From: Catajapyx aquilonaris
Taxonomy: Eukaryota
Length of the DNA stretch: 64,000 nucleotides
Reading direction: 5' to 3'
Assembly (NCBI GenBank): GCA_000934665.2
Contig: KZ538137.1
Location: 62,001-126,000 of the forward strand
Shown one piece after another: positions 1 through 64,000 of this stretch (the first letter of the stretch is position 1; the number at the start of each line of letters is the position of its first letter). The translations under genes and the position numbers were made by a program. The notes under the pieces are model-generated. The model did not search any database, was not told where the DNA came from, and saw nothing but the letters and a program-made list of their open reading frames with translations.

Positions 1-1113
1 CTTGTTCCATTCCGTTCTTTTACAAATAAAAAATGATGATACATCATGAGTTATGGCGAGCTTTAGAGCTAAAACCGTGCGCCGAAAGTGAACAGGAAGG
101 AATTAGTTTTTCCCCCCATACTAAAGTGGACATGTTGACATGAATTGGGAATGCGGCACGTTATATGACGGATGGTTGGGTGACAGTGTATCGCGACCGT
201 GTATCTGTCGCGACAGCTGCCGCCTCGCGATGCAACCTGCCCGTGTGTAGCCGCCTTTACGCGTAGCGGTGTTAATAACATCCTTTAAAGATCAGATCCG
301 ATCATTTGGAGAAGTGAACAGCCCTCGGTTACCAAAGTTTGGCGCGATTTGTCAGCAGGTTTGGCGTGATCGAACACGTCGCGTTTACCCCTTTGTTCGT
401 AATAGCGGGGGGTTATGGAGAAGTAGCATCAGATAAAGCCGTCAGAAGGAATCGCAATGAACTTGCACAACTTTGCGAAATCCTTACTTCCCACGGGGGC
501 AGACTTGATCGATATCTACAGAAGCTTGTAGACTGACTGAATAGCATAGCATCATAGCGAGCACTTGGTTGAACTTGTCGAGCATTTTCCAACCTCAGCT
601 TCTAGTTCCTCCCATAAATACATACTTTAAACTTCTTAAAACTTTGTTCTTCCACGCTCACTCTACTTGTAATTAAAACTCCTGTCTGCTTGTGGGTGGG
701 AAAACAATCAAGGAGAGCGAAAGGGGATTGTCGAAATTGCCTTTTGAACCGCAGCTCAGGAGTTTGAAAGGAGGCATAATTTCTGTAGCTCCAAAAAAAA
801 TTGTGGTCGTCTCCCACCCATTTTCATTAGTGTTGATTCTCTTTTCGTGTAATCTTCCGGTTTAAGGCATTCCCTGCATAACTGTAATCACAAGGGGGTA
901 CCTTATTCAAAATCTTGAAACTGGCTTGTAGTCAGAAAGGCACTGGCTCAGTTAAAATAATATTAAGTTATAGTATTGCATGATAGGTGCCTTTATTTCA
1001 GTGTATTTTTAATCAGGTATTATGCAATTAGTATGAAAATTTTTCTAAATCTTGCGAAGGTGCTGGTGTCTCTTAAAAACAAGATCAAGCCGAGCCCTGT
1101 TTATTTTTTTCAG

Positions 1114-4100
1114 GGCCGAAAGTGCCTCCGCAAATGCACCTCGGACGAGGACTGCAAGAGTAAGAAGAAAAAGTGCCTCTGTGACGGTGCTTGCGGACTT
1201 TCGTGCATCAAACCGGGTAAGTTTTCCTTCAGCTGTTCAACCCCCACTGCTTCGGATTGCCTTGTCCTTCAAAGAATCACCTTATAAAAACAGTAGCTGG
1301 TGCAAGATCGTGACGAATTTGCTAACATGCGATTCCTTCATTTCCTCCTTTCGACACTGTCGTTTACGCATATGACGTTATATGCGTCTCAGTCACGGCT
1401 CACGGGAACATGTTCAGTGTGGGTTTCTAATCACGGCTGTACTATTAATTTTTTTTTCTTAAAATGACATTGACGTAGCCATGGGGCAAGTTCAAGATCA
1501 AAAATGTTCTCGGTGCAGATTTCACGTGTAGCTTATCAGATAATGTGCATGCAGACGTATGAAAACGCGAGTAGGATAATACTATTTTTAAAATGCATTA
1601 CAGTGCACAATACAACTGGTGAACGTATGCAATCAAAGCCCAAGATACATGCGAACTATAATTTAAAAACAGGTAATGATGATACAGTCCAGGGTACACA
1701 AATTTGCACATTGATTACAGTACAGTACTTTGTAGGCGTTTGTAGGCATGCAATAGATTACATTTCACTTGGTTCAATATTTTGACGAGGATGAATGCAA
1801 TGTAAATGCAAATAAAATTTACTGTACAGTTTTGTGTAAATCTATAGTGCATTCAGTATGCAGAGGGAATGAGAAAACTAGAAGGAAACTCAGGAGTGTA
1901 ACTCATACATAGTTTATACACTACCCTCCTCTTATAAGGGAAGAAACCTATAATTGGGTAATAAACCAACAGTTTATACATTGCGCAGTCAAGCATGTTG
2001 CGAATTATACGAACTTGAATTATTTAGCGAGCTCCCCTTGTTTGCTCAGTACATTCTATACCTGAAGAACATCACGAATCCGGAAATTCCTCTCATGCTC
2101 ATCCTGTATAATGTCATGCCTAAGTAAACAACATCCACGTTTCTAGCCATACCTCAGTCCGCCTCTATTCATACCACCACTGAAGAAGAAAAAAACCCGG
2201 CATAGATCCAGGTAGTCCTGCTCTAAATCACTCCAAAACTTTTTCCCTCCCTCATCCCCTTCCCTCTTTAACAAACCCCAACGCATTCTCCTGTACTACC
2301 AGGCATGGAATTTGATTCCAGAATTGCCTATATAAGGTGGGCCACAAAAAAGTGAAGGAATCCCCTGAAGGAGAAACCCGATCTAAATCGGTTAAGGGAA
2401 CAATGCGGGTACGGGAATAGGATCTGCGGGCTGTCGAAAAAAAAAACCCTGAAAAAAGAGGAAGGGACGAAAATCCCTTGGGCCTATGTGTAAAGCGCCT
2501 GCCTTCTTCAAGATACGATGAGTTCCAATCAGACTAGCCGCCATTTAAAGTGGCCATCGGGACTCTTTTCTTTCTTTTCAGTCCTTCCCGCGCTGAGTTG
2601 GCGGGAATAGTGAGGGACGCTATCCTAGGCCTAGTATTGGAAATGCTGGGCCTAGATGCTTTCGTTCAGGCCATCCATCACTTTCCCCCATTTTCTATAC
2701 TTCCTTGTATCCTTTACATCCTTGCGGAGCTTCCAGTGGTGCTGATTTACAGCTGGGCCGCCACTTTGGATTTACGAGCCACCTTCGCCTGGGGACTCTT
2801 CTGAGGAATCAACCGTCTGCCCAATCTGGAAAGACCGATGCCCATTTTGATCGTGGCTTGATTTTTTTTCTCTGGGTTCTTCTTCGGGGTGATTGGGTTT
2901 CAGTGGAGCCCATATCAGAGGAGATTGGGGATCGTTCATTTATTGGCGGATGGTTTGGGCGCGTTGTTGGTAATTTTGGCACCATTCATGCAGGATAAAT
3001 TATAGGCACTGTAAAGGCGAAATTTATTGGAGATTTAGATGCATAAGCTGGCTCATAAATATTGTTACCATATATATCGGACTATTCATTTTCAAATAAT
3101 CTTATCAACAAAGCAATTAGCGAGATGGATCTGTAATTGCCTTGGACTATCCAAAAGTAGAATGGAGTAGGTCAGATCGGTATGCTGAAAAGCATTATGT
3201 CAGTCGATGGATAGAGAAGGTGACGGGAGGGATTTGGAGTCCGAGCCATGTCCTGCCCTATAGGGCTTTGCATCTGGCATGTGAGTGACGTGTAGAAGGA
3301 TATAACATTTCAAGCACGTCCGCATCATGGTTTCCATCAAATCTCCCTCCCCGATTTCCCGAAACGCTTGCCAAAACTGCTGATTCTAGAAAAAAAAATA
3401 CAACAAAGAGTTCTACTAAGCGGCCTTGCATTCTCACAAGTTTTTCTCAACTATCTATTCAGTGCACGAGTTACTTTCAACATTTTATGCGGCTGCAGTG
3501 CTCATCTAAGTTTGGAGAAAGGCAGTAAAGTTTATTGAAGCAATTTCACGTCGATTGGTAACACAACCTTGAGGAATTTGAGCAAAATTTCTCCAGGATC
3601 CCTCTGGATTTTGGGAGAGTATCCGGTTTATAAAAATGCCTCTGCATCCGGACCACTTTAAGCCCCTCTAGGACCGTCATCACAAGGAGAAGCTTTTTGT
3701 GTTTCTTTCCTTGATGTGATCCGCTCCATTTCCCGCAGAAAAACGCCTTCGGAATCCTCTGCAACCCCAGTCCCATAATTCAGCAGGAAGAGAGCAGGTG
3801 GTCCTTCTAGCCCTCTACCTAACCTACACAGTCTTCATTCCTACTCCCAAACTCTTTTAGGGACATCAATGGGGGACAAAAAAAAGGGAAGAAAAAGAAG
3901 TCTTCAAAGGGAAACTATAGGCTTAAATTCGCTAGACTCGATCCTTTTTAGATTGCCAAAATATTTCCAGAACAATTGACAAAGTTTGAGTTAAGGAGAG
4001 GATTCGCTCAGATATAATTGTCTCGGACGTACAGTGAATCATAAGAAACTGGAAAATGGGGTTAAATTGATACCAAGTCAGTGAATAAAATGTGCATCCA

Positions 4101-7100
4101 TTTCGTTCATACAATGCAGTGCAGCCATTTTATTAATATAAATTGACTTATCACATTTTAATTTTCGGGACGATTTTAAATATTCTTTGCACTCAGCAAT
4201 TTTAATAATTTAGTCGACCCATGTCACTTACATTAGCACTTAAGTACTTGTAACTTCTAAAACATTTAAAAATGACAAAAGTTCATGCCCTCAGCTGAAT
4301 AACTGTTCCCAACTGCAAATTTCCCAACATCCAATTCGGATTGTCGATTGCAGTTCTGTCTGGGTTGAAATGAAGCTAGGGGTCTCCGCCCCCTCGAAAC
4401 CATCGACGAAACCAAATGTTTCGTACACCACAGTACTTCGCCTCCAAACTGCCTGTTCTCGTCTCCGAATTTTCCACCGCGAATACGTATAATTTCGTAA
4501 ATTGGCTTCACAAACCGGTGAAGAGAAACCCCCCTTTCCCTAGTCATACCCAAACCCTTTGATATAAAGCCCCGGTCTCCAATTAGCTTCCCGCACCCGG
4601 ATGGAATAATTGATTCTGGATAAGCCACAGGTGTCTTGCGTGGAAGGTAGGGTAGAGTAAATGGCGTTTCCGGATATTTACTTGGAAGCAAGAGCGGGCC
4701 TCCAAAAAGTCTTGCATCCGTGTCAACACATCGATCTGCAAGAGTAGAATCAGATTAAATAAGAAAATTTCGTCGGCTTAAGCTGCGTTTAACGACAGTC
4801 GAAGGAGTGTTATATGGTTACCTTGTGCTGTTGGAGTGACTTAGAGGATTAACGCATATTCGCTTAGATTTGGAACCGAGTTTGCAGGCTTCATTGAAAT
4901 TAACAGCCACCAACTCTGCTAATGGTTAATCAACTGAGAGTGGGACAGGTAAATGTTCTGGAGCTTAGCAGCATCATTTGTTATGTTTTCACAAAGGTGC
5001 AATTATTGAAGCTGGGAATTTTATTGATTTTTTTTTAAAATTTGCATACTGCCAGCACTTACAGAGGATACAGCTATTTTTTAAAAGTCATTTCATATTA
5101 GCCAACAGACGCTTTGTAAATGCACTACACTTTTTGCTCAAAACCAAGCCTTTCAAAACGAAAGCTCCGAAACTTTTTTCCCCATTTTATACGTTGGCCC
5201 GAAAAATACATGTACAATAATATTGCACCAGACGTGCTCTACATGCAGACAAAAAATTACCGCAGTCCTTTTTCCACTGTACTAGCCCCGATGTCAGTTA
5301 ATTTGACATTTTCTGTCTGTACACAACATTATTCATTTTCCATTTAGCTGGAGTATCCTACTCTCTGTATAAAATGGTACTATTGGGACCGGTGAAAAAG
5401 TATTCTTCGTGTTCAAAAATATTATTCAGTAGACTATAATTCTCATTTCAGACAAAGAGTGCGAGGAGCTGGGTGACCCCGACCTAGGTCACGTGGAAGT
5501 ACAGGGTCGGCAATTTGGGGACAAGGCCGTGTACAGCTGTCGAGATGATTACCGAGTGGTCGGCCTGGAGGAACGAGTTTGCCAAGCCGACGGGACATGG
5601 TCGGGACAGGCGCCTACTTGCAAGAAGAATAGTAAAGCCCCCCCCCCCCCTCTCTCTCTCTCTCTCCATTATTGCACCTCTTTTCATGGCAGGGCACGGG
5701 TTACCAGCCATTCATTATGCGAAATGTCTCTCAGGCCCGCCTGTTGGCATTCATGTTTCAGCCCCGCTTCCACTTGTGCTCTATCAAAAACCCATGGTGT
5801 AATGTTGTTGACCGGGTTCAAAAGACAGTTAGGTGAAATTATATAAGGAATACTGCTGCAGGGGAAGGCCAAAATTCTGCATGTGTAATCCTCTGATGTT
5901 AATGTCCTATAGCAACATTGATGGACTGGGGACACGTGACTAAAACTTATGGGGGTCATAAATTATTCAAAGTTTATTAAAAGACATTCTGGCGAGTAAT
6001 ACCAGATTAGGTAGTGTCAACCCCGTTTTAATGATATATAGAGGTTCGTTAGTGCAGATATGGTTACAGCCTGCATTAAATCCTCGATAAAAATTATTAA
6101 TTGGCGTTGGGAGTGGTTTCAGTGTATAGATGGGAGAGAGAGGCTTCGATTAATGACTCTGACGGACAGATTTTCCTTCGTTTTAGTCTACTGTACGGAA
6201 CCGCCAGTGATAGAGCACGCGCGTCACAACGCTCCATTGGAACAAACCACTTTCGACATGAGCACCATGCTGCAGTACCAATGTTACCCAGGCTACACCA
6301 CCAAAGGATTTGCCCGCGCCAAATGTCTCTTTTACAACGGAACTGCGAGGTGGTTTGGACCCGACGTCAGCTGCGAGCGTAAATGTTTCCTTATGCTCTA
6401 CCTCTTTTGTACATTACCCCCTTTTTAATTAAGTACAAGTGCATTTTCATGCAGTGAAATGGCATGGTCGTACTTACCGCAACAGCAAGGTTTCAGGATT
6501 TACTGTACAAGTTCCTAGAAAATAATGTAATAATGTAATGCACCTGGCTGGGTCATTTCCTTTTCATTAATTTGCATCATTATTTACTAGTGACATAATA
6601 ATCGATGTTGTTAATAATTCATTGCTGCACCTGACTTTGCGTAATTATCACCGAAGCAGTGATCAATTGGATGATTTTAAGCGAAGTATATCACCCTTCA
6701 AGTGTAGAAATAATACTGTACTGGACTGGCACTTCACTTCTCTTGTGCATCGTTGAACTATCGCTAAACCCGTTTTTGGCATGCTATAGATGTAAATGAA
6801 AAACTGATTTGGCAGAAGTCCATCCTTAATGTGGTGCTTTAGTATTCGGAGTGAGGGGTAGGGGTGGGTAGTGGGGTCGCACTTCAATCTGTGATAGCCC
6901 CTTGCACATATCCCCGCACTGTTGACCCCATTCTAAATAACATGAAATGGCCCAGCAAACAAAATGCTAAAGTACTTTTACGAAGAGCACAAAAACGGAA
7001 GAGTGGAAATCAATGATGTTCCATTCACTTTTTTTCTACAAAAAAAAAGCACGGAATTGTGGAGAACCAGCCGATATTTTGAACGGACGTCGAGAGGGCA

Positions 7101-10100
7101 CGTGCTTTTCCTTCAGCTGTCGTGTCACCTATCATTGTCAACCTGGATTCGAATTGGAAGGAAGGACACATCGTTATTGTCAAGCCGATGGAACTTGGAG
7201 CCCTCGAGAATTGCCATCGTGCGGACGTAAGTGTACAAAATTTTTAAAAATAATATTCATACCAAAAATTTCGATATTGGGTCAGGAAGTTTAATTCGTA
7301 TTTTTCAAAAGTGGAATGGATGAGGCCGCAAACTTCCCATTTTGGCCAACATAATGTGCATCCCTCCCCACGGCCTCTCAAAGTTTGGAAACCACTAACT
7401 AGTTAGATATCGACAACGAAATTCCAAGTTAATGAAAACTGGCAACAAGTTCAAGGAAGCGTGACACACGGGTCAATACGCGGAAATTAAAATGCAAACT
7501 CTTACACATTGTGTAAACGTGAATTATTCTTAATGCCGCCAGTAATGCCTATTATTACGACGGTCAATGTTGAAATTATTTTCATTCCATTGTTAAAGTA
7601 AGCACTACAACATTTTTGTAATTGAAGTTTTAAATGCATAGCTCAGTGTCTCTTAAAAAAAACTTACGGATGAAAATAGCCTGCAGTTACATAAGTCATT
7701 ACGTTTGTGGCTCACCTGGGCCTGTTGTATAACAGCTGGAATTGTACCCATATTCAGCCCGAGGTCACATTTTCGACAAAGCTCTCTGTTCATTATCTAT
7801 TTTCAGTTTAATTAATTCTTCATTAAAGCCTTAGGTCACGCCCAGTTCCCATTTGCGCCTGTCTCTTACACTTCCTGTTAACCAAGAGAGTATTTAATAT
7901 TGCCTTCCACCCAGGATAGAGCAATATTCACATGGCCTGTGAATTGCTGCGAAACTTATCTTTACAATAAAAGCCGGGAAAAAAAAACTTTCCAATCGTA
8001 CCGAAAGTTGGACTACTCTGTTTCTGTATGGCCAAAAAGCATTGTGCAAACGTCCTACAACATTTAAAAAGGCTTTTGACATTCGAAATTCCGCCCGAAG
8101 TATACGCCTGAAACAATCCAATATCGTGCTTTTTACAACTTGATATTGCATCTGACCGTGTTTACAAGGATTGCAAAAAAAGGGCTACTCTTTTAATATT
8201 GCAAACTTTGACTCTTCAAACGTTTTTTATGTTTAACTCACCTTGTTTTTGTTAATTTTTCAGCTGTGCAATGCCCAATTCCGGACAATCCGGTGAATGG
8301 AAAAGCGCTTTTTACAGCAGTGTCATACAATTCTGTGGTGTCATATGAGTGTAAATATGGATTCATGCTTGTGGGAGAATCCACCAGAAGATGTGGTACG
8401 GATAAACGTTGGAGTGGAGAAGAACCAGCCTGCAAAGGTCTGTTACCTTTTATAGTTCTTTTAATCTCGATGTGCTCATTTATGCTCACAATAGGTGTTG
8501 AAATTGTCTTTGGTATTACAATCGGAATATTTGGATAGTTAAAAAAATTCTCCAAGTTTACCAATAACTTTTTAGAATTTATGCCGCGTACAGTACATAC
8601 CAATACTCGAGATGCCCCCAAGCCATAATTCAAATTTTAATGTCAGCCGATTCTTTGAGAATATATTTATTGGCATCTCACAAATACTCTGCTTGTGAAG
8701 CCGGCCATGATGATTTGTATTCGGTTCTCAGAACTGTTTTCCTTTACCCAAGACAATTGAGGGACTTGCATAAAAAGCTGTAGTTTATAACCGGTCCAAG
8801 AGTTCTGCCAAACTTGCAATACACCAGTCAAAGTTTCGCCATTCCAAATATCCGATTTCAATACGAAAGGAAAGTTTTCACGTAACTTACTCTGCAGCAT
8901 TTTTTTGAAAACAGGCTTACCTATAGAAGCATAGAAATATTTGCTGCCAAATAAATTTAAATCACTTTCATATTATTGGTTCTAAATACCGACAGCATTT
9001 AACATAGTGAAGTGCACTTTAAAAAAAAAAACGTTAATCGGAAGTAATTACGCTAAAAGTTTACCCCAGCTTTGAACTTCAAAAAGTCCATTAGTGTGAG
9101 TAAAGTGGATTGCCATTTCTGAAAAACCGTTGGTAGTTCAGAGAAACATTGTCACTAACTCTGCAAAAAAAATAAGTCTTCAAAATCCCAGACTTAAAGC
9201 TGTGTGGTAAATTATTGCAGTGTTCGTCAGGGTATATTGGGATTTGGAAAGGGGACAGGTGGGGGGTGGAGAAGAAGGTGGAGAAACAGGAGGAATGTGG
9301 TTTGTTCCTTATTTCCTCCTGTGTCTCCCCTTGGCAAGCCCACAAAAAGGGGACCACGAGATCGATCGGTCTGCGTAACTTTCCTTTTACATTCCCTTTT
9401 CCAACAACCACCAGAAACCCCCCCCCCCCTTCTTTAAACTTACACCCCTTTTTTGGCTGCTTGCGTCGACCTCCCCCCTCACCACCCCCCGATGTACCGC
9501 CTTTTTTAAAATAAAAAAAAAATCTACAATCCTCCAGCATGTTGATTTCTGCTGAAGATGCCTTTCCTCAGAGGGCAATGTCACCCACGCTCTACTTTCC
9601 TCTCTCTGAAGGTAGTGCCATTGTCTAAAAGGGTTCGTCCACAATAGACGGAAGTGGGTGCCAAATTATAGCCTTACAACTCGTATATTCAGAGAGGCTG
9701 CCAGACGGGTTAGAAATCCGTCGATATTTCGGCTGGTTCCATTTAGGATCAGTTTCTCAAATTTTCTGGAATGTCACTCTCATTTCAGATATGATTATAA
9801 TAATTCAACTGACAATTATGATTATTTTTTAAATGTGGCCTATCCTAGCTTCAAACCCCTGCAGCTATCCTGCCATCCCATAGTTATTTTTTGGGGGAAG
9901 GAACTATACTGTAGGAATCGCACAAAAAAAAATAGCAATCGAGCGTGTCTCCGTAGAAATCAACTGCGGCAGTCCGGGTCTGCTTTACAACGGATGGCTG
10001 GAGGGAACCAAGACCACTCTTCACGCCGTGGTAACCTTCCGCTGCCTGGAGACGATGGCTTTCCGAGGCCCATCCCAACGCACCGTCTGCCAGTCCGATG

Positions 10101-13100
10101 GCACCTGGTCGCATCCTCTGCCCCAGTGCCTCGGTAAGTCTTCCATATATAAAAAAAAAACAATGAACACATTGGACACACTATGTCAATTGGTGCTAAA
10201 CGTGATTGCGCTGATTGCCGTCGAGCTGGACGCATATCAAATGTTCAGTTGATTGACAAAACTGTGCGGGTGCAATGTCAACACAGTCCCTGGTCATTTT
10301 GTTCCAATTGGCACTATGTCACCATCCCTCCAGCACCGCCAGTTTGGCGCGAACTAATCCCATCGAAAAGCCCTCCATCTCCCAAGCGATTTGCCACACG
10401 GTCGACGCAAGCTCTAAGTCACTCACATACATACATCACTTTCCTAACCCACCCACTGCAAAGGTCCGTCTCGTTGGTCCCCGGTGCCAAAAAGGTGAAA
10501 GCCCACAAAATTGAGAGACTAAGGGAAAAAAAAAATCAATCTTTCAACCTAAACCCCAGAGATCAACTGTGGGCATCCGGGCATCCTTTTCAACGGATGG
10601 CTGGAGAACATAGAGTCCGGGACGGCTCTAGGATCGTCAATCATCTACCGCTGCTACGATGGAATGAAGCTGGTTGGACACACCTCATCTGTATGTCAGA
10701 TCGACGGCAAATGGCGATATCCACTTCCTAAATGTCTGGGTATGGTCTCTCTTTCACACTAATACACATTAGCATTCAATGTGCTGAAGATATAAAATGC
10801 ACATGACGCCTACACATTTATTCCAAGTTAGAAAATTAGCCAATTCATATTCCCACCCTCTAGCTATGGGTCAGACTCGGATTATCGCAAAGGGACAATT
10901 TGGTATGTGACAATAATACGAAGATGCTGATTTCTGTATATGGAAAATATTTCTGAACACTACCTTACCCATGGTGTAAATATAGCAATTTTCAGCACCA
11001 TTATGTCCAATCGGCAATCAGCAGGTCACATACACGTAACCGACGTCGTGCAGGATATCCCTAAACATTAGTTACCCCCTTAAGCTGCTGGTGCAGTTGC
11101 AGTCACAGAGCTTATCTTGTTGGCTGCAGCGCAGTGCTGGAGGTGGACAGACTCCCCATCTCATGTCTCTCCCTCCATTCCTCCTCTCCCTAGAGTCCAG
11201 GGGCTTTATCGCGGGTAAGTGTGGCATCCCCTGTCCCTATTTCATCCTTTCTGTCTGGTCTATATGTCTATCTATGCATCTCCACGCCGACTCGGACTCC
11301 CCGTGGGATACACGTCGTAGTTATGGCCACACCGCCACATATACACTTTACAAAATCGGGATTTGATGTCAACGCGTAAATTCTGGCCGTAGTTTTTAGT
11401 GGCGATAAATGTGACGATGCTCATAAAAAGAAAACTGTTTACATAAGTGAATGGTGTTGCCAAATATTTATAGCGGGTTGGGAATAATGTGGGAATTTGG
11501 CATAAAAAGTACTAATTGATCGGAGCCAATAGTGTTGATCTGGCTTAATTGATGATTTTCGTTCGGGATTTCGGAAAATAAATATTTAACTTGAATTATG
11601 AATTTTTGGAGACACTGCTGTAGGCCTGTCATACTATAGCGCATTAGACGTATCCTTGATGCTATGCAACCACCATCACCACTCTCATTTGTTAACAATA
11701 TTTCCACCTTGAAGAAGTGCTGGTGGTTGTGTAACAAGCCAAAAACAGAAGCTCAAACTACTGATGTAGCGCACATTATCTTGCCGTACTGTACTGTACT
11801 GTACTGTACAGTACATTAGCTTTGCGCTTTGGAGTAAACATACGGTACTATTTGGAGCTTATGACCCTGGTTCATAGGGATATTTTTGTTCGTGGCTGTA
11901 GGCTATGTAGCTATGCAACGTAACATGCTGCAGGCTCGTATAATCGCACAGGGTGAATTTTAACTACAACTACCGTATTGTAATTAAACAATGCAGCAAG
12001 TACGCTGTGCCTGCTTCAGGCCCAAAATTGTGTTATCATAGCATTAGGACTTTGCAGTGGGCTGTAAGAAAAATATTTTTGGACTTATTTGAAATGCGCA
12101 TTTTGCTCAGTAGAAAATAAGCCTCTAAATCTTTTTTTCTGGGCGGTGAATCAAGAGCGTCTACTTTTTATGCTCTGAATATTTTAAAGAGCATCCATAA
12201 TAAATGCTTTAAGTGCGAAATCATTCATTTTCTACCTTCACAAATAGCTAATTATGCCATTTTTTTTTGCACCCAACTAGTCGTTCCATCAATTACGTTT
12301 TTCCCCATAGCTACCAGTGGTAGTAAATTAGTGACTCCAACAGATGCAGCCATAAACTGACGAAATGTGGAAGCGAATGGGTTTGTGACAGGCAAAATGA
12401 ACCCAATTTTTCAACGCCCTCACATTTTTCGAGAAGGCCCATTTTGAGAATCTAGAATGCGAATCATAATAACTGGAATGCAAGAAAGAATGAATCGTAT
12501 ATATCAAAGGAAGGAGACAGCTTGAATAATTCAGTGGGAATTAGCGCTATCTGATAATTTTATACTCCACAGAATGTGATGATAAGAGGCATGATTATAC
12601 TTCCACATGCATTTGTAGTTTTATGTGAAGCAGTTTAAAATTCATTGCGCACTGTAGACACGGCCATTTTCATTTAAACTGATAATATCTGCCTCGGACA
12701 AAATGACAGCGTATCATGTAATATGCGTACATAATAATCTGGCATTAGCATGTAGTGGCGCAAAGCAAGTAACTTTAGAACAAAGGTTTAGTCAGATATA
12801 AGCTCTAAATTAAGCACACCTGTGGAGGAAGGCATTACAGTCCACGCTATACAGGCTTACATCCTCAAGCGGAAATGGAAAACCGGAAGGGCCAGGCAAT
12901 AGTCCCTAACATTAATTACTCCAGGCCGTTTATCCTTCCGAGACTAACTAGTGGGAGGCTCAGGTATTCATGCAACAATCTAGAGCTCATGAATGCACTG
13001 TGCCGGTGCTTCCAGCGACACAATTAAATTAATGTTCACAGGACCGTCATATGAACACGCCGCACCGTTGGCAGCAAATTCTCATGAGAAATTCATGCTC

Positions 13101-16100
13101 TACAATTATTGAATTGTCAACTAACTCAATTGACAGATATGCCACAATTTAATTTTTAATTTGTCATCAGCTGATCCTTACGAAAATTCTAGTGCCCAAC
13201 ATCACAGAAACCTTTTAGTATATAAGATAATGCCATTTCCAGACATTCCACTGGTCACACTGTCGCCTGAGCTCGCGTACAGTTTACATAATATTATTCC
13301 CAACACTAAGAACAGCACTCTGTATGCTTATACCCAAAGAAGTGTCTCCTGCAGCACATCCCTGCCTGCACTCAACGCAATCCCATTACAGCTCCTTGCA
13401 TCGTCCCCACGATCCAGCACGGCCGCGTCGAGGGACAGTTGCCCGGCTCTCAAGTGCAACACGAAGAGCACATCCTGGTCGAATGTGATCCTCAGCATGA
13501 GCTGGCCTACAACGCCTCGCCTGCCACATGCCACAATGGGACTTGGACACATATCCCTAGATGCGAACCAGGTACATGAACTGTCCGAAACAATACGCAT
13601 AGCAACTAACCATTTAGAGAGAGAAAAAAAAGGTATCTGTCAAAAACAAGGGTTGATTTTATTCAACTCAAGCCTCAGGTTTCGGGCGTCGGCGCCCACT
13701 TCATTAGCAGAGTTGGGACCTAATTAACATATCAGCGGAGAAACTTTTGCAGTTGACGGGACCTCGCCTCCGGCACAGAAAATGAGAGAAGGGATGGGTG
13801 AAGGGAATGGTATGGTGCACTCTTATCGGAAATTCCACCCGTAGTGGCTCAACAGACTATTAATATTGGTGTCTATTTGTTCCGTACTGTTCCCTCTCGA
13901 AAAAAGGACGAGGACCACAAATCGTTACAGGGGGGGTACGATGCAGTCGACTATTAATTATGCAGATTGCCAATTAAGTACACTCGACTGAGACCAAAAA
14001 CGAGTGGGTATGAATTCATTGGAATTCAGTCCAAAGTGTTCCAAATCAATTGGGGCATTGCCTAATTATTGGATATTCATAAATTTAAGAGGGACGTATA
14101 TAAGACCAGCGCAGAATTGAAAAGTAGTTGCAACCCAACGCTCTTGACACACTCTCGCATAGTGCCATTTGATTGGACGGAATGGGTCATTTTCCATGTG
14201 TTGGAAGCACTTGCAGCGGCCCCGGGCATCGCAGATTCCGCAAGCCACAATGCCCCAACTTTCCACACTATATTGCTGGGGCACACATTTTTGTGCGGTT
14301 AACTCCATTAAGTTAATGCGGTATATACCGACCGACTCGCATTCATTGCTGGAGCGCAAATAAAGGGTGGTAGGCCGCGAGCGCTCTTGTTTTTTCTGTC
14401 AGTTTGTTTTCCTTCAATTTAGTTGTTTCGGTGCATGAAAATGTACCATCACAGGCAGGTAAATGCACTCATCCAGTATTTTCCACAGCCAGGTGCAAGC
14501 AGCTGCCATTAGCACCCAAGCACGGGATGGTAATAGCACCCAAAAATGACCACGGTATGAAAGCAAAATTCAAGTGCAAAGATGGATTCGTTTTGTATGG
14601 CAACAATGTGACCGAGTGTCGGTACGGGAAGTGGATTGGACAAACCCCTGTATGCAAAGAAGGTATGTAACCTATCACAGTGATATAGATATATCACAAA
14701 TCAGCACTATTTCAGTGTACTGCCCATACCCCGGAACCATCGACAACGGCAAGGTGCTTCTGGTCGGCAGCATGGGTCTGTACGACTACAGGCCATATGT
14801 TCGTCGGATCGCCACCAACCGACAAATAATGTACGAGTGTGACAGGGGTTACGTCCTGACGCAGGGACCGCCCGGGGCTACCTGCCTCGGGGGACGATGG
14901 ACCCCGTTCGAACTACCCCGATGCATCCCGGCCATGCACCCCAGAATAGGTCAACGTTTCGCTCGATCAGCCGAAGATATACACAACGGTAAAACGAAGC
15001 GGCTTACCAGAAAAGGAAACATGGCCACCAAAAGAGGACGAAAAAAGGATAAGAAAAAAGGTATACAATTTTAAAGTCGAGATTGCGGTTCCGAGCCCTG
15101 CAGGTTAGTTTGCATTGCACCTTCGGAGTTGTGAAAATACGATGGCGTCAGCTGTGGAATCTTGAGCAACAGCAGCCGTTCCCTCAGGAGACTTCACTTC
15201 GCAAGCATCCCGCAAATGATTACTTTCCACTCCAACTGCCGACTAACTTCTGACAGCATAGTTTGCACTTTCGGTGCAATTAATTCAACGTGCATAAGTG
15301 GGCTTTCATGCGATGCAGCCGTAGCACTTTCATCCTGGCTGTACCGCAACCCACTGTACAAGAAACGCGCATTGGTTGCATGCATATTAGGATAACATCT
15401 TGTTCTCACAGCGTGCGAGGCGATACCGAAGGAGCCGTACATCTACGTGGATATAGTGAAGGCAGGTAGGGATCCGAACCAGACATACGCTGCTGGGGTC
15501 ATAGTCAGGGTGACCTGCTCACAAGGGTATGGCCTCAACATGCCCCTTAATTCAACCTCCAAGTGTGTCCGCGGCAAGTGGCGCCCGAAGAAGCCCCAGT
15601 GCATCACATGTAAGTATACTGTTGCCGTACCATGTCAACAATGCGCTAATTTGTTGGATGGGATGCAGTGCCATGTTTGGTGCCGGGGGTGGACCACAGT
15701 TGGTTCAAGCGAGCCGATGGTGTACCACTGTCGGCGGGGCATGAGGTAGCCCATGGGGAAGCGGCAGAGTTCGGGTGCGAATCGGGATACCAGGCATCCA
15801 ACACGCAGGGGACCACTGCAACCCTCAGGTGCTGGTACGGGGACTGGGCTGTCTCGCAGATGCCAGAGTGTCTCTCAGGTATATCGCAACAGTGTGGGTC
15901 AATACATTGATTATTAACAGTATAATGTTTCAGTTCCTTGTGAGTTGCCCCCACTGAACCGAGGTCAGTACATGAGTGGGTATCGGCCTGGACTGACCAT
16001 CGCCCATGGATCATCGGTGGACTACACTTGCGAGGAAGGTACCGGAAAGGCAACTGCTCAACCTCTTCGGTGCCGCTTAGGTCAGCTCCGTCCGAGACCA

Positions 16101-18995
16101 CCGGCCTGCGTCGAAGGCGGAGCGGAGTTTAAAGGTGGTTCGGACATAACACGAGGAGGAGACATTAGCGTCATCGACTTCCCGGCAGGTACAGGGTCAG
16201 GCTACCGCAGGGCATGCGGACCTCCTGCCAGGGTTCAAGGTTCCCTGGTGTTCAAGGATGGGGAGCCCCTGGAAGAGACTGACGGGAGGTTTCCAGATGG
16301 GACACACGTTACTTTCAATTGTGTGGCTAGCATCATGGGGGAGAAGACTACCTGGAGGATTGTCTGCGAGGATGGGAGCTGGGTTGGGCGATCACTCAAT
16401 TGTGGTACGTCATATTTCTGATACAGAGTAGGTGACGTATAAGGCATGGCATTTTTCAATAATTTTATTGCAAATTTTCTCCAAAACAAATAGTTCTGAC
16501 AACATGCCCAGGACAGAGACCTGTGCAGTAGGCTACAGTACTACAAGAATATTTTATGAAACACTGTTGTTTATTAATTTAAAAATACAGTACAGTGTAG
16601 CTTATACATTTTACTGGAAGAGCATGCTAAATACTTCTACCAGAACACCAGAGGAGGTTTTCTATTTTCAATATTGGTAGTCAACTTTTGAAACTGATCA
16701 ACTGTGAAACTCAATATTGACCATTACATGCTGTACTTTTCAGAAATGGACAACATGGCAGACCTGGATGGGACGGGTAATCAGTCATGTGTGTTTCGTA
16801 ATGCAGAGCCAAATGTGGTGGCCTTCTACAATGACCAGCAGATCACTGAGGATGTGGTGGAGTTCCCTGCAGGCACAGAACTTATCTTCCGATGCGTTGA
16901 CATTGGCAAGTATGCTCTGAATGGGAGCCGAAGGAGAAGATGTCATCGTGGGGAATGGGACGGCGTCAAGCCTGTCTGCTTTGGACTGAACCAGGAGAAT
17001 GACTATGCCTGTGAGTGTAGATCACTTCATGAAATTACTTTCGTAATAAATTACACAACACATTATATTTCTCTATTTCTCAGTGGAGAAACCTCCAACT
17101 ATCCTCTTCCGACATCAACTGGGTCCAATTGCCCAGAGCAATGATGGGAAACTGATTGTATACCCAGGTACCATTCTCCATATGGAGTGTTTGTGGATCC
17201 GCCGCTTTGGAGCTCCCCGCTGGGAGGTCAGTCACAGCTACCGAAAGTATCCCGAGACATGGAGTACTGATCCTGGTCGTGATCCTAACCTGGAGTACAG
17301 GCTTAGCATCTACCATGCCCAGAGAGATGACTCAGGCACCTTCACATGTGTCACACCCACACGGCATACCCACAGCATTGAGATTGAAGTCAAAGGTCAG
17401 AATAATACAAGAACAAGATTTTTGTGTACATGTTTCTTCTTCATAATTCCCAAGTGGGTTTTGGATTCTTTAAAAATTACATTACATGCTTAGACTTGCA
17501 CACCATATCTACCTGTCATGACATGTACTCGTATTTGAAGAAGGACTACAATGCCCTTAGTTGGAAAAGAATATCGTTTGACACCTTGAAAATACAAAGC
17601 TTATCTGAATTAATGTTCAAAAGTCAGTCCATCATTTAAAGCTTAAACCCTAGCATACTCTAATAGAATTTGAACTTTCGTTGACAGCCATCCACTGTCC
17701 GCCAATCCCAGATCGACGAGGCCTCCACGTGTCAACCCAAAGCACAAAAATGAATGCACGTGTTCTCTTTTCTTGCAACAATGGTAACAATCTCCTAGGT
17801 GCCCATGAAGCCACCTGCCTCCCTTCAGGCAACTGGAGTTCTCCAGCACCAGTGTGTGAGAGCATAGAATGCCCAGACATGTCCAACTTAACTGACCGCA
17901 ATGTGAAAGTATCCATCCTCAGCCGAGAGGTTGGAGGTCGGGCAGTGTTCAGCTGTTCCCTTTCTTATGGGCTAAGAGGGCCATCTGAAGCTATCTGCCA
18001 GCAGAGTGGAGAGTGGTCAGATCCACTCCCTAAATGTGAAGGTATAGTTGCTTTTACTGCTCTCTGTCTAGGGAGAAAAATGTGGCCTACTCTACATTAC
18101 AACAGTAGTTGCAGTTTTTAAACAAATCGCAATTCATCAATTCAATGTTACAGTCCCATTGCACCCCTTACCATTTGTTCACAACTTGTTGAATCACCTT
18201 AGTAATTAAAAATATTGTAGTGGTCATTATGACAACTGAATGTAGAATGAATGGATCAATTTAAATGAACTGTGAATGTTACCTAGGCAATTTTTCTTGT
18301 GAACAGAGGTAAGATGTGAGCCACCAACACCACCCGAGCATGGCTACTTGCTGGGATTTGGCATCTACAAGGCAGGGGACATTGTCCAGTTCCACTGCCA
18401 CACTGGGTACATGCTCGAGGGAAGACCCATCATCGTCTGCCAGGAGAACGGACGCTGGTCAAGACCTGCACCAAAATGTGAATTGCATGATCTGCTTATA
18501 ACCTGTATAGAATTCTCACATGCCAGTACATGAAATAGAAAATAATTGAAACCAGCTCAGGACATCTCAAAAATATTTTTTCAGTGTAATACGTTGCACT
18601 TACGCATCATGCATGTGTCAGAATGAAATGTCAAGAATTATTATCAAAATTTATGTAATAGTAATTACCCTCCTTGCTTTTCTTGAATGACTGTAATAAT
18701 TACCTATAGTGAACGTTTCGAAGCTTCATTTCATAATCACACTAGAGGGCATCTTACCAATGTTAAGTTACTCTCATTCACAACTCTTTTATTTAAAGGT
18801 GTCCAAGCTTGCACTTATCCAGGCACAACCATTGGGGGCTCCATTTCTCTGGTCAAGTTCTACTACAGCATTGGTGAAAATGTGACCTTTGAGTGCGCTG
18901 AGGGATTTGAAATACATGGTGCGCGCATGTTGAGGTGTCTGCGGAATGGGAAGTGGTCAAATGCAATCCCTAACTGTCTCACCCCCTCTACGTAA
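1114..18995 (+). CDS. LEV-9/Hasp-like secreted WAP + CCP (sushi) + Ig synaptic scaffold protein; 5' end lies upstream of the window
   Basis: Exons read by GT-AG signals and phase-1 junctions: 1114-1216 (WAP: CLRKCTSDEDCKSKKKKCLCDGACGLSC), 5452-5631, 6187-6378, 7050-7226, 8264-8437, [9957-10133 or 10560-10739], 13392-13571, 14489-14662, 14716-15060, 15412-15609, 15669-15878, 15934-16404, 16744-17010, 17084-17395 (Ig: MECLW...DSGTFTC), 17688-18041, 18307-18477, 18799-18995 (TAA). Repeated C-x-P...Y-x-C..G..L.G....C...G.W....P.C sushi pattern. AATAAA at 19332. Confidence 0.9.
9957..10133 (+). CDS. CCP5 exon variant A of the sushi gene
   Basis: ccgtag|AAATC...CTCG|gtaagt; 177 nt, phase 1-1; EINCGSPGLLYNGWLEGTKTTLHAVVTFRCLETMAFRGPSQRTVCQSDGTWSHPLPQCL. 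Confidence 0.9.
10560..10739 (+). CDS. CCP5 exon variant B of the sushi gene (tandem paralogue of 9957-10133)
   Basis: ccccag|AGATC...CTGG|gtatgg; 180 nt, phase 1-1; EINCGHPGILFNGWLENIESGTALGSSIIYRCYDGMKLVGHTSSVCQIDGKWRYPLPKCL. Missed by the ORF track in this frame. Confidence 0.88.
11194..11214 (+). CDS. candidate 21-nt microexon of the sushi gene (ESRGFIA)
   Basis: ~25-nt pyrimidine tract (tctctccctccattcctcctctccc) + tag, then 21 nt, then a consensus G|gtaagt donor; phase 1-1, no stop codon. Confidence 0.55.
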
Positions 18996-19684
18996 GAGGA
19001 AAATTTGTGGCATTACAAACAGATGCTGTACCCACATCCACATGTATTACATCAGCTTAGCAAGACTTCAGCGCACACATCTGCAATATTAAGGGAGAGA
19101 GACAGAAACAACGAAGGACTTCATCACGAAGGATGATCCCTGCTCGTTTTACTCTTGTGTTGCATTCTTTTTTCCACAATCTTGTTGCCCTCACCATTCA
19201 CATAGAGGTATATTTTGAACTGTTACAAGTTTGTTCCTCCTCTCTTTCAAGTTTCAGTGTTAAAACATCAAGCCCATACTAAATGTGTAGGTAAAATCAT
19301 TTCTATCAGAACTGAGGATCTGTTGTTCCAGAATAAAGCAATTCAAATAAATGTATAAGTTGGATGTATAATTAAATTAATTTTCAATCAAGTCTAGTGT
19401 ACATAACGCATATTACATACAACCTGCAATTTAAATGCTGGCAAATCACGTATTAACATTAAAATGTGCCGATCTGAACCTTTTTGGTCTGCAATTGTCC
19501 CAACTAAATAACTAGCAATCCATTCCCTTCAACCTTCCAAGATTAAATAAATACACAAAATAAAATTTGTGATGCCAAACAAAGCTCAAGTGCCTCATTC
19601 TTGCACCCCAATTGTATGGTTCTATTATTTTAAAATGTTCACATGTCATTTTTCATGAATATTGTTTAACATGACATGAAAATA

Positions 19685-21494
19685 TCACATGTCCAGGTCA
19701 ATTCCAACCTTAGATAGACATTCAGTAATCCACTTTGGCACTTCCTTATCTTTATACATTCGTGCCATAAAGTCACACACAAACTCTGGAAAGCTCCCTT
19801 TCTTTATGCTGTCTCTAATAGCTTTCATGAGGCGCATCTGAAACACAAAACAAAAGTGAGATAGCTTCAACCTTAAATGTCACATACGCTTAAATATTTT
19901 ACAGCAACATACCTGATAACGAACATTGTGAACAGAAAGCAAATGACATGAAACTGTCTCCACTGTTGCTATGCTGTTTAGGTAAGCCCTCGTATGCCTC
20001 TTGCAAGTGGAGCAGTCGCAATTTGGATCAATTGGACGAAAGTCCATTGCAAATGCTTTTTGTTTCAGGTTCATTTGGCCTCCATCAACAAGTGCACATC
20101 CAAATCTCTGAAACAGCACACTTTATGTTCAGTTTAGCCATGGAAAAACCAGATTGCAGAATTGCTGTAATTTGTTGGCAATCATTTACGACACATTATT
20201 AGGTGCTTTACCACGCTTATTCTTTTCACAAATGGCCCATTTGGGTACAGTGTACCTCAGTTCCAGCAAATTTATTTTTGGGTCACTTGAGTTACTGTAC
20301 AATCATTAATACAAGTACCACTACAAAATTAGAACTGTATCGTATGTAACACATTTCTTATTACTATATTCTCTTTTTCCGGTTCCATTAGGGTTTAAAT
20401 TTATTTGCAAGAGCCACCAAATTGTGAAAAACATAAAAATACACACCGCAGTCCTAGTTGGAAATACACAATCAAACATGTCAACTCCCAGGGCACAGCA
20501 AACAACCAGATCCTCAGCAAACCCCACTCCCATAAGGTATCGAGGCTTATCTTTTGGAAGAATTCCAGTGGAGAGGTAAACCATCTTCCAGAAGTCATCC
20601 TTGGCCTCTCCACCACTCAAACCACCAATGGCATACCCTCGGACCTCTCTAGAAGACAACTGTTTGGCTGATTCTACCCTCAGGATGGGGTCCAGTCCAC
20701 CTTGGACGATGGGAAACAGGGCCTGAGACTCAGGTCTCCCATGGGCCTTGAGGCAGCGGTCGACCCAACGAGTTGTTCTGAAACCAAAAATAACTGAGGT
20801 TTCAATCTGTCTTCATATGGTAGGTTTGCATGTGTGATAACAAAAAATTTACCTATGCATTGCCTCTTCAACTCGTGGACCAGTGACAGTGGATGAAACC
20901 ACATCATCCAGTTGCATGATAATATCAGCACCAATCGAATTCTGAATTTCAATGGACTTTTCTGGGCTCAACATGCATTCAGTTTCATCATATGGCGACT
21001 TGAATTTAACTCCTTCCTCCGTCACCTCTGACAGTGATGACAGCGATACCATCTGGAACCCTCCTGAATCAGTCAGCAGCGCTCTTTTCCAGTTCATAAA
21101 GTTGTGCAGCCCCCCCGCTTTCTCTAGCAGTTCAGGACCCTAGGAATGAATCAATTTGTAATGAACTGTAACTGACTGGCGACATATACTCACAGGGCGT
21201 GTTCCCATATGGTAAGTGTTGGCTAGCATTATGTGGCAGTCTGTATTCTCAACTTGTTCGGGCAACAATCCTTTTAAAGTCCCCTGAAAACCGAATGCCG
21301 TTACCATATGCTTCTTACAGTTAGTAGGAATAGTAACTGACCTGAGTCCCGACCGGCATGAATACAGGTGTATCCACACTCGCATGTGGCAGTGTCATCA
21401 CCCCGCACCTGGCTCTGGTCACAGAGCATTCCGCCAGTACTTTGAAGGCAAGCGACTTAGCCGGTGCAGGACACGCCGCTCCCGCTGCCGCCAT
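19685..21494 (-). CDS. QTRT1: queuine tRNA-ribosyltransferase catalytic subunit
   Basis: Exons 21494-21342, 21283-21194, 21139-20853, 20777-20447, 20107-19913, 19837-19685. TGT motifs [78 protein letters not shown], and zinc ligands CxCxxC...H. Confidence 0.96.
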
Positions 21495-21815
21495 ACTTCC
21501 TTTACACGACACCACTATGCATTCATGCTCCTATTGGCCCCGCCAGTTCCAGCCAATCCACATCTACCTAAACCTATCCTGCTTGCCCACAGTAAAGGTT
21601 GTTTCTGTCCAGTGCCATCTACCGGACAGTCCTGGAAGTAGATGCTATCATTGCTCGATTGCTGTACTCGCTGTGTAGTGTTGGTCCTTGGTTTCCAGTG
21701 GCCACTTTGTTTGTCCGGCAGTGTCTTGTGCGGGGTGATGTAGCGGCAGAAGGGTGCGGTACATCGGTGCAAGGCAGAGAGAGGAGACGAGCGTGGCTGG
21801 CTAGTCCACGAGTTA
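21495..21815. promoter_or_regulatory. bidirectional promoter QTRT1/DOLPP1 with a CTCF-like motif at 21611-21625
   Basis: Divergent start codons only ~320 bp apart; minus strand CCGGTAGATGGCACT. Confidence 0.7.
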
Positions 21816-24397
21816 ATGTCGAGGGGGGACTCGGATGCGGTACCAAAGGCAGACCGCATCATTGGGATGGAGGACCAGCAGCAACCGGAGTGGTTGCCAC
21901 TCGCAGTCTCGTATGTTGAGTACCCAGGAGGTATGTGGCACAATCCGTTAGTGTTCGGGATAAAATATTGATGGTGACCAGGAATGCCGAAGCGGTCGTG
22001 CCGTCACTCATGGGACGTATTGTAATCCCTTTCAGGTGACTACGTGGGGAAGGCACTAGCCTTTGCAAGCCTCCTACCTCTGGCCATCATCACTGGATTC
22101 ATCACCCTCATACTCTTCAGGAGAGATCTGCACACGGTGATTTATCCGCACTTATATCCTTCTCATCACCTGCCGTGAACATTGCCACAGTTGCCATCTG
22201 TCAAATGCCGCTTTTGGTAGTGAAAGCTCCAAAAAATGTTTCTTTCATTATTCAGGGAGCGGGTTAACTCTTTTGTGTGTTATAATTAGAAGACGGGCTG
22301 TAAGTTCTGTAGTGGGTTATGATGACTTTCTGGTGGACAGAACGGCTAGAACCATGTATGAAAATGAAAAATTTGCAATGTCGAGTAAGCCATTGCAGGA
22401 AAGAATAATCTCAGCTTACACAAATGGCACCATTTATGGCACCATTTATTGTTCGAGCAGGAAAATGTATTGCACGGTTCATTATTGGTTATGTATAGAT
22501 GACTCTGCTAAAAGGCCCGTCAATAAAATTATGGTTTGTTTCTTAATATAGCTGTAAGTCATCTAGATTTACTATGCAACATGACTCAGAAAATGTGAAG
22601 TCTTCATAAACTTTTTTTGTTCATTTGCAGATAGCCTTCTTTATTGGCACAATAAGCAATGAGCTTGTGAATCTGGTCCTGAAGAACATCATTTGTGAAG
22701 CAAGACCTTTATTGCGCAAGAGTGGCCTCTACACTGAGTATGGCATGCCCTCTTCCCATTCCCAGTTTATGTGGTTCTTTACCACATACGTGACGTGCTT
22801 CGTTTGCGTCAGGTATGAGCACACCTTCCCTTGCAAAAAGGGGAGGTTTAAAGAAGGATGCTATTATCTAATTTCTGCAAGGTCATCTCTTTTTTATGTG
22901 TACTTGGCAGCAGTAGAAAAAAAAACTTGATTTTCAACCTTGCCCTAACTCTTATATTTGTTTGACTCTGCAGGTTACATCACATGAATAACAATTCCCT
23001 TCCACAAAACTTATGGAAGGTGGCAATAATTTCAACGTGCTTGGTGGCAGCTGGTGTTGTCACCATCTCAAGGTAAGTTATTACAATAATTAATTGCGTA
23101 ATATTGCATACGATGGTGTAACTCTTAAATGAATGGTAGAAATAGAGAAAATTGCACGAGCCACACACCTGACAAATAAATTGCAAATGTTCTCCATGTA
23201 GAGTACACAAGTTTTGCTTGTACTCCTTTACTTGGAACCTTACTTGGAACTTTCTGGTGTTGCTTTGCTAACTGTAAAGCTACAAAGATAATATTTTCTT
23301 AAACCTACATAATTATACACATTATGCCATATTTTAAAATAATACTCGTTATGATCGTTTTAAATAATATGATAATTATTTCATTCTGGGTGTGCTCAGA
23401 AAACTTGAATTTAAGAGAACATAATAATTAGACTTGGCAGTAATTATTACAAAATCCCAACTTGACAATTGCATGTTTCTATGGACTACACTCCAATTTA
23501 CAGAAGTCTGAACCTTTTTGGATATCTATGCGCCTGAGGGGTCGGTGAGCTGCTGCAAAAGTAGTCCCCGGTATCTCTGGCTTTCTCGAAGAAACAGTGC
23601 TGGTACACATGTAATTCGACTGCCTAATTATCATGGGCACCCCCTGCCGCAGCTGCAGCACTACACAAACTGCATGTTTTGTTGTGAGGAGCGGTAGGGC
23701 CCAGCATGTGGGGCACTACTTTCGGGCTTATGGATATCCAAAAAGGTTCAGACTTATGTAAATCGGAGTGTAGCATTAGAAGAATGCCTGTGCAGTGAAA
23801 AAGATAACTGCCTAGGACTATTCCTGCTGACTTCTTCACAACACAGGCATACTTGTAGCTCCCAACTAGTAATTCAGGTCCATAAAAATGTAGTTAATGT
23901 AACAGTGCCATGTGATATGGACTATACAGTATTAGAGATGGTATGTATCATGTTGCATTCTTGGATTCATGGAAATAAGTTCATAAAGTAAGAGCAACTT
24001 GAGTCAGGAACTTTATTCAGTATAAATGTTTTAACATGTTGGTCATTTCTTGTAGGGTGTACCTGTTGTACCACACATGGGCGCAAGTTTTATGTGGATG
24101 CATCCTAGGAATAGTCTATGGACTCATTTGGTTTGCTGTCATTCAGTTTGTGCTGACTCCTCTTTTTCCTCACATTGTTTCCTGGTGAGCAATTTTTAAT
24201 ATACCTATTTCCTGAGGTCTGCAGATTGACTCCTTACCCTTACTGGCACATTTTACTATGTTAACAGGCCTGTCAGCGAATTCCTGATGATCCGCGACAC
24301 AACTCTGATCCCTAATGTGTTGTGGTTTGAGTACACCAATAGCCGTCAAGAGGCAAGGGCTCGTGGCCGCAAGCTGGTGTCCATGAAGTCCCAATGA
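21816..24397 (+). CDS. DOLPP1: dolichyldiphosphatase 1 (PAP2 family)
   Basis: Exons 21816 (or in-frame ATG 21867)-21930, 22036-22136, 22631-22812, 22974-23072, 24056-24184, 24268-24397. Motifs [66 protein letters not shown]. Confidence 0.93.
23489..23770. mobile_element. Tc1/mariner-type MITE in a DOLPP1 intron
   Basis: TA|CACTCCAATTTACAGAAGTCTGAACCTTTTTGGATATC ... GATATCCAAAAAGGTTCAGACTTATGTAAATCGGAGTG|TA. Confidence 0.8.
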
Positions 24398-27329
24398 CGC
24401 CTGCTGGGGGCCAGACCGTGCCTCCGAACCCACAAGTGGTAGTGTGGGGTGTACGACTAAAGATATAGAATTTAATATACTTGGGTGTTTTTTTTGAAGG
24501 ATTTTATTTTATGTGGGACTTCAAAGAACTTTTTTTTTCTTGACAAATCCAGTCTATGTATGGTGATCTCAGACAATTTGAAATGATGAGTGAGGTGATC
24601 AGTTAATGGATCATGGATTTTTCTACGTATGTGAATTGTGTGGTGCTGTTGGACTGGAGCCAAAGTGTGTCAAGTTAACACGCTTAACTGTCAGTTTTAT
24701 ACTTTTTGTGTGAAATTTTACAGGTATGAGAAAATTGAAGCAAGAAAATAGACATTTTTCATGTGCCCTTATAGTTCTAATTGATGTCACACCACTTTTT
24801 AATTTCACAAATCTTATGTGCAAGAAGGGCCATAGAATGGATTGCTTAATTGCAGTTCCATGCAATTTTGATACTTCTCTATGTCAGTGCATTCATTAGG
24901 GGAAACAAGTCATGCACATTGTTGTTGTTGACTGTTGTGCTTCCTGTATGGTTTTCATACTCCTTGGCACGTTTTGGCTCTGCTGTGTAACATGATCCAA
25001 GATCCAACCAAAAGCCACAAACGTTAACCTTCATGATGATATTTCATTGTGCAATACATTGTCATAAAAATCATGTTTCAAGACTGATTTTTTTTCCCCT
25101 GCATGCAATTTTTTTCTTCTCTCTCCGTCATGGTACCCATTATTATCTGGTTCTGGCTCCAGTTCCAAATTATGATTGATAACTAACAATAAGTGACCAA
25201 CTTGACTCAGAGCTATTCTCAAGATTACTTATACATACAAAGCTGCATTGGCAGCCTCGTTAATCATTCCACTAGTTATTTTTATGTCTGTCACTTTTTG
25301 TGCGTAAGAGATTCCCCTGTTCCACTCACCTAACTGCTCTGCATTTTTTATATATAAATACCTTCCCCATGTCCCATGCAGCATCACTTTGAATGTGTAT
25401 GAGTGCACGTTGCAGATGTGCAGATGAAGCCTTTACATTATGCAGATCCAAACAGCTGGGTCTCAGACAAAACGCACAATTTTACTATGTACTTTTGTGA
25501 AGGCTAGTCAGGAGCATGTGTTTGAAAGAATGACCAGGACCCAGGTGCCCTGAAACTTGATGCCTAAGTCATTAATAATTCTGCCAGTCATGGCAGTGCT
25601 GCATTGATCTGACTGTGAGCTTGTAGCATGATAGATTATGAATAAAGTCTCAAAAATGATGTCCCATAGGGCTGGATTTTAGTTGGCAAACTGGGAGCAG
25701 ATCAAGGGTGATCTATTTGTTAGTATGCATTGATTTGTGCATATGAGATGGAAGCACCAAGTTGGCAAGGTAGCATTAAAGATTACCAATTATGGGCAGC
25801 CAAAATTTCAGTAGGTTTTTTTTTTGGCTCCGAATACCATTGATGACACCAACAACCAAACAAGTTCCTCCACCTTGCACTGGTATTTTTTGGTGAAGAA
25901 TTTCGTTATGCGAGATTCGGAGTATTGCGGGACTGTTCTGCCTTGCTAACCTACCAACTTTCTACAACCAACTTCATAAAATGTGACATACAGTACACTG
26001 TACAGAGAAGTGTGTTGTGATTGGGAACAATTGGAGCAATACTGTGTAACTGTAGTGGTGATTGTGGAGCGTAGCATCATGCAGCTTTTGATTTCTGTTT
26101 AATGAAAAGTAATGTCCAGCATAGAAGATTGGAGGTGTGCAGTGAGGCTATGTAGACTCAAAAGTTTCATTCTAGGAATGACTGTGCAATTCGAAATGAT
26201 TGATAGGTCCTTGAAGAACCTGCCCAGATTTTTGTGAATTGTATTCCCATTTTGGCTACCTTTGATAATTTCTGGGACGATAATGCAGAGAACTTGGAAA
26301 AACAAAATGATAAATAATCCCAAGCTAGTTTTGAGAAGGAAACTCTGTGCATCTTAGGAGGTAAAAATGCAATTTTTAAAATGTTGAAGTTCAGAAAAAA
26401 ATTAACATTGATGAGAATTATTCTAATGACATGTGGAATGCTGTCCAAAGTTGTGCAGCTGTGAAATGAACCCAGAGAGCAATGCACTTCTGATAATTCC
26501 AACATAACCCCCCCCCCCCCCACACCCNCCTCCCTTGCGTAGGTGTCAAATGTAACAAAAGTCATTTTGGTGATTTCATTGTCAATTTGGAGGTCACTGG
26601 AAACTTTGCAAAATAATGTCATTACTTTGTCAGAAAAAATCTGCTGCCTAAGGGATGGATTATTTGCATATTGCATATCACTAAGTTGTGAAAGTTTAGT
26701 AGCTTATCAATGTCTTGGCCTGAAGTTCTCAGTAAATACATGATGTGGACAGGAGCTGGTGCTGTTGTAACAGCATAAGCTTCTTGCGAATTCCTGCTGA
26801 TCAATTCTGATGAGTTAAAGTTCTTCTGCGATGTGTACAGGATCTGACCAACATCATTTCATATATGAATGCGAACTGCTGCAAAAGTTGTAAATGAACT
26901 CGAGTGTTGTGTTAAAAAGTATTCATATGACTTGGTTCCTGTATAAAATTATGACATGTAGTAAAATTATTTGTAAAGAAAAATAAGTCACGTACCAAAG
27001 CACTTTCATGACATGCTGTGAAAGGTGCATGTTTGAACCTGTCAGAAGGATTATTTGCAAATCACAAAGGTGTAGTTTATGTGTCATTTTTACAAGAAAA
27101 TAAACTGATTTTAAAAATCTGTAATGACAGCTCTCTTTATTAAGCAAGTGCATTGTTTTGTCTTATTGTGTGCTGTGGAAGAGAATAGTGAAGATTTCTT
27201 TTTTCTATATGGAGGTTAATTTCACACGTTTATGAATTATTTTGCGGCCTCCCTCTACCTAGTCACTAGACATATTTTTCGAGAAGAGGGCTCGCTATCA
27301 TAACGGAATTTTAAAATATTTTCTGACTA

Positions 27330-29429
27330 CTACCACATTATAGACCCCTTCACTTTCTTCTTCTGATTACTTCTTGGTGTATCTGCGACCCAAATCTTAT
27401 CTGCGCTGTCTTTCCCACTTTCCACTATATCATCCATCCTCCTGTAGCCCTTCCCCACCATTTCTAGCCACCTGCTGCCCTTGTTAACAGTCTTGGGTGG
27501 AACAGAGGCTGCTAGGGTACTGGGTATGGTCGAAGACTTTTTGAAATACTCCAGGGCTCTCCCAGATTTCTTCAACTTCTCTGGGATTGGTTCTCGCTTG
27601 TTGGGTTCCCTTGTAAATGGGATCGGGCTGGCAAGCTTGGTGTTTGGAAGATTTAGCTCCAGTGTCTTCGTAGTAATTCTAGCCCTATGCTTTTCTACTG
27701 GTGGTACCATTGGGCTGTAACTGAATATGAATGAAAATAATGAAATAGGGTGTCAATGAATTGATAGTTTGGCATATTACTTTCCATTGTTCCAGTATTC
27801 ATTTATTCTGGGTCAAAGAAGCTTGGCATAAAAAGTATGTTGCATGGTACAAATTAATTTATTATATTCTCAATTTTTAATCAGGTGTAGATTTCAAAGG
27901 TGTAAATTAATATCAAAGTTACATGAAATATTTCAGGACTGTTGCATCTGAATAATGGATTTCAATGTAACTTTGTCCAAAAATCATTATTCTGTGGCAT
28001 ACCTGCTTTGTGGAGATGATGACGGCAGTGGAGATGGTGAACACAGTGTAGGTGGTGGAGATGGAGGTGGTGCCTTGGAAGACTTAGTTGGCTGTGGCAC
28101 ATACCCATCCAGTATGACTCGGAGTATCTCGTTGGGCAAACCTGGGAACTTCTTTTTTCTGTGTAGGTCAGGTGGCTCCAAGTTCACTACATGTGGGATG
28201 ACGCACTCTCGAGATACTGGTAGTTTCTTTCTCACAGAGGAGCGAAAAGAAGGCATGAAGAAAGGGCAGATCTCCGCACTACTGCTTGAGGTTGCCTTAG
28301 CCACAAGAGATGGTGCTGTTGATTGGTACATGAGTCAGGTCAAATTGGCCAAGTCACCAAGAGGCCATTTTAAGAGTTGACAAATTCCTCCACCCACACT
28401 GGTGTCAAATTTACATAGGTATGCAACATGTGAAAATATTGTAGAAATGGGTTAAAATACAAAACTAGCAGTACCCTTGTGCAGTGTTGTAACGTAGGGC
28501 ATTCTTTCTTTCTTCTCAAAGCGTGACTTGGACACGATGCGTCCCAAATGCAAGGTGAGAGCGACCTTGCCTTCTACCCAGTCATTCCGTGACTTCCAAC
28601 ACTGTGGATGACTGCACTCTGTCAGGCAGCATGATGCTTCTGGAAGTGGCTATACCCACAAAATGCTACGTAAGAGCAGCTATCACTGAACTCAGAAAAC
28701 AAATCCAGCCAATTGCACTTGTTATTAACTGATAGTTAATTTTCCAAAACAATAGAAAAAGAAATACAATCCCAAATAATGACATTATCATTACATGCAT
28801 AAATGTACCGTTTTCCTGTAGAATGGTAGTACTAAGTTCAAGTTCAAATCATTTGTGGGAATGTCCCATTAATAAGCACACCAGACTTTATTAATCTTAC
28901 GTAATAAGCTCTTATAGGGGAGGCATGGTGGTCTAGTCTCTAGTGGTTACGCCACTGGCCAGCCAAGAGGGAGGCCGGTGTTCAAATCCCGTCCCCGTCA
29001 TCTCTGCTTGGCCAGGTCTTTTTCCGCTTTTCACCCGACATGCCGGGGCAAAATTGCACTCCCTACTCTGCCCAGGGCCAGGCGAAAAGGTCTGATGTAT
29101 TTTCAGAAAAGTCAGAAATGACTAATGCACAGCGCCCTCCCTTGGGAACCTCCCCTTCCCCCCTAAAAGGGCTCCACCCTATCACGGGGTACATTAATAT
29201 TTAAAAAAATTTAAAATGTTATAAGCTCTTGAGATGAAAGCATGACGTCAATCCTCCCTGTCATTGAACTCACCTGGATATACTTTGGTGTAGGCACATT
29301 GACGTCCAAGACATGTGGAAGTGGGACTGACCACCCTAGACCTAAGGGATCATTGCTCCCCATCTTTATGCCAGACTCCATGCATTGGGGTTTGCTGATC
29401 ACTTTCATTAATACGTTTGGTCTTGCCAT
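27330..29429 (-). CDS. uncharacterised Pro/Ser-rich protein with a C9orf43/DUF4647-like CxHPQCW motif; 3' end uncertain
   Basis: Four exons join in frame with GT-AG introns: 29429-29274 (phase 0), 28649-28475 (PLPEASCCLTECSHPQCWKSRND..., phase 1), 28315-28003 (phase 2), 27720-27330 (TAG). Confidence 0.6.
28917..29210 (+). mobile_element. tRNA-derived SINE (3' end approximate)
   Basis: GGGGAGGCATGGTGGTCTAG...TAGTGG A-box-like head, B box GTTCAAATCC at ~28980, non-tRNA body and A/T-rich tail. Confidence 0.6.
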
Positions 29430-30351
29430 ATCTCTGTTCTTTATTTTCCCAGTAAATTATGGGCTACTGTGGATAGGTCAAAGACATAATATTTATCAAA
29501 TCTAACATAATTATATTCTCAAGAACTGCTCTCAGAAAAGACCTTGAGAGTATCAGCCCTAGTCAATATATGATGCCAGTTAGCCAGTATGAAGAAAAAT
29601 ATGCAACTAGTGCATCATTAACCATTAAAAATGCAAGGGACATGAAACGACTGCTTACTTTTTTCCTCGCCTGTCCATATTATGGATGCAGCATTATGAA
29701 CAGTAATTTTGTTGCCTAATAGAATGGCTGTCAACATTACACCAGCAGGTGCCAAGATACCGACAATAATGTGAAGCCCCGTTTCTATGTAAAAGTGTGT
29801 TCAAAAGTTAATGAATTGAATTCAAGGTCCCATTCACAAATGGGTGGATAAGATGTACAAAAAGAATCACTTGCTTACCAATATAATGTTACTTGGCAAC
29901 CAACTTGTACTACTCACCTTATTTATTTTCAATTGTTCATGACTCTGGCCTCAACTGACTTGTAAATGTAACATTATTTTTAAAGGCACAAAATTGACAT
30001 CACTGTTGTTATTACTGAGCAAATTATAATGTCAATGGCAACAAAGATGGTGGGGTCAACATTCATTCATACATTTGATTCATTTCAGTTCAACATTCAT
30101 ACAAAGGCAAAATTCCAATTTTCCTTTCACGACTCTGTGCACACTTCATCTCGGCCGTTCCATTGCGATTTTCGGAAATCAAAACATCTCACAGTTAGTT
30201 GATTTTGTCTCCATTATATTATAGAAACTAGCAAGTAACCCGATGTGTTCTAATGACATGTTGAATGCCATCCCAGAAGGGTCATGTGTGTGTAATAGTC
30301 CATGCACATATCTGGTAATAACTAATAGGGCATGTTATAATATACAGGGTG

Positions 30352-30426
30352 TCTCAACTTTTTTATCCGATCAGTTATTGGAAAAGCATAGCCTTTTCCG
30401 ATAACTGATCAGACAAAAAAGTTGAG
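30352..30426. repeat. short palindrome within a TA-CAGGGTG (Tc1/mariner-like) remnant
   Basis: CTCAACTTTTTTATCCGATCAGTTATTGGAAAAG ... CTTTTCCGATAACTGATCAGACAAAAAAGTTGAG. Confidence 0.6.
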
Positions 30427-32881
30427 TTGTATTATTAGATTGTAGTATTTTGGGGTTTCAAGTTGGTTGTTTCAATGTATTATGACTTGATTGAGTGCTA
30501 TTCTCCTTCATTATGGGCTACATGCCCTTACAGGGAAAATGTCATAACAACAAATGAATGAAAATCATAACAGATCCAATGGCTGACAGAAAGTAAACAA
30601 CTTTCCCACCACCCTGTACACGTGAGTTTATGATCAATATTTTTCTGTACGTAGCACGAAAAATCCAGTCTATTCCAAGCATTGGAAGAAGTCAATATTG
30701 TCATGAAGATTTACAGATAATTGTGTGTATGTGTCATAAACCTTAATCACTTATCATAATTCCTGTGGTCTTTGACATGCACATAACAGTTGCAACAAGG
30801 ATCATTCTCACATTTGCAAAAGTGGCATACAAGCGTAGCTGACAACTTATCTTATAGAACTTTGCTACCATGAATTTCTTGGGTTTCAACTCAGCAAAGT
30901 AATTAATTGAAATTGCATGTGTAATTATTTTTAAGCAAATAAAATCTGCTGATGCTTACCTAAGCTGAATAGCTAAACTGGATCCTGCTCTAATGTAATT
31001 AGAACACCAAATTAAAAAAACAATGCAATAATAATCTGGTGTCAAAAAAAGAATACTCCCGTTACTGACAACCACATTTGCTAGTTTGCCTTAAAAATAA
31101 CGTCCTCCAGAAGTCAAATAGGCAAGGATTTAGGGAGAGGAAGACAATGAATAAAATCATGGCTTGGAGGAACTCCAGATTATGGTGTATTCATTTGTGT
31201 GGAATTTAGACATCATGTATCCCTTACTCTATATTCCCAAGACAACCTTTTTTTTCTTCTTCTTCAAATTGAAACACTACAACATTTTGGTCACAAAAAT
31301 CTTAACATCTACACCAACAAAACAATATGGCAATAAATAGGTAAATAAATACACAATAAATTAAAATATGAACACTCAAAAAACCCTATTAACCACATAA
31401 TAGTTTACAATGTTCAGCATTTGAGTAAATTGATCTTTGGCTCTTGCTTCCTGTTGCTAAGTCAAAATAACACGGGCTATCACAACATGATGTATCCAAG
31501 CAAAAATTACTCTCCCTTTTACATTTAAACACACCCTTTTAATAGGCCGCAAGCAGTATTAAGCCTACCTGCTCACATGAAAAGATAAGAGTACTGGCAG
31601 TTTGGAATGTAATACAGTTGACCATGATAAACATGAACTTGTACTGATATGACAAACTCTCCTTGGCTCTCAGATGCACAAAAATAAAGATATTTTGCCA
31701 ATGTACGAATCATAAACATAACATGTGTCATCATATTGCCCAATCAGCTTGCTTGCACATCTGCTTACCAAACACTTGAAGTCACACCAAAACTTATCGC
31801 AAAAAAATGCACAGCATCATTCTTGATATGAAATTTTGAAATACAAATACAATAGTTGGTTTGAATTTGGGATCACATTTTTCTTTACCATCTTTTGAGC
31901 TCCCCACAATGCCTTTGTTTTTTCTCTCTTTTTTCCCCCTTCCCTGCAAGACTGAATGACTAGAATCTCAGGAACAACACTAGTAAATGACTCAATTTGG
32001 GCATTTGAGTTGGTGCTTTTAGAGGGAGAGGGAGATATAAGTAAATGCTATTAACTACTATCACTACTAATTAGCAGGCATGTGTAGGGACTTGTTTTAA
32101 TCAAAAGTTTGTTTGTTCTGACTTAAAAATTGATGTTTACACACACTAGTCCTAATGTATATCTCAAATTCCATGTCTTCTCAAGATTTGTGCCAAAGGT
32201 GAACCATTCCTTAACGAGCCATACAATTCAATAGATACCATTGAAGAGCCCTTTTTTTTCCCCCTTACTGTCAATAAGGATTATGATACTGATATAAACA
32301 AACTATTTTGTACTATTGCAATTTCATCCATGTTCATATCTATGGCAAAAGAAATATTTGATCAAGACAGGTCCCAAAATTAGGAGTAAAATGGACAATG
32401 TCATACCACATAATGGCCAACTCAAATTGGTTCCATTGCAACTTTTTTGTTCAAATTTTTTTTGCACTGTATTGAAATGCAGGGAAGGTTGAGGTGACAG
32501 GACAATGTATAGGGGAATATCTATTAATAGAAACTTCTTTCCGGAGGCTGATAAGTGACTAGCTGCTATGAAGGAAAAAAAGTTACTGCTCACCACCCAT
32601 AAAAGTTGGCCATTCAGTTCTCTTTTAGTCGGGAATAGTGTTGTGTATGTGTTGTATGTTTAGTGTGAGGGGGGCAAGGAACAACACAAGAAACACAAGT
32701 GGTGGCTTCACACTCGACCTCACTTGAGTTCATAGAGCGAGAGATGAGAGTGAGACAGAGATAAGATATAGATAGGTTGAGACAAATGCAAGGGTGGGGT
32801 GGAGGGTGGGATAGAAGTGGAAGGAATTGTGTTTGGAGTGAGGGTCGGGAGGAGGAGGAAGGATTAATAGATCACCAGCAG

Positions 32882-35800
32882 TCAGTTGAGCTCGTTGGGG
32901 TCAAGGAAGTGATCGCGGACCTCCAGGTGATTGGCCAGATCCATCACTATGCGCTGGAGACTAGGGTGGTCCAGAATGTCCAGCTCGGGCAGAAGTGGGT
33001 GGGCTCGGGGGTGGTACTGACGACCCTGGTGGAAAGTTAGAGATCTTGAGTTTCTAGTCATGTCAAATTACACTCCAACATGCAGTACTTTTCTCATTAT
33101 TTTACATAACAACAGTCTGAAGGTCTCAAATGCACACTGCACCTCAGTACCTACTAAGAGACACCCTGGCTGTCACAAACTTAATGCCAGATCAGGAGCT
33201 TGGTCAGTTGTCAGCCACAACAGATCTCCCAAAACCCCTCATTCAACTTTAGTGCAAATGCACCTGATTTTTGGAGCTGTGTCAGGCTTCCTTATGCCTG
33301 CATGCTCCACAATACTTCCATTATTTGCATGCTGTTGGCTACTAAATGCCTATTGGCCGGTGCTTTGGTATCTGCACCCTTTGGTATTCTTTTATCCTTA
33401 CAAAGGGGGATAGCAGAGTGCACTTCTTCCTCAGTTAATAGAAAAAATATGCAGCCATTTGAAAAGATAACTAAATGACACTTCCAATTTATGTCATCTC
33501 AAAATCATAATTCATAAGGTTTAAGTTTCACTCTGCATCCCCTGCAAACCACAGCTGCACCTAATAACAGAAAGCTGGGTACTTGGCCGACTGGTAGAAC
33601 ATGATTCAAAATGTCTCCAGTTATCTCTAATCAACTCCATAGGCTTGTCCTGTGGCTGATTGCCACTCTTGACACCCAAGAGACCCATTGTCATCCATTC
33701 TTGCAACCCGTTTTGTCCTGGCATCTGGTGGATGACAGTGTCAGTCAAGAACGAGAATGAGAATGTGGGTTTGTGGCAAGAAGATACTGTCAAATTTTCT
33801 ATGCTGACTGGGAGGATCTTCTAGACAGCTAGAGCAAATCCATTACAGCCAATCATAGAGCTACAGTAATATTATCTCACATAAGTGGAAAATAAAATGA
33901 GCACATGCTGCCTTAGTGTCGCATTGATTGATCAATTTACAAAAGCAGATCAATAAAATGGCAGTTTATTAACAAAAATTACTTTTTAAAACCTCAATAT
34001 AACGCTCTTCAAGGGACCGCCCAAAAGTAGTGTTATATGTGGGAAAATCTACCTTATGGAAATGATTGAGAGACTGGAAAAAAGGGGCGTTAAAAGTGGG
34101 AACGTGTTATATGTGGGAGTGTTATATGGAGGTTTTACTGTATTTCGTTATGAGACCAAATGATACTTTAAAAATGTCCTGCTCCTGAGCAGAAATCTGA
34201 AAAATCCCCCAAATTTCCTGTTTATGCATAGTGTGGACCAGTCCATCAAACTTGGTTGATGTCATGATTTTGTGTTTCGTGTGGTTCCCAGCTAGGCTGC
34301 TTGTACTACACATGGTAAAAAGTGACCATATTGATAGCTTACAAAAGCTGCAAATAATTGCAATTAACTTGTCTGCTGGAGATTGTGTTACAGCACTGTG
34401 ATACCTGTGACCATTCTAATAACTCTTTTGCAATTGTGGACATAATTACTAAGTACTCACTTTGAACGCTCGGTGTAGTCGCAAAACCACATCACAGAAG
34501 ATGTACCTCAAGACCAACAAGCGCAAAAAATCGTCTCCAAAGAACTGGAGGTACACATGATCTGAAATGACAAAGGCCACCTAAGAAAAACTGCCTGTGT
34601 GAAAGAACAACATATTCTGAATTCCTCCTCACCTACTGCTCTGGACCGTGTAACTAGGCGGCTTGCTTCAGTGACAAACCGATCAACATAAGCCTGACAT
34701 CTTTCCCATAAGTGGACAGCAATGTCCACAATGTTACACACAAAGCAGAAGGCAGTCAAGGGGCTGTGCAGAAACAGCGTGAACAGGCTGCCTTTATGCT
34801 GGTGATCTACAGTTCATTGAAAGAAGAGAACAGGTTAGTCTCCTGAACAGTGAAGTTTCAGTTGTAAAAAGAGCGACTACCATGGAAAGCTGGTGGAACG
34901 TCCTGAGGAGACATAAGAACCACCAGCGGTTGGCCAAAATGCCTGGGCATGTGTTGGAAGGCAAAACTGTTGTCAGAGTCCACAATCACAAAGAATGGCT
35001 TGCGTTGAAATGGGAAGAGGTCTCCAGGGTACAGGCTGTAATACATATTGAACTGTTAGTCAACTATCAAGAAAACTGTCCAAGATGCAGGCTGTTTCTG
35101 CAATTTTGGCAGAATGTTTGCTGTTATCCTTCTGATATGTTCACCCATGGACACATGCATCCTGTAGTACTATGCGTTTCAAAATTGTGCTAGTATCAGT
35201 ATTAGTGAAAATCTGTCCTGTCACTTCCTTATTACGTGTGGCAGCGAGTTACACACTTGGGAAGTTCATATTTAAGTGGCTTTCAAGTGGCACATATGAT
35301 TCAATGGTAAATTTTAAGGTGGCTGTGTAGGGACATGCGTCCATGAAGTTTCCACCAATACAGTTGTGAGCTAAATTCTGAAATTGCCTGCCCAGGAAGT
35401 GCATCTCAAACTAAGTCACAACACATGTCACACATGTAATTACCAGTGCATTTCTTTAAGCTGAAGGGAGCGCTTGTTGATGTGGTCCAACTCCCGCTTG
35501 CTATTAGTTGCCACACCACCCAACTCATATCCAACTACAAGTAAGATTAGAGAGGTTAGTATTCTTTCACACTTCATGACAGCAAAATATATACTTGCCA
35601 TCTTGTGTCTGCTTTGCAGATGGAAAACATCCATCAGCAGACACGTAGAGGAGAAGGGCTCCATTAGGGGGCAGCTCTTTGAAACCTGCCACATAAAGAC
35701 AGTGGAATCAGTCAACAATTTTGTTAAAACAACTGTAATGCTAAACTTGCCTGAAGCTAAGAAAACCATCAGTTGGCTAAAGGTGGGTCTGTACAGCAGG

Positions 35801-38800
35801 TACTTGTGCGGGTTTTCCCGCTTGATTGGACGCTCGCCATTCTCCTGTTGCAACAATAGAAAAATCAGCTGCTGTTAATGGGCACTGATTATTTAAGTAC
35901 TGTCAACAGTGATCTCTCAGCTTGATCCCCTTTCTCACTCAACAAGAAACCTAAATTGCTCACACATTTGCAAGCAAATTATAATTATGCAAAAATACTT
36001 TTACTATTTTTATCTGAAAGGGGTTACATATGGGTGAATGATTATGCAAGAAAATATGCCATGCTGTGTGACACACCCTTCATAAATATGGTCCTTAAAA
36101 AATGAAGCCCTTGGTGTATATCTAGACAGCAATATGTTGCTTGGTTTATTTTTTATACAAATTTCCTGCTACACCAATAAGACAGGGCATTGACCAAGGC
36201 TGAGTGTACCAGGTTTCAAAAATGAAGCCATATAGAGACAAAAGTATAATGTGCAAGATGTAACCTTTGTGTCACACATTCCTTTTGGCTTGAAAGTTGC
36301 ATAATCAATCCCTGAATTGAACTGAGCTTTCCATATTTAAAATGCACACAGTCCATGCAAAGCTAAGTGCATATCCATCATGAGCATAGCCTTCGAATGT
36401 GATAGTGCATCTCTCCACATTTACTAAGGCTCAGTGCTGCTGGGACATAAAACAGCAAACAGGCACATCAACAAATCCAAGTGAAAACAGAATACGACTG
36501 AAAATCCCACCCATAGCAACATGTTAACATAACCATAAATATGCCAAAAATTATATTTTAAAATAAAGTGCAGTGTTTAAGAGCCCCAGCAAGTGTGGAG
36601 TAGTGTTACAGTGTGTTATCAATTGAAATTTTAAGTATATTTGGTTAGTTGTTTTTCTTTTGTCTGTCATTTATCAGACAGGCATCCCTGGCGCTGCCTC
36701 ACTCACTATCGGAACCCTGCTGGGAGCAGGGGAAACGTCATAAACCTGGTTGAAGTCCTCCTGGGGCTCCCGCTCCAGAGTCTGTAGCATCCGAAACATG
36801 TCCATTGTCAGCTCACTAAATTTTACCTGAAAAGAGAGTATAAAATAATGTTAATTACATTTGTTACTGGAATTACTTTTTTATGCATTAAAGCATATTC
36901 AAGAGATGCGTAAGTCAATAAATAACAATTTAAAGGCTTAGTAAATATTAGTGTGCATGTGTTCAAAAAAACCTTGGGATATTTCTTTAAACCTTCAGTA
37001 GTTATTGCATCTTGCAACAATTTTAAAATATCAGAAACCTACCTAAGCTGGCATTCAGCTAAAAATTCACACAATTCAGATTAATTACAAATTCCCAGCA
37101 TTGACAAAGGGTTGTAAATCAAATACAGTGAGTAACCTGTGCAGAGTTAACGAAAAGATACATAATGTCGGTCACCTACAACCAGTGCTGTCGCGGGAAA
37201 ATTTCGGCAGGGTATACGCTGGAGCAGTGGCACACCCAGGAATTTTTTCAGGGTGGGGGGGTAGGGGGGTGGGAAGCAAGGCCACCGTAAGTCAATTCTT
37301 TTTTTGGGGGGGTGGGGGGGTTCAAAGACACACGAGCTTAGGTGAATGTGGGAGATTTGAATGGGTGTGTATTTGATGAAATTTATCAAGTGTCACAGCT
37401 GGGCAAAAAAAGACTCGACCCAATCTTTTGAGTGAGACGTGACTGCCGCAGCTCTGTAGCAGACTCCTTAAATTAGAGTGCAACTCCCTTCCCCTATAAG
37501 GTCTGTTTTTCCAGATGGGATGCATCTGGAGGATGAAGGTCCCTCCCAACCACACCACGAGGACCCTTGCCGAAAGCTCACATGACAGCCTTTGAAAAGA
37601 GCTCAAGTTCCGCCACCTCCACCCTCCCTCCCCCTTCCCCGTCTCGCCGATTACTGTCTGGCTCTAATGATGAGTGGTGCTAGTTGCGGGCTGAGTCAAA
37701 TATCTTTCTAATTTTTATTTTAGAGGATAAACGAAATGAGCCTGATTGAGAGACCTGCCAGGTGTAAGGTATACGCAGCGTATACCCGCGTATAACCTCA
37801 CATTTCGCATTTTCTCAACTGGGTATACACCATATATCTGCTTACCCCCTCTGCGATAGCACTGCCTACAACTCTCTGTAAATTTAGCTCCAGAAGAGTG
37901 AAAATACACTGCTTGTACTTGGTATTTCCAGAGAGGAAAAATATGTCATGAATGAATTTAACGCATTTAAAAAAATGAATAAACCAAACAAGCTCACTTG
38001 GTCACTACAGTTTCCCACGATGAGAATCTCCTGCAAGGTGAGGTTCATTGCTGGTGACTTCTCAACTGGTGGAGTAGTCAGCGGACTCAGCCTATTGATG
38101 GAACAAAAATAACTCCACCTGGGGGACCCAATTTCCCGTTGTTGACATCTCCCCCAAACCCAGAAATTCTCAAAGAAATTGTCACTGGAGCCCATATTTA
38201 CCTGAATGACAGGATGACATTGTTAGAATCTGCATCTAAAACATTGACCACATTGTCCGCTTCAATAAAGGAGCGGATCTCTCCCAGAACAAGGGACCAT
38301 TCCAGCTGATCCTCAGGCTCATAAGTGCTGGTGTAGTCATCAATCTGCTTCGCTAGTTCCTGCAAATGAAGGTTTCAATTATTTCTGTTACCATCATTGT
38401 GCATTCACTGATAAAAATTAAAATGCTCACCCTCACAAGCTCCCTGACCAGTTTCATCTTCTTCAGCAAGAGGCAAACCACAATGAACCGGGCATAGTAA
38501 CGTAACTTCTTTACCATCAGGTCGGATCTAGGAGAATAATCAAAACATGTTAAATCAGTGAACATCTTACAACTGTGTTAACAAATGGGACAAGAAGCAA
38601 ATGAGAAGCACACACCTGTCCTCCTTAGAGGCTCTTGAATAGTATCCACGGCCCCTAATGGCTCCGTAGAAGGAAAAAGCCTCATTGAGGTAATTGGTCT
38701 CACTTGTGCGCAGGCTAAAATGTTAGAAAGTGACAAAATTTGATCCAAATATCAAGACTCCATTTTGAAACCTTATTAGTTGATGGTACTTACTAATAGT

Positions 38801-41800
38801 GATAATAGAGTTGACCTATTTTTGAGGCAATTTCCCCAATTTGCCAGCGTTTCAATCCATACTTTGTGTCAAGTACTTGCCTGGAAATAAAAATCACATA
38901 CATTTATGAAGCCTTTCACTCTGAGCTACAGTTCTATAAATCCGTTGGGTAAAAAGGTGGTGTTTTGTTTTTTGCAATTGTCAAAATTTTGTCACACTTG
39001 AAAGCACAAAACAAGTGACAAATATAAACTACATCATTATGAAGAAATAAGATCCCACTGCACCTGGAATAATCTTCCCCCTTCCCAAGGGTGAATACTG
39101 CAGGATGAAGGCATAACTTTCTATCACCAAAAAAGGAATGTCATTTAGTATCACATGCTACCATGCAGTTATATATGAAAACAATGAAATAATTTTTGAC
39201 AGGGATATATCATGCAGCACAGCTCATGGCATGAGGAAACTCCCATGTTACTAATTATTAATTACCATTTCATTTTGAAATCTTGTGTCCATTCACACTT
39301 CTTATTTAATCTGATTAAATCTATACTATTCGTACATGCAGTGCACTCATCACAAACACACACAAATGGGGCATGCTTACTGCTTAGTTTAGCATGACTA
39401 TTTTAGCGGAGTAACCCATCTCGCACATTTTAATTTCGGACTTGGGAAAGAATGTTCTGATATGCATATCTAACAATTTTCATCTCAACTTCCACCGATA
39501 TTTAAGAGCACTACTTACAGACATAAATTTATAACTTGGAAATGGGATGGGGTATCCTCAGTATAAGGATGCATTGATTATTACCTCTTATAGAGGGTGA
39601 AGGAAAACTCGCGTACAATCTTCAGGTAAACGTACGGTATAGTATTCGCAAACCTACTATAGGGATGCGCAATTAGTTTTTGGCTCTTTGCATAGTTAAT
39701 CTGTATGGGGCCCTTAAAGTGTAGAGGGCCAGATGGTGGAATATGAGGCAAAAACGACAAAGTTCATGGGTGTCATACCCAGATTCTTGCTCTGACAGGA
39801 TTTGATTGCTTTTTACACATAGGCGATGTGTTAGGGGACCAAGGCGAGAGACCGGAAGCCCTCGAATAGACTTTTTCTTCTTAGAATCTGGCGGAACAGA
39901 CATGACATCACGAAACTTTGATGGCGCTGTACGGGTTAACTACGCAACGGATCCCTAGACTAATTGCACATTCCTACATTAGTTTTGCGAGTACTATAAG
40001 TTTACCTGGTGATTGTACACGAGTTTCTCTTTACCCTGTATTATGTTTGATGATGAAATTCACAAAACCAAACTACTATAGGAATGATGGATAATTAATC
40101 CAGTCCATTATTTTTTTTAAAAAAGGTCAATGTCAATAGTGGTCTTAGTTACGTGTTTGCAAAATATCGACAACAAAATTCACAGATGTACTAATAAATT
40201 AGGCTGCCATCTGCATTAGTAAAAGAAAGCATAATCAGAAATTCTCCATGCTCTATCTCTTCATATTCCCAGATCGGACAGGAATTTTTCATTCAGCAGT
40301 ATGCACAGACTATACTTTTCAAAGTTTTTGTCACAACATTTCAGAGGATTAAAATTTGAGCACAGCTGGGAGTGTAGTACACACTCCCATGTGATATACC
40401 ACAGATCTGGGACTACCCTATTTTTACAAAGCGCTTGAAAAGCTAATAAAACTAAGCCCGGGTTGCACCGGCTCCAGGAGTCTGGCCCAAGAAGAGCCAG
40501 GTTAGTTTGTTATTCATTGTTGTCAACAATTCTGTCAACAATGAATAACAAACTAACCTGGCTCTTCTTTGGCCAGACAAATTTTCCTGGAGCTGGTGCA
40601 ACCCGGCCTAAATCAATGATCATTGCTTGCATGCCAAAACCTGTGGCATTCAAACTTACACCATACCATCAAAAGGAGCAATCTTGGATGCATGAGGTAA
40701 TGCTGAACAAAAAGGGGGGAAATTGATTGCCACATGTATATTCTTGTGTAGCTAAATTAGAATGGTTTCAATGCTAATTTATAGCTGTTATAAATCAGAG
40801 CTGGTACCAAAGAATTACGTAAAGGGACACTGAAGGTCTAGGGCTCTAAGCAGTACATTGTAGAAGAATTTGAAAATGCCATTAGGGAGATTTTTTAAAA
40901 AAAGCATCAGCTACAGGGAAGCTGCCAAAAACTCCAAATTATCAATGGGGACACTATAGTCTATACCCACACAAAGCAAGACAATGTTATTCCCACTATT
41001 GGTAGGCACACAGTGTCGTGATCATGGTATGGATGACTCACATAATTTCAGTGAATGTGATTCAGAAAAGGATTTTTAACAACTTAAAGGTGGTGATGGG
41101 TTTTACTGAATATGCAGGCAAGAGATCATGTTAGATACAAAGTATGATCAGTGGTACAGGTGGTACAGTGCTGGACATATTAGCCGTCGCTGAATGTTTT
41201 TTTTTCGGCGGCGGCGTTACCAATTCAAACATCAGCCCATGGAGAGCGCTTCCATTGTTGCCACTGTTAACAAATCGAGTGAGTGAGTGCGCAGGCAGAA
41301 GAGACCCGTTGCTGGGTTGTCTGCGTCACTCACTCGATTTGTAAACAGTGGCAACAATGGAAGCGCTCTCCATGGGCTGATGTTTGAATTGGCCCGCCGG
41401 ACAGGGTTGCCAGGTAAAACCGCCGCCACCGGAAAAAAACATTCAGCAAAGGCTAATATGTCCAGCACTGTAGAGTTGATATGTAAATTAGCAATAGAAA
41501 ATGTCTCAGGATTGCCCTGTTTGATGGTAGTTTTTATTTCACAAGAAATAAAATAGGTGATGTCATTAGTTATTCGAAAGGGCACTTGGACACACACCAT
41601 CATTTATTATTAACTACCTTGCAACCACATAAAAGGTTTGCAGTATGCGCAAGAATTACTAAAATTATCCCACCAATAATTAATAGATGAATGTTGCAAG
41701 TAGTTTAGAATTTGGGTAGCCAAAAACTTATCATAATCTTACATGGGCTGCAAAACAATCTAACATCTCATTGGAGTTACACTCCTGGGGGTGGATTCAT

Positions 41801-42840
41801 CAAATGTCATAAGTCAAATTTTCTTCGTATCCGGTCGTAACCATAGTTAGTTAATTATTAGTAGGCCTAACTATGGTTACGAACGGTTATGACGAAAATT
41901 TGACGTACGACATTTGATGAATCCAACCCAAGCTCCCCAAACATGCACTTAAAATAATTCAAGAACAACTAGTAGGCCTACATCAAGTACATGCACAACC
42001 ATGAGCCAATTAAACTAGTTCTATCCATCTCACCGATGCTGTTGCTGAAATTTCCACAGCTTGGTATACACATCGAAAGTGCGGCCAAAATATGCCTGCC
42101 ATTGCTTGTGGCCATACTGTGGCAGATCCCTGCAATACAAAAACCCTGTTACACGTGTACATATACATGGAATTATTAGAGTAGGCCTATTAACACTGTA
42201 ACAGCTTGTCAGTAATTCATGTACAGTAACTTGACTTTGCATGTTCCGGGTTAATTTCAAAGTTAGATATCAGTTTGCATGCATTAAGCCACTGTAGAAA
42301 GTACACTTGTGTGACGTAAATGACATCTCCGGCTACCACTGTACATGCCTATGAAGGCAACTGTTAACTACCTCATCAAATGCAGATCAATGCTACAAGG
42401 TCTTACATTGGACCAACAAACCACCATCTGCGTTATCTCCGTTAACTAGCCAGTGACAGCAGACATCCCACAACATGATCCGCTGCAAAGGAGCATGCAG
42501 CAACAAACCATGTCCCTTTTCACTTAGGCTAGTGCATATCCTGCATTGCACTTGGCTTCTCCCAAACAGGCAACAGCAAGACCAGACATCCAGCTGCACC
42601 TGTCACCCGGACTCCTAAGGCCCAAAATCCCATCCCCAACGGGTGCCACAAGTCCCTTAAGGTCCCACCTGGAGAGGGGGGTGGCCCGTCACTCACACTT
42701 TCCCACCCGCCTCTATCCAACTGACCTTTAACCCCCTTGACCCCAACTGACCTGAGCCCGTTGAAGAGCTGCTTGGATTTCTCTAGGAGGTGACAGAACT
42801 CGTTGACTATCCTCCTCTCGTGCTCCGTCAGGTCCGCCAT
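32882..42840 (-). CDS. SCAI: protein SCAI (suppressor of cancer cell invasion) homologue
   Basis: Exons 42840 (or ATG 42855)-42752, 42129-42034, 38880-38794, 38714-38616, 38527-38431, 38359-38202, 38091-37998, 36826-36707, 35844-35751, 35685-35599, 35534-35444, 35035-34881, 34806-34633, 34561-34461, 33025-32882. Motifs KSKQLFNGLRDLPQYG, YTKLWKFQQQHR, KKLRYYARFIVVCLLL, RENPHKYLLYRPTFSQL. Confidence 0.95.
33987..34140. mobile_element. truncated pogo/Tigger-like MITE
   Basis: AAAACCTCAATATAACG ... GTGTTATATGGAGGTTTTACTG|TA with repeated subterminal GTGTTATATG. Confidence 0.55.
39593..40038. mobile_element. Tc1/mariner-type MITE in a SCAI intron
   Basis: TA flanks; ~85-bp imperfect TIRs (GAGGGTGAAGGAAAACTCGCGTACAATC / GATTGTACACGAGTTTCTCTTTACCCTG). 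Confidence 0.7.
40456..40608. mobile_element. PIF/Harbinger-like palindromic MITE
   Basis: TAA|GCCCGGGTTGCACC ... GGTGCAACCCGGCC|TAA; near-complete hairpin. Confidence 0.75.
41166..41470. mobile_element. Tc1/mariner-type palindromic MITE
   Basis: TA|CAGTGCTGGACATATTAGCC ... GGCTAATATGTCCAGCACTG|TA; arms of more than 120 bp. Confidence 0.85.
41789..41930. mobile_element. palindromic MITE-like element
   Basis: GGATTCATCAAATGTC...CGTAACCATAGTTAG / CTAACTATGGTTACG...GACATTTGATGAATCC. Confidence 0.7.
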
Positions 42841-43598
42841 GTTTCTCTGCCGCATTCGTACCCACGGGATCGATTCACCGTCTCTCCCTCCTCCTCTCGT
42901 TCGCCCCGAACATCACCCCCAACCACCCGGGGACAAAGACGGGGACAATTTTCACATTCGGACCCACCTCTGCCCCGACTCCTGGCCCGGATCGGGGGAA
43001 GACCACACTTCTTCGGGGGGAAAGGGGGATCTGCATTGACTCCGGTCCGATACGGGGATTTTTTTTTCTTTCTTCTTGTTTCCTTCAGCTGCCACCCCTT
43101 TCAAAGGCGGGATATTCGTGGGAAGCAAAATCAAAAGTAGGCTATAAAAATTTATGTACCGTACTACAGTGCATTTAATCTATATAAATAAAGCCGTTTG
43201 TGAGTCTGTCTATCCAACCGTCATTTGCCTGCCATCTGTGCTCCACCCCCAGGCCGGGAGAGGATGGAGGTGTTGGGGGTTGACTACAGATGGCAAGCAA
43301 TTGAGGTTCAAGGTGTTGGAGTAGCAGGACCACCAGATGGCATTGGTGGCCGGACACACAGAAAGACAGACAGTTGACGGGGGTACTGGCAGGTGTTTTC
43401 CCTTCATTCATTTCTTCCCGGGAAACGCCGGGTGCCGCAGCTAGTGTTATACAAATTTTATGGGATACCTGATGAAATGGACGAAAAGAAACGAACAAAA
43501 ACTGTACTAAAACAACAAAATGCATTTATTTACAATACCTAATTTAATATAATAAATTGTCATTCACAACAATCTTATAAATAGACAAAAAGTCACAA

Positions 43599-45600
43599 TT
43601 ACGATCCCCATGCAATACCTTGTCCTGAAACTGTGAAAGGTTTGGATAGTTTTAGGGCAGTTGAAGTGACAGATGCTTGGAATGTCCGTCCCTCTCTCCT
43701 TAAACGCACTCTCACAAACCCGCTCCCTGTCATCTCCTCCTCTTCCGCTTCGTGCTGTTCCCTGTGCTGGGTGTATACCAATGAGACGGCATGGTGCTGC
43801 AGGGCCTTTTGCAGTTTTGTCACCCACCTCTTCTTGTAGACCTCCCAACTCTGCAGTCTCTTCCCTATCCGATCTGCCCAATAAAAGCTGAGAAGGCTAT
43901 CCACCACCACAAGGGGCACTGTCACTTGTTCCATCAACAGGTAGTCCAAAGAAGCTACTGAGGCTTCCAGACTACAGCTGTCATAGCAGTTGAGTACCTT
44001 TGGTAACAGGCAAAGTGAAGATAACTGTTAAATAGAGTAGTTTTCACTGAATTCATGGTGAGATTTTATTGCGCATGAATGCACCTAAAACAAGAAACTA
44101 TTAAACTACCAAATTAAACTGGTTACTTCATGTCTCGTCTCTGATTTCATCATTTATTGCAGTAAATAGTGAGGTGGGATGGACCAGCTGAAGCTCAGCA
44201 ATGTCAGGCAACAAGTTACAACAAGCCCATTCACAGCTTCACATTTAATACGGTACTTTCTGTAGTCCGCGACGTATTTCCCAATAGGCAGAGTAGGCAA
44301 TTGCCTGGAGGCTATACCAGTCCTTCTCACCACCGCATGGTGGAATATATATATTTTAAAAATAAAATAAACTAAAATAAAATAAAACAAAGGCACAAAA
44401 AAGGACTTTTTAAGTGACATACTGGGGGGCGGGGATATCAACTGCCTAGGTGTGGCCAGGGGGGTAAATCCGGCGATGTATGTAGCAGTAATTTAATTTC
44501 TGACTACTCATAACCTTTTTACAAACAAAACATTTACCAGAAGTCCACGAAGGCAATCCTTAACAGTTGTGGAAGTGACTTGGCCTTTGTCAACTGAGAA
44601 GCTCCTGGCTTGTGCCTCAATGATTTCAGCAAGGCGAAAGATGTTAAAATGCTGGTCAGTGTTAAGGAGAATGGCACCTGCCCCACAGCCACCTAGGTTT
44701 GGAGGCAAGAGGGTGCGGGCCAGAATGTGCATCAGAAGAGTGGTCTTCCCACTTGAGGTAGGACCAAGAATTTCCACTACACTTCTGTGAAGGCCATTTG
44801 GAAACAGGCGTGGCTCAATACCTGGAATAGTTGAACGCACTTGTTATTAGGCTAAAGTAGTTAGACTAAAATGGTTCATGCTCAGCTGTTTCACTAAAGT
44901 AGTGAACCTATAGGCCAGGGGGAAAAAACATTTGGTAAAAAATCCAGAGGTCACGAAAAAATTAGATTGGGCATTTTTTGTGGAAAAACCTGCACACTCA
45001 CCATATGCAATTGTATTAAAAAAAACTACTGGTACTACATTTTGGTTTTAGCGAATGTTTTTATTTGCAGCACTTCATTGGAAACTGCATAAATTGGGCG
45101 CAAGATGTCAAATTAAGCAGCTTTTACTATGCAGTGTCTCATGATAATGTTTCACCTTTTAGGTTTACTAATAATTTTTATCCAAGTCATCAAATAACAG
45201 TGATATCTAAATTCATTGTTTCTGTCAGGTCAAGTCCCCTACTTCGTCTATGACACAATCATTGTGGGAATTCTCACAGCAAAATCTGTTAAAAGGTTTT
45301 CTTGTTCAACAATTCACAACATATAAATCTCGGTATAAATTAAGGCAGAGGTCTTCTGAGGATATATTTCCCCAAAGAATGACCGCCTCCTGCATGACAT
45401 TTTCATTGCAACAGGTACGGGTATGGTACAGTACTACACCTTCTGTCAACATTAGCAAGAGGCCATAAATTACTGGAGTCATCGACAACCTTCTTCTGCG
45501 TACCTCCGAGGGATGGTCGTACGATGCTTCTGGCCACTAACTCTTTCCCAGTCACAACTCGCACCTGCTGGAACTCTTTTCTCTTCGACGTAGACGCCAT
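43599..45600 (-). CDS. XRCC2: DNA repair protein XRCC2 (RAD51 paralogue)
   Basis: Exons 45600-45504 (TGKELVARSIVRPSLG), 44821-44538 (IEPRLF, Walker A GPTSSGKT, LLPPNLGG, NTDQHFNIFRL), 43997-43599 (Walker B LVVVDSLLSFYW, TAA). Confidence 0.88.
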
Positions 45601-46574
45601 GTTTCAATTCCACACATGTTACCAGATGCACGAGAATCAACTGGAAGTTTACCTGGAATTTAAAGTTTCTCTTAAATCGGCAATTAAATTAATTGCAGAT
45701 AATTATATATCGTGCATTGTGTGAAGTTTAAATACTGTACTGGTATATAGCCTTCTGAATACCTTGCTCTTTATTAATAAGACTTCCCGTAGAGGGCAGC
45801 AGTTGTTCAGGCAACTACCGCCACCTCCTGTCCACGGCCTAAACTACATACTGCGAACACGCCACCGGCCATGTCCGTATAAAGAAAAAAAAAATTAAAT
45901 CCCCCCCCCCACCCAAGTTTACCGGATGCGGTATTATTTTTGGCATATTTTAATTCCTGCTGTGAAACATCCAAGTCGCACATATTTATGTATGTCATAA
46001 ATGCAACCGGTCTTAGAAATCGAAAGGGAAAACAAGTGTGGGTGTGCGCGATTACACACAAAAAAAATTAATGCAGATTCAGAGTTGCCGCAGTTGAAGG
46101 AAATGTCACTCAATTGTTTACAAAGTGAACAAAAATAACGGTTACATTTAATATCCTAATTCGATGTGCAATAAGCATATTAGTTACAAATTAATTCTTG
46201 CACGCTGCTGCACGGACTGCACCTTATACCCGGATATTACTGCCAGCAGTGCCAGGACTGCTAGACGGTCGTTTTTTCCACTCATAAAGTGGGAAAAAAA
46301 ATGATCAGATCATTTTTCAAGAAGAGTGTACCGCCATTAGCTGTTATTAATCGCAGTTACTTTTCTGCCAGTAGCCATATAGCCGACACTGCCCCCCCCC
46401 CACCACCCCCACCCCACCACCGCGAATGAAAATACTGCGGCAACCCTGGGTTTTGGCCCCGGAGCGAGCCCACCGCCCCGCCCCGCCTCTGGGAACAGCG
46501 TCGCCGCCTGCCGGTCCCCCAATGATGCTCGCCATTTTGTTCCGCGTAGTTTTCATGGACAAGGCGGTGCAGCG
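45601..46574. promoter_or_regulatory. divergent promoter region XRCC2/FUBP
   Basis: Head-to-head ATGs ~1 kb apart; CpG-rich near 46400-46600; CTCF-like CCCGTAGAGGGCAGCA at 45786; YY1-like CGCCATTTT at ~46530. Confidence 0.6.
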
Positions 46575-47278
46575 ATGAGTGATTATTCCGCCGTTGCCCC
46601 TCCTCAGAATTTCAGCCACAGTTCCGCATTCGCGGATGCCTTGCAGCGGGCAAGACAGGTGAGAGAACTGGTGGGGTTAGGCCCCGGGCGGAGGGAACAC
46701 GGGCAGAGAAAACCCGGGGCGGAGAAATATTCGGCGAGGGGAGGAGGAGGGAGAAGGGAAAAATCGGCTTCGGCCGGGTAGGGTGGGGGAGTAGGAGGGA
46801 TGGAGGGGGGGGAGGGGGCATGGGGTGGGTGGCGTCAAGGTGGCGGGTTGAAGGGAGAGGGGGTGCGGGCAAGCCGGGGATGCCCTTTGTTTGTTGGGAG
46901 CCAAACACGCACTTGAAGGGCGGGAGGTAGAAGGAGGGCGAGGATCCCATCTCTGCCCCTTGCGACACGCAGGCCATTGCTGGGGTTTGAAAAGGGAAGG
47001 GAGGGCTCGAGTGTCATGGGAATTTCCATCAGTAGGGAGTGAAGCAAGCAAATGTCTTGATCCCCATGAGAAATGCACAGCTTTGCTATTATTCAGACAC
47101 TGCTTACTTGTGTGTGCCAATGAAACCATGTGCAGCTCAGGCGTGGCAGGGCATTTGGCATGCAGGGATGCTTGGGGTGGGATATTAGGTTGGTGGATGT
47201 GTGTTGGTGTGTGCATGAAACGTAAATGTCATCATTTGTCACATACAGGCCGCATTTCTGTTAATCAACACCGACACA

Positions 47279-47314
<36 letters not shown>

Positions 47315-50300
47315 GATAATTTGTGCAATATTCGTAATGATTTTTTTCCTGATTAGTTGCAACGTTGGATGTTTGGAAATGCATGTTGTCAGATCGCTTA
47401 GTTGTAAGGGAAACCAAAATGGTGATTTTGCCCATGAGTTGGAGCAGCCCCATGACACATACGAAACGGCACTTTAATGTAAAAGTCTCTGCCAGGCGGG
47501 GAATTTGGCGCTGCCGCTCCCCCACAGGCATCTATACTGCTGCCAGCCACCTGAATCCTAGTCTGCAAACGCCCTCCGAGGAAAGGAAGGTTTGTGTTGG
47601 TTCCGATGGAGGCCAATCCGAACCGACCCCCCAGTAAATACCTGTGGAGGCGCACCAGGGCCAAAATCTCCGCACGGCGGAGACTTTTATATGAAACAAC
47701 CGTCAACATAGGGATAGGTTGGATGTGTCAGGGGGCTGAGTTGAAGGTTATTGGTGTGGGAGTGGTGACTTTTTGAGTGACAGAGGAGCCTAGAATTATG
47801 ACACCTCGTTTCCATTTTCCATCCTACTTCCAAAGTTGGATGAGATTGTTTTGCATTTTTGTTTAGCCAGCATCCATGGTGTTGGCCATTTTGAGGTGTG
47901 GCCTGAGTTAGAAAAGGTTAACAAAAGTTGCATACTGCATCCCCAGTTTCCTGTTAAAGGAAAGGTTCAGTGATTTTGCATGTTGGGCTTCAAGAATCAA
48001 GCAAGACTCCCTGATTCTGAATATCTGGTCCGTTTCGGTAGCAAATGCACCATAAGCGTAAAAATTCAAGTCAAAGTCGTTTTTTGTTTAAAATCAATGC
48101 CAAACAGGCGTTCCCTCTTGCAGCTAGTAGGGAAGCACCAAATGGCAATAAAGATGGCTGCCCCCATAGCGACAAACCATGTGCAAGCCAGGTTTTCATG
48201 TTTTCGACTCGAGCGGAACCCACCCCGGGTGCCAAGGGCCATGGGAAAGCAGGGGAAGATGAGAAGGGCAGGATGGAGGGAGGGGCATGACATTGAGTGA
48301 TCGGACCATGAGGCCGAGTGATGCCCACCGCAGGATACTTCCGTACCAGTTCGAGACTTACCAAGGCGGGTCGTGTCGCGAGGTATACACATTGCCCACA
48401 TCTTGGCTGCATGTGACAGCGTCCGAGTAAGGGCCACTTCTAGTTCAAAAATTGTCTTCGTGACTAAGCCAATCCTGGCCTATGCAGTTTACCGTGTTCT
48501 CCGTGGGTGGCACTTGCTACTCGACATTACCGTAGTAGTTCACGTAACGGGATTTGCTTATGCGGTGTGATGTTCAAAAACTGACCACATTTTTGGAATC
48601 AGGGAGTCTTCCTTGATCTTTGAAGCCCAACATGCAAAATCACTGAACCTTTCCTTTAAACTAGTGTATTGTTATGTAGCAGTTTTCCCTATTTTAAGGA
48701 ATTGTTTTGTGGCCTCTTCTAAAATTAATGTCTGCAGTGTAATTTAATTTGCATATAAATTAACTTTATCTATAGAAAAACATGTCATAGCAAAGTAATA
48801 CAATAAAATGACATGAAAATTCTGTGCCTCATGCATTGGGTTATTAGAAAGTTGTTGTACAGACACTGCTTGGGAAGTCATTGAAAGCTTGTCATGGACA
48901 TGATTTCTAGATGTAGAATTGGTTCATAGCATATATTCACAGCATTTTGTAGCTGCAATTTTCGATTGTTTAATCCAGTGAGGATGATGATATGAGGTCA
49001 AATCAAACAGTAATTGACAACTTTTTCAATTCTAAAGCTTCACAACAGAAACTACATATGCATATGAAAGGGCAAGTCTTTCTCTAATTTGAGATGTAGT
49101 CATCATACACTTTGGGTGCACTTGTCCCAGCGGGATAATATTTTTTCCACACCACTGCAGAAAAAAGCATCAGGATGGCTGGGAAGGCTGGTTCTTTCCC
49201 TTCCTCGTTGTCTCTGAAGTGCTGACGGGCCAGGTGCTTCTTTCATTGGTACCAATGGTACCATGGTCTACCATCTCTTTGGACCAAAAAAGAAGCCCCT
49301 GGCTTGTCAAGACCTCGTGACATTGAGGAAATGAAAGAGACCGTCCACCACTGCCTTCCCAGACGTTTCCTCGATGTCGCTGAGGTCTTGACAAGCTGGG
49401 GCTTATTTTTTGGTCCAAAGAGATGGTAGACCATGGTTAAGGCCATCATTTGGTACCAATGAAAGAAGCACCTGGCCTGTCAGCACTTCAGAAACAACGA
49501 GGAATGGACAGACCCTGCCTTTCCAGATATCGTGACGCTTTTTTCTGCAGTGGTGTGGGAAAATAATGTGTATGATGATTGTCTAAATTTAGAGAAAGAC
49601 TGGACGTTTCATATGTATGTCAATTCAGTTTCTGTTGTGCAGCTTCGGAATTTAAAAAGTTGCCAATCACTTTTTGTTTCGCTCTCGTAATTTCCTTGGC
49701 CTTCTCAGTAAATCAGTATTGCATGTTACAGAATAAGTAGCTGTTTCAGTTAACTTAATGTAAATAATGCACAAAGTTGCATATTCCTTGATATACAGTA
49801 TGTACTGTAGTGCTGAACTAAATTTTGTAGATTCAGCAACAATGCATAGGCCTTCTAGCTAAAAGTCTGTGCATCCAGCTTCATGTAATTGTCTAGGTGC
49901 AATAATTTGCATGGCAGGAGTTTGTGTTACCCTTGGCTCCCTTTTGTATAATAATACAGTTTTTAAATAAACCGAGATAAGAAATCAGCAATTCTAATAG
50001 TGTTGACGATCTGACAGCTTTAACTCTGCAATGGTGGTGACAACGGTATGAGTACTTCTATGTTGTTATACTGCCTTAAACATGTCAAGGAGGTGTTTTA
50101 TTTCCTGAGAATACTGCATCACAACTATGGAGTGGCCCATTGTAAAAATCTGCATTATAAGGGGATTTAAGGGTATAATTATCTGGTTGGGCTTTGTGGA
50201 GATGGCTAGAGTAGGTAGCGTGGCTTGTCTTCACATACAAGCTCTTGATGGTAGTAAGCAGGATGGGTATTGTTTCATGTTTGTTTTTTTAATATAAATT

Positions 50301-53300
50301 TTTGGAGATGTCAACAATGAAACCTGCTCTTTTGTTCATGGCATGTAATGGTTGAAATTGGGTTGGGTTTGCATCTCGGGTTGAAAGACAAGGCTATGGC
50401 AGTTTGGGTCACAGCTGATAAACAATTTTCTTGCTGTGGGCTGGGGAGTGGGTGCATTTCAGCACGCACACTAAAAGTTCAGTTGTCTTGGACATTTAAA
50501 ATCTTGCTGATATGCCCTAACACCAACAACAGTACCTGGTGGTGTCCTTTGACCCGGTATGTGCTATATGACGGGGAACACTGCTGGAATGCACCCATAG
50601 GGCAAACAACAGTACACATGATAAGTCTTTAGTGGCACATGCATGATGTGCCTGCCCAGGGGATGACTTGGCAGTTGCTGACTTTCAAATAATTTTTAAA
50701 GTTAAAAATAATCCCGTTGAGTTCATTTTTGGGTGAGAACTAACGTGTTTTTTTGTAGATTTCTTTTGTAAAGGGCAAAAAATTCTTGGAATTGCTAAGT
50801 TTTGTGTAAGTTAATGCAACTGTTTGTGTCCCGTCCCNNNNNNNNNNNNNNNTTTTTTTGCCCTAGTGGTAGAAAAGGGACAGATATCCAGCATTTCTTT
50901 GTGGAAAGTACTACATTTCACTGATATGTTTTCCCCCTCATTGCTGTGGTGTGACATGCAACACCTGTCCTATTGCTGTTAAACGAGATATGGAAGAGTC
51001 CAATGTTTGGCAGCGCAGTTGTACTAGGGATGGCTGCATATAGTTGTGATGCAGTAGGCATTATGTGAATTTTCCACTTCCTTACATTTTCCTTTCATTA
51101 GTGAATCTTACCATTGGTGGTATGAATCAGTACGGCATGTGCTTATCAAAGACTGCTTGGTTCCCTTTATGGCACATTCACACAGCCATAGGAACAGGGG
51201 AGAGTGTGTGATAGCTATTTTGGGTAGTAGTAGGGAACAGGATTTGGCATGACTGTAGATGCACTTAAGCCATAAGGCACAGAAGTAAACTGTTGGAAAC
51301 TTTTTGGTCAAGCAGATTCACGGTTGGATGCAAGACCTGTCACAGAGGAACACGTGATATTTTATTTAACAGATATATTAAAGTGTGGAAGTAAAATGCT
51401 ATGGTAAAGGCAAACTTCCCATAGGACAAAAGAAAGGAAATAAAAAGTTGTGTGAATGCACCATGAGAGGCTGAAATATGACCAGGCACTTCATATGAAT
51501 TTTAAAAATATCATCTTTCTAGACATCAACAAGTAATGAGTTGTCTTGTCATTACCAGATTGCAGCAAAAATAAACCCTGCAAATGCTGCGGGGGATAGC
51601 GGAGGGCAGAAGAGACCTTTAGAAGACGGGGCAGGTAAGAATATGAGTGTAATTGCACACCCTTATATATGCATTAATGTTTTAATGTAGATAAAAGTAT
51701 ATTTAGTAATGCCAAGTTACTTGAAGGATTATTCAGGATGGTATAAAACTCATAAATTACAGTATTATCTGCATCATCCAAATATAAGGTTATTGATATG
51801 CTCGGCAAGGGATGCAGAATAATAATTGTGAGATTGTTAGAAATGGGGAGGGATTTGCCACTGTACTGTACAAAATCAGGTATACACATTCTCATATAAC
51901 CACCCATAAGCACAAATAGACTGCAGTGTGTCTTATGGAATAATTGCAGGTAATTTTTACAATCTGTTGCTTATATTTTGATATTTGTTTTGGCACACCA
52001 TAGCCATTTACACTTTTGTGCCATAAAACCCTAAATCAATCAACAACCAGATGTACACTACACTTGACAGAAGAGTAACCAATACATTGTGAATGCTTGT
52101 TGTTTTAGCAGCAGATTTATCATTGGTTATTGGGGCGTTACACAGGTAGTTCTTGGAAATTTTACATTTCATGTGTTCTGAGTTATAACCAGTGTAAAGC
52201 CTGTTCCACAAATTCGGAGGAAGGATAAGCAGGTGGCAAGGGTGCGCTTGGGTGTGGCTTGGTGAGCGGAACCTGAGCAGTGGCAATTCACAAATTTGGT
52301 GGTGGTGCTGCGGGTGGAAACTCTTTAGCGTTGGGAATCCGCAAAGTCCAACTAGATGGACTTTGCGATTGCCACTGTTCAGGTTCCGCACCCCAAACCA
52401 TGCCCCCAAACGCACTCTTGCCGCCCGCTCAGCCTTCCCCCGAATTTGTGAAGCAGGCTTTAAGTTTTGTTGGAAAGATGAACACTTGTTTGAGGGTATT
52501 GGTACAATGGAATGCAAACTTAACCCTGTAATGCCCACTGGGTCATATCTGGCACACAGTTTAGTGCAATTTTTGCAATTTTTGCAATTTTTATATTTCC
52601 TGTAAGTGCCAAATTGCACTAAATGGTGTGCCAGATATGATTACAGGGTTAACGACAGGTGCTTCTTATTATGATTTTTAAGCTAGTGTCATGAAACTAC
52701 CATTTGATTGGCATAGGAGCAATTGGGCAAGAAATTTTTATTATGAAAATGTGTCAGATAATGTTCAGTATGCCGCTTTGTTACAATTTTTACAAAAAGT
52801 TTCAGACATTTTACAAGGAAGTCAAGTTCTGTAGCATTGGATCTAATTACTTTGGGCAGCTCAAAAAAGGAACCTGCACCTGCTAAATTTGAAAAGCCAG
52901 GCTCAGACTTAAACATTAATATTTAACCCACTAATATTTTTTGGATGGACATAATTTTATAATTGCTGGAATAACCTTTTACTGCATAACATATCGTTCG
53001 TGCAAGTCTAGCAAACACCCAAAAAGTTGGCCGGTATCAAAACACTTCTGTTGGCTGTATCAGTGTGAAAATGTGCCTTTAAGATAACTGGGATGATAGC
53101 CAAGACTGGACACCCCCACCCACAGAGCCAGATCCCAAGAAGTTGGCAGCCATCAACGACCCGTACGGAGCCCAGCTGGCAGCCATGAGACAGCAGCAGC
53201 AAGGCGTACCTCGTGGTGGTGGGGCAGGAGGGGGGGGAGGTGGTGGAGGTGGAGGAGGAGGAGGAGGGCCAGGTGGGCCAGGTGGGCCAGGTGTAGGGAT

Positions 53301-56300
53301 GGGCGGGCCTCCTGGGCCAGCTGGACCTCATCTGGGTCTTGGAGCCATGCAGACTGAGGAGATACGTGTGCCAGACAAGATGGTTGGGCTGAGTGAGTGC
53401 ACTTTTATACTCTCTGTCTCTCTGGTAGTATCCACATTCTCAACAAAATATTTGTGTGAGTGGTTTGAGGGAAAGTATAGCATGGAAGAAGTAGCTTTGA
53501 GCTAGAGTCGCACTCTAGAAGGCAGCAAACGTCAGTGGATGATAGATGACACATGACTGGCAGGGTACCACATCAAGTTGTCGTATTATTTCAAAGTGTT
53601 TTACAATCACGGTCTTGTACAATAAACAGGCCACGCAGCTCCCTTCTCCTTTGAGTGAGCTTAGATGTATACCGATTTGGCACTGTCGTCACTCTACGGA
53701 GCATTAGTTCTGGCCATGTTCGGGTGGCTGGTGGACGCGACACTGTGAATGTGCTACAGACTGATCCAGGTCCAACACAGTTTCAGTCTCGTCATTACAT
53801 CTGAAACGCAATTCATATGAATTGAGAATCAGGTTACTCTTGAATAGTTTTGCTAGTAAAAAAGTGGAATGCATGAACTATAACCAGTAAATTATAGAAG
53901 CAAACTGTTGTGACATACCGTAAAACTTGTACAAGTCGAACTTCCCTAAGTCAAACTTCTCTAAGTCGAAGAAAATTATGAGTTTGGTTGGTCACAATGT
54001 AAAATGATAGGAAATTAACTTTCTTAACTCTAATTTATACAGGGTGGTCGGTAAATGGCGCACAAGCTTCAGGTAGCGAGATTCTTTGTGAAAAACCAGT
54101 ACAGTAAAACCTCTGTAAGTCGAAGTTCTCTATAAGTCGAAGAAAATGATGCGCTTGGTTGGTCACAATGTAAAATAATAGGAAATAAACTTCCCTAACT
54201 CGAAGTTCTCCATAACTGGAAGTGCAGGCAGGGCCTTACCACAGGATATCAATGCATTTTCAGTCTCCCTAAGTCGAAGTTCATGTTGGCGAGTAAGGAA
54301 AATTTTCTCATTTCCCAGCCGAAGGGTAGAGTAGGCTACATGTACAGACAGGCTCAATTTCATTATATCCGTCTACCAGATGTACCGAAAGAAGTGTTTA
54401 CTCGATTGTGACAATTGAATCCTTGAATCTAAGAGTAGGCAAATGTCCATAATGAAGTTTGTTTTTACACCAAAACAACGAGGAACATTGTAAGTGTGAT
54501 AGTGACAGTTATTTTAAAGTTTTGAACACCTTTTGTCGCTGGATATAAAGGTAGGCTTCCTTATAGAGTTCTGTGCTAAAAAAAAAAGCCAAACGTCTCT
54601 AACTCGAAGTTTTTCCCCGGTCCCGTGGAGATTCGACTTATAAAAGTTTTACTGTATATGGAAGTGAAGGTCATATTCCTCTATGAGGCCTGGTTAGGGC
54701 TCACAAGCCCTCCAAAGTTTGGGCCAAATCATGACGTCACATACGCCCGCGAAATTCAAACACTACCGTACGCGGCGTGTTGCTAGGCGTTGCCATGTTG
54801 ACACCCCCCACATGTTCACCAAATAATGGAACCGTATAAACTCACGGGGACGACGGTATGGCAATGTCTGGCATTCAAATGCTGTACCCTGCAAAGATCT
54901 GGCAGCCGTCGTATTATGTGAACTGCGGTTAGAAGGTGAACAGCTAATTTTGGCGGCTCAGACTTGCATGACAAGGAACTGGCCCTCATTCTTTTCAATA
55001 TTGTGCACTGTTATCAAGCACTGGTGTCTCGTTTTTAGTGACTGCCTGGGGTTGTAAAGTGTCATCGGGTTTTGTTATGGATTTACATTTGTTCAGCATT
55101 CCTCATTACAGGAATGTGCGTTACTGACTTTCTTTCATCCTTTCTTGCATGTTAGTAATTGGCAGGGGTGGTGAGCAGATAAGCCGCCTTCAGAATGAGT
55201 CCGGCTGCAAGATCCAGATGGCTCCAGACAGTGGTGGTCATATGGAGAGGCCCTGCACACTGACTGGAACTAGGGATGCTATCAGGTACGCTGACATTGC
55301 TATTTTGTGGTTAAGTAAAATTTGACGTTCTTCTTTGAGCTCAGGTGTTCTTTTACCATTTACAGCAGAGCCAGAGATCTGATAATGGGCATAGTCCACC
55401 AGCGCAGTGGAGCTGGAGGTGGAGGAGGTGGTGGTGGAGGAATGGGTCCTGGAGGTCCAGGAGGTGGGCCTCCTGGAAGAGGGGACCGTGACAGGGACAG
55501 GGACCGAGGAGATCGAGACAGAGACATGGGGCGTCACATGGAAATGGATGGGAGAGGGATGGGATGGTGGAGGGGGACCCCCAGGTGGTGGAGGTGGGGG
55601 TGGAGGAGGAGGGGGTGGGGGTGGAGGTGGGGGTGGACAAGCACAAGTGGAGGTTATGGTCCCTGGTCCAAAGGTTGGACTCATCATAGGGAAAGGTGGG
55701 GAGACCATCAAGCAGCTGCAAGAGAAAAGTGGGGCCAAGATGGTTATAATTCAGGAGGGACCTCAACAGGAACAGGAGAAACCACTTAGGATCACTGGGG
55801 ATGCTGCCAAAGTTGAGGTGAGGAAGTTGCATAACTTATTATTACGGCTACATTCTTTCCTTCAGCCCTTGAAACCCCTCCAGCCAGATGGGCCCATACT
55901 GTCTGATTGAATATGGTGCCTTGACAGTAGGCAACATTTGGCACTTGATCAGCTAAGAAAATGTAAAATAAAATGGAAACCAACTTGAGAAAAGCTCATT
56001 TCTCTTCTGGGAACATTTATGCTGGAGAGAAATGTGCCACATTGATAATAGCAATTTTCTTCACCATCTGTTGAACAAAATAGTAACCTATGACAGCCAC
56101 CACACTTGATTCTATGAGCTAAGGAAGTTGCTTTGCATGACCTATTTTTGTTTATTGAAAGCAGGGCATCTTGTAGGACTGTGACATTGATTTCCTGTTC
56201 AATATTCGCTTGCTTTCACAGTATGCCCAGCAGTTGGTGTATGAGCTGCTAGCTGAAAAGGAAATGCAGGTAAGAATGTGTATTTAATGATGCATTTATA

Positions 56301-59300
56301 TTATTATGGGTGTTGAAGAGAAAACCAAGGGAAAAAAACACTACTTTCGTACAAACAGCAGCCATTTTCACGTGGAGGCCCACGGGGCACAGGCTACAAT
56401 GATTATGGTGGTGGTGGAGGCCAAGATATGCTTGAGGTTCGTTCACAAGACATTAAGAAATTTTTTATCTTTCTTATTAGTTGTGTGGTAGAGTTGAATA
56501 TGATACTGGTTAGTCTTGGTCTGAAACACTGCTTTTTCTTCCAATTTTTTTAAATTCCCAAATTCCTCCCATTTTTTTTTTTTTTTTTGTACCTTACATC
56601 CTGGAACACAAAACTGGTGATAATAGGTGGCAGTCCCAAGAGCTGCTGTGGGAGTGGTAATTGGCAAAGGAGGAGACATGATAAAGAAGATCCAGAATGA
56701 GACTGGTGCCCACATACAGTTCCAGCAGACTAGGGATGATGGACCTGGAGACCGAATGTGTGTCCTGACTGGAAAGCCCAACCAAGTGCAGGAAGCACGA
56801 CATCGCATTGAGGAGCTCATAGACAGTGTACTGGTAAGTATTGGCTACACTGCTACAGTGTCATTTAAAAAGTGGTGTGAATCCTTTTCTCTCCAATTAA
56901 TACCGTGGTTTCTAAATTGCCGGGAGTTGAAAATTTTAAGTGTATACAGGATACATGGTAGAATTTCAGAACAGGCAGGGAAAGGTTTGACAGATGGTTC
57001 TGAAACTCTTGAGAACACAATAGTAATGTTTGCTTGCCACAGGTGAATTTTAATGATTATTGACCTTGCGAATGCTCAATGTTAAAGCTAATGCTACTAA
57101 TGTAAAGATCATGCAGCCTTCACAGTTGGCAGATAGGTGAAAAGGTGCACCCGGCATTCATAACTTTTCTTGGAAGTTTGAATATTTCATATTGCAATCA
57201 AGTAGAAGGGAAGTTGCAAATGTGATTGTGTTCAGATGATGCTCTTTAAGCCCATTTTATGAATTGCTTCTGCGGTTAATAAAGCGACATCACAATGCCA
57301 GACTGCAAGCAAAGCGCACAGCAGACCAATTTATTAAAAGACAAAGAGCAGGACACAGCCTCGTTTTGCTGCCGGATGAGCCAGCTACTGACTTCAAAAT
57401 CTCTAGACGCCCGACTGCATACTGCCGAGTTGAGCCAATCAGCTGTCCCGTCGAGTCAAGTGACATTCATGCCTTTCTCACCAAGTCCCTCACCACCTTT
57501 ATTTCCCTGTCCACTAATGTTCCGTCCTTCTGCCTCCGTCCCGTATGTGGTTCAGGACTCTGCCCTCACCCGGCTCACCACCCCGGAGCCCACCTGGAGC
57601 CCAGGTTGGCCTAGCGCGCATACCTTTCCGACCCTGTCCTTCTCATACTTTGCCACGAGTGGCAACCTTTTCATCAATTGACATACAGTAGGAAGCGGCA
57701 TTCTGCTGCCCACCCATATGCAGTGGCAACTTGCAGTTCGGCTGTGAAGTCGCTTTATGAAGCGCAAAGGCAACTCGTAAAATGGTCTTTAGGGAATCTG
57801 AGTTGCATGTGACTAATTAGGGGGNNNNNNNAGATGTGAAAAGGTGAAAAAGAGTAGTAATCATAGATAAGGAACAACCAAGCATGTGAAGCTAAATCAA
57901 CATTCATTCAGCACAAAAGGGGATCCTTCTCACAACAGGATTTTCATAGCTCAAGCAATTGATATCAGAAAAACCAGCGTAACATACCAAAAACTACCAT
58001 TATTGGGGACAACAACCACCACAAAAAATTGGGGTCTTTCTTTGGGAGAAAAGCAGGTGGATGAGAAGAGTTTTCATACATTTCTCTTGTTGTTCTCGCA
58101 GAGAAGAGACAGTGAGATGGGTCGAGGGCGTGGCCGTGGTGGTCCTCCAGACCGTGGCGGCCCCCCTGGCCGGATGGATGACCGTGGGATGATGGGAGGT
58201 GGAAGGGGAAGGGGTGGTGGAGGCGGAGGGGAGTATGGCCCAGTGTCCGGTTGGGATCAGCGTCCTGGTGGGATGGACCGCCACCGACCACAGGACAAAG
58301 CAGAAATTACCTACTCAGTCCCTGCAGTCAAGTGTGGGATTGTGATAGGGAAGAGTGGGGAGACCATCAAGGCCATAAATCAGCAGTCTGGGGCATACTG
58401 TGAGCTGGACAGAAGGCCTGCACCCAATCCAAATGAGAAGGTCTTCATCATTAGGGGGACTCCCGACCAGATTGAGCACGCAAAAAGACTGATCAATGAC
58501 AAGATTGGGATGGTCAGTTGCGTTACACCAATACAATGTACAAGTGCTGGGTGATGGATTTAATAATGTCCTTTTTTATTGCGGCAGATGCCGATGGCTG
58601 GGCCAGGAGGGCCACCTGGACCGGCTGGACCGGGAGGAGCAGGTGGGCCACAGGGGCCTGGGGGTCCACCCCCAACGCAGTACCCCATCGGACAAGGGCC
58701 AATGGGGTGAGTTCTGGTTCATGGCCTTCTTGCTTGTGAACTAGGTTTTGTAGAGTTGCATTGAAGGACACCAATGTGGGCATAGAAGCTTCCCAGACAT
58801 AAAGCTGAATCCTTGAAGCTTACAGGTCTGTGCTATTTTCTGACAGCATCTGAGACGATCACAAGAGTGAAAGCTCTGAATTTCATGTGATGGTGATGCA
58901 TGCTGAAAGGTGGTGGTACAGACTTACAAGCTACAAGGAAGCAGACTAGATTAACTGACAGCAAATAATGTGGTGTAACTCATGAAGCTGAACTTGTCTT
59001 CACCAGACCACATGGTCCACCACAGCCATACGCTCCCCAGGGATGGACCAACGCTTATCAGCATTGGCAGAACCAGAACCACCCCAACGACCCAAGTGAG
59101 CACCCTCCTTTTTTTGTAAGCTGCCATTAGCAGCATAATAATGAGAGCTCTCTTTGTTACTTACAGCAAAGCAAGCAGCAGATGCGAATGCTGCAGCTTG
59201 GGCTGCCTATTACGCGCAGTACTATGGGCAGCAGGGGCAGCCTTCCAGTAATCCACCTGCTGGTTTGTAAATTATCTGGCATTGTTTAGATTTGTACTCA

Positions 59301-61091
59301 GATTTGTACCCAGAATGGAAAAATTACTGATAAGGTTTGAAAATTCTTCAACTCATTATTATTGCTGTAATTTGAGCAATTGTTTTTAAGTATTCTGCAT
59401 CCTTATTTTTGTAAAAAAAAAAAAGAAGAGTAATTTATAGTGATAATTAAAGAGACTTTAATTTCTTTCAAGGTAACCAAGTGTCGATCAACCCAGAGAC
59501 TGGCCAACCTGACTACAGTGCCCAGTGGGCTGACTACTATCGCTCTCTAGGCATGCATCGGGAGGCGGAAATGATTGAGCAGCAGTCCAAGGCTAACAAG
59601 GTTTGCCCCTGATTGACAGCAAAAAAAAAAGACAAAATAGCCACCTGCTTTAAAAGGATGGCCAAACTTTTTCACTCCTCTCTTTTACAATAGTTTTTTT
59701 GTTACATTTTTGGGCCTCATCCCCTCCCTGTATTTTCAAACATTGGCTGGTCTCGTAAATGTGAAGAAAAATAGCACATATGAATGCTGTTTCCATTGAG
59801 AGCTTAGTTGAAAACTTGTTTTTTGTGAGTGTGTGTGTATGTGTGTGGCTTGGTAAGAGTATGAATGGCTGTTACTAAGTTGCTCCACACTGATTTTTTA
59901 GACATTGCAGACTACTGTATTTAAAGAAGTTAAAAATGTCTTTGGCTTTGTACATGAACTACCTTGGGGCCCCAAGAAACTCGAGTTAAAAATTTAATGC
60001 GTTTCTATTTTGTATCAGAACGGTGGGTGTCCTAAGTGCCTCATAAATCCTGAGGCAGATATGCCGGAATCCCATTTGTTCTTTGTAGTTATAAAAAGCT
60101 GATTAAACTTGCATTAGCTCGTTATTCTTTGGGAACAACCTTTGCTAATCTCTTGCAACCTTCAGCATGGATGCATTGCAGCTTTAAGCTTGGACTGAGG
60201 GAAATCATATGTTGAGTTAATTCAGATTTGTTACAGTTGGACGACAGATTTGTGATTATTGCAAACATGTGAAAGAAATGTAACAAATGTTAACGAGTAA
60301 CTGAACATATGAGAAGGCTTTTTTGAATCTCCCTGAGCAAGAAATTGGCCACACTGGTGACTGAAGTGCATGGAATTCTGCAGACACAAGACTTTTTCTG
60401 AGATAAGTGGTTGGGTTTAACCCAGATACGTAACATGAATATGGGAGGGAGCGATGAAGTGCCCACTGTTCATTTGAGCCAGGCAGGAATATGAAAATGA
60501 TCCCTACTCAAACAGCTGTTTCCACATTTTCTAGAATTTGCAGTTGATCAGTTGATTTTGCATACAAAACAGTTGCTTCCATACTTCATTGTGAGATTAG
60601 TTGTGAGATGAGTTAGATTAGACTTTGATGTTGATTGTTGACTATTTTGGGAACCATTGAATGCTCTCAGGTTTTCCAAACGGGATGCCATCTCAGTAAG
60701 TGGCCCACCATTTCTCTTGAACATCTGCATGTTCTGTTTAATGTGGCAACAGTCTGGTAATCCTAGCGAAAGAGGGAACATTGTGGAGATAGGTTCTAAT
60801 TTTCACGTGGGGTTCCATTGGGGGAGGCCCAGCAGAAATAGTGGCTTTTAAGTTTGAGATCAGGATCTAAGGTTTGCTCTCTTTTTTTTTTTTTCCTACT
60901 ACTTTTTGCAGGCGGTACCAGGGGGACCAGGCCAGTCACAGGGGGGCAGTCAGCAGCAGCCTCCGGCGGCTGCTGCGCCAAGCAGTCAGAACGGTCAACC
61001 TGACTACAGCGCCCAGTGGGCTCAGTACTATCGCTCCATTGGGAAGATCAAGGAGGCAGAGGCTATCGAGGCACAGATGAAGGCCAGCAAA
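46575..61091 (+). CDS. far upstream element-binding protein / KHSRP / Psi-like (4 KH domains plus C-terminal Tyr-rich repeats); 3' end not identified in the window
   Basis: Exons 46575-46658, 51559-51634, 53126-53392, 55156-55285, 55366-55817, 56222-56269, 56359-56436, 56627-56833, 58102-58512, 58588-58706, 59007-59095, 59167-59262, 59473-59600, 60912-61091. [15 protein letters not shown], four KH GxxG loops (IGRGG, IGKGG, IGKGG, IGKSG), AAWAAYY and two [11 protein letters not shown] repeats. Confidence 0.93.
47284..47313 (+). repeat. (AAT)n microsatellite
   Basis: About 10 tandem AAT units. Confidence 0.9.
47958..48655. mobile_element. Kolobok-like non-autonomous DNA transposon
   Basis: TTAA target duplication; purine-starting termini AGG...CCT; ~60-bp TIR AGGAAAGGTTCAGTGATTTTGCATGTTGGGCTTCAA. 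Confidence 0.8.
49013..49667. repeat. long foldback inverted repeat (arms ~300 bp, loop ~35 nt)
   Basis: Left arm 49013-49331 is reverse-complementary to 49366-49667, e.g. CCATGGTCTACCATCTCTTTGGACCAAAAAA / TTTTTTGGTCCAAAGAGATGGTAGACCATGG. Confidence 0.85.
50838..50852. other. assembly gap (other Ns at 26528 and 57825-57831)
   Basis: Run of N. Confidence 0.95.
52197..52460. mobile_element. palindromic MITE-like element
   Basis: ~95-bp imperfect arms AAGCCTGTTCCACAAATTCGG... / ...CCGAATTTGTGAAGCAGGCTT, TA flanks. Confidence 0.75.
52524..52648. mobile_element. piggyBac-type MITE
   Basis: TTAA|CCCTGTAAT ... ATTACAGGG|TTAA with internal inverted repeat TCATATCTGGCACAC / GTGTGCCAGATATGA. Confidence 0.8.
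54102..54654. mobile_element. pogo/Tigger-like MITE, preceded by a truncated copy of its left end at ~53917-54030
   Basis: TA|CAGTAAAACCTCTGTAAGTCGAA ... TTCGACTTATAAAAGTTTTACTG|TA; repeated (A/C)AGTCGAAG motifs; TTGGTTGGTCACAATGTAAAAT present in both copies. Confidence 0.8.
57249..57788. mobile_element. PIF/Harbinger-like MITE
   Basis: TTA flanks; ~60-bp imperfect TIR AGCCCATTTTATGAATTGC...ACTGCAAG / CTTGCAGT...GCAACTCGTAAAATGGTCT. Confidence 0.7.
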
Positions 61092-61978
61092 GTTAGTTCA
61101 TGAACAGTGGGTTTCACTCTACACAAAAATGGGGGTCATAGAAGGAGAAAAGAAAAAGTAAAAAAAAAAAAAAAGTAAAAAAAATCATTGCCTACATGTA
61201 CACCCACACAAGTTTTTTTTGTACTTGATGTTTATTTTATTGTCGACTTTTTTTTGTGATAACAGAGCTTGGAGCTCTGCAGACGCCTTTTTTATGTTTA
61301 TGAAATAATAGTGATTTACACCCCCTCTATTTTATTTTTTATTTTCCATCCAATTGCTGCATGGGAAGATAAGTTTTCATCACATTGGGAACTTGCCATG
61401 AATAAGAACACCATGACAAAAAAGCATGAGAGGATTCAATGCTTCATATGGGCTGGCTAAATTTCATTCCCAGTGAACCTGTCAGATTTCAGTTGTTTTC
61501 CTATGCCTTGGATGATGTGAGCATATGGAAGACACTGGTTTTTAAGTAAACAGCACACGCGAAGTTACAGGTTCACATTATCAAGATGCACAAATTAACA
61601 AATATGATTGGGAATTATTGATCAGTATTAATACACCTGCCAATAGTAAGATTAGTTCACAAAGTTCTTGAACCTTTGCAGTTGGAACTTTAATGATTGG
61701 GATGAGGGAAAATGTAAAACTGCATTACTGGAACAAAACATAGGTTTAAATTGTGACACAGTACTCTTAAGCACAAAATAAATTGTCTTATTGTTGAGGT
61801 CTATAACATTATTAAACAAAATTTCAAGATCCCAATCACTGGAAGATCTAACAGCACTTTTCAGGACAAGGTTGGCAGTGCTGTATTTGGATGGAATATA
61901 AGAGAAGAATTCCAGATTTTGCCAGATTTTTTCTGAGGGAGTAATAAACTTACTGTGGTGTCAGCTCCTGGAAACTTA

Positions 61979-62824
61979 GGCCGGAATCGTGGTGGCTCGC
62001 GCATGTATGGTCCTGCAAGTGATGTCACGCCTGTAAACATGGCTGCCAGTAAAGGGACCATATATCTAAAGGAGAAGTCCATCGTGGTGACCTCCTGTAT
62101 CGGCTCTTTAATCGGCCGGACTCAACCCCCAGATATCACTTGCAAAGCCTGGTATCTGTGACGCAATGGGTTCTAACAACCAATCCCGGAACAGGCTTCT
62201 CGCGCGGGTTGGGTGTGTAGGTGGGGGCAAGGGTAGGGGTTTCTCTGTCAGGTTAGGGGGTTGGAGAATCAGACGCAGCGGGCAGTTGTGATTGTTGCAC
62301 CACTACTTTTAAAAATCCATCATGTTGCATAGGGTGGTAGGAAGTAATTATTTTTCATGAGGTCTTTAGGTGCGCAATGTGATCCGTGTGACCGGCGGTA
62401 CAATAAATCCTTCCCAACTATACAATGAGCATCCAAACTGGCCCTCAGGCTGCCCCTGGGTGCACCCCACACCATTGCAGTGCATTCAGCTGGGGATGTG
62501 ATGATAAATCCAACATTACATAACTGAGAACGCACATTCAAAGTGGCCCCCTGGCAGCCCCCAAGCCCCAGGCCTCCCCCGGGCACTCTCCCCCCCAACC
62601 TGAAGCAAACCCTGCCCCACCGAAACTCCCTGGGGGCCTGAAAAAGCCCAGGGCCAACCCTCCCGTAAGTCCTATGGAATCTAGAGAGGTCCCGTGGATT
62701 TGCAGGATGATTTCAATCGCGCGCCTCCCGTAACTTTTCACCACGGTGGCGTCCGTCGTCTGTACGGGAGTTACGTCACAATTTACGCCCCTTCAGACTT
62801 ACGCGAGCCACCACGATTCCGGCC
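61979..62824. mobile_element. PIF/Harbinger-like MITE
   Basis: TTA|GGCCGGAATCGTGGTGGCTCGCG ... CGCGAGCCACCACGATTCCGGCC|TTA, perfect 23-bp TIR. Confidence 0.85.
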
Positions 62825-63166
62825 TTAATGTGCCAGTCTCTGCAGTACAGTAGTCGGTTGACATGTTTCAACTGCCGAGGTAAAAAAAAGAGTACAATTT
62901 TGAAGTTGTCTACAATTTGTAACTCAAAGAAGATCAAAGAAATAATGTAAGGCAGTGGTTGAAGCTACAAGCATTTTTGAGAAATTACTTGTGAACTGTG
63001 TTTTCAAAGTAGACCGTGAGATTGAGGATTGGCCAATCACATGATATGATGCTGCTTTTGATGGGTTTTACAGTACCAGGAAAAGTTACATAAAAATAAG
63101 TGGGAATTATCAGATGAGGCTAGAATTGGCAAAGTAATTTTTGGAATAAATTTTGGAAAGCATATC

Positions 63167-63377
63167 GTTTATCTGCACCTAGCGACGAGGCGGGGTTGGG
63201 AAGGTGTGGTGGACTCCAAACATGTTGGCTACGTGTTGCAAACAATCGGTTGCCAGGAGAGCACAACAACGGGCGTCTTCTTACCCAAGGCACCCGATTG
63301 TTTGCAACGCAACGTTGCCAACCGTCGGGAGGCCCCCCGCGCCCAACCCCGACCGCGTTGTTAAGGTGTGGATAAAC
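63167..63377. repeat. two-tier imperfect hairpin
   Basis: Outer GTTTATCTGCACCT...CGGGGTTGGG / CCCAACCCCG...AGGTGTGGATAAAC; inner GTTGCAAACAATCGG / CCGATTGTTTGCAAC. Confidence 0.7.
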
Positions 63378-64000
63378 AATAGTTTATCCTATTTAAGTGG
63401 TCATTAATCAAGTATGTTGTGCATGACCTATCTCAATCATAATAAAACAACAACAACCCCATCCACCCACAATATTCCATTGCACGGTACATCATGCTGC
63501 CATGACATCCATCTGCTATCCCCATCCCCTGTACTGCATATCTGACATTGCATGTTCCCTTATCCTGTACTGTCTAAAGGCATCTAGACATGCACTTCAC
63601 ATACATAGGCATTGGTCTCTCAAATTGAGAAACAGAGCAACTATGTTTTTACATCACTCTGGACAGAGGAGACTGGAACAAGTAATCAATCTGCTTCCCT
63701 TGTTAGATTCTGTGTGCAAATCTGGAGAGACGTTTGTTTATTCATCCTGTAGTCAGAGAGTACGTTACTGCTACGTTACTCCTTGTAGTGGCCACAAGCA
63801 AGTGGGAAGCAAGAATTGTGCTTGCTGGGCATCAATCTCTGATCAGAGCCACTCATAGTTTCATAACCCTCCAACTTGATTCAGACCAGGAGCCATAACA
63901 AATAACCAGAAGTAAATAATTTTCCTACCGAAGAAAGTCAAGAAATGACGCCATACTCTGTAAATGTAGGATAGTGCTATAGCTGAGCATCAACATTGTG

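Follow-up and report, generated by a model that had tools for sequence, protein, structure and literature searches.

The window analysed, a 64,000-nucleotide stretch of the Catajapyx aquilonaris contig KZ538137.1, carries on its forward strand a gene that is colinear by tblastn with proteins named by NCBI as hig-anchoring scaffold protein, Hasp or lev-9 (Table 1). In addition to a WAP-domain exon (Pfam cut-off 20.8 bits), the gene contains a long CCP-coding body in which two adjacent CCP5 exons, here called A and B, lie between constitutive CCP4 and CCP6 exons. With only one of the two counted, the gene encodes 17 CCPs, eight of which precede the basic site RFAR. Of the 17, 12 scored at or above the Pfam cut-off, four fell just below it and one was recognised by its Cys pattern only. 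This recount agrees with the original prediction, and the LEV-9/Hasp-type identity that it proposed is borne out by the WAP exon, the 17 CCPs and the orthologues bearing these names. Within the gene tree, the window gene was placed among hexapod orthologues, branching outside both Collembola and Neoptera. Orthologues carry basic runs at the position equivalent to RFAR, and the putative cleavage at this site is modelled on the LEV-9/Hasp literature (accessible text of PMC9083331). Donor 8437 and acceptor 13392 were the best splice sites at the flanks of the pair, and the full set of junction coordinates proposed earlier (8437, 9957, 10133, 10560, 10739 and 13392) fits the best sites found.

Table 1 Features of the Hasp/LEV-9 orthologue and its CCP5 exon pair (positions in the window)
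Feature	Position	Strand	Description and evidence
WAP-domain exon, Hasp/LEV-9 gene	1114..1216	+	donor G/GTAAGT; Pfam WAP 7.2e-6, 26.6 bits; tblastn
CCP-coding body of the Hasp/LEV-9 orthologue	5452..18992	+	tblastn to orthologues, splice sites, Pfam
Body exons upstream of A/B	5452-5631, 6187-6378, 7050-7226, 8264-8437	+	
CCP4, upstream constitutive exon	8264..8437	+	tblastn, splice sites, Pfam Sushi 2.9e-13
Exon A	9957..10133	+	177 nt, phase 1-1, open; CCP5 variant, A type (ancestral-like); splice sites and ORF
Exon-A arm of perfect 10-bp complement	9997..10006	+	lead only
A-B intron	10134..10559	+	426 nt, U2-type GT..AG ends
Intron arm of 10-bp complement	10325..10334	+	226 nt upstream of exon B
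Exon B	10560..10739	+	180 nt, phase 1-1, open; CCP5 variant, B type; splice sites and ORF
CCP6, downstream constitutive exon	13392..13571	+	starts APCIVP; tblastn, splice sites
Body exons downstream of A/B	13392-13571, 14489-14662, 14716-14988, 15412-15609, 15669-15878, 15934-16404	+	
RFAR, minimal R-x-x-R basic site after CCP8	14955..14966 (codons)	+	candidate processing site
Last body exons	16744-17010, 17084-17395 (Ig-like), 17688-18041, 18307-18477, 18799-18992 (then stop)	+	

The two adjacent phase 1-1 CCP exons that had been predicted proved to be intact, with AG/GT sites on both (slashes mark exon boundaries: acceptor tccgtag/AAATCAAC and donor CCTCG/gtaagt for A; acceptor aaccccag/AGATCAAC and donor GTCTGG/gtatgg for B). 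Each retains four Cys and the Trp (INCGSPG...EGTKTTLHAVVTFRC...TWSHPLPQC in A, INCGHPG...ENIESGTALGSSIIYRC...KWRYPLPKC in B), and each matched Pfam Sushi PF00084 (cut-off 20.7 bits), exon A at 4.6e-9 (37 bits) and exon B at 8.2e-11 (42.6 bits). Aligned by BLASTP, the two domains share 29/60 identities (E 6e-21), and the alignment reproduces the common residues described previously, INCG.PG.L.NGWLE and VCQ.DG.W..PLP.CL, on either side of a diverging middle. Of 13 of the 18 coding exons compared, A and B formed the top-scoring pair, with a local BLOSUM62 score of 157 against 108 for A with CCP3 and 99 for B with CCP3 (1000 shuffles of B: mean 22.6, maximum 45); the assertion that they are far more alike than any other CCP exon therefore holds for their rank but was somewhat generous as to degree. 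Type-specific HMMs detected no third A/B-like copy between positions 8438 and 13391, and other ORFs in the window scored 43.9 bits or less. A and B are similar in length (177 versus 180 nt), share AG/.../GT sites and phase 1-1 with the flanking exons, and exceed in mutual likeness their likeness to the other exons compared, which are the three properties (length, compatible splice sites and phase, homology) that the accessible text of Pillmann et al. 2011 (PMC3228551) gives for mutually exclusive exons, but which are weak criteria alone in a protein built of repeated one-domain exons.

Comparison with relatives resolved A and B as two conserved exon types. With HMMs built without the window sequences, exon A scored 115.8 bits with the A-type model versus 77.3 with the B-type model, exon B scored 131.0 bits with the B-type versus 74.7 with the A-type model, and each exon carried the type-specific residue at 5/5 diagnostic columns. 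Window B fell within a B clade of 19 rows (support 100/98) that also holds insects, Collembola, decapods and an isopod, and its identity to the B domains of Orthoptera is 83%. Window A grouped with the A domains of Collembola and copepods (support 87/89), its identity to that of the copepod Lepeophtheirus being 79%. The order A then B and the phase recur in four collembolan-like loci, and A precedes B in both collembolan models that hold the two exons. The duplication is older than the malacostracan-hexapod split. At the CCP5 place, a single CCP was seen in orthologues of chelicerates, molluscs and every insect examined; the A type resembles the single form of chelicerates and molluscs and looks like the ancestral form. 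The neopteran insect models seen, comprising 21 neopteran tree rows and every named insect match inspected, were of B type only, and Neoptera appear to have kept B alone. Such a loss of A in related lineages, together with the weak pyrimidine tract at the A acceptor (gagcgtgtctccgtag), would be compatible with one exon having become a silent remnant that this lineage has ceased to splice. We consider this highly improbable, since both exons keep an open frame, splice sites and domain residues, match their type at all diagnostic columns and remain close to copepod and orthopteran counterparts, and an unused exon would not remain so conserved.

Joined to their flanking exons, A, B, A+B and neither are all in frame, with no stop codon in the joined model (1294 aa for the A+B product, 1175 aa when both are skipped), so the coding sequence forbids neither A+B nor the skipping of both. 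Three candidate means of enforcement were rejected: frameshift and NMD, because all splice combinations keep frame; steric hindrance, because the A-B intron is long enough for splicing; and a U2/U12 mismatch, because all sites are U2-type. The in-frame A+B product and the spliceable intron would equally suit a gene in which both exons are constitutive and encode two adjacent CCP5-like domains (18 CCPs), the single-exon isoforms of relatives then being annotation artefacts. The orthologues make this decidedly unlikely. When 356 related proteins were classified by HMM and the count was limited to those with at least 60 aa on either side of the domain (n = 208), 62 contained A only, 144 contained B only and just 2 contained both. 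These two, Orchesella P0001 and Folsomia OXA56919 (P0163), are the models that favour constitutive use; both come from submitters' collembolan genome projects, and no RefSeq or transcript-like A+B sequence was found among the 356 proteins. The A domain of P0163 also has an eight-residue insertion without counterpart in RefSeq X2, which suggests that the model is faulty. Intron-free transcript-like contigs carry one copy only, joined to APC (P0002, 1494 aa/5569 nt; P0199, 1535 aa/4744 nt; P0327, 1543 aa/5157 nt; and L013), and the single CCP of chelicerates, molluscs and insects likewise speaks against two constitutive domains.

Consistent with this count, three sets of RefSeq XP models, which are predictions, pair isoforms that hold either A or B. 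In Folsomia candida, isoform X2 contains A, with X1, X3 and XP_035705618 containing B; in Eriocheir sinensis, X1 contains A and X2 contains B; and in a decapod-like species (XP_066943299-307), three isoforms contain A and four contain B. Within all three species sets the differences between A and B isoforms are confined to the CCP5 exon, with identical flanks, and in relatives A and B alike directly precede APC[IVK]xP. In relatives, orthologous exons are thus modelled as used singly, both in these sets and in nearly all of the 208 flanked models.

An intron element, TTCYGGGNRTCTC, is common to four collembolan-like loci; it is predicted to pair with the beginning of exon A in a conserved long-range helix, which would loop out exon A. 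No copy of the element with two or fewer mismatches was present in the window intron (10134-10559). A perfect 10-bp complement does link exon A with this intron (9997-10006/10325-10334; pair probabilities 0.96-1.00 for the four pairs printed), but its duplex energy did not exceed the controls, 10/60 control segments being equally good. More broadly, no enforcing RNA structure in the window stood out against control segments, and no docking site fitting both exons was found there. This, with the four in-frame combinations and the annotated skip-both isoforms of two decapod RefSeq sets (Eriocheir P0319 and P0233 of the XP_0669433xx set), is what would be expected if A and B were independent cassettes, with A, B, A+B and neither all made in appreciable amounts by uncoupled choices. 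We judge this arrangement unlikely, given that A+B is confined to the two submitters' models, that in each of the three species sets no other difference separates A from B isoforms, and that the helix conserved in the collembolan-like loci suggests coupling of the two choices there. The skip-both isoforms do imply that exclusivity is not strict in those decapods. The mutually exclusive splicing put forward in the original prediction is therefore backed by A-or-B isoforms in three relatives, but its strictness is not, as A+B and skip-both are in frame and both exons are modelled together in some relatives.

On balance, we favour with reasonable confidence the reading, drawn from sequence comparison, that A and B stem from an ancient tandem duplication of the CCP5 exon and are most likely spliced one at a time in a Hasp/LEV-9-type scaffold. 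The CCP4 donor at 8437 would join either A or B and the chosen exon would join the CCP6 acceptor at 13392, yielding two main proteins of 17 CCPs that are identical apart from the middle of CCP5. Catajapyx aquilonaris would accordingly make the same A/B choice as its relatives, and the choice would be set by RNA structure or splicing factors, not by frame, intron length or the type of spliceosome. The swapped CCP5 would belong to the N-terminal run of eight CCPs that resembles LEV-9 and precedes RFAR, and the swap may alter a binding surface of the scaffold, for which Hig or acetylcholine-receptor complexes would be candidate partners. Single-exon use also preserves an 8 + 9 CCP count, matching the eight of LEV-9 and the up to seventeen of Hasp given in the accessible text of PMC9083331.

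As a product of tandem exon duplication the pair is nothing unusual, and isoforms of relatives are already modelled in RefSeq, so the gain in knowledge is moderate. In the accessible portions of the literature searched, we found no paper describing A/B isoforms; the claim that they had not been described stands for papers but not for public RefSeq models. Hasp and LEV-9 are organisers of acetylcholine receptors in the synaptic cleft, and a conserved, naturally swapped CCP5 likely marks this domain as a specificity surface, with A and B providing two natural variants for comparison in binding and localisation assays. To our knowledge, functional work on the family has all been done in one nematode and one fly, and because the fly's group carries only B in gene models, an A/B switch would have gone unnoticed there. 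For annotation, A and B should not be fused, as they are in the two collembolan genome-project models. More tentatively, these strands may combine into one possible account, in which the switch dates to the malacostracan-hexapod ancestor and gives two versions of a cholinergic-cleft scaffold with different partner specificity, was retained in crustaceans, springtails and the early-branching hexapod Catajapyx and lost in Neoptera, and is set, in springtails at least, by the long-range helix between the exon A coding start and the A-B intron element that loops exon A out. If this were true, the neopteran loss would explain why the switch was never noticed in Drosophila.

Among characterised family members, C. 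elegans LEV-9 is a secreted protein with a WAP domain and eight CCPs that must be cleaved C-terminally and acts with LEV-10 and OIG-4 in clustering levamisole-sensitive acetylcholine receptors. Drosophila melanogaster Hasp (CG10186) is a processed protein with a WAP domain and up to seventeen CCPs; processing and cholinergic synaptic-cleft localisation are known for the family from these two animals (accessible text of PMC9083331). The window protein resembles LEV-9 in its eight CCPs ahead of a putative processing site but, where LEV-9 ends, adds nine CCPs and an Ig-like exon. Nematode LEV-9 proteins matched the A-type profile at 45-48% identity, and none of these matches showed an A/B pair, though motif scans did not pick out their CCP5. 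With its WAP exon and 17 CCPs the window gene is also like Drosophila Hasp, and NCBI uses the name Hasp for orthologues of other insects. The earlier comparison with Hasp thus holds for the count of about 17 CCPs (PMC9083331), but the exon pair is not a general feature of arthropod Hasp, as the neopteran models seen are B only; judging from these models of other insects, the A/B choice is probably absent in flies.

The closest counterparts of the exon pair are predicted models from a springtail and a crab, both of other lineages. The Folsomia candida pair XP_021948742 (A) and XP_021948741 (B) has its A-type and B-type sequences at the CCP5 position, with identical flanks (KCK[EQ] before the domain, APC after it), and the Folsomia OXA56919 model has the same A-before-B order. 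CCP5 types, position and flanks are also alike in Eriocheir sinensis XP_050719319 (A) and XP_050719320 (B), but this species differs in its additional skip-both isoform. Arthropod clusters of mutually exclusive exons that arose by tandem duplication include Dscam1, Mhc, 14-3-3 zeta and N-Cadherin. Like clusters of the Dscam1/Mhc type, A and B are neighbouring homologues that agree in phase, hardly differ in length and code for one and the same structural element; unlike them, they comprise two variants only. According to the accessible text of Pillmann et al. 2011 (PMC3228551), RNA pairing within introns is believed to govern exon choice. In the collembolan-like loci, by contrast, the predicted pairing joins an intron element with the coding start of exon A rather than two intron sites.

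The forward strand of the window contains the greater part of a gene that encodes a secreted protein with multiple CCPs. Its closest proteins are named hig-anchoring scaffold protein, Hasp, lev-9 or the generic SVEP1-like at NCBI, and the window exons are colinear with those bearing the Hasp and lev-9 names. The original count of eight CCPs ahead of the RFAR basic site and 17 in total, when only one of the tandem CCP5 exons A and B is counted, was borne out; 12 of the 17 reach the Pfam cut-off, four fall just under it and one is recognized by its cysteine pattern only. In the accessible part of a review, LEV-9 is described as one WAP domain plus eight CCPs with a required C-terminal cleavage, and Hasp as a processed protein that combines a WAP domain with as many as seventeen CCPs (PMC9083331). 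The exon at 17084-17395, between CCP13 and CCP14, gave weak immunoglobulin-domain matches only (Ig_3 0.0054, below cut-off) and is the best conserved against orthologues (82% to a blattodean protein). The Hasp gene is free of N; the window carries three short N runs (26528, 50838-50852 and 57825-57831; 23 bases in total). Neighbouring genes were found by Pfam on long ORFs of the window and are listed with the other features in the table.

Positions of features in the window and in metagenome loci
Feature	Position	Strand	Remarks
WAP exon	1114-1216	+	Pfam WAP 7.2e-6
Coding exons after the WAP exon (16 positions)	5452-18992	+	Internal exons all phase 1-1
CCP4 exon	8264-8437	+	Upstream flank of A/B pair
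Exon A	9957-10133	+	177 nt; AG acceptor and GT donor, both canonical; Pfam Sushi 4.6e-9
Exon B	10560-10739	+	180 nt; AG acceptor and GT donor, both canonical; Pfam Sushi 8.2e-11
CCP6 exon	13392-13571	+	Downstream flank of A/B pair
RFAR basic site	14955-14966	+	Codons; eight CCPs precede, counting one of A/B
Queuine tRNA-ribosyltransferase	20324-20812	-	TGT, 1.4e-46
PAP2	22610-22927	+	Weak match, below cut-off
SCAI exons	34511-35874	-	Pfam on long ORFs
Multi-KH-domain RNA-binding protein	55395-58551	+	Pfam on long ORFs
Copepod-like A-to-CCP6 locus	L004:5479-6759
Copepod-like A-to-CCP6 locus	L005:5525-6428
13-nt intron element	L008:2411-2423
13-nt intron element	L009:6320-6332
13-nt intron element	L010:1179-1191
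13-nt intron element	L012:3765-3777

That A and B are adjacent, related CCP exons, as originally read from the sequence, was confirmed by their splice sites, their shared phase, the complete Sushi/CCP module that Pfam finds in each, and their mutual best score. Aligned over 60 residues, the two are identical at 29 (E 6e-21), with conserved ends and different middles. The comparison took in 13 of the 18 coding exons; in it, the A-B score of 157 was the top off-diagonal value, followed by 108 and 99, both against CCP3, and the maximum reached in 1000 shuffles was 45. No third copy was found in the surrounding introns.

Searches with each exon as query, and with an A-type profile, recovered two CCP5 sequence classes. 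Each named insect protein that was inspected had B type alone, and A type was present in Collembola (Folsomia and Orchesella), copepods (Lepeophtheirus and Tigriopus) and decapods (Eriocheir, Penaeus japonicus, Homarus, Procambarus and Cherax), as well as among environmental sequences. Orthologues from chelicerates (Varroa and two further sets) and a mollusc (Liolophura) carried a single A-like domain. HMMs built without the window assigned exons A and B unambiguously, each with the type-specific residue at five of five diagnostic columns. Phylogenetic analysis of 37 CCP5 domains placed B type in one 19-row clade (support 100/98) spanning window B, insects, Collembola, decapods and an isopod, and grouped window A with the A domains of Collembola and copepods (87/89); A types and outgroup forms were otherwise unresolved below the B clade, and with 59 columns used, the B clade alone is firm. 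On these sequence comparisons, the A/B duplication is older than the malacostracan-hexapod split, with A looking like the ancestral form and B the derived one. Conservation of both exons since before that split argues that both are used. Lepidopteran B-type domains (e.g. proteins P0023, P0034 and P0037) end in TWSHPLP like A type, where other insects have WRYPLP, and Bombyx takes a basal place in the B clade; this ending may reflect convergence or some old, partial swapping between the two exons.

A maximum-likelihood tree built from 34 full-length orthologues joins 21 neopteran insect rows in a clade with full support, and the window protein is not part of it. That protein belongs to a hexapod group with weak support (SH-aLRT 80), together with the two Collembola. 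We therefore read the gene, on this single-gene basis, as belonging to a hexapod lineage outside Neoptera. The genomic arrangement recurs among the 28 loci that the A-type profile scan returned from metagenome contigs. Four of these (L008, L009, L010 and L012), closest to Folsomia by exon identity (up to 85%), carry an A exon and, 221-371 nt beyond it, a B exon of equal phase, likewise with AG/GT sites. Two copepod-like loci have the CCP6 exon directly after the A exon (gap of 411 nt in L004 and 80 nt in L005), and no B exon was found in either before CCP6 or in ample downstream sequence, suggesting that copepods may carry A type only.

The two exons had been predicted to undergo mutually exclusive splicing, and isoforms of relatives support one-at-a-time use. 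RefSeq models of Folsomia candida place A in X2 and B in X1, X3 and a fourth model, those of Eriocheir sinensis place A in X1 and B in X2, and a third, decapod-like species (XP_066943299-307) has A in three isoforms and B in four; within each of the three sets, A and B isoforms differ solely inside the CCP5 exon. RefSeq ordinarily requires transcript support for an alternative isoform. When all 356 collected proteins were classified by the A and B HMMs, with at least 60 residues required on either side of the domain, 62 carried A only, 144 B only and two both, the remainder being unflanked fragments (n = 50) or proteins without such a domain (n = 98). The two models with both exons are submitters' genome-project proteins from Orchesella and Folsomia, the latter with an eight-residue insertion inside A that is absent from RefSeq. 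Several long ORFs also hold one CCP5 copy joined straight to the APC start of CCP6, and these are taken to be spliced transcripts since their contigs are hardly longer than the coding length. Strict exclusivity is not established: isoforms that skip both exons occur in Eriocheir sinensis (X3, P0319) and in the third set (P0233), with the junction ...KCK|PPCIVP..., so the CCP5 position is not strictly one-of-two in decapods. From this sequence evidence, Catajapyx probably makes mainly A-only and B-only forms.

Every combination of A and B in the window is in frame, including inclusion of both and skipping of both, so the reading frame cannot enforce a choice, and the 426-nt A-B intron together with exclusively U2-type GT-AG sites rules out steric hindrance and spliceosome incompatibility. 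A shared docking site was sought by scanning the three introns for a 30-nt site pairing with both acceptor or both donor regions, and was rejected: of 30 control segments, 4 and 5 did as well as the best results, and 12 to 30 did as well as the others. Inverted repeats, among them those over the A acceptor (9541-9555/9950-9964) and the B donor (10731-10745/13233-13247), were likewise not unusual against the docking-scan controls, and pairing of the A-B intron with the start of A or of B was equalled by 34 and 26 of 59 controls. No intron site was found in the window that outdid control segments in pairing with both exons. Exon A (9997-10006) and the A-B intron (10325-10334) share a perfect 10-bp complement whose formation is predicted; it was equalled in energy by 10 of 60 control segments and is only a lead. 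Folding of 9942-10559 also predicted a small hairpin (9944-9976, pair probability about 0.67) between CCGUAG at the exon A acceptor and CUGCGG inside exon A, which would sequester the acceptor AG.

A further candidate emerged from the collembolan-like loci, whose four A-B introns share a 13-nt element, TTCYGGGNRTCTC, present once per locus and 92-128 nt upstream of exon B. It was found in none of the other 24 metagenome loci, a count that is not an independent test since the pattern was derived from the four, and no copy was found in the window; MAFFT alignment of the five A-B introns revealed no shared block, and they were otherwise unalignable. The element is complementary to positions 12-15 and 18-25 of exon A, where its coding part starts, and one of the changes is compensatory (C-G in L009, U-A in the other three). 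Part of this complementarity is due to a near-palindromic CCGG core. When the stretch between the A acceptor and the element was folded by partition function, the core pairs had a probability of 1.00 in all four loci, and all 12 pairs were in the minimum-energy structure in two. Statistical support was uneven by a cruder gapless pair count, which beat shuffled introns in 94, 28, 436 and 9 of 500 trials, and whole-intron duplexes of the four loci were uninformative (z from -2.1 to +0.7). The helix would loop out exon A, favouring B, making the element a candidate loop-out switch in these loci. Alternate pairing of the element with A and with B (a 'toggle' model) was unsupported: only in L012 and L008 did the B start rank among its four best partners.

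The suggestion that this exon pair had not been described stands for the publications searched, none of which dealt with alternative CCP exons of Hasp or LEV-9, with supplementary exon catalogues possibly bearing on the point; the isoforms themselves are already modelled by RefSeq in three relatives. What stands out most is how old the pair is, that Neoptera have apparently lost it and that springtail-like loci have a conserved helix between exon and intron. Compared with known mutually exclusive exons, A and B agree with all three sequence criteria for their prediction in the accessible part of the source (PMC3228551). Such criteria are weak for a protein built of repeated one-domain exons, and the weight for a choice between A and B rests on orthology and on the isoforms of relatives.
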